A stretch of 48,915 nucleotides of DNA from Acidobacteriota bacterium (GCA_019236695.1 JAFAIN010000154.1:1-48915), one strand, 5' to 3'. Positions 1 to 48,915 are shown, counted from the stretch's first letter. Made by a program: numbers and translations. Notes: generated from the letters alone by a model not told the origin.

Positions 1-477
1 CGGCGCCTGCATCTGCTGCGGTTGCGGCGGCTGCGCCGCGCCCTGCTGCGGCGAGCTTCCGGAAGCCTGGCCCGCCTGGATGGATTGCAACGCCCCGCCC
101 ATGTCGGTGAGCTGGCGGTTCACCGTCGCCACCCGCGCTTTCAACTCGTCCACCGAGTCATTGAGCGCCTGGATCTGCGATGACAACTGGTCCACTTTCC
201 CGCCGGTGGCCTGCTGCTGCTGCTGCAACTGCCGGTCCAGCGCGGTCTGCAGGTTGTTCACCGTAACCGCCATCTTGTTCACGTTGTCGGCGCTCTGCTC
301 CACCAGGTTCTTCATCACGCCCATGCGCTCGTCAATGGACTGCTGCATCTGCTGAAGCTGCGTCTGCAGGTTCTGCACCATGGTCTGCAGCGCGACCATA
401 TCCTTGTTCGCCGACTGCGTAGCCGGGGCCATGATCAGGGCGGCAACCACGCCGAGGAGAAATATGCGAGTTTTCAT
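1..477 (-). CDS. cpoB: Tol-Pal system protein CpoB/YbgF, N-terminal part (3' end runs off the left window edge)
   Basis: Minus-strand frame is open from ATG at 477-475 to position 1 with no stop; it is absent from the ORF track because it is edge-truncated. My translation is MKTRIFLLGVVAALIMAPATQSANKDMVALQTMVQNLQTQLQQMQQSIDERM...LQQQQQATGGKVDQLSSQIQALNDSVDELKARVATVNRQL, i.e. a signal peptide followed by a Q-rich coiled coil. GGAAGG lies 6 nt upstream of the ATG. The gene directly follows tolB-pal in canonical order. The TPR part would lie outside the window, so the call rests on synteny plus N-terminal architecture. Confidence 0.6.
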   Translation of the reverse strand, partial: MKTRIFLLGVVAALIMAPATQSANKDMVALQTMVQNLQTQLQQMQQSIDERMGVMKNLVEQSADNVNKMAVTVNNLQTALDRQLQQQQQATGGKVDQLSSQIQALNDSVDELKARVATVNRQLTDMGGALQSIQAGQASGSSPQQGAAQPPQPQQMQAP

Positions 478-587
478 CCGTAACCTTCCTGCCGGGAGCC
501 TGCTGTGGGCCTTCGCCGGGCCTTGGCATCAGCGCACCCCCCGCGGGCAGCCCCCAAACGGCCGCGCAACCGCGGGGCGCCATAAAG

Positions 588-1346
588 CTATTGCATGCCT
601 CCGCCCAGCGTGAAGTGATCGCGCCGGTTCTGCTGCCAGCATGATTCAGTGCTCTCCGTGCAGAACGGCTTCTCCTTGCCGTAGCTGATCGTATTGAGCT
701 GCGGCGCCGGAACCCCAAGCTGCACCAGCGCATCCTTCACCGCGCGGGCACGGTTATCGCCCAGCGTCAGGTTGTATTCGGTCGAGCCGCGCTCGTCGCA
801 ATGGCCTTCGATCGAAACTTTCGCGTCGGGATGCTGCTTGAACCATTGCGCGTCACGCTGCAGCGCGGCCTGCTGGTCGGGCCGAATGCTGAAGCTGTCG
901 TAATCAAAGTAGATGTCGCCTTTATCCTGCACGTTGTTGCGGAATGAATCGGCCAGGCTCTCGGGAGGGGCCGTGGTCACGGCCGGCGGAGGCGCGGGCT
1001 TCGCATTCACGGTCAGGCGCGCCGTCTGCTCGGCGGTTCCGCCCGGTCCGGTGGCGGTGAGGTGATAAGTGGTCGATTCATTGGGCGATACCGCCTGCTG
1101 CCCGCTCAGGTCAACCTTGCCGATCGGATCAATCGTCACCGAGACGGCATTCTCGGAAGACCATGCCAGCGTGGCCGAATCGCCCTGCATGATGGTCGCA
1201 GGATTCACCGAAAGCTGCGCCGAGGGCGTAGGCGGGGGCGGCGGCGGCGTTTGTGGCGCGACCGCCACAGGCTTCTTCTTGCATCCCGCTAGCAGAATGA
1301 CGATGAGCAATGCCAGCAGTGTGATCCGCAGCGAGTTCTTCTTCAC
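588..1346 (-). CDS. pal: Peptidoglycan-associated lipoprotein Pal (OmpA-type C-terminal domain) with an extra N-terminal beta-rich domain
   Basis: 252-aa ORF with a GTG start 6 nt after GGGAGG. Lipobox LLAGC in MKKNSLRITLLALLIVILLAGCKKK. C-terminal OmpA/Pal signature DIYFDYDSFSIRPD...IEGHCDERGSTEYNLTLGDNRARAVKDAL...ISYGKEKP. Located between tolB and cpoB. Confidence 0.9.
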   Translation of the reverse strand: MKKNSLRITLLALLIVILLAGCKKKPVAVAPQTPPPPPPTPSAQLSVNPATIMQGDSATLAWSSENAVSVTIDPIGKVDLSGQQAVSPNESTTYHLTATGPGGTAEQTARLTVNAKPAPPPAVTTAPPESLADSFRNNVQDKGDIYFDYDSFSIRPDQQAALQRDAQWFKQHPDAKVSIEGHCDERGSTEYNLTLGDNRARAVKDALVQLGVPAPQLNTISYGKEKPFCTESTESCWQQNRRDHFTLGGGMQ

Positions 1347-1408
1347 CTCAGACCTCCCAATCTTTCTTTATCAATATGAACCTACGAAGCCGTAATTGTA
1401 TTACCAAC

Positions 1409-1547
1409 GGGTGCCGGGTGCCGGGTGCGGGGTGTCGGGTGCCGGTCCAGCCCGATACCCGATACCCGCCACCTGATACCCAAGCCCGACACCCGATACC
1501 CGACGGCCGATACCCGACGGCCGATGCCCTTGCCCCTTGCCCCCCGC
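1409..1547. repeat. Short-period repeat block in the tolB-pal spacer: (GGGTGCC)n arm, (CCCGATA/CCCGACA)n arm, 2x CCCGACGGCCGA, then GCCCTTGCCCCTTGCCCC
   Basis: Read directly: gggtgccgggtgccgggtgcggggtgtcgggtgccgg (1409-1446), followed by cccgatacccgatacccgccacctgatacccaagcccgacacccgatacccgacggccgatacccgacggccgatgcccttgccccttgcccc. The two arms are imperfect reverse complements. All ORFs across it are low-complexity (PDTRYP...). Confidence 0.8.
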
Positions 1548-1549
1548 CC

Positions 1550-2929
1550 TTACTTGCTCCAGCTCGGCTGGGTGTTGCAGCCCGAATGCGTAATCTGCCG
1601 CGGCTTGTCGCCGCTGGCCAGCATGGTCCAGATCTGCTCGCAGGCTCTGCCCGGCTTCGATTGATAGGCAATGTGCCTCCCATCGGGCGACCATGAAGGA
1701 TAATCATTGCGGCCGGCGTTGTGCGTCAGTTGTTCCCAGTGCGAAGGATTCGCGATATCCATAATGTAAATATCGGGCGCTCCGGGCGCTCCGGGGCCAT
1801 AGCGCCGGTCCCACGAAAATGCCAGGAAGGGCACGGTGGGCGACCATGCCGGCGAAACTGCATAGCCGCCATCGGTGAGCCGCTGCACATTGGTGCCGTC
1901 CGCTTCCATCTCAAAAATCTGCGGCACCGATCTCCCGGGGTCGCTGGCCCGGCCGCTCACCCACACGATCTGCGCGCCCGTCTTGGGATTCCATACCGGC
2001 TGCGTGTCGGGCCCGCGGTATGCGGTCACCCGCCGCGGCGCGGTGCACGAAGAAGCTTCGCAGATGTAGATCTCGGGATCGCCCGACATCGAGGAGGAAA
2101 ACGCCAGCCGGGCTCCGTCAGGCGACCAGGAAGGCGCGCTGTTGGTCCCGGCAAAACGCGGGAAGCTAACCATGCGCCCCAGCTCCACCGAGTACATTGC
2201 GATATCGGGCTTGCCTTGCGCATAGCTGGTGAAGGCCACGCGGCTGCCGTCAGGCGAAGCCGCGGGCGACAGCGCAATGGAATTCAAATGCGTAAGCTGG
2301 CGCTGGTTGGCGCCGTCGTAATCCATCGCCCACAATTCTTTTGCGGCGCCGGGGCCGTTGCTGTGGATGAAATAGATTTTGCTCTCCGCAATTCCCGGCA
2401 GCCCGCCGCCCAGCCGCTGGATGATGGCATCGGCAAAGCGATGCGCTACCACCCGTGCGTTCTGCTCGCTGGCCTGCTCGTGGTATTCCCGGCCCAGCAC
2501 CGGCGGGGCCTGCGGATTTTTGGCGTCCAGCAGCCATCCAAACACGGTGAGCTGATCCGCGCTTGCGCCCACATTCCCCACCGTAACCATGGTGGCATTC
2601 ACCGGCGCATTTGCCCACGCATTCATCGCCGGGCATCCCGGCGTGCCCGCGCACAATTCCTGCGGCGTAGCCGGAACAGCCGACGGATACAGGCTTTTGG
2701 AAACCAGGTCGAAGATGCCGGCCTGGTCGAGGTCGGACCATAGCGTATCGTTGAAAACTCTTTGCAGGGCAGCCGTGCCCGCTTCCGAATTCGCCGCTTT
2801 GAAGTCGGGCGCCGCCAGCCGCATCTGCACGCCAAGATTGGTGCCGGTTTTGAAGAATCCCTGCTCCTGTGCCATCAGGGCGATGGCCGGGAAAAGCATA
2901 AGCAGAAGGCCGCTTACTCCTCGTCTCAC
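1550..2929 (-). CDS. tolB: Tol-Pal system beta-propeller protein TolB
   Basis: 459-aa ORF with a GTG start. Signal peptide MRRGVSGLLLMLFPAIALMAQ. Repeated propeller blades carry the recurrent WSPDG motif (APSWSPDGARLAFSS, VSPAWSP, YPSWSPDGRHIAYQS). Lies upstream of pal. Confidence 0.9.
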   Translation of the reverse strand: MRRGVSGLLLMLFPAIALMAQEQGFFKTGTNLGVQMRLAAPDFKAANSEAGTAALQRVFNDTLWSDLDQAGIFDLVSKSLYPSAVPATPQELCAGTPGCPAMNAWANAPVNATMVTVGNVGASADQLTVFGWLLDAKNPQAPPVLGREYHEQASEQNARVVAHRFADAIIQRLGGGLPGIAESKIYFIHSNGPGAAKELWAMDYDGANQRQLTHLNSIALSPAASPDGSRVAFTSYAQGKPDIAMYSVELGRMVSFPRFAGTNSAPSWSPDGARLAFSSSMSGDPEIYICEASSCTAPRRVTAYRGPDTQPVWNPKTGAQIVWVSGRASDPGRSVPQIFEMEADGTNVQRLTDGGYAVSPAWSPTVPFLAFSWDRRYGPGAPGAPDIYIMDIANPSHWEQLTHNAGRNDYPSWSPDGRHIAYQSKPGRACEQIWTMLASGDKPRQITHSGCNTQPSWSK

Positions 2930-3304
2930 GGTTCAATTGTACTCACTCAGCCCGCTCCCCAGAGTGATGAACCCCAGCGAAACGATGAGGTAAACGATTC
3001 GGGAATTGAGTAATTTTGCCGGCACAAAGTTTTTCCCTACCGCTCCTTCGGCAATAACGGAAAAAACTTGACGGCTCAATTACAAAATTCCTTTGATTCC
3101 TCGTAGCGAAATAAATACGAACATTTCCCTTGATTTCCACAGGCCGGTTCCTCTACTCTGGTGCTTAGACGCGTGCGTGGTAGTGTCGGCCCTTCCAGCT
3201 ATTTACTGAGTAGTAAAAAACCTTCAAAAACCGCCTTCACTGCAATTTTTCACTGACTGCAGTGAGAGAATTGTTACCAGTTAGTAAACTTTTGGCCCTT
3301 TTTC

Positions 3305-3733
3305 ATGGCTGACCGCACCTTCACTCTCGCCCAGGCAACCGCGCTCCTGCCCGTTCTTGAAGGCCTGTTGCGGCAAGCTATGCAGGCCAGGCGTGAAGCC
3401 GGGCAAATCGAGAATGAATTCGCCGCTCTTGCCGAACGCGCCCACCAGACCGGCGGAATCACGATAAAACTGCGGCATTGCCTCGATCGCCGTGCCCTTT
3501 GCGTCCAGGCAATTCGGCGCATCAAAGATGCGCTCTCCGAAATTGATGCTGCCGGCGTTCAGGTCAAAGACCTCGATATTGGCCTGCTCGATTTTCCTTT
3601 CGCGCTCAATGATCGGTTGGTGCTGCTGTGCTGGAGGCTGGGCGAACCCGCTATCGAACACTGGCATGGAATAGATGAAGGTTTCGCCGCGCGCAAGCCG
3701 ATCGACGAACGCTTTGCCGGCCCGGCGCAATGA
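3305..3733 (+). CDS. DUF2203 family protein
   Basis: 142-aa ORF. The N-terminus FTLAQATALLPVLEGLL and C-terminal block GVQVKDLDIGLLDFPFALNDRLVLLCWRLGEPAIEHWHGIDEGFAARKPI match the DUF2203 pattern as I remember it. Good GC3 bias. The overlapping minus-strand ORF 3281-3781 shows no such features. Confidence 0.75.
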   Translation: MADRTFTLAQATALLPVLEGLLRQAMQARREAGQIENEFAALAERAHQTGGITIKLRHCLDRRALCVQAIRRIKDALSEIDAAGVQVKDLDIGLLDFPFALNDRLVLLCWRLGEPAIEHWHGIDEGFAARKPIDERFAGPAQ

Positions 3734-3894
3734 ACTCCTTTCGAGATCGTTGATTTTTTGAGCTCGGCGTAACGCGATCAAGGCGAATGAACCTGGCCTG
3801 GCGCTGGCGGAGGCTCCGTTGATTTGCGGCGCAAAATTCCTGTGGTAAGATTCGCTGCAAATTTCCGGCAGAGTAGGGACGGTGGAGGGCTCCG

Positions 3895-5658
3895 GTGGCC
3901 ATTTCCATTCTGGCGCTGCACGCGCTGCTCTCGCTTGTAATCATTCGAGCGCTATGCTTCCGGGCCACCCTGGGGTGGCGGGCGCTTGCCGCCTTTCTGG
4001 CCTATGGATTCGTCGCCGGGCCGATTGCTGCAGGATCGATTGAGCACTTCGTCTCGCCCTATGGCTGGAACTTCACCAGCCAGTGGGCGCCGACTTTGGT
4101 CGCGCTCGTCACCTCTGGCGCACTGATGCTCGCGCTGCTGCTGCCGGTATTGTCGCTGCTGAGGCACCAGGCAATCCGGAGTTCTCTTTCGGCGGCTGAC
4201 ATTTTTTTGGCGGCATTTCTGGCGGGATACGGCTTCGATCTGCAGCAGAGCCTGTTCGCTTCCATGAATCCGGGCTCGCCGCTTACGTTCTCCATGCTGC
4301 CGCCCGGCCTGGTGGAAACCACGAGCGCCACCGCTGCCTGCTTTGCCTACCTTTGTGCTTTCCCCGCTCTCGTGCTCTCCGCGGGCAGGCGATGGCTCCC
4401 TGATCGCAAATTCAACCCCCTGTTGCTTGCGCTCGGAATCGTAATCAGCGGTGCGGTTTACGCAGCCGACACAATGGCGGCCGGAAACCAGTTGGGTGGA
4501 ACGCTGCTCGGGGGCGAATGGCCCTATTGGGCAATGATTGCGGCTTTGCTGGCGGCGCAGGCGCTCGAGGCCCGCGCCGTTCCCCAGGGAACGCCCGGCG
4601 CGATGGGAGAGTGGCGCGCCGCCATGGCGGCTCTGTTCAGCGGCGATTGGAGCGGTTCGCGGGCCGCCGCCGGGCGTTATCGGCACGCGCTCCGCCGGCA
4701 GTTGGCGCCGCCCTCATCGAACAGCCCGAACCCGGCGACGGGCCAACCATCCACTGCGCCGGCTGTGCCTGCACCCGCCGGCGTTTCCAAAGCACAGCCG
4801 GCTGCACGCGTGAGCGCCCTGATGGCATGGGTGCGCGCGCACCGCCTGCAGGCCGCGCTGGTGTTCTTTGCGGCAGCACTGGTTTTCATGCCGGGATTGC
4901 CGTGGCTCGAGCAGCTTTTCTGGACGGGCCAGGTGCCGGCACAGGGCGGGAACTACGCCGTGCCAGTGGTGCATTGGGTGGTGCAGTGGCTGCACATGCC
5001 GCTCACCGAGAGCCAGCTCAGCACGGTTTCGCTTGCGCTGCTGGCTATTGTGCTTTGGCGCTACATAACTGCGGCGGGGGCGCCGCTGCGCCGCAACGAC
5101 GTGGACCTTGCCGCCCGCTATGCCGGCGAACGCGGCACCCTGATGGCCGCGATGATCCTTTCGGTGCTGGCCATCGTCTATGGCCATCTCGAGCAGCTCT
5201 ACCGCGCCGGCGGGCAGATTGCCTGGCTGGCGGGCGCGCGATTTTCCAACCTGCCGCCCAGCGGGCTACCGACCGAAGCGTTGGCGTTTGCCGCCGTAGC
5301 CACCGGCATTGCCCTGCAGGCCGCGGACCGTTGGCGTCGCGCTCCGCTCGAGCTTCGCCGCCGCTCGGCAATTACGCGCGCCCTGCATTTCTGCGCGCTG
5401 CTGCTGGGGGCCTGGGCCGTGTTCGCGGTCGTTGGGCCAGTGGAATCGGCCCTCCATGGCTGCTGTGGCGCCAGCCTGTTTCGCTGGTTTGGAGGGAACG
5501 GCAACTCCGCGGGTGACGTGCTGATCGGGCTGTTCACGGTCGCCGTGGCCTACGGCATTTTTCGCGGCATCCGCTCGGGGGTCGCGCACCTGCTTGCATA
5601 TTTCAGCACGGATGGCCGCCCGGCGCTCGCCCCCCGCGCGCGCGCTGCGAACGGATGA
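3895..5658 (+). CDS. Polytopic integral membrane protein of unknown function (two hydrophobic halves joined by a Pro/Ala/Ser-rich linker)
   Basis: 587-aa ORF with a GTG start 5 nt after GGTGGAGGG. Many hydrophobic helices. Central linker RRQLAPPSSNSPNPATGQPSTAPAVPAPAGVSKAQPAA. Its stop (5656-5658) is 3 nt from the next ATG. No family recognised by eye. Confidence 0.65.
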   Translation: MAISILALHALLSLVIIRALCFRATLGWRALAAFLAYGFVAGPIAAGSIEHFVSPYGWNFTSQWAPTLVALVTSGALMLALLLPVLSLLRHQAIRSSLSAADIFLAAFLAGYGFDLQQSLFASMNPGSPLTFSMLPPGLVETTSATAACFAYLCAFPALVLSAGRRWLPDRKFNPLLLALGIVISGAVYAADTMAAGNQLGGTLLGGEWPYWAMIAALLAAQALEARAVPQGTPGAMGEWRAAMAALFSGDWSGSRAAAGRYRHALRRQLAPPSSNSPNPATGQPSTAPAVPAPAGVSKAQPAARVSALMAWVRAHRLQAALVFFAAALVFMPGLPWLEQLFWTGQVPAQGGNYAVPVVHWVVQWLHMPLTESQLSTVSLALLAIVLWRYITAAGAPLRRNDVDLAARYAGERGTLMAAMILSVLAIVYGHLEQLYRAGGQIAWLAGARFSNLPPSGLPTEALAFAAVATGIALQAADRWRRAPLELRRRSAITRALHFCALLLGAWAVFAVVGPVESALHGCCGASLFRWFGGNGNSAGDVLIGLFTVAVAYGIFRGIRSGVAHLLAYFSTDGRPALAPRARAANG

Positions 5659-5661
5659 GCC

Positions 5662-6294
5662 ATGGTACTGCCGGCTGCCGCATCTTCGACAAACCGCGAG
5701 CGCATCCTGCGCTGGACTGGGGCAGTCTGCGCCTCGCTCTCGCTTGCGGCCCTGGTGGGCCACGTCTTCGGCTGGATGCCAATGCCGTTTTTCCTCGAGT
5801 TCTTCGGCGTTCCCGCGTTCCTGGCGCTGTTTGCGCTAGCCGCCTACGCGCGGCGGGTGCGGGCCGATCTTTATATCAACGGGCTCTTTATCGGGCTGGC
5901 CGGAGGAGCCGCCGCCACCGTGGTCTATGACGGCGTGCGCATGCTGATTCATCATTACCGGCTGTTCGATTACAACGGCTTTGTGCCCATCCTGATGTTC
6001 GGAAGCTGGATCACGGGAAAGCCGGTCGCTTCACACGCGGCCGCCGTCGCCGGCTGGATCTACCACTACTGGAACGGGCTGGCATTCGGCGTGATGTATG
6101 CGCTGTGCCTCGGCCGCCGGCACTGGCTGTTCGGCGTAGCCTACGGAATCCTGATGGAGTGCTGCATGCTCGGGCTGTTCCCGTTTTTCCTGAAGGTGAA
6201 CAACAAATTTGATTTTGTAGCGGTCAGCATGATCGGGCACGTTTTTTATGGCGGCGTGCTGGGCGCTGTTGTGCAGCGCTTCGGCAGGCGATGA
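5662..6294 (+). CDS. Small multi-pass membrane protein of unknown function
   Basis: 210-aa ORF. Its ATG lies 3 nt after the upstream stop. About 5 hydrophobic helices and an aromatic/His-rich segment AGWIYHYWNGLAFGVMY. Its TGA overlaps the next ATG (ATGA at 6291-6294). Confidence 0.65.
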   Translation: MVLPAAASSTNRERILRWTGAVCASLSLAALVGHVFGWMPMPFFLEFFGVPAFLALFALAAYARRVRADLYINGLFIGLAGGAAATVVYDGVRMLIHHYRLFDYNGFVPILMFGSWITGKPVASHAAAVAGWIYHYWNGLAFGVMYALCLGRRHWLFGVAYGILMECCMLGLFPFFLKVNNKFDFVAVSMIGHVFYGGVLGAVVQRFGRR

Positions 6295-6815
6295 GCTGCG
6301 CGGAGGATCGAATGGTAAAAATCATGCGGCTGGTTCTCCTGGCTTCCGGGTTGTCGCTCTGGGCATCGCCGCTCTGGGCTGGCGATTGCAGCGGCCCTGA
6401 CGACTGTGGCGCCGTTCCTGACAATTTCTCGAAATCCATGGTGGTGGTCAGCATCTTTGCCGGCGCGGGGCTGGCATTCCGCAGCGCCAACGGGTCCGAT
6501 ACTCCGACCACCGTCGAGAAGAGCGGCAACGGCGATTCAGGCAGCGGCGACTGGTGGGCCGAACTGGAGGCGCCGGGTGCCTCTCCCGCGCCGGCCGGCA
6601 CACAACCTCCCGACCCAGGCGCCTTTGGCGACCCCGGCGACCTTCCCGATGAACCGTTTGATCCCGGCCCTCTTCCTCCGCCGGTTCCCGGAGGAGGAGT
6701 TCGGGTTGCCGATCCGGAACCCATTCCGATGGATCAGGGCGAGCCCGATCCGCTGGCTGACGATACGGCCAAAGGCGGCAACCCGAATTTGGGCAAACTC
6801 GGCGACGACAATTGA
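6291..6815 (+). CDS. Secreted/membrane-anchored acidic Pro/Gly/Asp-rich protein of unknown function
   Basis: 174-aa ORF with an ATGA overlap onto the upstream gene. Signal-like MRLVLLASGLSLWASPLWAG, then DCSGPDDCG, one hydrophobic helix MVVVSIFAGAGLAF, then a low-complexity tail (PPDPGAFGDPGDLPDEPFDPGPLPPPVPGG). Alternative in-frame ATGs at 6312 and 6324. Confidence 0.55.
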   Translation: MSCAEDRMVKIMRLVLLASGLSLWASPLWAGDCSGPDDCGAVPDNFSKSMVVVSIFAGAGLAFRSANGSDTPTTVEKSGNGDSGSGDWWAELEAPGASPAPAGTQPPDPGAFGDPGDLPDEPFDPGPLPPPVPGGGVRVADPEPIPMDQGEPDPLADDTAKGGNPNLGKLGDDN

Positions 6816-6838
6816 TGGATTGGCGGAAAGGAGCGGAT

Positions 6839-8488
6839 ATGCGGCTTGCGAATCGCTGCTTCAGCGTTGCTCTGGCGCTCGTGATAATCGCGTGGTCTTC
6901 GTCCAGCCTGCAGTGTCAGATTGAACGGAAGACTACGCGCATCAAGCTCCGCGTGAACAATCAATGCAACAGCACAAAGCCGGATGAAGTGGAGGTGCAG
7001 AGCTGGCTGAATGACGGCCGCGGCAACGCATCGGGCGGCAGCGCCACCATCCAGCTCACGCCCCAGGGAAACGGCGTATTTGAAGGATCGGCCACCATCT
7101 CGGTGCCGTGGGGGCCGGGGCTGGGCGACCCGAAAGACTGGAGCATTGGAAAAATACGCTCCACCACCGGCTATTACGATTATCCCGACGGTGCCCCAAT
7201 CTGCGCTGTCATAACCTGCAAGGATCGCACCTGCAAGTGCGCCAATACTAACGGGCAGCCCGCCAATGTGAACTACAAGGCAGGCAAGAATGAGCAGGTA
7301 ATTGAAATCACGTGTGGTTGCGTGACCAATGCTCCAATCATTCCGGTGGACTACTGGCCGGGCAACTCAAAACCGGTGTACCCGGAAACGGCGAGCGCCG
7401 CCACCTCGTCTCCGGCGGTCGCTGCGACATCGGCGGTCGTCGCGGCGTCGGCCGTGGCCTACACGGCTACGCTGGTAGGCGTGGTGCTTCCTTCCGACAC
7501 TCAGCCGGGCGAGGTGGCGTCGGCGACCGTGGTTACTGACCCCGCGGATTATGCGGATGTTCCCGGACTGAAGGTAGTGGAAGCCACAGTGCCGCTGGCC
7601 ACCGATTCGCACGGCACCGTATCGCTCGACGGAGTGGTTCTGCAGACGCCCGATGGCCACCGGCAGCCGGCCACCGGCCGGGTGCTGCTGCAAACCGCGG
7701 CCAGCGCGACCGAGCTGGCGCTGAACTTTCTCCGTTCCGGCGAAGATTCGCCGCTGGCCGCGAAGACGGTAGAGCTTACGCGGCCGGCCGGCGCCGCAGT
7801 CTCCACTACGGCTACGCCCGCCACCGCAGCGGTGAGCGATTACCACGCTTCGCCGGTGTGCGGCGAGGGAGCGCTGCAGGTTATCCATGGACCGCTGGGG
7901 GGCGACAGCAGCGTGACCAGAGTGCTGGTGGATGACAAGCCGGGCGCCATTGTGGCCGAGAACCGCCGTGCTGTTTATTGGCGGCTGCCGGAGAACACCG
8001 CGCCGGGAGCGCATCGTTTAGTGCTGCAGGAAGGCGAGAAGACGCTGGCGTCTTTTCCCGTGGCAGTAGTGGGACTGCGGCTGACGGCGGATCGCCTGAC
8101 GCTGGTGAAAGGCGAAACCACCACCGTGCATGCCCAGGTGCTTGGCGCGGACGCGATTCCCGATTCCGCCTGGCGCGGCGGGCTGGAGACGGCTTTGATT
8201 GATGCGGCGCACCTGCAAAAGCTTGCGCCCGGCGTTCGCGCGCCGAATGAGAAACAGCCGGGAGCGATTCTGCTGCGGCTGGAGAATGCCTCGTCGCAAT
8301 CAGTTGACCTGGCCGGCGCAAAAGGTGGCGTGATCCTGCAAACCCTGCAGAAAGGATCCTCTGCGGGCGCACCTTTCACCTATAAAGTTACGGCCAGGGA
8401 AGCGGGAGGATTCAAGATCAATGCAAACATCATCCCGATGCTGGCCCCGATTGCGGGCGAGGCAGCGCAGAACGCCGGCATGCGTTAG
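6839..8488 (+). CDS. Secreted protein with an N-terminal Cys-rich domain and C-terminal IPT/Ig-like module (paralogous to 10869-12062)
   Basis: The ORF track gives 6812-8488. I prefer ATG 6839 because GGAAAGGAG lies 6 nt upstream and it yields the signal peptide MRLANRCFSVALALVIIAWSSSSLQC. Cys-rich region (CAVITCKDRTCKCANTNG...ITCGCVTN). Ala/Ser/Thr/Val linker. C-terminal segment VIHGPLGGDSSVTRVLVDDKPGAIVAENRRAVYWRLPENTAPGAHRLVL resembles IPT/TIG topology. Confidence 0.7.
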   Translation: MRLANRCFSVALALVIIAWSSSSLQCQIERKTTRIKLRVNNQCNSTKPDEVEVQSWLNDGRGNASGGSATIQLTPQGNGVFEGSATISVPWGPGLGDPKDWSIGKIRSTTGYYDYPDGAPICAVITCKDRTCKCANTNGQPANVNYKAGKNEQVIEITCGCVTNAPIIPVDYWPGNSKPVYPETASAATSSPAVAATSAVVAASAVAYTATLVGVVLPSDTQPGEVASATVVTDPADYADVPGLKVVEATVPLATDSHGTVSLDGVVLQTPDGHRQPATGRVLLQTAASATELALNFLRSGEDSPLAAKTVELTRPAGAAVSTTATPATAAVSDYHASPVCGEGALQVIHGPLGGDSSVTRVLVDDKPGAIVAENRRAVYWRLPENTAPGAHRLVLQEGEKTLASFPVAVVGLRLTADRLTLVKGETTTVHAQVLGADAIPDSAWRGGLETALIDAAHLQKLAPGVRAPNEKQPGAILLRLENASSQSVDLAGAKGGVILQTLQKGSSAGAPFTYKVTAREAGGFKINANIIPMLAPIAGEAAQNAGMR

Positions 8489-8533
8489 GCTTCCTTTCCG
8501 TCATTCACAGCGGGAGGCGCGGAGGCGCGCAGG

Positions 8534-10144
8534 ATGAAGCAGGGCACACGCGAACGTCGCACCAAGGTTGCGCCGCTCCTCCGGGCGGCGGTCGTGGCGC
8601 TGGCTTGCGTGCCCCTTCTTCTGTGCACAGCGCTCGACGCTCAGCCCGGCTCGGAAGAAGACCTCCGCGCCCAAATCCTCTCCCTGCAGCGCGAGTCGGC
8701 CTGGTACGCCAAAGTGGCGGCGCAGGAAAAGCAATCGGCGGAGCAATGGCGCGCCAGTGCCCAGACCATGCGGGAAATCGGAAAACAGAAGAACAACAAG
8801 GATGCGCTCGAGCTTGCCGACAACGATGATGCCCGCGCAAAAGAAATCGCGGCGGATGCCGAACGCCTGCAGGGTGTCTCCGCGCAGAAAGCGCGGGAAG
8901 CGCAGCAACTTCAGCAAAAGCTGAACGATACGCGAACCCTTGACCTCACGGGCTTCTGGCAGGATGCGCAGCATCATCGCGTCATGATCGTGCAGTCAGG
9001 CGAGCGGGTCGTAATGGACCTGGGGAACGGCATCGCCCTCGCCGGCACGTTCTCAGCGCGATCACTGGCGGTGAAGTACAAATGGACGGCAGAGGAGGTG
9101 CAGCGCCACATCAAGTCGGAATCCGAAAGCGGGCCGCAGGCGGTTGCCGATAGGCAGGCAGCGCTGAAGAGCCTGGTGGGCAAGGTCGTACGGTTGAGCG
9201 GAACGGTGAACAACGAAGCTACGCGGATTGCCGGCACTTACGACGAGGATTTTGAAGCGGACGCCGAAACCAGCAGCAAATCAGGAACCGCGGTTCACAG
9301 CGGCTCGCCGGCCAAAGCCGAAATCACGCTGACCAAAGAAAAATCGCAGCCGCATTGCAGCACCCAAACCGTGGTCACGGTTCCGAGCGACCGCAGCCGC
9401 AGCCGCATTGGGGTTGGGGAGCAGGTAATGGTGCGCTTTGTTTCTTCGAGCGGCAATCCCGGCGCCATTCGCTGGAGCGTGAGCGGAGGCGGGCAACTCT
9501 CAGGCCCCAAAGGCACGGACGTGATGTTTACGGCAGGAGACCGCGGCGGCGCCGTGGCCGTGACGGGCCAAAGCGCCTCAGGCGAGTACTGTTCGGCGGC
9601 CTTCACCGTCGTCGAGCCCGAAGAAGTCATCCTGAAGCTGATTCCGAACAGCGAGTTCCACATCAACAAATCGCTGAGCTGCGGATTCCTGGGGACTTGG
9701 ATCGTGCTTCCCGGCGATGTTTCGTTCAGCCGCATCGAGATTCGCGAGCTTGAGGCCTATGCTCCGACAACCATCAAGCTGCTGCCGGAAGACCAGCCGC
9801 ATCACGCCAATCCCGAGTTCGCGCCCATGGGCGACACGATTGAAGGCCTGGGCACACCCTTCCGAGCGAATTTTTACGATCAGGTGGTAGCGAAATTCGG
9901 CGGCGTCGAGCTGGATGCGCCGGTCCGCTGGCTGTTCCGGCAGTTCCCGGGAGTGGCCTCGCACCGCATTCCCTACGAGTTTCGCGTGGGCAGCGGCGAA
10001 CCGAAACAGTTTACTTACGTGCTGCAGATCCAATCACAGAAGGACGATACCTGCACCATCAGCAAAGGCGGCGTGAAGGTCACCCGGAACTATGACGACC
10101 CGACCTCGGACTGGAAGAGCCGCGGAATTTCCAATCCGTTTTAG
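8534..10144 (+). CDS. Secreted coiled-coil protein with beta-rich C-terminal domains, function unknown
   Basis: 536-aa ORF with GGAGG upstream. Signal/TM VAPLLRAAVVALACVPLLLCTALDA. About 100 aa of heptad-like charged sequence (AQILSLQRESAWYAKVAAQEKQSAEQWRASAQ...AREAQQLQQKLND), then beta-rich regions (IRWSVSGGGQLSGPKGTDVMFTAGDRGGAVAVTG). Confidence 0.7.
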   Translation: MKQGTRERRTKVAPLLRAAVVALACVPLLLCTALDAQPGSEEDLRAQILSLQRESAWYAKVAAQEKQSAEQWRASAQTMREIGKQKNNKDALELADNDDARAKEIAADAERLQGVSAQKAREAQQLQQKLNDTRTLDLTGFWQDAQHHRVMIVQSGERVVMDLGNGIALAGTFSARSLAVKYKWTAEEVQRHIKSESESGPQAVADRQAALKSLVGKVVRLSGTVNNEATRIAGTYDEDFEADAETSSKSGTAVHSGSPAKAEITLTKEKSQPHCSTQTVVTVPSDRSRSRIGVGEQVMVRFVSSSGNPGAIRWSVSGGGQLSGPKGTDVMFTAGDRGGAVAVTGQSASGEYCSAAFTVVEPEEVILKLIPNSEFHINKSLSCGFLGTWIVLPGDVSFSRIEIRELEAYAPTTIKLLPEDQPHHANPEFAPMGDTIEGLGTPFRANFYDQVVAKFGGVELDAPVRWLFRQFPGVASHRIPYEFRVGSGEPKQFTYVLQIQSQKDDTCTISKGGVKVTRNYDDPTSDWKSRGISNPF

Positions 10145-10159
10145 CCAGAGAGGTGCCCG

Positions 10160-10717
10160 ATGATCGTGGCAGCGTTTGTTCCGATTGTGGTGATTGCGGT
10201 CCTGGGCTGGCTGCTGCGCAGCCAGGAGAGCGCAGCGCGCATGGAAGGTGCCGATGTTCACGTTCTGGAGTATGGCCTCAAGTGGCGGTTTGTCGCCATG
10301 GCCGTTCCCGCCCTGTGGACGGTCATCTTTGTGGTGCTCTTCGTCGAGGCCCCGCCCAAGCCTGACGATCGCCTGGCCATGCTCCTGCTGATTGCGCTGG
10401 CTACCGGAACGGTGATTCCCTATGCCGTAACCGTGTTCGGCGTTTCGTACCGCATTTCACCGCGCGGGCTGGAGAAGCGCAGCCCCTGGTCGCGGAATTT
10501 TCAGGCGCCGTGGAGTGGCGTAAATTCCGTAAGCTTCAATCCGGTGTTGAACCAGTTTTGCGTAAAGACGCAGTCCGGCACCGCGCGTATTTCTACCTGC
10601 CTGAACGGCCTTGCCGACCTGGAGCAGGCTTTCACCGAGCGCGTTCCGGCGGACGCATGGAGCAGCGTAAAACGATATTTTGCTGTCGCGGCGAAAATGC
10701 GGGGCTCTCGAGGATAG
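10160..10717 (+). CDS. Membrane protein with C-terminal PH-like (bacterial pleckstrin-homology-type) domain, function unknown
   Basis: 185-aa ORF starting 15 nt after the upstream stop. Three hydrophobic helices (IVAAFVPIVVIAVLGWLL, FVAMAVPALWTVIFVVLFV, LAMLLLIALATGTVIPYAVTVFGV). These are followed by YRISPRGLEKRSPWSRNFQAPWSGVNSVSFNPVLNQFCVKTQSGTARI, the pattern of membrane-anchored bPH domains. Confidence 0.65.
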   Translation: MIVAAFVPIVVIAVLGWLLRSQESAARMEGADVHVLEYGLKWRFVAMAVPALWTVIFVVLFVEAPPKPDDRLAMLLLIALATGTVIPYAVTVFGVSYRISPRGLEKRSPWSRNFQAPWSGVNSVSFNPVLNQFCVKTQSGTARISTCLNGLADLEQAFTERVPADAWSSVKRYFAVAAKMRGSRG

Positions 10718-10753
10718 CTTTCTGCAGGCGAGTTGCGCGCCGGCAGTTCCGGC

Positions 10754-10781
10754 TTGACATTGCCCCGGTGCGAGATATACT
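10754..10781 (+). promoter_or_regulatory. Candidate sigma-70-type promoter inside the envelope cluster (TTGACA-N16-TATACT)
   Basis: TTGACA at 10754-10759, a 16-nt spacer, TATACT at 10776-10781. It lies in the only sizeable intergenic gap of the cluster (10718-10868), about 90 nt upstream of the 10869 start. Confidence 0.45.
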
Positions 10782-10868
10782 CCCCATCCGAACGGTCTTG
10801 CCTCCCGGGAGCTCTCCGCATTCATTGCCGCTTTTGTTATTGCGGCTCTCGCAACGGTCGAGGTGCAA

Positions 10869-12062
10869 ATGCGGGTTGGTTTCGCAAGGTATTGCAGGCT
10901 CCCGGCCGCGGTCATCGCGGCGGCGGGGTTGGCCTCGCTCGCCGCGGGCCAGAAGACAGGCAAGCCTCCCGCGTCATCGCTGGATTTGGGCATCGTCGTA
11001 TTTCAGCAAGTTCCGGCCGGGCAGGAGACTTCAGGCAGCATCGTACCTGACCCGGAGAGTTACACCGCAATTCCGGCTCTGCGCGTCATCCCGCTGGAAC
11101 TTCCGTTGCCGCCCCACGCAAAGGACGCGCCCGGCGGCACAAGCGACAATGCGGAGCAGGCGGCTACAGCGGCTGTATCATCCCCGGTTCACCCCTCCAC
11201 GAAGGCTCCGCTCGAGCGCCTGGTGGTGGATACGGGCGATGGAAGAAAACAAAGCGGCGCCCAGCCTCTGACCTGGGTTCCGGCGGCCAATCAGGCAATC
11301 AATGAGATTGTGGCGTTCTTGCGCGACGATCCGGCTCGCAAGCTCGCTATGGCAGGAGTGCCGGTGAAGAGCGATTTGGTCCCGGCAGGTCTATCGCATC
11401 ACGCGGGCGTCGGCGCCGAGCCCACCGCCTGCTCCATGCCTTCCGTAGCAGTTCCGGGAGGAGTTGAGGTAATCCATGGCGACACCAGCGGGAACAGCAG
11501 CAGGATGACGGTAGCGCTGGATGGCTCCCCGGCGCAGATTGTGGCTGCCAGGCCCGGCACGGTGTTCTGGCGGATTCCCGGCACGGTGCAGCCGGGCCCG
11601 CATGAAGTGGTATTCGCGCCGGGCCCGGGACGGCCACCGGTGCGGCTGCCCCTGAGCATCCTGGCGCTTTCGATGAACGCCGATCGCAGAGAACTGGTTA
11701 AGGGCGAGCGCACACGAATGACATTGACGGTCAGCGGCCTCGAAGCAATGCCCGAATCGGCGTGGCAATCAGAGCTGCCGCCGGCCGACTTGATGGACGT
11801 GCACCGCTGGGAGCTGGAAACAGGGGTTCACGCTCCTTCGCCCGTCGGCGCAGGAACCGTAGTGGTGGTGCTGGAGAACAGGTCGGCACAGGCAATCCGC
11901 ATGGGCAACGGGAAAAAGGTCGTTCTGATGCTGCACCATGAAGATTTTGCGCACGGCCCTTATATCTATCGGGATCAATTGCAGTCGCTGAGCAGTGGCG
12001 GATTTGACATTCGTGCCACCGCCACCGCGTTCCTGAAGCAATCGATAGGCCGGCCACAATAG
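10869..12062 (+). CDS. Secreted protein carrying the same C-terminal IPT/Ig-like module as 6839-8488
   Basis: The ORF track starts at GTG 10863; ATG 10869 has GAGG 6 nt upstream. Signal peptide MRVGFARYCRLPAAVIAAAGLASLAAG. C-terminal about 190 aa are colinear with the C-terminus of the 6839-8488 product (VEVIHGDTSGNSS...VFWRIPGTVQPGPHEVVF...LSMNADRRELVKGERTRMTLTVSGLEAMPESAW...VVLENRSAQAIRM). Confidence 0.7.
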   Translation: MRVGFARYCRLPAAVIAAAGLASLAAGQKTGKPPASSLDLGIVVFQQVPAGQETSGSIVPDPESYTAIPALRVIPLELPLPPHAKDAPGGTSDNAEQAATAAVSSPVHPSTKAPLERLVVDTGDGRKQSGAQPLTWVPAANQAINEIVAFLRDDPARKLAMAGVPVKSDLVPAGLSHHAGVGAEPTACSMPSVAVPGGVEVIHGDTSGNSSRMTVALDGSPAQIVAARPGTVFWRIPGTVQPGPHEVVFAPGPGRPPVRLPLSILALSMNADRRELVKGERTRMTLTVSGLEAMPESAWQSELPPADLMDVHRWELETGVHAPSPVGAGTVVVVLENRSAQAIRMGNGKKVVLMLHHEDFAHGPYIYRDQLQSLSSGGFDIRATATAFLKQSIGRPQ

Positions 12063-12101
12063 TTCGCCGGCTGCCGCAAGAGTCGCGGCTGGAGGAAATG
12101 C

Positions 12102-14747
12102 ATGGCTCGCAACTTTGCTCGGTTGGTCTTGAAGCTTGCGGTATTGTCCGCGGTTGGCTCGGCCGCGTTGGCCCAGGCGCCGAAATCAGCCAATGTCACA
12201 ATGGCGCCGAATTCCGAACAGCAGGGATCGGTGACGATCCGAAATGGCTGCAAGGGAGACATTACGTTCGGCATTAAAACCAATGCGGACTGGCTGCAGG
12301 TTACGACGCCGCAAGTGCCGGTGGCATCCGGCGGGTCGGGCGGGGTGCGATTCAACGTCAGCTCCATTGGCCTGGGGCCCGGCACATATAACGGGGAATT
12401 GACGGTTTATTGCGCCGGCGGCGCGTGTAAGGACCAGAACGGCACGAGCTGCATTGAAACCGGCCAGAATACCTTTCCGGTCACGATGACGGTGGTTGCG
12501 GAAAACAAGCAAGGCGGCGGAGGCGGGGGCGGTAGCCCTGCAGGCGGCAAGCCGGGCGCGGGAGGGAAAGCGAGCACGCCGGCCAGCCAGCCAACCAGCC
12601 CGAACGGCGACGCACAGAATGGAAACGGTGGCACGGGAACGGGCGCCACAAGCCCCGTAAGCACCACCGGCGGCGATAACGGAACAGGCACCGGAACGGG
12701 CACCGGCGGTGGAACCGGAACTACAACTTCCAATGACATTCCGACCAGCCAGGATGGCGGTGGTGGTGGCGATCTTCCATGGGGTGCGGTCACGTTCGGC
12801 GCAGGCCTGGTCGGGGCGGGCGCCGGATTGATGACGGGAAGCGGCACGCCGCCGGCGGCGAAGCCGCAAGTGGGGACAACCGAAAAACCTAAAACCCAGT
12901 CAGCGGGTGACTGGTCAGCAACCGTGAGCGGGCCTGCGCAGGATACGGCTAACCCAACCGGCACAACTCCAACCACCCAAAGCACCACGACCACAACACC
13001 AACTCAGCCCACGGGAGATGGAACCGGCACTACCCAGGGGACAACTCCGAAGACCGGCGGGTCCTGGGGCGCTACCGCGCAGACGGGAACACAGGAACGC
13101 CAGCCTCAAGGCACCACTCCCGGCACCCAGACCACCGATGGCGGCGGTGGGACTACTCCCACCAAAACCAAAGACGGCGGTTCCTGGGGTGCCACCGCGC
13201 AGACGGGAACGCAGGAACGCCAGCCTCAAGGCACCACTCCCGGCGCCCAGACCACCGACGGCGGGGGTGGGACTACTCCCACCAAAACCAAAGACGGCGG
13301 CTCCTGGGGTGCTACCGCGCAAATGGGAACGCAGGAACGCCAGCCTCAAGGGACCACTCCCGGCTCCCAGACCACCGACGGCGGGGGTGGGACCACTCCC
13401 ACGCAAACCAAAGACGGCGGCTCCTGGGGCGCCAGCGCGCAAATGGGTGGCAGCACACAAGACAAGCAGGCAGGCCAGGGCCCGTCGGATGCTGGCGGCG
13501 GAGGCGTTCCGCCGACGCAAAGCAGAGACAAAGATGGCGGCGCGTGGGGCGCATCCATCGACACCGGCAAGGCGCCGGAGCACAAGCCCGGCGACCTGAA
13601 CGAAGGCGGAGGCCACACATTCAGCCGGGGCACGACCAAAGCTGACCTGGAACAGGCCAACAAGCCGCCAACCGCGGAGGAACTCGCGGCGGCCAAGCCG
13701 GGAGGCGGTGGTTCCGACGACTATGCCACCCGCGAGAAGAAAATCCGCGAGCAGATGGCGAACCGGCGCATTGCGGAAGAGGCGCCCCCGCCCATTCGCG
13801 TGCGCACGGGGCGCACGCAGCAACGCGTGCCGTGGAACGGCAAGTACGATCCAACCGGCGAGGGCAAGTGGATCAAGGGCGTGCGCGAGGACAAGGTCAA
13901 CCTCGAAAAGGAGAACGATTCCTCGAAGAAGGACTACCTCATGCGCCGCAACTGGCAAATTGAAATCTATGAGGACGCGTACGCGCACGCACGCCGCGAC
14001 CTGGGCATGGACAACCTGACGGCGCATGCCTACGCGCAGATCAAGCTGCAGGATTGGCTGGATAAGAGCCTGGAGGACTTCGAGCAGACCTTCGCAACCC
14101 ATTTTGCCCAGCTTGGCCAGGCGCTGGCGGCCGACCCGTTCCACGGCCTGAACAGCGCCATTGAGGAACTCGGGCAGCTCGGCGAAGAGGCCGCGGCCGG
14201 GATGCGCAGAGCCGGATCGGTGACGGAAGGCGCCGCCGGAAGAGCTGCCGAGGAGGAAGAATCGGTCACCCCTGACTGGTTCGACAAGGAGATGGAAGAG
14301 CATCCGGAAAACTTCGAGGCGGATGAAAGCGAGCCGATCCTCACTCATCCTGAAACCGGCGAGCCGGTTCCGGCCGAAGTGGATCCGGCCACCGGCGCGC
14401 TGCGGCCAAAGGATCCAGCCGCAATGGGCACTGGAACGCAGGCGAAGCCGGGCGGGCGCATCGCCGATCCGGAAGCGCCCACCATGGGCGATCCCAAACT
14501 CGATCCCAATAAGACCCAACCCGACCTGTTGCCGGGCGACAAGATGCCTGCCAAGGGGATGCAGAAAACGGGATATGACAACTTCAACAAAATTCCGGTA
14601 GATCCGAACGAAGCTCCCGGAACCCGCTTGCCTTACAGCAAGGGCCGGCAGGCTCTGAATGACCCTTTGGATCCGGCAATCGATCCGGCCACCGGCAAAC
14701 CGGTGCTGGAGAGAACGGAGATCATGCCGCCTCCGAAAAAGAACTGA
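12102..14747 (+). CDS. Large (881 aa) secreted/membrane protein: N-terminal Cys-framed Ig-like domain, Gly/Thr-rich region, 40-aa tandem repeats, charged helical and Pro/Asp-rich C-terminus; function unknown
   Basis: ATG preceded by GGAGGA. Signal peptide MARNFARLVLKLAVLSAVGSAALAQA. Ig-like segment SVTIRNGCKGDITFGIKTNADWLQVTT...GPGTYNGELTVYCAGGAC. Poly-G and GTG runs. Possible TM LPWGAVTFGAGLVGAGAGLM. Repeats GGSWGATAQTGTQERQPQGTTPG.QTTDGGGGTTPTKTKD. Consistent GC3-rich frame along the whole length. Confidence 0.8.
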   Translation: MARNFARLVLKLAVLSAVGSAALAQAPKSANVTMAPNSEQQGSVTIRNGCKGDITFGIKTNADWLQVTTPQVPVASGGSGGVRFNVSSIGLGPGTYNGELTVYCAGGACKDQNGTSCIETGQNTFPVTMTVVAENKQGGGGGGGSPAGGKPGAGGKASTPASQPTSPNGDAQNGNGGTGTGATSPVSTTGGDNGTGTGTGTGGGTGTTTSNDIPTSQDGGGGGDLPWGAVTFGAGLVGAGAGLMTGSGTPPAAKPQVGTTEKPKTQSAGDWSATVSGPAQDTANPTGTTPTTQSTTTTTPTQPTGDGTGTTQGTTPKTGGSWGATAQTGTQERQPQGTTPGTQTTDGGGGTTPTKTKDGGSWGATAQTGTQERQPQGTTPGAQTTDGGGGTTPTKTKDGGSWGATAQMGTQERQPQGTTPGSQTTDGGGGTTPTQTKDGGSWGASAQMGGSTQDKQAGQGPSDAGGGGVPPTQSRDKDGGAWGASIDTGKAPEHKPGDLNEGGGHTFSRGTTKADLEQANKPPTAEELAAAKPGGGGSDDYATREKKIREQMANRRIAEEAPPPIRVRTGRTQQRVPWNGKYDPTGEGKWIKGVREDKVNLEKENDSSKKDYLMRRNWQIEIYEDAYAHARRDLGMDNLTAHAYAQIKLQDWLDKSLEDFEQTFATHFAQLGQALAADPFHGLNSAIEELGQLGEEAAAGMRRAGSVTEGAAGRAAEEEESVTPDWFDKEMEEHPENFEADESEPILTHPETGEPVPAEVDPATGALRPKDPAAMGTGTQAKPGGRIADPEAPTMGDPKLDPNKTQPDLLPGDKMPAKGMQKTGYDNFNKIPVDPNEAPGTRLPYSKGRQALNDPLDPAIDPATGKPVLERTEIMPPPKKN
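13056..13450 (+). repeat. In-frame tandem repeat, 120-bp period, about 3.3 copies (copies start at 13056, 13176, 13296, 13416)
   Basis: Direct alignment of successive 120-nt units: 7 differences between copies 1 and 2 and 9 between copies 2 and 3 by my count (about 92-94% identity). The period is a multiple of 3 and encodes a 40-aa unit. Confidence 0.9.
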
Positions 14748-14789
14748 AGCGCTATTCGCAATTGAGCCTGAGCGAAGGAGGAGAGAATC

Positions 14790-15791
14790 ATGGCAACGCC
14801 GCAACTTTCACCCGCACCCGCGGCCGGCGGCAAGAGCGAGCTGGCGCGGCGCCTGATCATCGCCGTGCTGGTGTTCGGCATAACGATTGTGGTTGCAATG
14901 TCGCTGCCTCGCGTGCTGCCGGGCGAAATGTCGGCCGCCGAAATGGCGGCCCATCCCTCCCCGGGGTGCAGCGCGTGCCCGCCCACCGATCAGATTGCGG
15001 CGGCGGGAATTTTGGCGACTTCCGATGGCGTGTATGTGAACGTCCGCTTTGCCGCGCAGCCGCTGAATACGCGCCTTGGCATAACGCTCGAAGGCGATTC
15101 CACGCCCATCGAGCTGGTGCAGGCCGGCAAGGGATGGAAGTATGCCGGGAAAGTGCGGCCCGGCTCGCAGCGCGTCACCGGCATTACGCAGCGCAACAAT
15201 CAGGTGATCATCGCCCTGCCCGCAACCGTACGGGCCGGGGGCGTGGCAGTGAGCACCGGCACGGGCGACCGGCTGCCGCAAACCGGATTCATCGCGCCCA
15301 CGTATCCCGCGCCTCCGCATTTCAATGCCACCGATTTCGTGCTGCTGGTCGCGCTGGCGATCACCGCCTGGTATGGATACAAGCGAGGACTGTTCGTCGA
15401 GCTGGCCGATCTTGCGGTTCTGATCGTCAGCGTGACGATTGCGGCCCTGGTGTACAAACCAGTGGCGGCAGCGTTCTCCGATGTAGTGGGCTCCAGCGGC
15501 GCGGCAGCAACCATTGCGGGAGGCCTTATCGTTACGCTGCTGGCGTTCGCGGGAATCACCCTGGTGCGCCGCAATTTCCCCCGGCTCGGCTCTATGGTGG
15601 CGCCGTTCGACGCCCGTACCAGCGGAGTGATGGGGGGAATCCTGGGCTGCGTCCGGCAGCTTCCGTTAATTGCCATGATTCTGGCGGCCGGAACCGACCT
15701 GGCGCTGCTGCACTGGGCTTCGCGGAGCATTCAATCATCGCTGTTTGCCGCATCGCTGATGCACGCCTGGAGGACACTGTTCTCTGCATAG
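14790..15791 (+). CDS. CvpA-family membrane protein fused to an N-terminal TM-anchored extracytoplasmic domain
   Basis: 333-aa ORF with GAAGGAGG upstream. N-terminal anchor LARRLIIAVLVFGITIVVAM plus about 150 aa of soluble sequence. The C-terminal half, DFVLLVALAITAWYGYKRGLFVELADLAVLIVSVTIAALVYKPVAAAF plus three more helices, matches the CvpA (colicin V production protein) pattern. Confidence 0.75.
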   Translation: MATPQLSPAPAAGGKSELARRLIIAVLVFGITIVVAMSLPRVLPGEMSAAEMAAHPSPGCSACPPTDQIAAAGILATSDGVYVNVRFAAQPLNTRLGITLEGDSTPIELVQAGKGWKYAGKVRPGSQRVTGITQRNNQVIIALPATVRAGGVAVSTGTGDRLPQTGFIAPTYPAPPHFNATDFVLLVALAITAWYGYKRGLFVELADLAVLIVSVTIAALVYKPVAAAFSDVVGSSGAAATIAGGLIVTLLAFAGITLVRRNFPRLGSMVAPFDARTSGVMGGILGCVRQLPLIAMILAAGTDLALLHWASRSIQSSLFAASLMHAWRTLFSA

Positions 15792-15801
15792 CCGCCGCCG
15801 G

Positions 15802-16923
15802 ATGAATTGGAAGCTGACAATTCGCTTGACCGCCGCGCTGGCGCTTGCGCTGCTGGCCGCCCTGCCGCGCGTGGCAGCGCAGACTTGCGCGAACTGCGAG
15901 AAGCTGGGCCGCACTGCGGCCGACCTTCAAATGCAACTGCTGTGGGCCAACGAGACGCTGCGCCAGTTGCCCGACCTGCAAAACCAGGCTGATGCCCTGG
16001 AGCGGCAGCGCATCGCGGCGCTTCGCCAGGCAGATGTTGATATTGACCACGCGCGCCTGTACGGCAACCTTGCTCGCGACGCCCGCGAACTGGGGGACCG
16101 GACGCACTCTGACGCCGATTACGAGCGCGCCGCCGGCTACACCCAGAATTCGCAACAGGCCAAGGCGGATTTTGAAGCCAATGAAGCCAAGGCGAAAGCG
16201 CTGGGCCAGCAGCAGGCCGAGCTTCGCGCCAAAATCGCTTCGGCCAAGCCGGAAGTTGACAGGCTGACAAAAGAAGTCGCCGTAGCATGGCAGGCTTACC
16301 ACGATTGTTTAACCAAAACCAAGTGCCCGCCGCCCACCGCCACCGGCGCGGCGCATTCGGATTGCCCCGACGCCGATGAGTGGCTCAACCGTGCCGATGA
16401 ACTCTATGGCATGGCACAGCGGGAGCACGGGTTTGCCATGCAGGCACGCTCGCGCGGCGATGCCAAATCGGCGGATTACTTCGAGCAGCAGGCACGGTCG
16501 TCAGATTCGATGGCGCGAACTCGCGAGCAAATGGCGGCCTACGCGTTGTTGAAGTGCGGCGAAAGACCTGCTGTTGGCCCGCAGCAGCCGCAACCCATCG
16601 CAGAAAGCGCGGTGCCGCCAGGGGCGATTCGCCTTCCTCCCGAGGGAGAAGAGCGGGGCGCCGTCACCATTACGAACCATTGCGACAGGGCTGAGTCCTA
16701 CCGCGTCGAAACTACCGGCCTGCCCGAAGGAATGATCACGGCAGCGGATGAATTGCGGGTGGATGCCGGCGCCACCCGCCCGTTCGTCCTCATTTACAGC
16801 AGCAAAGGGCTGAAACCCGGCCTGTACAGCGGAACGCTGCGCATCGTCTGCCTCACCTGCAACGCCTCATGCCCAAGGCAGGACACCTCTTCACCGGTGC
16901 TGATTTTCATCAGGGATAAATAA
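15802..16923 (+). CDS. Secreted coiled-coil protein with C-terminal Cys-framed Ig-like domain, function unknown
   Basis: 373-aa ORF starting 10 nt after the upstream stop. Signal peptide MNWKLTIRLTAALALALLAALPRVAAQ. Long helical charged region (LQMQLLWANETLRQLPDLQNQADALERQRIAALRQ...AELRAKIASAKPEVDRLTKEVAVAWQ). C-terminus AVTITNHCDRAESYRVETTGLPEG...GLKPGLYSGTLRIVCLTCNASC. Confidence 0.7.
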   Translation: MNWKLTIRLTAALALALLAALPRVAAQTCANCEKLGRTAADLQMQLLWANETLRQLPDLQNQADALERQRIAALRQADVDIDHARLYGNLARDARELGDRTHSDADYERAAGYTQNSQQAKADFEANEAKAKALGQQQAELRAKIASAKPEVDRLTKEVAVAWQAYHDCLTKTKCPPPTATGAAHSDCPDADEWLNRADELYGMAQREHGFAMQARSRGDAKSADYFEQQARSSDSMARTREQMAAYALLKCGERPAVGPQQPQPIAESAVPPGAIRLPPEGEERGAVTITNHCDRAESYRVETTGLPEGMITAADELRVDAGATRPFVLIYSSKGLKPGLYSGTLRIVCLTCNASCPRQDTSSPVLIFIRDK

Positions 16924-17061
16924 TTCACCGCAATCTGAGGCTGAATTCTCCGGATTTTCACTCGCCGTTCACCCCCTCCTAACTTCAGCTCACTAGGCTG
17001 GCTCGCGCCGTTCCTTTAAGGGTTCGGCACTCTCATCTTGAACCTGGAAAGGTAGAAACAC

Positions 17062-18312
17062 ATGAAGAAGAGCTTGGCCATGATGCTGCTTGCCGCGGCG
17101 CTGCTTGGAGGGCCGCTGTTCGCCCAGGAAGGGGCGGTGCCGAAGGGCATTCCCCATCTGGATCACGTCTTCGTGATCATGATGGAAAACCACGCGTATG
17201 GGCAGATTGTGGGCAATCCCAACGCCCCGTTCGCCAACAGCTATATGAACTCCGCGAATGCAGCCACAAACTACTACGCAGTTGGGCACCCCAGTTCAAC
17301 CAACTACCTGGAAATTGTAGGCGGGTCGAATTTTGGCGTGCGCAGCGACAACGCTCCTGACTGGCACAACACCTCCTGCACGCCAAACCTGATATCAGGG
17401 TTAACCAATTTCGACACCCCAAACAGCGGCAACGTGTGCCCCATTCGCGGCGCGGGCACTGACGCCGCCACACCGGCTGTGGACACTTCAGGAAACGAAT
17501 GCACCGCGCCCTGCTCGCTGGTTGACCTCGATGGCGCCAAAGGCTTCACCGCTGCGCCGAATACGGTTGGCAAGACCATTGCGGACCAGTTAAGCGAGCG
17601 CGGCATGACCTGGAAAAGCTACCAGGAAAGCCTGCCTCCCTCCGGCGCTGACAAGGTAACGTACAGTGACGGCTATTACACCGACGTCACTGTTCCGGGG
17701 ACCATTGCCGGTGGGTTGCTCAAGCTCTACGCCGCCAAACACAACCCGTTCGTGTATTTCGCCAGCATGCAGGAGGCGCTCGCGTCCGGAGCGCACAATT
17801 TCGCAGGATTCGAGGGCGAAGGCGGCCTGTACGAAGACCTGGCTTCGGGAGAGGTTCCGAGGTTCTCGCTTGTCGTTCCCAACCAGTGCAACGATCAGCA
17901 TGGGCGGGGAAATGGCGGCTCCTACTGCGACTTCGACTTTAATACCAACGGAACGCAGCAGGGCCTGAACCCGGCTCTGATTTATGTCGGCGACTTGAAG
18001 CTCCGCAACCTGGTTCATGCCATCCATGCTTCCCGGGCATGGCGTGACGGCAGAAGGAGCGCAATCGTGGTGGTGTGGGACGAAAACGATTACAGCCTGT
18101 CGCCTAACACGAACCGGGTGCTGGCCATCGTCGAAACCAACTACGGCCGCGGCGGCCGCACGAGCAACCAGTTCTATACGCATTTTTCGCTGCTCAGGTC
18201 GGTGGAAGGCGCCCTCGGGCTTCCATGCCTGAACCACGCATGCGACGCCAATACAAACTCAATGTCTGATCTGTTCGGCCACGAAGGAGATGACGACGAC
18301 GGACGGAACTGA
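17062..18312 (+). CDS. Phosphoesterase-family protein (phospholipase C / acid phosphatase AcpA type), secreted
   Basis: 416-aa ORF. Signal peptide MKKSLAMMLLAAALLGGPLFAQ. Family hallmarks HLDHVFVIMMENHAYGQIVGNPNAPF, GHPSSTNYLEIVGGSNFG, PNQCNDQHG, VVWDENDY. Confidence 0.85.
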   Translation: MKKSLAMMLLAAALLGGPLFAQEGAVPKGIPHLDHVFVIMMENHAYGQIVGNPNAPFANSYMNSANAATNYYAVGHPSSTNYLEIVGGSNFGVRSDNAPDWHNTSCTPNLISGLTNFDTPNSGNVCPIRGAGTDAATPAVDTSGNECTAPCSLVDLDGAKGFTAAPNTVGKTIADQLSERGMTWKSYQESLPPSGADKVTYSDGYYTDVTVPGTIAGGLLKLYAAKHNPFVYFASMQEALASGAHNFAGFEGEGGLYEDLASGEVPRFSLVVPNQCNDQHGRGNGGSYCDFDFNTNGTQQGLNPALIYVGDLKLRNLVHAIHASRAWRDGRRSAIVVVWDENDYSLSPNTNRVLAIVETNYGRGGRTSNQFYTHFSLLRSVEGALGLPCLNHACDANTNSMSDLFGHEGDDDDGRN

Positions 18313-18351
18313 CCGGCGTAATCTTGGGATGTTTCCCGGTGCTCACTTAAA

Positions 18352-18423
18352 GTGAACAACACGGAGGATGCTGGACTTCTTGCTTTTCCTTCGCGCCCTC
18401 GGCGTCCTCCGTGTGCTGATTCT
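18352..18423. repeat. Inverted pair of CACGGAG-family repeat arms between convergent genes (probable bidirectional terminator hairpin)
   Basis: The left arm gaacaacacggaggatgc pairs with the right arm gcgtcctccgtgtgctgattc. It lies between the stops at 18312 (+) and 18430 (-). Confidence 0.7.
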
Positions 18424-18429
18424 CGGCTT

Positions 18430-19851
18430 CTATGATTGCGTGCCGGGCCTGGGTCCTGCGAGGCCGGCGCCGGCGAACACCAGCAATGCAGGGAAGCATT
18501 CGAGCACGTAACGCTGCTCGGGGTTGGGCATGCTTGCCAGGAAGGCGGAGCGCAGCACAACGAACAGCAGCAAGAGACCGCCAAAGCGAACGTGAACGCC
18601 GGGGCGCAGCGCGAGCAGGGCAGCGGCGAGGTAGAGCCAGCCGAGCAGTCCGATTGCGGTACCCAATATGGCGTCGTGCAGGTCCTGATCGAATTGCCAC
18701 CAGTGGCTGTCGAGCGGCAGCATTTCGGTTCGCGGCCGCGCCCAGAGGTCAAGCGCGCGCAACGCCGGCAGCCAGGCATAGTAGCGGAGCGGGTGGCGGG
18801 CAATTCGCCGCGCAGCCAGAGCGCCGAACTGCGCGTCGAGCGGGCCGGTCATGACACGGGTGTGGTTGTACTCGGCGAATAGCCGCGCGGTTTCGTCGCG
18901 CTCGGTCGGACTATCGAAGGCGCGAGCGGGCAGCGCTTGCATATCGAGCGCATCGCCGGGAACGTGGAACCAGATGTCTTCCACCGAAGAGTAATCAAGA
19001 ATCCAGGTCTTCTGCCAGCGGATGAATCCCAGCGGAACGAATTCACCCGGAGTGTTGGCGTAGACCGGCGCAAGCGGCTGAAAAACATGCAGCACCCTCC
19101 AGTTGCGCACGGTCCAGGGGACCAGCGGCGCGAGTGCGACCACGGCGACGGTTAGAGCGGCCGCCATGGCGTGCTTCGGCGGCAAGCTCCCGCGCGCGCC
19201 GCGCCACAGCAGGTACACAAGCGTGGCACCCAGCAGAATGCCGCCATCGGGCCGCAGCAGGATTCCTGAAGCAAGCGCGATGCCACACAGAACCCAGCTC
19301 GCGCTGCGGAACTGTGGCGGAGAGGAAACCGGCCCCGACAAGGCTCGCACCGCGAAGTATAGAGCGGCGGCGGCGGCGAAGATGGCCAATGGTTCCGTGA
19401 GCGGCGTGGCGACGTAATTGGCAAAGAAGATGCAGCAGGCTGCAAGCGCGAACGCGATGCGGGCCGCACGGTCCCCGGCGGCGCGCCAGGCCAGCGCGGC
19501 AATGATGTAGCAGGTAATGACATCAAAAACCAGGTTCACATACATGATGGCGCCGTAGTGCTCGCTGCCGAACAGCAGAAAGCACAGCGCCACAAATGCC
19601 GGATAGCCGGGCATGCGAATGTCGGTGGGCTCAACTCCCCGAATGGGGGGCGTTCCGGCGGGGCCCGGCGTGTGTACGCCGCTGATGCCGTAGATGCCCT
19701 GCTGCCAGTTCTTCGCAATATCGCCGTAGACCAGTGAGTCAGGCGCAATCGTTGGAAACTTCAAGATGAAGAGCAGGCGCAGGACAATGGCTGCGAACGT
19801 AAAGGCGATGTAGAAGCGGCGATGGCGCGCGATGGAGGAGGCGAGTGACAA
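18430..19851 (-). CDS. GT-C fold glycosyltransferase, ArnT/PMT_2-like (family 39/83 type) integral membrane protein
   Basis: The ORF is open to 19983 (517 aa), but codons upstream of 19851 run through the GGCAAAAG repeat block. An in-frame TTG at 19851 gives (M)SLASSIARHRRFYIAFTFAAIVLRLLFIL, a typical short N-terminus plus TM1. First-loop motif APDSLVYGDIAKNW, more than 10 TM helices, overall size and hydropathy fit ArnT/PMT-like transferases. The start codon is uncertain. Confidence 0.7.
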   Translation of the reverse strand: MSLASSIARHRRFYIAFTFAAIVLRLLFILKFPTIAPDSLVYGDIAKNWQQGIYGISGVHTPGPAGTPPIRGVEPTDIRMPGYPAFVALCFLLFGSEHYGAIMYVNLVFDVITCYIIAALAWRAAGDRAARIAFALAACCIFFANYVATPLTEPLAIFAAAAALYFAVRALSGPVSSPPQFRSASWVLCGIALASGILLRPDGGILLGATLVYLLWRGARGSLPPKHAMAAALTVAVVALAPLVPWTVRNWRVLHVFQPLAPVYANTPGEFVPLGFIRWQKTWILDYSSVEDIWFHVPGDALDMQALPARAFDSPTERDETARLFAEYNHTRVMTGPLDAQFGALAARRIARHPLRYYAWLPALRALDLWARPRTEMLPLDSHWWQFDQDLHDAILGTAIGLLGWLYLAAALLALRPGVHVRFGGLLLLFVVLRSAFLASMPNPEQRYVLECFPALLVFAGAGLAGPRPGTQS

Positions 19852-19867
19852 CGTGGTGAGAGTACAT

Positions 19868-19907
19868 GGGAAAAGGCAAAAGGAGAAAGGCAAAAGGCAA
19901 AAAGGGG
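19868..19907. repeat. GGCAAAAG-type octad repeat block (left flank of HigBA island)
   Basis: gggaaaaggcaaaaggagaaaggcaaaaggcaaaaagggg. The 17-mer aaggcaaaaggcaaaaa (19887-19903) recurs exactly, inverted, at 21337-21353. Confidence 0.75.
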
Positions 19908-19989
19908 CAGTGACCTGGGCTAGCCCACTCCCGCCTGAACTCCTTGGGAGCGCAGAACCGGAACGCGATGAGGCCGCGCACAAAAACGG

Positions 19990-20045
19990 GCTAACGCTAT
20001 GCGTTAGCTGATTTCCCTTGACTCGTTAACGCGATACGTTAAACT
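19990..20045 (+). promoter_or_regulatory. Candidate higBA promoter/operator: palindrome GCTAACGC-TAT-GCGTTAGC, TTGACT-N16-TAAACT, internal palindrome CGTTAACG
   Basis: Perfect 8-bp inverted repeat at 19990-19997 / 20001-20008. -35 TTGACT at 20018-20023. CGTTAACG at 20024-20031 within the spacer. -10-like TAAACT at 20040-20045, only 8 nt before the GTG at 20054. Confidence 0.45.
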
Positions 20046-20053
20046 TGAAGGCT

Positions 20054-20332
20054 GTGATTAAGAGCTTTGCAGACGCCGCTACGGCAAGGTTCTGGGAAAG
20101 CGGCGAGTCGAGCAAAGGATGGCCGAAGAAAGCCACTCGACGCAAGCTGGCAATGCTGGAGCAGGCCTCTGAGCTGAATGACCTTGCATCCCCTCCCGGC
20201 AACCGACTGGAGAAGCTCAAAGGCGACCGGCAAGGTCAGTACAGCATCCGCATTAACGATCAGTACAGGCTTTGCTTCAATTGGAGAGATGGCGATGCGG
20301 AGAACGTTGCAGTAAGCAAGCACTATGAATGA
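20054..20332 (+). CDS. higB: Type II toxin HigB (RelE/ParE superfamily, 'plasmid maintenance system killer' type)
   Basis: The ORF track starts at TTG 20045. GTG 20054 gives MIKSFADAATARFWESG..., the canonical HigB N-terminus. Core motif PPGNRLEKLKGDRQGQYSIRINDQYRLCFNWRDGDAENV. The toxin gene precedes the antitoxin gene, as in HigBA modules. Confidence 0.85.
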   Translation: MIKSFADAATARFWESGESSKGWPKKATRRKLAMLEQASELNDLASPPGNRLEKLKGDRQGQYSIRINDQYRLCFNWRDGDAENVAVSKHYE

Positions 20333-20347
20333 GGAGTATGAGCAGGC

Positions 20348-20704
20348 ATGCCGGTTCCAAGGACAGGGAATCCGAATTGGCGAGTTCATCCGGGCGAGGT
20401 CTTGAGAGAGGAGTTTCTCAAGCCGCTGAAGATGAAGCCCGCGCAGTTGGCAAAGAAGCTCTGCGTCTCGGCGCCCACCGTGAACGAAATTGTTCGCGAG
20501 AGGAGGGCAGTCAGCGCAGATATGGCGGTGCGGCTGGCGTGGTTTTTCAACACCACAGAGCAGTTCTGGCTTGGCTTACAGGCTGCTTACGATGTGAGCC
20601 GGGAGAGGGCTCACCTGTCAAAGACGCTCAAGAAGATCACACCGCTGGGAAAAATTGCAGCGGTCACAGTCGCCGCGGTTGGCGTTGTGCCGCTGGTAAA
20701 GTAA
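20348..20704 (+). CDS. higA: Type II antitoxin HigA (XRE-type HTH, addiction module antidote protein)
   Basis: 118-aa ORF starting 15 nt after higB, with GGAG upstream. HPGEVLREEFLKPLKMKPAQLAKKLCVSAPTVNEIVRERRAVSADMAVRLAWFFNTTEQFWLGLQAAYD is the classic HigA/VapI HTH pattern. Confidence 0.9.
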   Translation: MPVPRTGNPNWRVHPGEVLREEFLKPLKMKPAQLAKKLCVSAPTVNEIVRERRAVSADMAVRLAWFFNTTEQFWLGLQAAYDVSRERAHLSKTLKKITPLGKIAAVTVAAVGVVPLVK

Positions 20705-20787
20705 GGGAGCTTGGAACGAAGCTGCCTGCGGCCCGTTTTAGCCGTTTGGGAGGAATCAGAACTGTTGGATGCGGTGTCCAAACCGAT

Positions 20788-21256
20788 ATGCGTCGTTACC
20801 CCTATTGGATGTCGGCAATCAGCCTAGTTGTCATTCTGTTAGCCGCATGGTTTGTCAATAAGTACTTCTCGATCGAGGCGCACGCACTAGCATCGCGCAT
20901 ATGGTCGCCGCCTACTGTCCAGCAGCAAGAGATTCACAAGCTCCGCAAGATTGCCGGTTGGTTCAGCGTTAATTGTGGGCATGTTTTTCGCCGCGAGAGC
21001 GGTGATGATGCGATCGCGTGTGCGATGGCAGCCCTGAAGACCGGCAAGCCGTTTTGTGTTTCGTTCGATTATCGTGGGCATCGATTCACACGGAACCACT
21101 GGATTGGCCGCAAACGCGAAACGCGAGCTTTATTCGGTTACCACCGACGAGATGGGCGGTGGCGTGTATGGCTATGTTGTTGGAAGTGCGGGAAGACGTG
21201 ACGTAAGCATTCTGCGTTGTGCAGGTGGCCCAGTGGAACAAACGTACGCTTTCTGA
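20788..21256 (+). pseudogene. Possible frameshifted small membrane-anchored protein gene (frame 1 from 20788 to about 21060, frame 2 from about 21056 to 21256)
   Basis: From ATG 20788 the frame reads MRRYPYWMSAISLVVILLAAWFVNKYF...AMAALKTGKPFCVSFDY, then degenerates into a W/R/C-rich tail (GRWRVWLCCWKCGKT). The +1 frame is open from 21038 and reads a protein-like IIVGIDSHGTTGLAANAKRELYSVTTDEMGGGVYGYVVGSAGRRDVSILRCAGGPVEQ to TGA 21256. A T4 run at 21052-21055 is a plausible indel site. Confidence 0.35.
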
Positions 21257-21336
21257 CGTGCACCCGTCTGCCTGCGAGTTATTAACGGTTCTGAAATCCG
21301 CTTCTCAAAAGCCCCTGGCTGCATTGAGCTGTGAAG

Positions 21337-21371
21337 TTTTTGCCTTTTGCCTTCTGCTTTTTGCCCTTTTC
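21337..21371. repeat. GGCAAAAG-type octad repeat block, inverted orientation (right flank of HigBA island)
   Basis: tttttgccttttgccttctgctttttgcccttttc. It is the reverse complement of the block at 19868-19907 and includes an exact 17-nt match. Confidence 0.75.
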
Positions 21372-21372
21372 A

Positions 21373-21400
21373 TTGCATATCTCGCCACGAGCTTTATAAT
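21373..21400 (+). promoter_or_regulatory. Candidate sigma-70-type promoter for the BNR-repeat gene (TTGCAT-N16-TATAAT)
   Basis: TTGCAT at 21373-21378, a 16-nt spacer, TATAAT at 21395-21400, 45 nt upstream of ATG 21446. Confidence 0.45.
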
Positions 21401-21445
21401 TCGCGCGTTCTGCTGCACGCATTTTTCACGCTGAGGTATTTGCGC

Positions 21446-24400
21446 ATGAAGAAAGCCGTTCTCGTGTCTCTCATCCTGATGACTGGCTGGGTCACTCTCC
21501 GAGCGCAGAGCGCCGGCATTCCAGTTGACGCTTACAGCCAGTTGCGGTTCCGCTATATCGGGCCGGTGGGCAACCGCACCGATTCAGTTGCCGGCGTACC
21601 CGGCAATCCCTGGATCTACTATGTGGGCGCTGCTTCGGGAGGAATTTTCAAGACCACTGATGGTGGAATCCACTGGGAGCCGATCTTCGATTCGCAGCCG
21701 GTTTCCTCCATCGGGGCGCTGGCGGTTACGCCGGGCGATCCCAATACGATCTGGGCGGGCACCGGCGAAGCCTACATCCGCAGCCACATCTCGGTCGGCG
21801 AAGGTATGTACAAATCCACCGATGCGGGCAAGACCTGGACACGCATGGGCCTGGAGAAAACCGGCAGAATCGGGAACGTCATTGTGGATCCGCACAATCC
21901 GAACATCGTGTTTGCCTGCGCGCTGGGCCATGCTTACGGGCCGCAGCCGGAGCGCGGCGTCTTCCGCACAATGGATGGCGGAAAGAACTGGGAGCGGGTG
22001 CTGTTTGTGGATGAGAACAGCGGCTGCTCCGATCTCGGAATGGATCCCAACAACTCGCAGATCCTGTTTGCCGGCATGTGGCAAATCGAAATCCACACCT
22101 ACGGGCGGACCAGCGGCGGCCCGGGCAGCGGGTTGTGGCGCTCAATGGATGGCGGGTCTCACTGGACCAAACTCGAAGGCCATGGCCTGCCGCGCCCGCC
22201 GGTAGGACGGATTGCGGTTCGCGTGGCTGCAAAGGACTCGCGCCGCGTCTATGCGCTCATCGAAACCGGTGACGGCGATCCTTCGCCTGTGACCAACGGG
22301 CGCCCCAGCCAGCAGGGGCAGCTCTGGCGTTCCGACGATGGCGGCGAAAACTGGCAGATGGTCAATGATGACCGCAACATTCGCGGGCGCACTGCGTACT
22401 ACAGCCGCGAAGAGATTTCGCCCGACAACGAGAATGAGCTTTATTTCTTCAGCGCCGCTTTTTCTCATTCGCTGGATGGCGGCCGCACGCTTACCCCGCT
22501 TGCCTCGAGCCCGGGCGGCGACAACCATGAAATGTGGATTGACCCCACCAACGCCGATCGCATGGCGGTGGTGAATGACGCCGGGGTCAGCATTTCGGTC
22601 GACCATGGCCGCACCTGGAACCACGTGAGCCTTCCGATCGCACAGATTTACCACGTCACGGTCGATAACCAGGTTCCCTATAACGTATTCGGCAACAAGC
22701 AGGATGGCAGCTCCTACGGCGGCCCGAGCAACAGCCTGCAGTTTGGATTCGGCGGCGGAGGCGGGGGAGGAGGCGGCGCCGGCCCCATCTCGCGCAGCGT
22801 TTGGCGGCCAGTGGATGGCGGCGAGAGCGGCTTTGCCACGCCCGACCCGGTGGATAACAACATCATCTGGACCAGCGGCACGGGCTCGGGCAGCGTGCAG
22901 GGCGCCGTAATGCGCTATGACATGCGTACCCACCAGGCGCGCAATGTGGAAGTATGGCCGGTCAACGCATCCGGCGCCACCGCGGCTGAGGTGAAATACC
23001 GTTTCAACTGGGAGTTCCCCATCGCCATCTCGCCGCATGACCATAACAAGGTGTATGTGGGCAGCCAGTTCGTGCACGCCACCACCGATGGCGGCAATAG
23101 CTGGCAGATCATCAGCCCCGACCTCACGTTGAACGATCGCAGCCGCATGGGCCCAAGCGGCGGGCTTACGTATGACAACATTGGCGTGGAATACGCCGGC
23201 GTAGTGTTCGCGATTGCCGAGTCGCCCAAACAGGCGGGCGTCATCTGGGCAGGGACCAACGACGGCCTGGTGCAGTTGACGCGCGATGGCGGCAAGAACT
23301 GGACGGATGTAACGAAGAATATTCCCAACCTGCCGCCCTGGGGAACGGTTTCGAACATCGAGGCCTCACGCTATGACGCGGGCACGGCATACATCACGGT
23401 GGATTTTCACCAGATGAACAACCGCGATCCCTACGTCTATAAGACGGCCGATTACGGCCGCAACTGGACGCTCATCACCAACGGCATTCCGCACAGCATG
23501 CTCAGCTATGCGCACTGCGTTCGCGAGGATCCGGTGCGGCGCGGGCTGCTGTATCTGGGAACCGAGAACGCGCTGTACGTTTCTTTCAATGACGGTGCGG
23601 ACTGGCAGCCGCTGCAGAATAATCTGCCGCATGCCCCGGTGTACTGGATCACGGTGCAGGAAAACTTTCACGATCTTGCGCTGGCGACCTACGGCCGAGG
23701 CTTCTGGATTCTGGATGACCTTTCGGCGCTGGAATCACTTACGCCGGAAGTACAGAATTCGGCGGTGCATCTGTTTACTCCGCGGCAGGCCTATCGGTTC
23801 CGCCCTATCACCCAGCCGGCATCGTTCCAGTACGATCCCACGGCTGGGCAAAACCCGCCCTACGGGGCCGACGTTAACTTCTACCTGAAGTCGGCGCCCG
23901 GCCCGGGTGACCGTGCCACGCTGACAATTCACGATTCCTCAGGCAAGGCCATTCGCAGCATGACATGCGGGGCGGGGCGGGCGGCCGGCCCGGGTGGCGG
24001 CGGGCGCCGCGGCCAGGGCCAGCAGCAGGGGCAACAGCCGGGGACCGCGCCGATGGAAGAGCCCGGGCAACCGCAACTCGCGCCCTTAGGACCGCTGGCG
24101 CCGCAACGGGAAGAAGGCGGCGAAGCCGCGCCGCAGTGCAGTTTGCGTGCCGGCATCAACCGCGTGTATTGGGATTTGCGCACCGATGCTACACCGCAAA
24201 TTCGCCTGCGCACTCCTCCACTGTTCGTGCCCGATTTCCCCATGGGTCCGGGCGGCACCCGCCCAGCGCCTGACGCCAACCGCATTTCCATGCTGGCTCC
24301 TCCCGGAACCTACACCGTGACGCTGGCATTCGGGGGGCAGGAGCAGAGCCAGAAGCTGACCGTCATCAAAGATCCGCATTCCAGCGGCAGCGAGGCTGAT

Positions 24401-24862
24401 ATCGCGGCGCAGACCCAGTTTGTCGCAGCCCTGCGCGACGAGTTTAGCTCGCTCAGCACGACCGTGAACCAGGTGGAGAATGTGCGGGCGCAGCTCGTGA
24501 ACCTGGTGCGTGAGCTGGTGAATGATGATGCCGGCCGGCAGATTCGCCAGGCAGCACAGCAATTGAGTGACAAGCTGGTCAATGCCGAGGGCAAGCTCCT
24601 GCAGCTCAAGGACACCGGGCACGGGCAGGATGATGTGCGCTTCCAGCCCATGCTGATGGCCAACATCCAATACCTGGTTTCGGAAATAGCGAGCTCGGAT
24701 TTCCCGCCCACTACACAGCAGAACCAGGTGGCGCAGATGTTCCGGCAGCAGGGCGAGGAAGTTCAGCGCGAGATCCAGCAGATCATGGCCGGCGATGTAC
24801 CGAACCTTAACAACCTGCTGAAGGAGAAAAGCGTAGCCGGCATCATCACGAAAGTGCCGTGA
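21446..24862 (+). CDS. BNR/Asp-box repeat protein, sortilin/VPS10-like double beta-propeller ('glycosyl hydrolase BNR repeat' type), secreted
   Basis: The ORF is open from 21347, but ATG 21446 gives the signal peptide MKKAVLVSLILMTGWVTLRAQS. At least 10 Asp-box motifs (KTTDGGIHWE, STDAGKTWT, RTMDGGKNWE, RSMDGGSHWT, RSDDGGENWQ, SVDHGRTWN, TTDGGNSWQ, TRDGGKNWT, TADYGRNWT, FNDGADWQ). Confidence 0.85.
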   Translation: MKKAVLVSLILMTGWVTLRAQSAGIPVDAYSQLRFRYIGPVGNRTDSVAGVPGNPWIYYVGAASGGIFKTTDGGIHWEPIFDSQPVSSIGALAVTPGDPNTIWAGTGEAYIRSHISVGEGMYKSTDAGKTWTRMGLEKTGRIGNVIVDPHNPNIVFACALGHAYGPQPERGVFRTMDGGKNWERVLFVDENSGCSDLGMDPNNSQILFAGMWQIEIHTYGRTSGGPGSGLWRSMDGGSHWTKLEGHGLPRPPVGRIAVRVAAKDSRRVYALIETGDGDPSPVTNGRPSQQGQLWRSDDGGENWQMVNDDRNIRGRTAYYSREEISPDNENELYFFSAAFSHSLDGGRTLTPLASSPGGDNHEMWIDPTNADRMAVVNDAGVSISVDHGRTWNHVSLPIAQIYHVTVDNQVPYNVFGNKQDGSSYGGPSNSLQFGFGGGGGGGGGAGPISRSVWRPVDGGESGFATPDPVDNNIIWTSGTGSGSVQGAVMRYDMRTHQARNVEVWPVNASGATAAEVKYRFNWEFPIAISPHDHNKVYVGSQFVHATTDGGNSWQIISPDLTLNDRSRMGPSGGLTYDNIGVEYAGVVFAIAESPKQAGVIWAGTNDGLVQLTRDGGKNWTDVTKNIPNLPPWGTVSNIEASRYDAGTAYITVDFHQMNNRDPYVYKTADYGRNWTLITNGIPHSMLSYAHCVREDPVRRGLLYLGTENALYVSFNDGADWQPLQNNLPHAPVYWITVQENFHDLALATYGRGFWILDDLSALESLTPEVQNSAVHLFTPRQAYRFRPITQPASFQYDPTAGQNPPYGADVNFYLKSAPGPGDRATLTIHDSSGKAIRSMTCGAGRAAGPGGGGRRGQGQQQGQQPGTAPMEEPGQPQLAPLGPLAPQREEGGEAAPQCSLRAGINRVYWDLRTDATPQIRLRTPPLFVPDFPMGPGGTRPAPDANRISMLAPPGTYTVTLAFGGQEQSQKLTVIKDPHSSGSEADIAAQTQFVAALRDEFSSLSTTVNQVENVRAQLVNLVRELVNDDAGRQIRQAAQQLSDKLVNAEGKLLQLKDTGHGQDDVRFQPMLMANIQYLVSEIASSDFPPTTQQNQVAQMFRQQGEEVQREIQQIMAGDVPNLNNLLKEKSVAGIITKVP

Positions 24863-24866
24863 AACA

Positions 24867-24900
24867 GATCACCACGGAGGCACGGAGACACGGAGAAGAG
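24867..24900. repeat. CACGGAG-family repeat, single arm with three tandem octads
   Basis: gatcaccacggaggcacggagacacggagaagag. CACGGAG occurs at 24873, 24881 and 24889. It starts 5 nt after the stop at 24862. Confidence 0.75.
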
Positions 24901-24915
24901 CATTAAGGGCGCCAA

Positions 24916-25737
24916 ATGCCGATGCCTGTGCCGTTGCTTGAAGTCGTCAATCTTTCGGTCGCATTCCCCGGGGCGCCCGGGGCTGTGTCGGAGGTCAGCT
25001 TCGCCATTGAGCCCGGCGAAGCGCTGGGGCTGGTGGGCGAATCGGGGTCGGGGAAATCGCTAACGTCGCTCGGAATCATGCGGCTGCTGCCGCCGCAAGC
25101 CTCGGTTTCGGGTTCAATTCGCTTCCGCGGCGATGACCTGGGAATGCTGCCGGCCGAAGAGATTCGGCGCATTCGCGGCCGGCGCATCAGTATGGTTTTC
25201 CAGGAGCCAATGACGGCCCTGAATCCCGCGATGCGCGCAGGCGATCAGGTGGCCGAGGCGGTGCGCGCGCATTTTGACCTTGCGAAACGCGAAGCCTGGG
25301 AAAGGGCGCTCCAGGCGATGCGCGATGTGCGATTTCCAGAAGACCGGGCCCGCGATTACCCGCATCAGCTCTCGGGCGGGCAGCGGCAGCGCGTCATGAT
25401 CGCGATGGCCATTGTGAACCATCCCGATCTGCTCATTGCCGACGAGCCAACCACCGCGCTCGATGTTACGGTGCAGGCTCAAATCCTGGAACTGCTGGCG
25501 GAACTGCGGCAGCGTTTCTCGCTTGCAATGCTGTTTATTTCGCACGATCTTGCATTGGTGTCGCAAGTGGCGGACCGGGTGGCCGTTATGCTGAAAGGAC
25601 GAATTGTGGAGACCGCTCCGGTACGCGATCTTTTTGCCCACCCCCGCCATCCTTACACTCGAGGCTTGCTGGAGTGCGTCCCCACCATGCACACCGACCG
25701 AACGCGGCCGCTGCCCACCGGGTGGAAGCCCTCTTAA
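24916..25737 (+). CDS. ABC transporter ATP-binding protein, oligopeptide/dipeptide (DppD/OppD) type, short C-terminus, no cognate permease nearby
   Basis: 273-aa ORF. Walker A GESGSGKS, signature [12 protein letters not shown], Walker [13 protein letters not shown], and DppD-type features ([26 protein letters not shown]). Confidence 0.85.
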
Positions 25738-25812
25738 GAGAGGGCGCAACCAGGAGTAGGATGAAATCTCCGTTGCCGTTCGTCTGACCGCACAGGCAAC
25801 TGACACCTTAAA

Positions 25813-27279
25813 ATGTCGATTCGCGTTCGCTTCGCCCCCTCGCCAACCGGCTTTCTCCATGTGGGCAGCGCCCGCACGTTTATCTTCAACTGGCTGTTTG
25901 CCCGCCACAACGGCGGGACCATGATCCTGCGCGTGGATGACACGGACGTGGAGCGCAACACGGAAGCCTCGGAGAGCTCGATTTTCGACGGGCTGCGCTG
26001 GCTAGGGCTGGGCTGGGATGAAGAGTATCGCCAGTCGGAGCGCCTGGAGCTGCACCGGCGCATGGCCAACGCAATTTTCGCGAAAGGCATGGCATACCGC
26101 GACTTTACGCCGGCGCATGCGGGTGACGATTCGCGGCCGGCCGCGCAGGGCGCCTGGTTGTTCCATGCCGATATGCGCAGCCTGCCGGCGGCAGAGAGCG
26201 ATGCGCGAGCCGCGCGCGGCGAGCCTTTTGCGCTGCGCTTCCGGGTGCCGCGGGAAGCGCAAGGCGAAGCTCAATTCCACGATGCCGTATACGGCGAGCA
26301 GGCAAAATCGTTTGTCGACATCGAAGACTTCGCCCTGCTGCGCTCCGACGGCATGCCCACGTACCACATGGCGTCGTGCGCCGACGATATCGACCTCGGC
26401 ATTTCCCACATCATCCGCGGGCAGGATCACCTGACCAACACCTTCAAGCATGTGCTGATCTTCGGCGCGCTCGGAGCCGCGGCGCCGCAGTTCGCCCATC
26501 TGCCGCTGCTGGTGGCTCCCGATGGCTCCAAGCTCTCGAAGCGCAAGCATGGACCGGTGGTGAGCGTGACCACCTACCGCGAGGCCGGTTTTTTGCCCGA
26601 AGCATTCATCAATTTCCTGTGCCTGCTGGGCTGGTCGCCCAAAGATGACCGGCAGTTCATGAGCGTTGCCGAAATCCAGGAGCTGTTCACGCTCGAGGGC
26701 ATCAATCGCGCCAATGCGGTGGTGAACTTTACGGAGCCGCCGCCCACGCCCGACGATGCATTCGACCCAAAAGCCGTGTGGCTGAATGGCGAGCACATTC
26801 GCGCCCTGCCGGTGGAAGAGCTGGCCGCGCGCCTCGGAGCATTCCTCGCGGCGGCCGGGCATCCGTTGGACAAGCAGGCGATGTTGAAGATTACGCCTCT
26901 AATCCGCGAGCGCATCCGCCTGCTGCGCGACGCGCTGGCCGCGGCCGATTTCTTCCTGAATCGGGAGCTCGCGCCTTACGACCCGGCGCTTCTGGTTCCG
27001 CAAAAGGGCGACGCTGCCATGGCGAGAAAGGTTCTCGAGAAGGCGCGCGAGGCGCTGGCCGAAACGGAATTCACCCACGACGCCCTCGAGCAGGCGCTGC
27101 GAAGCTCAGCCCAACAGCTAGGCTTGAAGGCGGGCCAGATGTTTTCGCCCATTCGCGTTGCAATCACCGGACGGACCGCCGCACCGCCGCTGTTCGGAAC
27201 CCTCGAGGCGCTGGGGAAGGAGCTGACCCTGCAGCGCATTGCTCAGGCCCTGCAGAGCGTCGGTGCGAGCACCGGGTAA
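25813..27279 (+). CDS. gltX: Glutamate--tRNA ligase
   Basis: 488-aa ORF. N-terminus [29 protein letters not shown] (HIGH-type motif), KLSKRK (KMSKS motif), and a typical class I GluRS length. Confidence 0.95.
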
Positions 27280-27289
27280 TTGGCGGCGG

Positions 27290-27676
27290 TTACCACAGCC
27301 GCCGGACGCGATAAGCATCAAAGATTGCGTCATTGCTCACAATTGCGAGGTCCTCGATCTGTGTTTGCGCAACCAGCATCCGGTCGAACGGGTCCCGATG
27401 GTGGATGGGTAACGATGCGGCCCGCAAAGCATGCGCAAGAGTGATCGGCATAACCTCAAACCCCTCGGATTCCAGTTCCGGCCCCAGATTTTCGATCAAG
27501 CCATCGTGAACTTTGAGTTTGCCGCTCTTGCTCTTGATAGCCAGTTCCCACGCCGAAGCGGCGGAAAAAAATACCTGGTTTGAAGTGTCGCGCAGTACGC
27601 GTTCCGCAACACGCGAAAGCTGTGGATCGTCGATACGCCACCACAGGAAGGCCTGGCTATCGAGCAAAAGCCTCAC
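27290..27676 (-). CDS. vapC: Type II toxin VapC (PIN-domain ribonuclease)
   Basis: 128-aa ORF. Its GTG start immediately follows the antitoxin TGA. PIN pattern LLLDSQAFLWW...FFSAASAWELAIK...HHRDPFDRMLVAQTQIEDLAIVSND, with conserved acidic residues. Confidence 0.9.
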   Translation of the reverse strand: MRLLLDSQAFLWWRIDDPQLSRVAERVLRDTSNQVFFSAASAWELAIKSKSGKLKVHDGLIENLGPELESEGFEVMPITLAHALRAASLPIHHRDPFDRMLVAQTQIEDLAIVSNDAIFDAYRVRRLW

Positions 27677-27904
27677 TCAATAACCCCACAGCTTCAACTC
27701 GTTTCGGGTCATGGGCGCGAAGGCGTCGCCAGCGATGGTGATTCGGCCCTTGGATTTGCCCGGAGCCCGGGTTTTGCGGGCATTGCCGATCGCCACCAGG
27801 CGGGCCACAGGCTTTTTCCCGCGGGCAATCACCACATCTTTGCCCTTTTCGGCCTCTTCCAGCAAGCGCGAAAGGTTGGTCTTAGCTTGATGAACCGTGT
27901 ACAT
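27677..27904 (-). CDS. Type II antitoxin, Phd/YefM-like, partner of VapC
   Basis: 75-aa ORF. MYTVHQAKTNLSRLLEEAEKGKDVVIARGKKPVARLV is the Phd/YefM-type N-terminal fold pattern. It abuts the vapC start. Confidence 0.85.
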   Translation of the reverse strand: MYTVHQAKTNLSRLLEEAEKGKDVVIARGKKPVARLVAIGNARKTRAPGKSKGRITIAGDAFAPMTRNELKLWGY

Positions 27905-27905
27905 A

Positions 27906-27928
27906 TTAGCTAAATATCTTAGCTAAAT
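27906..27928 (-). promoter_or_regulatory. Candidate VapB operator: two copies of ATTTAGCTAA (each containing the perfect palindrome TTAGCTAA), 13 nt apart, abutting the antitoxin start codon
   Basis: The minus strand reads CC-ATTTAGCTAA-GAT-ATTTAGCTAA-T-ATG. No Shine-Dalgarno sequence fits between the proximal copy and the ATG. Confidence 0.5.
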
Positions 27929-27984
27929 GGGTAGGCGCAGTCAAGGAAATCCGAGGGCAGCCGCCTTTCCAGCCGGGGAAGCTT

Positions 27985-28054
27985 TTCACCACGGAGACAC
28001 CGAGGCACAGAGAAAAACAACTGGAATTCCTTGCTCGGTGTCTCCTTCGTGGAG
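27985..28054. repeat. Inverted pair of CACGGAG-family repeat arms (about 20-bp stem hairpin)
   Basis: ttcaccacggagacaccgaggcacagag (27985-28012) pairs with tgctcggtgtctccttcgtggag (28032-28054). It lies just downstream of the stop at 28068 of the minus-strand YVTN gene. Confidence 0.75.
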
Positions 28055-28067
28055 CAACTGGGCAACC

Positions 28068-29120
28068 TCAGGGTTTCCCCACCATCAGCACGGTGAATGA
28101 ATCCGGAATCATGGGGCCGCGCGCGGGGCGGCCGGCCGGGCCCGGCGGGGCATCGGGCGCCGGCGGGCCGAACTCGGCGGCCATAGTGAACAGATGGCCG
28201 GTTTTGGTGTCGAGGGCCAGCGTCTTCGCTCCCCGCATGGTGTCCAGCGTCTGTTCCACTTCAAATGCGGTTGGGTTCTTTTCCTTGATGAACGTCATCG
28301 TGCCGCCACCCTCGGCGCTGATGGCTTCCATGGTCTTCGGATTGAATGCCACGGTATCGACGCCGGTGCCGGTGGGCAGCGTGGTGATGATGTTGCCGTT
28401 CTCGGCATTCATGATTACGACCACCGGCGAAGGCTGGCGATAGTAAGCAAACAGGATGTGGTTCTTCGCGTCGTATGCCAGGCCGCTGCCGCCCTGGCCT
28501 TTCGAGCTTGCGTCATAGTGCGCGGTTACGGTGAGGGTTTTGGCATCCACCACCGCGACATTCGCTTTATCGGCAATGTTGATGTAGATGGTGCCTTTGC
28601 CGTCGCTCACCGCCTGTTCGGGCGCGCCGCCTACGTCCAGGGTGCCGACGACCGTCCCTTCCTTGGCGTCGATAATCGTCGCGTACGGCGGCTGGTGGCT
28701 GAGCACCCAGACGCGCGAGTTATAGGGATCGCAAAGAATGCCATCGGGCCGGCCATCAACGTCAATGGTCTTGATGACCGCGAGCGTGCCGGCATCCCAC
28801 ATGGTGATGGGCTTAGTGGTGGAGAACCCATGGTGCGATTTGGAATCGACCGTCGCGCCGCCTGACCTGATGTTCGGGACGGAACCCGCCGGCTCGAGCG
28901 TATCAAGATTGAACACCATCACCTGCCCGCCGGAAGCGCCGCCGCGCGGGACATAGAGCCGGCGACCCTCCACGTCGGCAAAAATGTAGTCATAGCCGCC
29001 TTCGCCTCCCGCTTTGACGCTCTTCAGCACCTTATATGGACCTTGCGAAGAGGCGCTTTGCGCTTCCGCGCCGCAGCCGAACCAAGCCAGGACCGCAAGC
29101 GCGATGAATGCTTTTCTCAT
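28068..29120 (-). CDS. YVTN-family (YncE-like) beta-propeller repeat protein, secreted
   Basis: 350-aa ORF with GGAGGGAG upstream. Signal peptide MRKAFIALAVLAWFGCGAEAQS. Repeated blades (GGYDYIFADVEGRRLYV, VDSKSHHGF, LSHQPPYATIID, LAYDAKNHILFA, VAFNPKTMEAI). Paralog of the next gene. Confidence 0.8.
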   Translation of the reverse strand: MRKAFIALAVLAWFGCGAEAQSASSQGPYKVLKSVKAGGEGGYDYIFADVEGRRLYVPRGGASGGQVMVFNLDTLEPAGSVPNIRSGGATVDSKSHHGFSTTKPITMWDAGTLAVIKTIDVDGRPDGILCDPYNSRVWVLSHQPPYATIIDAKEGTVVGTLDVGGAPEQAVSDGKGTIYINIADKANVAVVDAKTLTVTAHYDASSKGQGGSGLAYDAKNHILFAYYRQPSPVVVIMNAENGNIITTLPTGTGVDTVAFNPKTMEAISAEGGGTMTFIKEKNPTAFEVEQTLDTMRGAKTLALDTKTGHLFTMAAEFGPPAPDAPPGPAGRPARGPMIPDSFTVLMVGKP

Positions 29121-29159
29121 AAATCTCCCTCCGGTTGAATTGATGTTCGATCGTTTCCC

Positions 29160-30191
29160 CTACTGGCGCTCGACCACCAGGACGTTGAAGGTGCCCGGCT
29201 TCGGCCGCATGCGCGCGCGCTGGCCGGCAGCCGCGGGCGCACTCTCCATCTCCGCCGCGGAGAGGAACAGGCGCTGGGTTTTGGGATCGATGGTCATGGT
29301 CTTCGCGCTTTGCTCGGTCGCAATGCTGCCGGCCGATTCATATTCATTCGCGCTCTTCTGATGGATGACGGAGATGGTGCCATCCCAGTTGGAGGCGAAG
29401 ATCATTTTGTTCTGCGGATCGTAGGCCACGGCATCCACGCGCTCGCCGATGGGCAGCGTGGTGAGCACTTTGCCGTTGCTGGAATCCATTACGGCCAACA
29501 CCTTGCTGCGGCAGCCGATAAACAGGCGCTGGTTGCTCCGGTCAATGGCGAGGCCAGTAGGCGTTTTGCAGCCGGTAATCGGCCACTTCTGTTTCACGGA
29601 GAGCGCTTTGGGATCGAACTCGACAACCTGGGCTGCGTCCTCCAGATTGACAAAGCCGTTGCCCTTGCCGTCCAGGACCGCCGCTTCGGCTCCGCCGCCC
29701 AGCGCAATCTTGCCCACCGGCTCTTCCTTATCAGGATCAATGGCCGTAATTTCCTCGGCATCGCCGTGGCACACGAACACGCGGGTGGTTTGCGGGTCGT
29801 AGAAAATCCAGTCGGGATCCTTGTCAACCGGGATGGTTTTGATGGTCTGGAAATTATCGGTATTGAACACAGTGATGGTGGCGTTGCCCCCATCCGTGAT
29901 GAAGCCGCGATGCAGCTTAGGAACTACGGCGATGCCGTGTACCCCGGGCGTGTTCGGGATGGTGCCGAGCAGCTTGCCCGAATCGGCGTCAAGCACGTTG
30001 ACTTCGCCGCCGTGGGAAACGTAGAGCCGGTTCCCCGAGCCGTCAAAGACGATGTAATCGAAGCCGCCATCACCCGGCACCGGAATGCGCTTCGTCACCT
30101 TGTAGCTTCCTGCGTCTTCGGCTGCAGCAGGCGCGGCGCAGCAGGCGGCTATGAGACAGGAAGCGATGATGATGTGTGCAGTCGTTCTCAT
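29160..30191 (-). CDS. YVTN-family (YncE-like) beta-propeller repeat protein, secreted (tandem paralog)
   Basis: 343-aa ORF with AAGGGAG upstream. Signal peptide MRTTAHIIIASCLIAACCAAPAAA. Colinear with the 28068-29120 product (YKVTKRIPVPGDGGFDYIVFDGSGNRLYVSHGG versus YKVLKSVKAGGEGGYDYIFADVEGRRLYVPRGG; C-termini FNVLVVERQ versus FTVLMVGKP). Confidence 0.8.
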   Translation of the reverse strand: MRTTAHIIIASCLIAACCAAPAAAEDAGSYKVTKRIPVPGDGGFDYIVFDGSGNRLYVSHGGEVNVLDADSGKLLGTIPNTPGVHGIAVVPKLHRGFITDGGNATITVFNTDNFQTIKTIPVDKDPDWIFYDPQTTRVFVCHGDAEEITAIDPDKEEPVGKIALGGGAEAAVLDGKGNGFVNLEDAAQVVEFDPKALSVKQKWPITGCKTPTGLAIDRSNQRLFIGCRSKVLAVMDSSNGKVLTTLPIGERVDAVAYDPQNKMIFASNWDGTISVIHQKSANEYESAGSIATEQSAKTMTIDPKTQRLFLSAAEMESAPAAAGQRARMRPKPGTFNVLVVERQ

Positions 30192-30226
30192 GGTTCAGCT
30201 CCCTTTCGAATTTCCTTTTCTGCGGG

Positions 30227-31594
30227 TTACGCGCTTGTGCCTCGTACCGCGCGCAGATCGATTCCCAACTGCTGGCATTTCTTGTACAGGTGGCTGCGCT
30301 CGAGCCCCAGCGCCCGGGCCGTGTTGGTAATGTGGTACTGGTGGCGCTTCAGCTCGCCGAGAACAATCTGCCGCTCGAATGCCTCGACACGGGTGGCCAG
30401 CGTTCCGGCACCCGCGCCCGGAGCTTCGGCAGAGCGATTCGGCAGCGCGGCGCTCACCGCTTCGAGATCGACCTCGTTGCCGGCGGAAAGCAGCATAGCA
30501 CGCTCCACCACGTTGCGCAGTTCGCGGATGTTTCCTGGCCAGGCGTACTGCTCCAGGCGCAGCACGGCTTGGGGCGCGAAGGTCATGGGCTTCCATCCAT
30601 TCTGTGCCGCCACCATTCGCGCAAAGTGCTCCGCCAGCGCGGGAACGTCGCCGGCACGCTCGCGCAACGGCGGCAGCGCCAGCGGGAAGACGTAAACGCG
30701 GTGAAACAGGTCCTGGCGGAAGGTTCCCTCTTCGGCCATGCGCGCCAGGTCGTGATGCGTGGCCACAATTACCCGCACGTTCACCGGCACAGGCCTGGTG
30801 CCGCCCACGCGCTCGACCTCGTTCTGCTCGAGCACGCGCAGCAGCTTGGACTGCATCGCCAGCGGCATGTCGCCAATTTCATCGAGAAACAGCGTTCCGC
30901 CGCTCGCCTGCTCGAATTTGCCGATGTGCCGGGCGGCCGCGCCGGTGAACGCTCCTTTTTCATGACCGAATAATTCGGATTCGATCAACTCGGCAGGAAC
31001 GGCCGCGCAGTTCAGGGTTACGAACGGCCCCGCGGCACGCGAACTGCGCTCGTGCAGCGTGCGCGCCACCAGTTCCTTGCCGGTGCCGGTTTCGCCAAGA
31101 ATACAGACCCGCGATTCCGTGGGAGCCACGCGCTCAATTTGCGCAAGAATGCGCCCCATCGCCTCGCTTGAGCCCACAAGCTGCTGCTGGTAAAGCCGGC
31201 TGCGCAGCTCGGTGTTTTCCTGCTCGAGCCGGCGCAGCTTCAGCGCATTTTCCACGGTGAGGAGGAGCTTTTCGGTGGAGAGCGGCTTCTCCAGAAAGTC
31301 CAGCGCCCCCAGCCGCGTGGCCCGCACCGCCATTTCAATGTGCGCCTGCCCCGACATCATGACCACGGGCGCCGCAACTCCCTGCGCCTTCAGTTGTTCC
31401 AGCAGCCATAGCCCGTCATGCTCCGGCATCACCACATCCGAAAAGATAAGGTCGAAGGACTCCGAGGCGGCGAGCTGCAGCGCCTTTTGCGCATTGTCGG
31501 CGACCGTAGCCTCGTAGCCGGCCATGCGGAAGGCGCGCGACAGCGAGGCCAGCGTGCCGGCTTCATCATCGACAATGAGCAGATGCGCCTTCAT
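30227..31594 (-). CDS. Sigma-54-dependent response regulator (NtrC family: REC + AAA+ + Fis-type HTH)
   Basis: 455-aa ORF. REC domain (LIVDDEAGT...[15 protein letters not shown]). Walker [15 protein letters not shown] motif (EKGAFTGA), [15 protein letters not shown], and a C-terminal HTH ([24 protein letters not shown]). Confidence 0.9.
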
Positions 31595-31763
31595 CGGGAA
31601 CGCCTGGGTGCCAGGCGCTCACATTGTAGCCGGGCGGCGGGTGGCGGGCTCGAGCGCCGTTGGCGATGGTCCCGGCTTTCCGCCTCGCTCCGGGAGTGGG
31701 CCCGGCACCCGACGGCCGACGCCCGATCACGCTGCTAACGCCTGGCGGCGGCATCCGTCTATT

Positions 31764-31782
31764 CCCATAAGGTACTTATGGG
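31764..31782 (+). promoter_or_regulatory. Candidate PadR operator: inverted repeat CCCATAA-N5-TTATGGG
   Basis: Perfect 7-bp arms at 31764-31770 and 31776-31782, immediately before a -10-like TATAGA (31783-31788) and 24 nt upstream of the padR ATG. Confidence 0.4.
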
Positions 31783-31805
31783 TATAGACTGCTCCTGACG
31801 CGATT

Positions 31806-32141
31806 ATGGGAGCACCGGGAAAAACTGACCTCTTACAGGGCACGCTTGAGCTGCTGATTCTGAAGACGCTGGTCCGCGGCGCCATGCACGGCTACGCCAT
31901 CGCCGAAAGCATTCTCGCCTGTTCGGAAGAGGTGCTGCAGGTGGAAGAAGGCGCACTGTATCCGGCCCTGCACCGTCTGGAACTGCGCGGGCTGCTGGCT
32001 TCGGAGTGGGGCCTTTCGGAGAACAACCGTCGCGCCAAGTATTACCGGCTGATGCCCGCCGGGAAAAAACAACTGGCACACGAAACGGAGTACTGGCATC
32101 GAGTGGCGGGAGCGATTGGAAGAGTACTGGCCGCGACCTAG
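31806..32141 (+). CDS. PadR-family transcriptional regulator (Acidobacterial type, paired with an ADOP permease)
   Basis: 111-aa [30 protein letters not shown]...[43 protein letters not shown] is the PadR winged-helix pattern. Confidence 0.9.
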
Positions 32142-32172
32142 GGGGATCACGGAATCAGTGAGATCTGGATGT

Positions 32173-32260
32173 GTCATCCCCAGCGAAGAGAGGGATTTGC
32201 ATTGCGTCCGGCGCCAAGGAATACAGATTTCTCGCGCCAAAACCTGGCGCTCGAAATGAC
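32173..32260. mobile_element. MITE-like palindromic element with GTCAT termini between padR and the permease gene
   Basis: The left end GTCATCCCCAGCGAAGAGAGGGATTTG and the reverse complement of the right end GTCATTTCGAGCGCCAGG...GAGAAATCTG are imperfect terminal inverted repeats. An internal hairpin GCGCCA-aaacc-TGGCGC is present. No coding capacity. A related terminus, GTCATTCCGAGC, occurs at 43460. Confidence 0.45.
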
Positions 32261-32304
32261 AGCTCCTGGAAAGCGGGTCGCGGCTTAAAAACGTTTACTG
32301 AAGG

Positions 32305-35016
32305 ATGTGCATGTTGGGTGAGCGGGCCAAATGTCTGTTGCTGAGAATGCGGGCACTCTGGAAGCGGCGCCAGCTCGACCGCGATCTGCGCGACGAAATG
32401 GCCTTCCATTTGGCTATGCGCGAGCAGAAGCTGCGCCCGGTTTTTGGCGACGAAGCACGCTATGCCGCCCGCCGAGCATTCGGCAACACGGCGGGAATCG
32501 AGGAGGAAACGCGGATGCTGTGGACCTTTCGATGGCTGGAGCAACTGGGGCAAGATCTGCGATATGCGGCGCGCTCTTTCCGCAAGAGCCCGGCGATGAC
32601 GGCGGTGGTGGTGCTCTCGCTGGCGCTGGGCATTGGGGCAAACACGGCAATCTTCAGCCTCATCGATGCCGTGTTGTTGCGCATGCTGCCGGTTGCGGCG
32701 CCGCAGGAGCTTCTTCAGGTGCAGAGGGAGGCGGGTCCGGGAGCCGGCTCGAACAGCTTTACGTACCCCCTCTGGGAAGCGATCCGCGACCGCCAGGATG
32801 TATTTTCTGTAGCCTTCGCCTGGAGCGCGGGACAATTCGACATGGCGGGCGGGGGGGCAGTACAGAATGTGGACCAAATCTGGATTACAGGCGACTATTT
32901 CTCCGCCCTGGGGGTAAACCCTGCCGCGGGGAGGCTGATTACGAACTCCGATGACCGGCGCGGCTGCGCGCCGGTTACGGTGCTGAGCTACGGGTTCTGG
33001 CAGTCACACTATGGCGGGTCGCCTGAAGTTCTGGGTAAATCCATTTCTCTGAATCATCAGTTGTTCCAGGTGATTGGAGTGAGCGCCCGGGGTTTCACCG
33101 GGGTTGATGTCGGTTCGAAGTTCGATGTCGCGGTTCCGGCATGCGCCAGCGCGGTGTTTGACCGCAAAACGTCGCGCCTGGAGGCCCGCTCGTGGTGGTG
33201 GCTGGCCGTAATAGGCCGCGCGAAGCCGGGCTTGACCCAGGAGCAGGTGAGAGCGCGGCTGGCGGTGCTTTCTCCAGCGATCATGAGCGCGGCCGTGCCG
33301 TCCAACTGGGATGAAAAGAGCCAGCAGAGGTTCCTGAAGACAAAGCTGATCACGGCGCCGGCCGGCAATGGGGTTTCCTATCTGCGGCGAAAGTTCACCG
33401 ACCCGCTGAATGTCCTGATGGCAATTGCCGGCATGGTTTTGCTGATTGCCTGCGCCAATGTGGCCAGCCTGATGCTCGCCAGGTCAACCGCCCGAAGCCG
33501 GGAGCTGGCGACCCGCAAGGCGGTAGGCGCGTCGCGGAGCCGTCTCGTTCGCCAGCTCTTGACGGAATCGCTGCTGCTTTCGTGCCTGGGCGCAATCCTG
33601 GGGCTGCTGTTTGCGCGCTGGGGAAGCCTGCTGCTGGTTGGGCGCCTCTCGACCTGGAGGAACAGCGTTTACCTTGACCTGCGGCCTGACAACCGCGTGC
33701 TGGGCTTTACTCTCGGAGTGGCGCTTCTGACCGGGATTCTGGTGGGATTGATGCCGGCGCTGCGCTCGACCAGGATTCCCCTGATGGCGGCAATGAAATC
33801 GGGCGCGCTCGGAGGCGAGCAGCGGCGACTGCGTTTCCGGGCGGGAAAATGGATTGTAGCCGCGCAGGTGTCGCTCTCGCTGGTGCTGCTCATCGGCGGC
33901 GGCCTTTTGTTGCGCAGTTTCACCAGGCTGCTGGCGCTCGATATTGGATTCGACAGAAGCAATGTACTGCTGGTGAGCACGGACCTGGCCACTGCACACA
34001 TCCCGGCCGAGCGGATGCCGCAGGTTTACGAGCAAATTGATTCACGATTGAAGGCGGTGCCCGGCGTGCTTTCGGTGGCGCGCTCTTTTACAACTCCGCT
34101 GAGCGGCCGCGGCTGGAACAACTTTGTTTCGGTCGATACACCGAATCCGCCGAAAGGCGAGCAGGCGCTGACATGGTTTAACTTCGTTTCCCCCGATTAT
34201 TTTGTGACCATGCGAACCGCGGTGGTAGCCGGCCGAAGCTTCGACGCTGGCGACACCAACAAATCGGCGCAGGTTGCCATCATCAACCAGACGATGGCAA
34301 AGCGGTTTTTCCCGGGCATGAATGCGCTGGGCAGGCAGTTACGCGTGCTCGGCGAAAAAGATGAGCCTGGGCCGCCCATACAGATTGTTGGCGTGGTGAA
34401 AGACGCAAAATATGACGAGGTGCGGGAGGAAATGTCAGCGACCGCATTTTTCCCGATTGACCAGATGCCGGAACGCGGTGTGCAAGAAAACTATGCGTTG
34501 CGCACAGCGCTCCCCCCGGCAGACGTAGTCACTGCAGTGCAGCGGGCAGTGGCCGGCGTGAATGGCGATATCCCGCTCGAGTTTCATACGCTGGCGCGGC
34601 AGGTGGAAGATGACCTAATTGAGGAGCGGTTGCTGGCGACGCTTTCCGCATTTTTTGGAGGGCTTGCGCTCCTGCTGGCGATGATCGGCCTTTACGGCGT
34701 GCTCAGCTACCTGGTGACGCAGCGGCGGGCCGAATTTGGGATCCGCACGGCATTGGGCGCGAAGCCGCTTTCCATCCTTCAACTCGTCATGCGAGATACG
34801 CTGGCGGTGGTGGGAGCCGGCATTATGGCGGGGCTGCTCATTTCATTCTGGGCGGTGAAGCTGTTGCAGAAGATGCTATTCAGCTTGACGGCCCACGACG
34901 CCTTCACCACCCTGGGGGCGGTGGGAATCCTCGCTGCCGTCGGCCTGGTTGCCGGATTCGTTCCCGCGCGGCGAGCCGCTCGTGTGGATCCCATGGTTGC
35001 GCTGCGCTGCGAGTAA
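32305..35016 (+). CDS. ADOP-family duplicated orphan ABC permease (two MacB/FtsX-type halves)
   Basis: 903-aa ORF. The N-terminal leader LWKRRQLDRDLRDEMAFHLAMRE, then LGQDLRYAARSFRKSPAMTAVVVLSLALGIGANTAIFSLIDAVLL, is the typical ADOP start. A second FtsX half lies at the C-terminus (AFFGGLALLLAMIGLYGVLSYLVTQRRAEFGIRTALGA). No adjacent ATPase. An in-frame ATG also occurs at 32347. Confidence 0.9.
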   Translation: MCMLGERAKCLLLRMRALWKRRQLDRDLRDEMAFHLAMREQKLRPVFGDEARYAARRAFGNTAGIEEETRMLWTFRWLEQLGQDLRYAARSFRKSPAMTAVVVLSLALGIGANTAIFSLIDAVLLRMLPVAAPQELLQVQREAGPGAGSNSFTYPLWEAIRDRQDVFSVAFAWSAGQFDMAGGGAVQNVDQIWITGDYFSALGVNPAAGRLITNSDDRRGCAPVTVLSYGFWQSHYGGSPEVLGKSISLNHQLFQVIGVSARGFTGVDVGSKFDVAVPACASAVFDRKTSRLEARSWWWLAVIGRAKPGLTQEQVRARLAVLSPAIMSAAVPSNWDEKSQQRFLKTKLITAPAGNGVSYLRRKFTDPLNVLMAIAGMVLLIACANVASLMLARSTARSRELATRKAVGASRSRLVRQLLTESLLLSCLGAILGLLFARWGSLLLVGRLSTWRNSVYLDLRPDNRVLGFTLGVALLTGILVGLMPALRSTRIPLMAAMKSGALGGEQRRLRFRAGKWIVAAQVSLSLVLLIGGGLLLRSFTRLLALDIGFDRSNVLLVSTDLATAHIPAERMPQVYEQIDSRLKAVPGVLSVARSFTTPLSGRGWNNFVSVDTPNPPKGEQALTWFNFVSPDYFVTMRTAVVAGRSFDAGDTNKSAQVAIINQTMAKRFFPGMNALGRQLRVLGEKDEPGPPIQIVGVVKDAKYDEVREEMSATAFFPIDQMPERGVQENYALRTALPPADVVTAVQRAVAGVNGDIPLEFHTLARQVEDDLIEERLLATLSAFFGGLALLLAMIGLYGVLSYLVTQRRAEFGIRTALGAKPLSILQLVMRDTLAVVGAGIMAGLLISFWAVKLLQKMLFSLTAHDAFTTLGAVGILAAVGLVAGFVPARRAARVDPMVALRCE

Positions 35017-35042
35017 GCACCAGGGAAAATGGTTGACTTACG

Positions 35043-35073
35043 TTCACAGCAGGAGACACGGAGAACGCGCGTT
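35043..35073. repeat. CACGGAG-family repeat arm followed by the 12-bp palindrome GAACGCGCGTTC
   Basis: ttcacagcaggagacacggagaa (35043-35065) and gaacgcgcgttc (35062-35073), between the convergent stops at 35016 (+) and 35073 (-). Confidence 0.6.
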
Positions 35074-36815
35074 CAGAGTGACTCTTGCGGTGGGTGTGCC
35101 CGCTTGGGCAGCTCGATTCGGAAGGTCGTGCCCCGGCCGGGGTTGCTTTGCACGGTGATGCTGCCGCCATGATCGCTCACCACCGACTGCACGATGGCGA
35201 GGCCGAGGCCGGTTCCGTGCAGCTTGCTGGTGTAGTACGGGGTGAAGAGGCGGCTGCATTCTTCGGGCGTCATGCCGGCTCCGGTATCGCTTACCTCAAT
35301 GGTGACGGCTGATTCGCCGCAATGAGTGCGCAACCGGAGGGCGCCGCCCTGGGGCATGGCGTCAATAGCGTTGAGCAGCAGGTTGGAGAGGGCGCGGTGC
35401 AGCAGCGCAGGGTCAGCTTCCGCCATGGGCTGCGCAGGATCGAGTTGCAGTTCCACCGCAATGGGCTCGCCGGCGGCGCGAAGCTGGGCTCCGTGGGTTT
35501 TCACCGCCTGCCGCACAATTTCGTTGATGGCTGCAGGCTCGAGTTGAGGCCTGGGCATCTTCGAGAAATCGCTGAAGCGGCCGACGATGGTGCGCAGGTT
35601 CTGCAGTTCGGCCAGCAGCGTGGCGGTGCTCTCTCGGAAAATTTCGTCGAACTGGCCGGGATGCGATTCGCGGGCGCGCACCATGTTCTCCACCGTAATC
35701 TGCAGCGGAAACAGCGGGTTCTTGAGCTCATGGGCAAGGCGGCGCGCCAGCTCGCGCCACGCCGCCACACGCTCGGCCTGAACCAGCCGCTCACGCTGGC
35801 CGAGGAGCTCGGCGGTCATATGGTTGAAGGCGCGAGCGAGCTGCCCGAGTTCGTCACTCGAGCCCGCGTCGACTCGCGCCCCGAGGTCGCCTTCGGCCAC
35901 GCGAGCCGCACCCGCCGCAAGCTGTTCCACCGGTCGCGTTACGCGCGCGGCAATCCAGCCGCTTGTCAGTACGGAGAGCACGATTCCAAGCCCCCCCACG
36001 AGCAGCGCGACGGACAAAATGTGCTGCTCCATTCGCGCCAGCTCCTGCCGTGAAGTGGAAATGGCAAGCACAGCCAGCACTTCGCCCGTGGCCGCCTTCA
36101 GCGGCACAACGTGCAGCGCGCGATTCCGCTCGATCGCTTCCGCATCATCGCCGCTGCGAGCCGCCTGCACTGCGAGGTTCTCGAGCGGCGTAGCCGTCCC
36201 GCCCGGCGCCAGCTCCTGCGGGCCGATAACGAGCTGCGCCTGGGTATCGGCCGGAATCGCCAGCCCGGCAATGAACTGCGGGTCGAGCCGCACGCCGCCT
36301 ACTACATACACGGGTTGGTCGCCTGCCGCAGCGCTGCGGACGGCGAAGATGCCCAGCTCCGATGCATTCGGCAGGTTTTGGCGGCGCAGCGAGGCCCCGG
36401 AGGCGGTGAGGCGGGAAAGAAGCGGCGCCCACTCATCGCGATATCCAAATCGCGCCGGGAACTCCGCGGAGGAGAGAATCGCACCGTCGCGCGAGAGCAG
36501 CTCGAGGAAGTCAAGGCGGTGAACGGGCGCGAGCAGCGCGGCTTCGCCGAGGTAGGCGCCGGTGCGGGCGCGCGCTTCGTCCAGCGCCATGCGGCGCACC
36601 GCTTCCGAGCGGGCGACGGACGTAACCCGGCTGACCACGTCATCGCCGGCACGGGCGAACTCCCGCTCGAACTGCAGCGCAATGGAAGCACTGCGCGCGT
36701 GTTCCTGCCGCTCGAACCCCGCACGGGCGATGGCAACCATGGCGATGGAGATGGCAAGGGTACTGAGCACCGTAGCGGCGGCGAGCACGACAAGCAACTT
36801 GTTGCGAAAGCTCAC
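35073..36815 (-). CDS. Sensor histidine kinase (2 TM + periplasmic domain + HAMP + HisKA + HATPase_c), NtrB/AtoS-like
   Basis: 580-aa ORF. TM1 LLVVLAAATVLSTLAISIAMVAIA and TM2 ILSVALLVGGLGIVLSVLTSGWIAA. HAMP region (RPVEQLAAGAARVAEGDLGARV). H-box LAHELKNPLFPL, N-box LLLNAIDAM, G-boxes VSDTGAGM and GTGLGLAIV. Confidence 0.9.
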   Translation of the reverse strand: MSFRNKLLVVLAAATVLSTLAISIAMVAIARAGFERQEHARSASIALQFEREFARAGDDVVSRVTSVARSEAVRRMALDEARARTGAYLGEAALLAPVHRLDFLELLSRDGAILSSAEFPARFGYRDEWAPLLSRLTASGASLRRQNLPNASELGIFAVRSAAAGDQPVYVVGGVRLDPQFIAGLAIPADTQAQLVIGPQELAPGGTATPLENLAVQAARSGDDAEAIERNRALHVVPLKAATGEVLAVLAISTSRQELARMEQHILSVALLVGGLGIVLSVLTSGWIAARVTRPVEQLAAGAARVAEGDLGARVDAGSSDELGQLARAFNHMTAELLGQRERLVQAERVAAWRELARRLAHELKNPLFPLQITVENMVRARESHPGQFDEIFRESTATLLAELQNLRTIVGRFSDFSKMPRPQLEPAAINEIVRQAVKTHGAQLRAAGEPIAVELQLDPAQPMAEADPALLHRALSNLLLNAIDAMPQGGALRLRTHCGESAVTIEVSDTGAGMTPEECSRLFTPYYTSKLHGTGLGLAIVQSVVSDHGGSITVQSNPGRGTTFRIELPKRAHPPQESL

Positions 36816-36833
36816 GTCAGGCGCTCCGACCGT

Positions 36834-38276
36834 TCATTTCACAGAGTCCTCGAGCCATACTTCGTCGAGGCGCCAGCGGCCGTCGCGCCGTGCCGCCCAG
36901 TCGTGCACCCGCGGGCTCAGCGCCCAGGCTGCGCCGGCGTGCACAATCGGCACAATCCAGGTGCCGGCCAGCATGCTCCGCTCAGCCTGCCAGGCAGCGG
37001 TCAGTGACGCATCCTGAAATTGCGGCCGCGGCCGGCGAAGCAACTCCGCCGCAGTCACCAGGGCCGCGCCGGGATCCGCCGAGCCCAAAGGAACCGCGGT
37101 TATAGCAGCGTCAGCGCGGCGCAAGTCGGCTGTGAGTTGCACGTCAAAACCTGCGTCGCGGGCATTCAGCACGATGCGTTCGGCTACCAGGCGAAGTTGA
37201 GCATCGCCCGACGCCGCAACCGCAACCGTTATGGGCGCGCCGGCGCGTGCCTCGGCGCGAAGTTGCCGGGCACGAGCTTCATCGTTTGCACCGCGGAAAA
37301 GGAATTCGTAACCGGAGATCCAGTTCGGCAAGACCCCCCAGGCAGGCTCGGCGGCGCCCTGCAGCAGGATTCCGGCAATGGTGGCGCGATCAGCGGCCAA
37401 CGAGAAAGCCTGCCGGACACGCTCATCGGCCACCGCTGCGGAATTCTCCGAGAACACGAGCGCAACGAGTTTCGCAGGGGCCGAAGCGCTGACGCGCACT
37501 CCTGAGATGGGCTGCCCCGGCGATGCTTCCACCACGTCAGCGCGGCCAAGCTGCAGCGCCAACTGCTGGTCCCGAAGATCCTGGTGCATGGTGATCTCGA
37601 TGGTGTCGAGGTATGGCCGGCCTGCCCAGCAACCCTCGAATGCAGTGAAGACTGCCCGGCTGCCCGGCTGCCACGAACTGAGGCGAAATGGCCCGGTACC
37701 CTCGAGCGCTCCCGCACTCGAGCGATGCGAGATGGCAGCCGAAGGCGATGCCATTTGCGCGGCGAGTTCCGGGTGGGGAGCATCGCATTCCACAACCACC
37801 GACTCGCCCGCCCCGCCCGACTCCAGCAACCCGGGCTGTTCGGAAAGCGGCCGCGGCTCGAATAACGACGCCCGGCAACCGGGAACCACCGCGGTCAGCG
37901 AGGCTGCCGCAGCGGCGGCGGTTAGGGGCTCGCCGCTATGAAACTTTACTCCCGGGCGCAGGCGGAACTGCCACCGGCGGAACCCGGCATCGCTTGACCA
38001 GGAGAGCGCCAGCCCGGGCTCGAGGCCGCCATTGTCATCGGCCATGACCAGCGTGTCGAATACCAGCGAAGCAAGGCTTCCGGCGTTTCCGGCAGTGAAT
38101 TCGGCGCCTGCTCCGGTGAGGGAAAAACTTCCCGCCTGCCCCGCATCGGGGGCGGCGCCAAGGAACACGCGCAGTGTGCCGCCGTAATGGGGCCGCGTGG
38201 CTGCTCCGGCCCAGCCGGCCAGCAGCAAAGCCGCTGCGCTACTCGTGGCAAGCAGCCGTAATGCTGTAGGCTTCAT
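36834..38276 (-). CDS. ABC-type substrate-binding protein, family 5 (peptide/nickel SBP fold), encoded directly upstream of the kinase
   Basis: 480-aa ORF. Signal peptide MKPTALRLLATSSAAALLLAGWAGA. Family-5 pattern YGGTLRV...FDTLVMADDNGGLEPGLALSWSSDAGFRRWQFRLRPGVKFHSGEPLTAAA. Its stop is 18 nt from the kinase start. Confidence 0.8.
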   Translation of the reverse strand: MKPTALRLLATSSAAALLLAGWAGAATRPHYGGTLRVFLGAAPDAGQAGSFSLTGAGAEFTAGNAGSLASLVFDTLVMADDNGGLEPGLALSWSSDAGFRRWQFRLRPGVKFHSGEPLTAAAAAASLTAVVPGCRASLFEPRPLSEQPGLLESGGAGESVVVECDAPHPELAAQMASPSAAISHRSSAGALEGTGPFRLSSWQPGSRAVFTAFEGCWAGRPYLDTIEITMHQDLRDQQLALQLGRADVVEASPGQPISGVRVSASAPAKLVALVFSENSAAVADERVRQAFSLAADRATIAGILLQGAAEPAWGVLPNWISGYEFLFRGANDEARARQLRAEARAGAPITVAVAASGDAQLRLVAERIVLNARDAGFDVQLTADLRRADAAITAVPLGSADPGAALVTAAELLRRPRPQFQDASLTAAWQAERSMLAGTWIVPIVHAGAAWALSPRVHDWAARRDGRWRLDEVWLEDSVK

Positions 38277-39417
38277 AATTTCCTGTCTGGAGATTGCGTG
38301 CCACCGCGGTCACCGAGTTCCGGTCAGGCGCGCTCCACAGTTCGACCACCGGCCCGGAAAACTCTACGGGATCGGAAACGGGCTCCCTGGCTTCGCTGTA
38401 GGCACGAAGGGCGTCAGGCCGGCCGTAATCTTCCGCGCCTCCCGCGAGGATGAGATCGGCGCCGCAGGCACGCAGCGCCTGGATGCCGCTTCCCCAGGGG
38501 TGCGCACCGGCACAGGACGAAGAGCCTTCTGCGGGGCACTCGCCTCGCTTGACGGCCGCGAAGACCCACTGCGAGCGCTCGCCAAAGACCGCCGCAGAAT
38601 AGAAGGGCGCAACTCTCTCTCCCGGCACAAGTACACCGGTAAAGAAATTCCGTGCGGCATTGTAGAACGCGCTCACTGCACCGCTCCCGGAGGTCAAAGC
38701 CCAGGGATCGTCGGAATCGCGGCAAGTCACGGTGAGTGGCGCAAGCGAAGCCGAGCTGCACACGGTTCCGGGCAGGTATGCCTCCAGGCCATCCGGGCGA
38801 ATTGCCAGGCGGCCGCGGAGATCACGCGGCATGGAATGGTGAGGCGTGACTTCAGCGGAAGCGATGGACTCCCATCCCGAAGGCTGGCGGCCGTAGGTTG
38901 TAATCCGGTCCTGATCTAGCACTACCAGCGTCTGCGGGTTGAGCATTTGAGCATCGAGCACCGGCAGCTCCTGGCGCACCAGCAAGGCCTTTTGCAGCAG
39001 CAACACGGTGGTCGCGGCGCTGTTCGAAACCGGCTTTCGCGGCGCTGTGAGCAGCGCCACCTGGACTTCTCCTTTTGCATCCGCAGTCTCAGCCGCAAAC
39101 ACCGTTTCGCGCGCGTTCTCCGAAATGGTGACTCTTACGTCATAGGCCGCGCCGGCCCGAGTGCTTGGGCGCGCGCCGGCAAGCCGCAACTGTTCCATGA
39201 GTGCGTTGGAAAAATCGGCCAGGGCTTGCGGTGAAACCCGGGCCAGGTTCTCGAACGTGAGGCTCACCGGGCTCTGGCCTGTGATTCCAACTACTCTGCG
39301 CGTCAGTTGCTGCGCAACGCCGGCCCACTCGGGCGGCGCCTGCTGGGCACTACCGGCGGGCAGCATCGCAGCGAACAGAAACATGGCCGCTATTTTGTGC
39401 ATGAGAACCGGGCGCAT
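38239..39417 (-). CDS. Secreted protein of unknown function, first gene of the SBP-kinase operon
   Basis: 392-aa ORF. Signal peptide MHKIAAMFLFAAMLPAGSAQQ. Consistent coding bias. Its 3' end overlaps the SBP gene start by 38 nt. No family recognised by eye. Confidence 0.6.
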   Translation of the reverse strand: MRPVLMHKIAAMFLFAAMLPAGSAQQAPPEWAGVAQQLTRRVVGITGQSPVSLTFENLARVSPQALADFSNALMEQLRLAGARPSTRAGAAYDVRVTISENARETVFAAETADAKGEVQVALLTAPRKPVSNSAATTVLLLQKALLVRQELPVLDAQMLNPQTLVVLDQDRITTYGRQPSGWESIASAEVTPHHSMPRDLRGRLAIRPDGLEAYLPGTVCSSASLAPLTVTCRDSDDPWALTSGSGAVSAFYNAARNFFTGVLVPGERVAPFYSAAVFGERSQWVFAAVKRGECPAEGSSSCAGAHPWGSGIQALRACGADLILAGGAEDYGRPDALRAYSEAREPVSDPVEFSGPVVELWSAPDRNSVTAVARNLQTGNYEAYSITAACHE

Positions 39418-39541
39418 TATAGCTTTTGCCGAAGAACAATCGAAAAACTGCTCCGACGATCAACTCCTCGATCAGCAGCGCCAGCGAGAGGGAAAACACC
39501 AGGCCTGCTGCGGCTATCGTAAGCGCCATCATGCTTGTCAT
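39350..39541 (-). CDS. Possible small single-pass membrane protein (64 aa)
   Basis: ATG 39541 is preceded by GAGGAG at 6 nt. It encodes MTSMMALTIAAAGLVFSLSLALLIEELIVGAVFRLFF. However, its last 68 nt overlap the start of the 38239-39417 gene in another frame, and the tail looks non-protein-like. Confidence 0.25.
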   Translation of the reverse strand: MTSMMALTIAAAGLVFSLSLALLIEELIVGAVFRLFFGKSYNAPGSHAQNSGHVSVRCDAARR

Positions 39542-39621
39542 CGTGTGCTCCTCATACGTGCTGAATGGCTGAGTGGCTTGGTGGCTGTTTCGAACATTGG
39601 CGCCGCGCTCCATCACCGGTT

Positions 39622-40215
39622 TCAGTTGCCTGCCGGAGCTTGTGCCGTTCCGGCATCAGCCGCCAGCACGGCTGCGCCGCCGAACACCTGCGCCACCTGC
39701 GCATCGCGCTCTCCGCGAATCATCACTACATCGCCCGTGCGAACCATGGTGAACAACTGCTCGAGGTCGGACTTCGCCATGCGAATGCACCCGTGCGAGG
39801 CCGCCTTGCCGATGGAACGCGGCGCGTTCGTTCCGTGAATCCCAAATCCTTTTTTGCTGAGGCCGATCCAGCGCGTTCCCAGCGGGTTTTGCGGACCCGG
39901 TGGAACGACCTGGCCGGGATGGTAGTAGGTGGGGTCAACCAGCCGGCTCACAACCCTGAACTCGCCGGTGGGGCTCGGGGTGCTTTCGGTTCCAACCGCC
40001 ACGGGAAAAGTGCGAACCACCCTGCCTGAATCGATCAAGGCCAGCCGGCGATCCGGAATGCTGACCAGCACGACAACGTTGCGCCCGGCGCTCGATTCCG
40101 TTACCGCGTTTTCCTTCGGTTGCGCCTCTGCCGCTTCTATTGCGATCAGCACCGCAACCAAGGCCAGCGCTGCCCGGTTGCCCGCCGCTTCGAGTGCTCG
40201 CCTCATCCTCTCCAC
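39622..40215 (-). CDS. L,D-transpeptidase (YkuD domain)
   Basis: 197-aa ORF. Signal/anchor AALALVAVLIAIEAAEA. YkuD pattern RRLALIDSGRVVRTFPVAVGTESTPSPTGEF...GTRWIGLSKKGFGIHGTNAPRSIGKAASHGCIRMAKSDLEQLF, with catalytic SHGCIRM. Confidence 0.85.
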   Translation of the reverse strand: MERMRRALEAAGNRAALALVAVLIAIEAAEAQPKENAVTESSAGRNVVVLVSIPDRRLALIDSGRVVRTFPVAVGTESTPSPTGEFRVVSRLVDPTYYHPGQVVPPGPQNPLGTRWIGLSKKGFGIHGTNAPRSIGKAASHGCIRMAKSDLEQLFTMVRTGDVVMIRGERDAQVAQVFGGAAVLAADAGTAQAPAGN

Positions 40216-40447
40216 AGCTCACCTCCGCTCACAATGACGAGTTGCAGGCAAAAGACCAGGAGACAGCCATTCAAAAGAAAAGAGTTGGATGGGGGTGGTG
40301 TGACAAGAACGTTTTCAGCGTGTCAATGGCGACACGGTGCCCGCTTCAAAGCTGAGAAAGCAGTGGCGCCTGTTCCAGCCGGGGGGGCCGGACCCGTCTC
40401 CAGCAATGTTCCGCAGTCCGGCACTTTCCAATTGCCTCGTGCATCCA

Positions 40448-42955
40448 ATGAATTTCATGCCTGCAACATATTTGTGTATTCACGCGCATTTTTATCAGCC
40501 ACCGCGTGAGAATCCGTGGCTTGAGGCGGTCGAGGGGCAGGATTCGGCCTACCCTTACCATGACTGGAACGAGCGGATAACGGCGGAGTGCTATGCGCCG
40601 AACAGCGCGTCGCGAGTGCTTGACCCGGATGGCCGCATTGTTGAGATCGTCAACAACTACAGCCAGATCAGCTTCAACTTCGGCCCAACCCTGCTCTCGT
40701 GGATGGAACAGGGAGCGCCACGAGTGTATGCCGCCATTCAGGAAGCTGACCGTGTGAGCGCCGCGCGATTTTCCGGGCACGGGTCGGCCATTGCGCAGGT
40801 GTACAACCACATGATCCTGCCTTTGGCGAATCGTCGCGACAAGGTGACGCAGGCGCTCTGGGGCATTGCGGATTTTGAACGCCGGTTCGGGCGGCCGCCG
40901 GAAGGCATGTGGCTGGCCGAAACCGCCGCTGACATCGAGACGCTGGAAGTGCTGGCGGAGCTTGGTATCCGCTTCACTATCCTGGCGCCGAACCAGGCAG
41001 CACGAGTGCGGCCGCTCGCCGGCGAGGAAGACTGGCAGGATGTGAGCGGCGCACGGATTGATCCAACCCAGCCATACGTGCAGCGGCTGCCTTCCGGTCG
41101 TGAGATCAGCCTGTTTTTCTACGACGGCCCCATATCGCGCGCTGTGGCTTTCGAGGGCCTGCTCTCAAACGGCGAACGGTTCGCGGATCGGCTGATGAGC
41201 GGGTTTTCCGAGCAACGCGACCGCCCGCAGCTCATGCATATCGCCACCGACGGCGAAACCTACGGCCACCATCATCATTACGGCGACATGGCTCTGGCCT
41301 ACGCTCTGCACCATATCCAGGAGAACCAACTGGCCACGGTTACAAATTATGGCGAGTTTCTGGAGAAATTTCCCGCGCAGTGGGAAGTTGAAATCGAGGA
41401 GAACACGTCCTGGAGCTGCGCGCACGGCGTGGAGCGGTGGCGCTCCGATTGCGGCTGCAACGGCGGGCATGCGGGCTGGAACCAGCAGTGGAGGGCGCCC
41501 CTGCGCAGCGCGTTCGATTGGCTGCGCGACGAAATTGCCTCGCGATTCGAGTCAGCTGCCAGCGCTTTGCTGGGAAACGCATGGCAGGCACGCGACCGCT
41601 ACATTGAGGTGGTTCTGGAACGCACGCCGGAAAACATCACCGCGTTCCTGCGGAGCCAGTCAGGCCGCGAACTGGAGCCTGGGGAACGCGTACGTGCCTT
41701 GAAGCTGCTTGAGATGCAGCGGCATGCCATGCTCATGTACACCAGTTGCGGCTGGTTCTTCGACGAGCTTTCCGGAATCGAAACCACACAGGTCATCGCC
41801 TACGCCGCCCGCGCCATCCAGCTCGCCGGCGACCTGTTTAAAGCCGATCTGGAGCAGCCGTTCCTGCGGCACCTGCAGGCAGCCAACTGCAATGTTGCGG
41901 CGCACGGCAACGGGCGCGAAGTGTACCTGCGCTTTATCAAGCCCATGGCGCTGAAGCTGGCGGATGTGGGCGCACACTTTGCCATCAGCTCGCTGTTCCA
42001 GCGCCACGCAGGAACCGCGCCCACTTACTGTTATTCCGTTGCGCGCCTCGATTACAACCTTACACAGGCAGGCAGGGCGAGGCTCGCGCTGGGGCAGGCG
42101 CTGGTGAGCTCGCGCGTGACTGAGGAATCCGATTGCGTGATGTTTGCGGTGCTGCATTTTGGCGACAACAACCTCACCGCAGGTGTCGCCAAAGCCTGCG
42201 ACGCAGCACGCTACCAGCAGCTTGTGACTGAGAGCACGGCGTCATTCGACAGGTTTGACCTGCCCGGAACCGTGCGGCTCCTCGACCGCTATTTTGCCGC
42301 CATGAACTATTCGCTGCGTTCGCTGTTCCGCGATGAGCAGCGCAGAATCGTCAACATCATTATTGAACGGGTGCTGGGAGAGGCGGAAGCCAGTTTCCTC
42401 AACATCTATAACCAGCATGCCACCATGATGCGCTTCCTGGCCGACCTGAACCTGCCCATGCCCAAGGCGCTGGAAGTGAGTGCCGAACTTGTGCTGAATG
42501 GGCGGCTCCGGCGCGAGTTCGAGTCCGGCGAGCCTGACCTGGCAAACGTGGCGACCCTGCTGGCCGAGGCGCATTCGGAACATGTGGCGCTCGATGCCGC
42601 CGGCCTGGGCTATACATTGCGCAAGGCGCTGGACCGCAACTTTGACCGGCTGCTGGAGGCGCCTACGGATCTGGGATTGTTGATCCGGCTCACCGGCATC
42701 ATCGAAGCGGTTCGCAAGCTGCCTTTCGAAGTCAACCTGTGGAAGGTGCAGAACGCCTACTACGAGCTGCTGCGCAATGTGTATCCGGCCTTGGCGGCAA
42801 AGCCGGCAGCGCCTGCAGGAGGAGAAGGGGCATGGGGCGACGAATCGGCGGAGTGGATGGCGCAATTCGAGCATCTGGGGCGCCTGCTGGGTTTCGCGCT
42901 TCCTGAGGCAGTACAGCGTGCCCCGGAGCCCGCCGCAGAAGTGGTGAGCCGCTGA
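40448..42955 (+). CDS. Glycoside hydrolase family 57 protein with long C-terminal (DUF3536-type) extension
   Basis: The ORF is open from 40337. ATG 40448 gives [24 protein letters not shown], the typical GH57 N-terminus. [13 protein letters not shown] contains the GH57 nucleophile-region motif. About 835 aa in total. Confidence 0.85.
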
Positions 42956-43001
42956 ACTCGCCGCCCCGTCCCGGGATTCTCACTCGAATCAGGCTTCCAG
43001 C

Positions 43002-43031
43002 TTGACTTTCCACAGGTCTGAGTTGCCTAAT
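43002..43031 (+). promoter_or_regulatory. Candidate sigma-70-type promoter for hup (TTGACT-N18-CCTAAT)
   Basis: TTGACT at 43002-43007 and CCTAAT at 43026-43031, 36 nt upstream of ATG 43068. Confidence 0.35.
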
Positions 43032-43067
43032 GTCGGGCATGCGGGAATTACCTGCCCAGGAGAAAGC

Positions 43068-43346
43068 ATGAACAAGGGTGACCTGATTGACCGGATCGCA
43101 ACGGCATCCGGAATTACCAAAGCAGAGGCCGGCCGAGCGGTTGAAGCCGGAATAACCGCGATCACCGGCGCATTGAAAAAGGGAGAACGCGTGGCTTTGG
43201 TCGGCTTTGGAACCTTTTCTGTATCGCAGCGCAAGGCCCGGAACGGCCGCAACCCTCAGACTGGCGCAACCATCAAGATTGCGGCGCGCAAGGTGGCGAA
43301 GTTCACTCCCGGCAATGAGCTGAAGAAGGCAGTGAACCGGAAGTAA
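43068..43346 (+). CDS. hup: HU-family nucleoid-associated DNA-binding protein
   Basis: The ORF is open from 43002. ATG 43068 is preceded by GGAGAAAG and gives 92 aa: [89 protein letters not shown], a textbook HU/IHF pattern (GFGTF, RNPQTG). Confidence 0.92.
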
Positions 43347-43377
43347 AAGGGCCCGCAACATTTTCCGCATTGGCAGG

Positions 43378-43405
43378 AACGGCAGGGCTTCGGCCCTGCC
43401 GTTTT
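43378..43405 (+). terminator. Rho-independent terminator of hup
   Basis: AACGGCAGGGC-TTCG-GCCCTGCCGTT: an 11-bp perfect stem with a tetraloop, followed by TTTG. It begins 32 nt after the stop. Confidence 0.75.
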
Positions 43406-43459
43406 GCTGTGGCGCTCTCTCGTGTGCTCCGCAACCCATATTTCCGCCACCAGGCGAGA

Positions 43460-43667
43460 GTCATTCCGAGCACCAACCTGAAGCCGGTTGCGACATGAAA
43501 TGAACAGTGGTGCTCGTCGAGGAAACGACGTGGGTCCGGCCGCCCTCGGCCGGACAGGGCGAGCGAAGCCCGCCTGGGTTGACCTTCAATCAGGGCTCGC
43601 TCGCAAGGGACGGCGAGCGGCCTTTCAGGCCGCATGGCCGACCGAGGTCGGGTCGGCCCCACGTCAC
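43460..43667. repeat. Two adjacent palindromic (MITE/REP-like) elements in the hup / GH13 convergent spacer
   Basis: Element 1 (about 43460-43525) starts GTCATTCCGAGCACCA and closes with TGGTGCTCGTCGAGGAAACGAC. Element 2 (about 43526-43667) starts GTGGGTCCGGCC and ends GGTCGGCCCCAC, with internal stems TCCGGCCG/CGGCCGGA and GCGAGCGAAGCCC/GGGCTCGCTCGC. Confidence 0.45.
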
Positions 43668-43695
43668 TTAGCTTCCGCCCTCGTTTTGCGCGCAC

Positions 43696-46600
43696 CTATT
43701 TTTTTGCTTGCGGCTGGCTGGTAGCGGGCTCGGCACTGGTTTGCGGCTCCTCAACCGGCGCGGCCTCCAGCAGGGAATCAAGGCGGTAGCTTGCCTGCTC
43801 GGCGGAGGCGAAGCGAGCCGCGATGTGGCGTTCGAGCGCCCGGATTTCCTTGCCGTTTCGCCCGGCATCGCCGGCGAGCGAAAGCAGCGAAGGCAGGTGC
43901 AGCCACCATATGAAAACTTCAAAGCGCTCTCGAACCATGTAGCGCACGCCTTCGTACTCATGCAGGCCGAGCAGCCAGGCAATCTCGGGGTCGCGCACCC
44001 ATGCCAGCAGGTCGTCACCGGCAATCGGAGAGGCGGAATGGCGAGCCAGAGCGGCGCGAACCATAGCAGCCGCGCGCCAGCGCTCTTCCCCGGCCAGACC
44101 GCAGCTCTCAAGTGCCAGCGCAATCGCGTGCCGCAGCCTTAAGCGATCGAATTTCTCCTGGGGTCTGCCGCGGTCGCGATCGCCGGAAGTCAGATCTGCG
44201 CCGGGCAGCTCCGGCAAAGCCGTGCAAGCAGCCTCCGCAGCCGCCCACGCCACTACCATGGCCCAGGGGGCAATCCCGGAAAGAGCACCGGCTGGCCCGG
44301 CCGGCAGCACACCGCGCGCCGCCTCAGGCCAGGGAGTGGAGAATTCCTCTTCGATAGCCGGCAACCGCTGGGCAGCCCGCAGCCGCGCAGAAAACAACCA
44401 TGCAGTCCTCTGCTCGGTTGCGGCATCCACCCTGCCGCCTTCCACTTGCCGCACCTCTTCCAGGAACCGGTGCAACCGCGAAACCGCTTCCTCGACGGCG
44501 TGGGGCGCGACATCGGCATCTAAAAAATCCTTCGCTGAACAATCTCGCGATTCCGCTGTTTCCCCGGCCAGCCGTTCGAGCAGGGATGCCTCAGCCATGG
44601 AAGCAAGCGCGCTGTGCACCGGCTCAAGCTCGAGCATGCGCAGCTCATCTTCAAGGCTGCTGGCGCCCCGCCCCTGCAGGCGTTCACACAGCGGGCCCCA
44701 GCGTTCCCCCTGCAGTTCGCGCCATTCCAGAAACACATGGTAGCGGTATGCTCCCAGCTCGAGGCGCATGCCCTTTTCGGCCAATTCCGAGCTGCGATGC
44801 AAGTGTTCCAGGCCGGTAACCGCATCGCGGCAGGCGATAAAGCAGTGCGCCTCGCCTCGCAGGCCGAAGGCTTCGCCCAGGCTGCGCTGCCGCAGTTGCC
44901 TGCCATGCTCTCCCTTCCCAGCGTAGCTGGCCGACATGCGAATCCAGCCGCGAGTTTCGGCGTAGCGGTTGTTATAGATGACGAGCGCCCGGTCGCCGCC
45001 GGCCTGGTTGGAGTAGGCGAAGACGTCCTCATTCACCTGGCCGGCATCGGTGTAGAAGTCGTACAGCAGGAAATTGGCGACCTCGGCAAACAGCCATCGG
45101 CGATGGAGCAGGGGCGTAATCTCGCGCTCGTGGCGCGCCACCAGCCACTCGTCGGGCGCCTCCTCGAAGTATGAGCGGCGGTATTCCATTCCATAGCGCT
45201 CGTGAAAACCTTCGAGTTGCCCATGGCCGAACATGGGCAGCCCCGGCATGGTTGCCATCAGCACGCAACAGCCGAAGTACTTGTCGCCTTTGCCAAACTG
45301 GTCAATCGCGGTGCGCTCGTCGGGGTTGCTCATGAAGTTGACGTAGCGCTTCAGCACTTCCGGATCAAATTCCAGAGTGTTCTTCATCACGCTGCGGTAG
45401 TTGGCGTTCTCCTCGTCACGCAGCATGTTCATAAACGCGCTGTTGTACACGCGGTGCATGCCGAGCGTACGGACAAAATAGCCCTCGAGCAGCCAGAATG
45501 CTTCCGCCAGCAGCAGCGTGCCCGGGGCTTCCACGGCCACGCGATCCACCACCTCGCGCCAGAACTCCTGCGGCATGGCGGCATCGAACCGGGCGCGCGT
45601 AAGGCCGTGCTCGGCGCGCGAAGCAATGGCGGAGCCGCTGCCCGGCTCAGGGAACCACAGGCGCTGGTAATGCTTGCGCGTCAGCGTCATGGCGGCATCG
45701 AAGCGAATGATCGGGAACTGCCGGGCCACGTGAAGGATGGCTTGAATCACCGCTTCGCGCACCTGGGGATTCAGATAATTCAACTGGGCAGTGTCGTTCC
45801 AGGGAAAACTGGTGCCGTCATTGCCGTGGTAGATGAATCGCGTGTCGCCGGTCCAGCGGTCGCGCCGAAGGAAGACTACAGCGGCATCCGTGCGGTCGTA
45901 GTAATGATCCTCTACCCTGATCTCCACGCGGCCATCGCTGGAAACGTCGGGGCCATTGAATGTGTACGCCGGGAATGGCGGATGATCGAGCTGGATAAAC
46001 CACTCCGGATGCTCGATGAGCCAGCGCGAATCGATGCCCATGTGGTTGGGAACCATGTCACTGGCCAGGCGAATGCCGCGGGCGGCAGCCCGGTCGCGCA
46101 GGTTGCGGTAGGCGGCCTCTCCGCCAAGATCGTCGGCAATGGCGTAATCGTAGAGCGAGTAGGCCGAGGCGCCCGCCTCAGGGTTTCCGGTGAGCTGCTT
46201 GATGCGTTGGGAAGCGCGGCTTCGCTGCCACACGCCGATGATCCAGACAGCGTTAAAGCCGCGGCGCGAGAAGCTGTCGAGCTCCTCATCGGGAACCTCG
46301 TCGAGCCGGTGAATGCCGCACGAGTAGCGGCGGCTGAGCTGGTGCAGCCACACGTAGGCGCTCTTGGCGATCATGACGGTGCGCGGCATCCACTCAATAT
46401 CGGCGCTGAAGGCTTCGTACTCATGCTCGGCCGCGGCTTCGAAATGGGGAATGGCAGCCGCGCTGGAATCGCCGGTGGCGCCGCCCCCAAACGGCGCGCC
46501 CGCCGCCGGCGGATGGAACTGCATCCAGATGGCGACCTCTTCTTCCTGCAGCACGCCGGCCGCGATCGCCAGGCGCGTGATGAAGTCGCCCAGCAGCGGC

Positions 46601-47283
46601 GGCCATTTCCGGCGGATGAATTCCAGTTGCCCCGACAGCGAGTTGGGCGAAGCCAGCGCGGGGGCCCGCAGCAGATCAAAAACATTCTGATCTTCCGGCC
46701 CGAAGCGCGGGCGGGTTTCAAAATAGGCGCGCAGCAACTCGGAAAGGCGCGGGTAGGCGGTTGCGCGCGCAAGCTCGGAGTCGTCAAACAGCTCCTGGTG
46801 GCGGCGGAACGCCGGATTGGCGTTGGCCAGCCACAGGAAGAACGCCTCTTCCAGCGCGACGGCACGATGCGGCGTCGCGCCGGTTGCGCCTTCCATCCAC
46901 TCGGCCGGCGACTGCGCGCCGCGGTACACGGCAACCGAAGGGAACTGGGTGGCGAATTCCAGCAGCAGCCTGTCAAGGGCCTGCCGGCCCAGGCGGCGCT
47001 CGAGAAAAGCCAGCGCATCGGTTATGGCGGAAGAGTCGCGCTGCTCGCGGTACTGTGCGAGTACGAGGTGGAGGGCTTCATCAATCAGCCCCATGGCATT
47101 GAGCGAGCCGGCATGCACCGCGAGTTCAGGGTGCGCGGCCGAATTGCGAACCTGGTTGATGCGGCGGGCGAATTCGCGGGCCGCCGGAAGGTTGGCGAAT
47201 ATGGCGGCGCCGTCGGTCGAGAACAGCACATCGTCAAAGCCGTAGCGGTCCCGCGCCGCCCGTGAGATGTGCAGCTCAAACAT
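43696..47283 (-). CDS. Large alpha-amylase-family (GH13) protein with about 330-aa N-terminal and about 450-aa C-terminal extensions
   Basis: 1195-aa ORF. GH13 conserved regions by eye: I GIRLASDMVPNHMG, II IIRFDAAMTL, III LLLAEAFW, IV NFMSNPDE. Strong coding bias along the full length. Confidence 0.85.
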   Translation of the reverse strand: MFELHISRAARDRYGFDDVLFSTDGAAIFANLPAAREFARRINQVRNSAAHPELAVHAGSLNAMGLIDEALHLVLAQYREQRDSSAITDALAFLERRLGRQALDRLLLEFATQFPSVAVYRGAQSPAEWMEGATGATPHRAVALEEAFFLWLANANPAFRRHQELFDDSELARATAYPRLSELLRAYFETRPRFGPEDQNVFDLLRAPALASPNSLSGQLEFIRRKWPPLLGDFITRLAIAAGVLQEEEVAIWMQFHPPAAGAPFGGGATGDSSAAAIPHFEAAAEHEYEAFSADIEWMPRTVMIAKSAYVWLHQLSRRYSCGIHRLDEVPDEELDSFSRRGFNAVWIIGVWQRSRASQRIKQLTGNPEAGASAYSLYDYAIADDLGGEAAYRNLRDRAAARGIRLASDMVPNHMGIDSRWLIEHPEWFIQLDHPPFPAYTFNGPDVSSDGRVEIRVEDHYYDRTDAAVVFLRRDRWTGDTRFIYHGNDGTSFPWNDTAQLNYLNPQVREAVIQAILHVARQFPIIRFDAAMTLTRKHYQRLWFPEPGSGSAIASRAEHGLTRARFDAAMPQEFWREVVDRVAVEAPGTLLLAEAFWLLEGYFVRTLGMHRVYNSAFMNMLRDEENANYRSVMKNTLEFDPEVLKRYVNFMSNPDERTAIDQFGKGDKYFGCCVLMATMPGLPMFGHGQLEGFHERYGMEYRRSYFEEAPDEWLVARHEREITPLLHRRWLFAEVANFLLYDFYTDAGQVNEDVFAYSNQAGGDRALVIYNNRYAETRGWIRMSASYAGKGEHGRQLRQRSLGEAFGLRGEAHCFIACRDAVTGLEHLHRSSELAEKGMRLELGAYRYHVFLEWRELQGERWGPLCERLQGRGASSLEDELRMLELEPVHSALASMAEASLLERLAGETAESRDCSAKDFLDADVAPHAVEEAVSRLHRFLEEVRQVEGGRVDAATEQRTAWLFSARLRAAQRLPAIEEEFSTPWPEAARGVLPAGPAGALSGIAPWAMVVAWAAAEAACTALPELPGADLTSGDRDRGRPQEKFDRLRLRHAIALALESCGLAGEERWRAAAMVRAALARHSASPIAGDDLLAWVRDPEIAWLLGLHEYEGVRYMVRERFEVFIWWLHLPSLLSLAGDAGRNGKEIRALERHIAARFASAEQASYRLDSLLEAAPVEEPQTSAEPATSQPQAKK

Positions 47284-47327
47284 AGTCCAGCACTATCGTA
47301 CCTGTTTCGCAGCGGAGAGGCGGCAGG

Positions 47328-47768
47328 CTAGCTTGCGCTTCGCGCCGATCGCGCCGAGGGTGTTCCGTCATCCCCCGCGGCTGCTTCGCGGGCGTGCCGC
47401 AGGATGTACCTGCCGTTCGACATAAGAAACCGCGCCAGCCGGGCCGCTACCCGCTCCAAAAGAACTCGGTCTTCGATGCTGAGGGCTCTGGCGCACCCGC
47501 TTGCAACCGTGATGACCCCGAGCACGCGCGTTCCAATCCGGATGGGAACCTGGTAGCCGCCCGAAATGGTCGGAACGGAGGGGGCCAGGCGGATTTCGAC
47601 GACCTCATAGTGGCGGCCATCGCACAGGAGGGCCGCGGCGCGCTCCAGCGGCAGCGCACCGGCAGTGCGATGCGGGTGGCGCAGCTCGCCCTCCACGGCA
47701 TTCAGGATATCGCGCGCAGAACGATAGGTTTTCACGAGGTCCCCGGGCCCGCAACAGAACGGACACAA
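47328..47768 (-). CDS. Small GAF-domain-like protein
   Basis: 146-aa ORF with a TTG start; an in-frame GTG at 47735 is an alternative. C-terminal pattern YQVPIRIGTRVLGVITVASGCARALSIEDRVLLERVAARLARFL resembles the last strands and helix of GAF domains. 44 nt upstream of the GH13 gene on the same strand. Confidence 0.5.
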   Translation of the reverse strand: MCPFCCGPGDLVKTYRSARDILNAVEGELRHPHRTAGALPLERAAALLCDGRHYEVVEIRLAPSVPTISGGYQVPIRIGTRVLGVITVASGCARALSIEDRVLLERVAARLARFLMSNGRYILRHAREAAAGDDGTPSARSARSAS

Positions 47769-47961
47769 GATTCGGAACGCAGAACAGTCTAGTGCGGGGC
47801 GAATGAGCCGTGCAAATCTGAAATATAATTTTGAGACGAGAAAGTTATCTTCAGGCTTCCATTACTTTGTACACTTCCACTTTCAGATTTCACATTTCTC
47901 ACCCCGGCGATTACGATGTTCTTCGGTTTTCGGAATCTCACTCATTCGGAGGAAGGCAAAG

Positions 47962-48426
47962 ATGAAGAAGTTGCTGATCAGCATGGCGGTCTGGGCGGCG
48001 GTTGCAACCTTCTGCCTGGGACAGGCACAGAGCGGAGGCGGCGAACACCAAGGCATGCCCGGCATGTCGCACGGCTCAATGTCGGGAGGCGACACGGGCG
48101 CTGCCATTACCAAAATTGAGCGCGGCTGGGAAGCTGCCATGGCGAAGAAGGATGATGCTGCGGTCGCAAGTTACATTGCCGATAACTGGGTCGCGGTTGG
48201 ACCTGATGGTTCAAAAGAGAGTAAGGCCCAGTTCCTTTCGGAAGTGAAGAGCGGGCAATACGCCGACATGAAAATTGACAGCGTTGAAGTGAACGCGATG
48301 GGCAACATTGCGGTGGCTACTGGCAAAGCGCACGATCCAACCGGCAAGTACGCCTACATGGACGTCTTTATGCGCCAGGGGGGAACGTGGAAGGCAATCG
48401 CCTCCCAGATCGGCAAGATCGGCTAA
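47962..48426 (+). CDS. DUF4440 / SnoaL-like (NTF2-fold) protein, secreted
   Basis: The ORF is open from 47803. ATG 47962 is preceded by GGAGGAAGG and gives the signal peptide MKKLLISMAVWAAVATFCLGQAQS. AITKIERGWEAAMAKKDDAAVASYIADNWVAVGPDGSKESKAQFLSEVKSGQY...MRQGGTWKAIASQ fits the DUF4440 pattern. Confidence 0.75.
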   Translation: MKKLLISMAVWAAVATFCLGQAQSGGGEHQGMPGMSHGSMSGGDTGAAITKIERGWEAAMAKKDDAAVASYIADNWVAVGPDGSKESKAQFLSEVKSGQYADMKIDSVEVNAMGNIAVATGKAHDPTGKYAYMDVFMRQGGTWKAIASQIGKIG

Positions 48427-48437
48427 CAGGCGTAGAG

Positions 48438-48520
48438 GTTCACAATCGAGGCACCGAGGGTTAGGGGGAGTTTGATTCGAATTGCGTGGTCTTTGGTGAC
48501 TCCGTGTCTCCGTTGTGAAC
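48438..48520. repeat. Inverted pair of CACGGAG-family repeat arms between convergent genes
   Basis: gttcacaatcgaggcaccgaggg (48438-48460) pairs with ggtgactccgtgtctccgttgtgaac (48495-48520), whose reverse complement is gttcacaacggagacacggagtcacc. Confidence 0.7.
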
Positions 48521-48531
48521 AGGATTGTTAT

Positions 48532-48915
48532 TCAGGAGAGGCCGTATTTCTGCAGGCGGCGGTAGAGTGCGCTGCGGCTCAGGCCGAGCGCATCGGCGGC
48601 CTGGCTGATGTTGCCTCCATAGCGGGCCAGCGCCTTCTTGATGAGAAAGGCTTCTACATCCTCCAGGCTCATTTCCTCGAGGCGATGGCCGGCATCCCGA
48701 GTGCGCAGCGCGAGGTCGGCTGGCCGTACCTGTGCACCTTGCGCCATAAGCACCGCGCGTTCAATGGCATGATCGAGCTCGCGAACGTTGCCCGGCCATG
48801 AGTGATCCAGCAGCGCCTGCATGGTTGCCGGCTCAAAGCCCGTAATGGTCTTGCGGTAACGCTGCGCATACTGCCGCAGGAAGTGCGTAGCCAGCAGCGC
48901 AATGTCCTCGCGCCG
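48532..48915 (-). CDS. Sigma-54-dependent transcriptional activator, C-terminal part (5' end runs off the right window edge)
   Basis: The frame is open from 48915 to the stop at 48532 (128 codons). It reads RREDIALLATHFLRQYAQRYRKTITGFEPATMQALLDHSWPGNVRELDHAIERAVL...ALARYGGNISQAADALGLSRSALYRRLQKYGL, i.e. the end of an AAA+ sigma-54 interaction domain plus a Fis-type HTH. Confidence 0.85.
   Translation of the reverse strand, partial: RREDIALLATHFLRQYAQRYRKTITGFEPATMQALLDHSWPGNVRELDHAIERAVLMAQGAQVRPADLALRTRDAGHRLEEMSLEDVEAFLIKKALARYGGNISQAADALGLSRSALYRRLQKYGLS

Follow-up and report, generated by a model that had tools for sequence, protein, structure and literature searches.

Small membrane proteins of the DUF6789, DUF2938 and DUF1440 (YagU-like) families have, to our knowledge, no known function. 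Polymorphic toxin loci encode proteins with a constant N-terminal part and a variable C-terminal toxin, followed by an immunity gene. In systems of the Tol-Pal and ExbBD-TonB type a proton-driven complex of the inner membrane works with a partner that spans the periplasm. The colicin V production protein, CvpA, is reported to reside in the inner membrane and to have links with envelope stress and resistance to bile; its function is largely unknown (bioRxiv 10.1101/2020.09.25.314492).

Features recalling each of these occur in or around an array of ten genes, g1 to g10, found in a stretch of 48,915 nucleotides from an Acidobacteriota bacterium (GCA_019236695.1, JAFAIN010000154.1:1-48915), referred to below as the window. 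The initial annotation of this DNA had proposed the ten genes as a candidate undescribed envelope system. That proposal holds for a conserved and undescribed three-gene part but not for the ten genes as a conserved unit: only g1-g2-g3, together with a loosely related fourth gene, recur in other lineages, and what is conserved is therefore a small membrane cassette rather than a ten-gene system. Our preferred explanation, to which we give a probability of roughly 0.6, is a composite locus made up of this cassette and a set of add-ons, with a proposed mechanism for the cassette. The composite architecture in itself, a conserved g1-g3 core with a variable partner plus local add-ons, is very likely.

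A tightly packed array of envelope-targeted products

The ten ORFs lie on the plus strand between 3895 and 16923, at the positions first claimed (Table 1), and their GC3 (0.69–0.78 in all ten) resembles that of known genes nearby. Their tight same-strand packing is real. Between the longest ORFs the gaps from g1 to g10 are 3, -4, -4, 45, 15, 145, 39, 42 and 10 nt, and the single real gap that had been claimed (10718-10868, between g6 and g7) is the only long one. Ribosome-binding sites favour later starts for g3 (GGAGGA 6 nt upstream of the ATG at 6312), g4 (AAGGAG upstream of the ATG at 6839) and g7 (10869). The g2/g3 and g3/g4 overlaps are therefore probably spacings of 17 and 23 nt, so that these two junctions, described as overlapping, are still short.

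Envelope targeting of every product was also confirmed, as far as heuristic assignments based on hydropathy allow: TM helices are found in g1 (about 10), g2 (4–5), g6 (3) and g9 (1+4) and signal-peptide-like N-termini in g3, g4, g5, g7, g8 and g10. The same rough criteria class 12 of the 23 other ORFs of the window (about 50%) as envelope-targeted, and ten consecutive envelope products are thus unremarkable by themselves.

Searches of Pfam, NCBIfam, PADLOC, PHROGs and PDB revealed no enzyme, ATPase or transporter signature in g1-g10. Family matches are limited to DUF6789, CvpA and a sub-threshold BACON. Components of secretion, pilus, usher or Bat-like machinery (ATPase, secretin, usher, chaperone, vWA/TPR) are absent from the ten proteins and from the cassette loci elsewhere, and the PADLOC protein models match nothing in the array beyond a coiled-coil-type JetC similarity in g10 (E = 0.028). 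These profile searches agree with the earlier statement that the array carries no catalytic or machinery signature and fits no named system.

Table 1. Positions of the array genes and associated features in the window
Feature	Position	Strand	Description
g1	3895..5658	+	587-aa polytopic inner-membrane protein, first cassette gene
g2	5662..6294	+	210-aa DUF6789 membrane protein, 4–5 TM helices, second cassette gene
g3	6291..6815	+	small envelope protein, likely start 6312, third cassette gene
g4	6812..8488	+	secreted 558-aa protein, likely start 6839, outside the conserved cassette
g5	8534..10144	+	secreted 536-aa protein, the window's version of the variable fourth cassette gene
D-L-T-G-x-W domain	8942..9250 (g5 aa 137-239)	+	about 105 aa, shared with the gene after g3 in about six lineages
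g6	10160..10717	+	185-aa protein, three N-terminal TM helices and ~90-aa C-terminal domain
Predicted sigma-70-like promoter	10754..10781	+	TTGACA-16 nt-TATACT in the g6/g7 gap, 11/12 consensus matches
g7	10863..12062	+	secreted 399-aa protein, likely start 10869, putative Ig-like module of the g4 C-terminal type
g8	12102..14747	+	881-aa secreted protein
g9	14790..15791	+	333-aa protein: N-terminal TM helix, ~140-aa extracytoplasmic domain, four-TM CvpA domain
g10	15802..16923	+	373-aa secreted protein

A conserved three-gene membrane cassette

The genes g1-g2-g3 occur in the same order and on one strand in 11 diverged lineages (L083, L084, L087, L097, L098, L100, L101, L102, L105, L106 and the window), and genes of the same sizes are present on three further JGI contigs. 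Between the 11 lineages g2 is 50–84% identical and g1 only 25–34%, and the junctions are short or overlapping in the other lineages too. The carriers are soil metagenome contigs and MAGs, the few labelled ones being mostly Acidobacteriota. The flanking genes change in every lineage, so the unit is self-contained.

The best conserved cassette gene is g2. Its product passes the gathering cutoff of PF20587 (DUF6789; 29.8 bits against 27.1, E = 7e-7), and 35 of 37 g2 relatives also hit this family, a few of them matching DUF2938 or DUF1440 as well. At E <= 1e-5 there are 106 relatives, most of which (about 100) show 46–99% identity, and Y89, D90, R93, W132, H135 and N138 are among the invariant residues. 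At every locus with upstream DNA a g1 relative precedes the g2 relative.

The g1 protein is organized as an N-terminal half of about 7 TM helices, a helical Pro-rich linker and a C-terminal half of about 5 (12 helices). Its family comprises 93 clusters at 50% identity, mostly of ~550–600 aa and at 25–37% identity, in which G38, D102, F104, G111, G113 and E225 are invariant and the basic residues R18, R23 and R166 nearly so. A Pfam scan of 31 members gave no match. The confident AF2 model of g1 (pLDDT 85, pTM 0.89) found no counterpart among PDB folds with Foldseek (best E = 0.012, TM 0.12), nor did g1 match PDB profiles. The g1 family is thus real and has neither a Pfam model nor a PDB fold match.

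Directly 3' of g2 in the 11 lineages lies a g3 relative of 86–188 aa. In the window's g3 a signal peptide is combined with the motif A-G-D-C-S-G-P-D-D-C-G-x-x-P-D-N, with a hydrophobic segment rich in Gly and Ala and with a Pro-rich acidic tail. The N-terminal part is 42–59% identical among relatives and the C-x5-C motif is present in 12 cassette loci. The protein is small and predicted to be bitopic, its short disulfide-loop motif facing outward from the membrane.

Two other explanations bear on this part of the array. The first, that there is no shared function and that unrelated hypothetical envelope genes surround a g1-g3 group linked by recent common descent, draws on the frequency of envelope genes in the window and on the few or no detectable relatives of most products. 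The g1-g2-g3 order has nevertheless been kept despite g1 at 25–34% identity and turnover of all flanks; in the absence of selection to stay linked one would not expect this, and the explanation is highly improbable. In the second, g1 would serve the transport, flipping or polymerisation of a lipid-linked glycan or other envelope precursor, with g2 and g3 as accessory subunits and the secreted neighbours as unrelated passengers. It is consistent with a large polytopic protein carrying invariant D102 and E225 and near-invariant R18, R23 and R166, residues that would lie at TM helix ends near the cytoplasmic face, judging from the positive-inside rule and the AF2 helices, and with a PMT_2 glycosyltransferase that the window carries 1.5 kb downstream. 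A divergent processive GT2 also adjoins distant g1 relatives in L091 and L092, although these loci are near-identical and so count as one observation only. No lineage has a conserved glycosyltransferase or polysaccharide gene beside the trio, however, and the best Foldseek transporter matches are not significant (TM ~0.12–0.16); we regard a role of this kind as very unlikely.

The variable fourth gene

In about six lineages the gene after g3 encodes a variable secreted protein that shares the D-L-T-G-x-W domain with g5. In g5 itself the signal peptide is followed by a coiled coil (~40-135) and then by this domain, and an Ig-like and a C-terminal domain complete the protein. Its domain is 55–58% identical to that of the L097 gene (E = 2e-5 by tblastn, 4e-8 by blastp) and also matches the genes of L098 (E = 8e-5), L102 (E = 3e-4) and L105 (E = 1e-4); pairwise E-values are modest in most cases (1e-4 to 3e-4). 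An HMM of the domain built without L097 still matches L097 (E = 1.7e-8) and has no further match in the 1.66 Mb of examined loci, including 80 Terriglobales loci. L100 and L106 have no partner adjoining the trio. The single full-length g5 relative, P0006 (50% identity), has unrelated neighbours and no adjoining trio. Among the partner proteins, the sole machinery-related match is a weak Big_2 / T2SS-T3SS_pil_N Ig-like one.

The fourth-gene products range from 417 to 1226 aa; besides the one domain that is kept, around which their domain order varies, coiled coils and Ig-like domains make them up. This raises the idea that the trio exports variable secreted effectors, delivers them or confers immunity to them, in the style of polymorphic toxins. 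The D-L-T-G-x-W domain would then be the invariant recognition element and the remainder of the fourth protein the variable payload. The C-terminus of the 1226-aa L105 partner, DAHHIVELQMGGRNEWWN, gives a weak HNH match that stays below the cutoff (E = 0.018, 15.6 bits where 21.4 are required). Yet the toxin-domain profiles have no match in g5 or the partners other than L105 and none above threshold in any partner. The position of the D-L-T-G-x-W domain, at the N-terminus, in the centre or at the C-terminus depending on the partner, is unlike that of a trafficking domain. No immunity-gene pattern is seen, the downstream genes differ from locus to locus (the 185-aa L105 ORF was the only candidate scanned with Pfam), two lineages lack a partner and there is no PADLOC match. 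An effector module is on this evidence very improbable.

Genes outside the cassette

No relative of g4, g6, g7, g8, g9 or g10 is present in any cassette locus, those of g6, g8, g9 and g10 having been sought within the examined loci only. The check on gene-order conservation proposed in the initial annotation is positive for the g1-g2-g3 trio (11 lineages) and the g5-type domain (about six), and negative for g4 and g6-g10 in the examined loci. On one JGI contig g2 is followed by genes of 424, 186 and 291 aa, compared by size only; the one of 186 aa might be related to g6.

The genes g4 and g7 are paralogs as claimed (30% identity over 350 aa, E = 4e-35). In g4 a Cys-rich N-terminal part precedes a ~340-aa C-terminal module of putative Ig-like domains. 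Pfam detects no IPT/TIG or other Ig-like domain in either protein. The AF2 model of g7, from a five-sequence alignment, is all-beta with a mean pLDDT of 58 and beta-sandwich cores at 70–87, and its Foldseek matches are only generic Ig, IPT and macroglobulin domains (E down to 7e-5, TM <= 0.2). Only three proteins among 5.8 billion are relatives of g4/g7; their N-terminal parts all differ, and the genes around them are unrelated.

The PH-like label given to g6 found no confirmation in profiles: no bPH profile matched the full protein at E <= 0.1 or its C-terminal 95 aa at E <= 10. No examined locus has a g6 relative. Like g8, g9 and g10, g6 is a singleton at 90% identity.

The g8 protein comprises a BACON-like Ig domain, a Gly/Thr/Pro-rich repeat region, a helical domain and a Pro-rich tail. 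Its description as a repeat protein is accurate, 40-aa tandem repeats being encoded at 13050-13441 (120 bp x 3.3 copies, 92% matches). The BACON_2 match of g8 is below cutoff (19.8 bits against 25, E = 7.5e-4) and g10 has no BACON match in Pfam, but the g8 N-terminus resembles the g10 C-terminus (E = 7e-8). In g10 the C-terminal BACON-like Ig domain is preceded by a signal peptide and ~230 aa of helical coiled coil that contains Cys pairs; the other matches of g10 are only weak coiled-coil ones to SMC and JetC (E = 0.02–0.06). The proposed CvpA fusion is borne out by g9, which passes the PF02674 (Colicin_V) cutoff over aa 182-323 with 4 TM segments (45.7 bits against 29.3, E = 8.5e-12). A longer ORF at 14762-15805, with a GC3 of 0.53, was rejected as a wrong-frame artefact at this position.

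Only two promoter-like sites are found in the whole region, which is not above shuffled sequences (mean 2.8). It is the location of one of them in the only long gap, rather than its rarity, that suggests at least two transcription units, and g7-g10 are probably transcribed from this predicted promoter of their own.

These observations bear on the possibility that the whole array encodes a single dedicated system of the envelope or cell surface, its products assembling into one structure. Consistent with this are the single strand, tight spacing and envelope targeting of all ten, the paralogous g4/g7 and g8/g10 modules that join the two halves of the array, and the lack of a known system that would explain the genes. 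Against it stand the ten other lineages, in which g1-g3 occur alone or next to a single partner and relatives of g4 and g6-g10 are absent, the promoter-like site between g6 and g7 and the base rate of envelope proteins in the window. Moreover, co-location had been named beforehand as a refuting test, and the relatives of g4/g7 and the full-length relative of g5 were found among unrelated genes. A dedicated ten-gene system is consequently improbable. We favour the composite locus, in which g4 and g6-g10 are lineage-specific additions, absent from the cassette in the other lineages examined. They comprise putative Ig-like stalk proteins, proteins of BACON-like and coiled-coil type, and a fusion with CvpA. 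Because of the g4/g7 and g8/g10 paralogy and the tight packing, all ten genes may still work together in this organism.

Proposed mechanism

A tentative and rather doubtful mechanism for the cassette is docking of an exported partner. The g1, g2 and g3 proteins would be produced jointly and come together as an assembly in the cytoplasmic membrane. Its outward parts (the g3 C-x5-C loop and g1 loop 124-149) would hold the D-L-T-G-x-W domain of the Sec-exported partner, whose coiled coil and Ig-like domains would then extend into the periplasm or outer envelope. The absence of an adjoining partner in L100 and L106, the location of P0006 away from a trio and the modest domain E-values argue against docking.

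Conserved charged residues predicted within membrane helices (g1 D102 and E225; g2 D90, H135, E166 and H193) suggest an ion-coupled or catalytic step. In a bolder and quite unlikely version, the cassette would be an ion-coupled machine that recognises D-L-T-G-x-W and anchors, exports or delivers variable secreted proteins, some of them nuclease-type toxins, and that here has recruited g4, g7, g8 and g10. If true, this would represent a new kind of inner-membrane machine in Acidobacteriota, with g4, g7, g8 and g10 in a larger surface structure.

Comparison with known systems

The cassette resembles polymorphic toxin loci in that a constant domain occurs in variable secreted proteins beside a conserved module and in the weak HNH-like C-terminus of the L105 partner. 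It differs from them in that the constant domain moves, no toxin domain passes the threshold, no immunity gene is evident and no known secretion system is found nearby. Secreted proteins with Ig-like domains are shared with the Bat operon, chaperone-usher adhesins and S-layer systems, but vWA, TPR, usher, chaperone, SLH and S-layer families match none of the ten array proteins. With Tol-Pal and ExbBD-TonB, to which the array has no sequence or fold similarity, there is a works-like analogy only, through the conserved acidic helix residues of the cassette and the extended or Pro-rich part of a partner. The window carries genuine TolB and Pal genes immediately upstream of the array, on the other strand, an adjacency not seen beside the cassette in other lineages.

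Above-cutoff resemblance at the level of protein families is limited to two genes. Through its above-cutoff Colicin_V domain g9 is CvpA-like, but it adds the N-terminal TM helix and the extracytoplasmic domain and lies outside the conserved cassette. Its above-cutoff DUF6789 score relates g2 to the DUF6789, DUF2938 and DUF1440 (YagU-like) proteins; the one text-searchable paper mentioning DUF6789 contains no linkage of g2-type proteins to g1 and g3, and it is by this tie, together with an extra N-terminal helix, that the g2 subfamily is distinguished from those families.

Organization of the ten-gene run

The ten plus strand open reading frames proposed in the initial annotation to form a single undescribed envelope or cell-surface system (g1 to g10; 3895-16923) were all recovered by ORF analysis (see table). 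Their GC3 in these frames (0.69-0.78) is the same as that of the Pal, TolB and other recognisable genes of the window and all ten are therefore taken as coding. An alternative ninth gene, a 347 aa ORF at 14762-15805, was rejected: it is Arg-rich, has a GC3 of 0.53 and lies in the wrong frame over g9, which carries a Colicin_V domain. Such a high-GC artefact is liable to be mis-annotated as a gene.

Positions of the ten genes and of neighbouring features in the window
Feature	Coordinates	Strand	Remarks
Pal (OmpA domain) and TolB-like PD40 protein	588-2929	-	just upstream of the cluster
g1	3895-5658	+	polytopic
g2	5662-6294	+	DUF6789 (Pfam)
g3	6291-6815	+	small, C-x5-C
g4	6812-8488	+	paralogue of g7
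g5	8534-10144	+	D-L-T-G-x-W domain
g6	10160-10717	+	
Long gap	10718-10862		promoter-like site
g7	10863-12062	+	paralogue of g4
g8	12102-14747	+	
g8 tandem repeat	13050-13441		120 bp x 3.3 copies, 92% matches; 40-aa Gly/Thr/Pro-rich units
g9	14790-15791	+	Colicin_V domain (CvpA fusion)
g10	15802-16923	+	
Secreted phosphoesterase	17062-18312		between cluster and Sortilin/BNR-repeat protein
PMT_2 glycosyltransferase	18430-19983	-	between cluster and Sortilin/BNR-repeat protein
290-aa ORF	20329-21201		atypical composition
Sortilin/BNR-repeat protein, 1171 aa	21347-24862		4.4 kb downstream of the cluster

The junctions between the longest ORFs are 3, -4, -4, 45, 15, 145, 39, 42 and 10 nt. Later starts are favoured by ribosome-binding sites and by the N-termini of relatives for g3 (6312, preceded by GGAGGA), g4 (6839, preceded by AAGGAG and yielding a canonical signal peptide) and g7 (10869). 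The close packing originally described thus stands, but g2/g3 and g3/g4, described as overlapping, are probably separated by 17 and 23 nt. The sole long gap includes the sequence TTGACA, 16 nt, TATACT, which agrees with the consensus at 11 of 12 positions, in a region where promoter-like sites are not enriched (2 found, 2.8 expected). Its placement suggests two transcription units, g1-g6 and g7-g10, and such an internal site speaks against a single ten-gene system.

All ten products have TM helices or signal-peptide-like N-termini according to heuristic hydropathy calls, as had been claimed. This property is weak evidence: the same crude criteria class 12 of the window's 23 other ORFs as envelope-targeted. 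Likewise, the view that no known machinery lies behind the cluster is borne out by profile and structure searches. Pfam, NCBIfam, PADLOC and PHROGs return only DUF6789 (g2), Colicin_V (g9) and sub-threshold or coiled-coil noise for the ten proteins, Pfam searches with separate domain pieces at E <= 10 give nothing useful, and PDB sequence searches with g1, g4, g5, g8, g9 and g10, together with a PDB profile search with the g1 family, give no matches.

A conserved g1-g2-g3 cassette

Single-protein scans of genome and metagenome contigs with g1 gave no match; cassette loci were retrieved using a trimmed g1 alignment and using g2. Wherever the available DNA suffices, the three genes keep this order, with a g1 relative (560-630 aa) first, a g2 relative (210-228 aa) second and a g3 relative (86-188 aa) third, all on one strand and with short or overlapping junctions. 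The trio occurs in 11 lineages, including that of the window; their g2 proteins are 50-84% identical to one another and their g1 proteins 25-34% identical to g1 of the window, and the flanking genes differ in every lineage. Pure coincidence would leave the trio a chance arrangement, and its persistence across such deep divergence argues against this. In the loci examined, conservation of gene order extends to g1-g2-g3 and to the domain typical of g5 (see below) but not to g4 and g6-g10; the most distinctive-looking genes of the cluster are the least conserved.

By exhaustive phmmer searching, the g1 family comprises 93 clusters at the 50% identity level; the majority of its members are about 550-600 aa long and 25-37% identical to g1. 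Residues G38, D102, F104, G111, G113 and E225 are invariant and the family carries the motif S-x-A-D-A-F-L-x-x-F-x-x-G-F-G-x-D-L; none of 31 members matches a Pfam model. The AlphaFold2 model of g1, built from a 31-sequence alignment, is all-helical and confident (pLDDT 85, pTM 0.89). Foldseek finds nothing significant for it in the PDB (best E = 0.012, TM 0.12), and no solved structure has the predicted fold over the whole chain. Applied to this model, the positive-inside rule would place D102, E225, R18, R23 and R166 close to where TM helices end on the cytoplasmic side and the helical, Pro-rich segment 230-304 in the cytoplasm.

Distant g1 relatives, C-terminally extended to 677-984 aa (L090:223-3177, L091:10007-12916 and L092:3018-5051), occur without g2 and g3 and have no Pfam match. 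Those of L091 and L092 adjoin a divergently oriented processive GT2 glycosyltransferase. The idea that g1 might be a glycan or lipid transporter, which we consider unlikely, draws on two points, its general character and this proximity of a distant, fused relative to GT2, which amounts to one independent case.

For g2, 106 relatives were found at E <= 1e-5, about 100 of which are 46-99% identical; their sources are soil and peat metagenomes. The six with a named source comprise four Acidobacteriota (Terriglobales, Koribacter), one Verrucomicrobiae MAG and one Deltaproteobacteria MAG. Relatives of g3 retain both a signal peptide and the motif [AG]-[GD]-[DN]-C-x-x-[PE]-x-D-C, as well as a hydrophobic segment rich in Gly and Ala, after which come basic residues and a variable tail that is acidic and rich in Gly and Pro. 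In one locus (L084:2880-3722) this usual short acidic tail is replaced by a fused, coiled-coil-like, Gln/Ala-rich extension of about 200 aa.

A variable partner with a common domain

In L097, L098, L101, the L087/L102 group and L105 (cassette loci from other genomes or metagenome contigs), g3 is followed by a gene whose product is secreted and 417-1226 aa long. Apart from a domain of about 105 aa starting with D-[LF]-T-G-x-W, which each of them bears and which is located at aa 137-239 in g5, these products are unrelated to one another. The g5 domain is 55-58% identical to that of L097 (E = 2e-5, tblastn; 4e-8, blastp) and also matches L098 (E = 8e-5 pairwise, 2e-4 in another comparison), L102 (E = 3e-4) and L105 (E = 1e-4), where an upstream Big_2 protein ends in the same domain. 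A domain HMM recognises L097, which was outside its training set, at E = 1.7e-8 and finds nothing else in 1.66 Mb of sequence, a set that includes the remainder of the window and 80 Terriglobales loci taken as background. The domain may be N-terminal, central or C-terminal; coiled coils and Ig-like domains occur in the partners as well. A partner is missing from two lineages, L100 and L106, where the genes after g3 are on the opposite strand. An exact look-up of g5 gave no match; its one full-length relative (50% identity) lies among unrelated neighbours on a 3.4-kb contig.

The C-terminal end of the 1226-aa partner in L105 (L105:11201-14881), DAHHIVELQMGGRNEWWNIVPL...H, matches HNH (PF01844) weakly and below the cutoff (E = 0.018), and may be a nuclease-type toxin end. 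This match and the variability of the partners are the two points consistent with a cassette acting as an effector-delivery or polymorphic-toxin-like module, which we consider unlikely.

Genes outside the conserved cassette

At E <= 1e-3, no relatives of g4, g6, g7, g8, g9 or g10 were found in the cassette loci searched; for g6, g8, g9 and g10 this search covered the loci examined here. At 90% identity, g1, g6, g8, g9 and g10 are singletons among 15 billion sequences. In L097, the closest relative with data (g2 74% identical), a g5-like gene directly follows g3, suggesting that g4 was inserted in the lineage of the window.

The reported paralogy of g4 and g7 is clear (E = 4e-35). Only three relatives of g4 exist among 5.8 billion proteins; they have in common a C-terminal module of about 340 aa, and both their N-terminal parts and their neighbouring genes are unrelated. 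The Ig-like label of g7 is compatible with its model (5-sequence alignment, mean pLDDT 58), a string of beta-sandwich domains for which Foldseek returns only generic Ig, IPT and macroglobulin domains, adding no function. One relative (P0004, from a JGI contig of sample 3300050821) has an HExxH motif, HEKWH, in its variable N-terminal part, which has no Pfam match; this hints that the Ig-like module may be able to carry a metalloprotease-like head. An apparent fusion of the module to a Ser/Thr kinase in L001 was rejected: the relative there, P0002, has its own signal peptide, and the truncated kinase fragment just upstream (L001:9589-10060) is separate from it. The L001 contig has many split genes (BacA, RNase J, FtsK) and looks frameshift-rich, so that its gene calls are unreliable.

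The description of g8 as a repeat protein is confirmed by its tandem repeat, the length of which is likely to vary. A BACON-like Ig domain is common to g8 and g10 (E = 7e-8 between them); the match to BACON_2 in Pfam, obtained with g8, falls below the cutoff. The CvpA fusion in g9 is likewise supported, and the PH-like label of g6 finds no Pfam support with the whole protein, or with its C-terminal part at E <= 10.

Genomic context

An origin from a mobile island, a plasmid or a phage was considered and rejected, since there are no tRNA or Rfam matches and no PHROGs matches and the rest of the window consists of ordinary chromosomal genes (GluRS, a sigma-54 activator, a MacB-type permease and GH57 among them). 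Among plasmids, the sole match is to a distant DUF6789-like gene. Envelope genes abound throughout the neighbourhood; in other lineages, the cassette does not adjoin Pal and TolB-like genes. The 290-aa ORF downstream has a GC of 0.557 and a GC3 of 0.52, compared to 0.72-0.78 in every neighbouring gene, and has no Pfam match; it may be of foreign origin or may not be a true gene. For a DUF2203 gene just upstream, the identity to its counterparts from Terriglobales and Acidobacteriaceae MAGs does not exceed 58%, so that the source is probably an acidobacterium without a close relative among species genomes. None of the regions around the DUF2203 gene in 80 Terriglobales genomes holds any gene of the cluster.

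Discussion

We favour, with a probability of about 0.8, a composite architecture: a self-contained g1-g2-g3 cassette, a recurrent variable partner with a common domain, and six lineage-specific genes. The initial claim of a ten-gene system loses weight from the absence of conservation beyond the cassette; what survives of it is a conserved and undescribed trio, and g4 and g6-g10 appear specific to the lineage of the window. We advise against carrying the ten-gene "system" forward as a unit, given that in the other lineages examined these six genes are not found with the cassette.

Under the composite architecture, the membrane proteins g1, g2 and g3 might assemble as a complex which would hold or handle a Sec-exported partner via the D-L-T-G-x-W domain, with the conserved charged residues of g1 and g2 contributing to an ion-coupled or catalytic step. 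As a whole this mechanism is speculative and we judge it unlikely to be right in full. If the trio is a working complex, it would provide a new membrane protein family without a fold match in the PDB (g1) and a new recognition domain tying variable secreted proteins to the complex, and DUF6789 (g2) would gain its first functional context.

Acidobacteriota rank among the most abundant bacteria in soil, and little is known about the biology of their envelope. Operons that are conserved but have no known function are common, and the novelty of the cassette is that nothing described matches it, which reflects missing knowledge and not a demonstrated new mechanism. No relevant literature was found, the one paper that mentions DUF6789 being irrelevant here. 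With no described family beyond the DUF label, no fold match in the PDB for its largest protein and no relevant literature found, the cassette therefore lies outside the known kinds of system.
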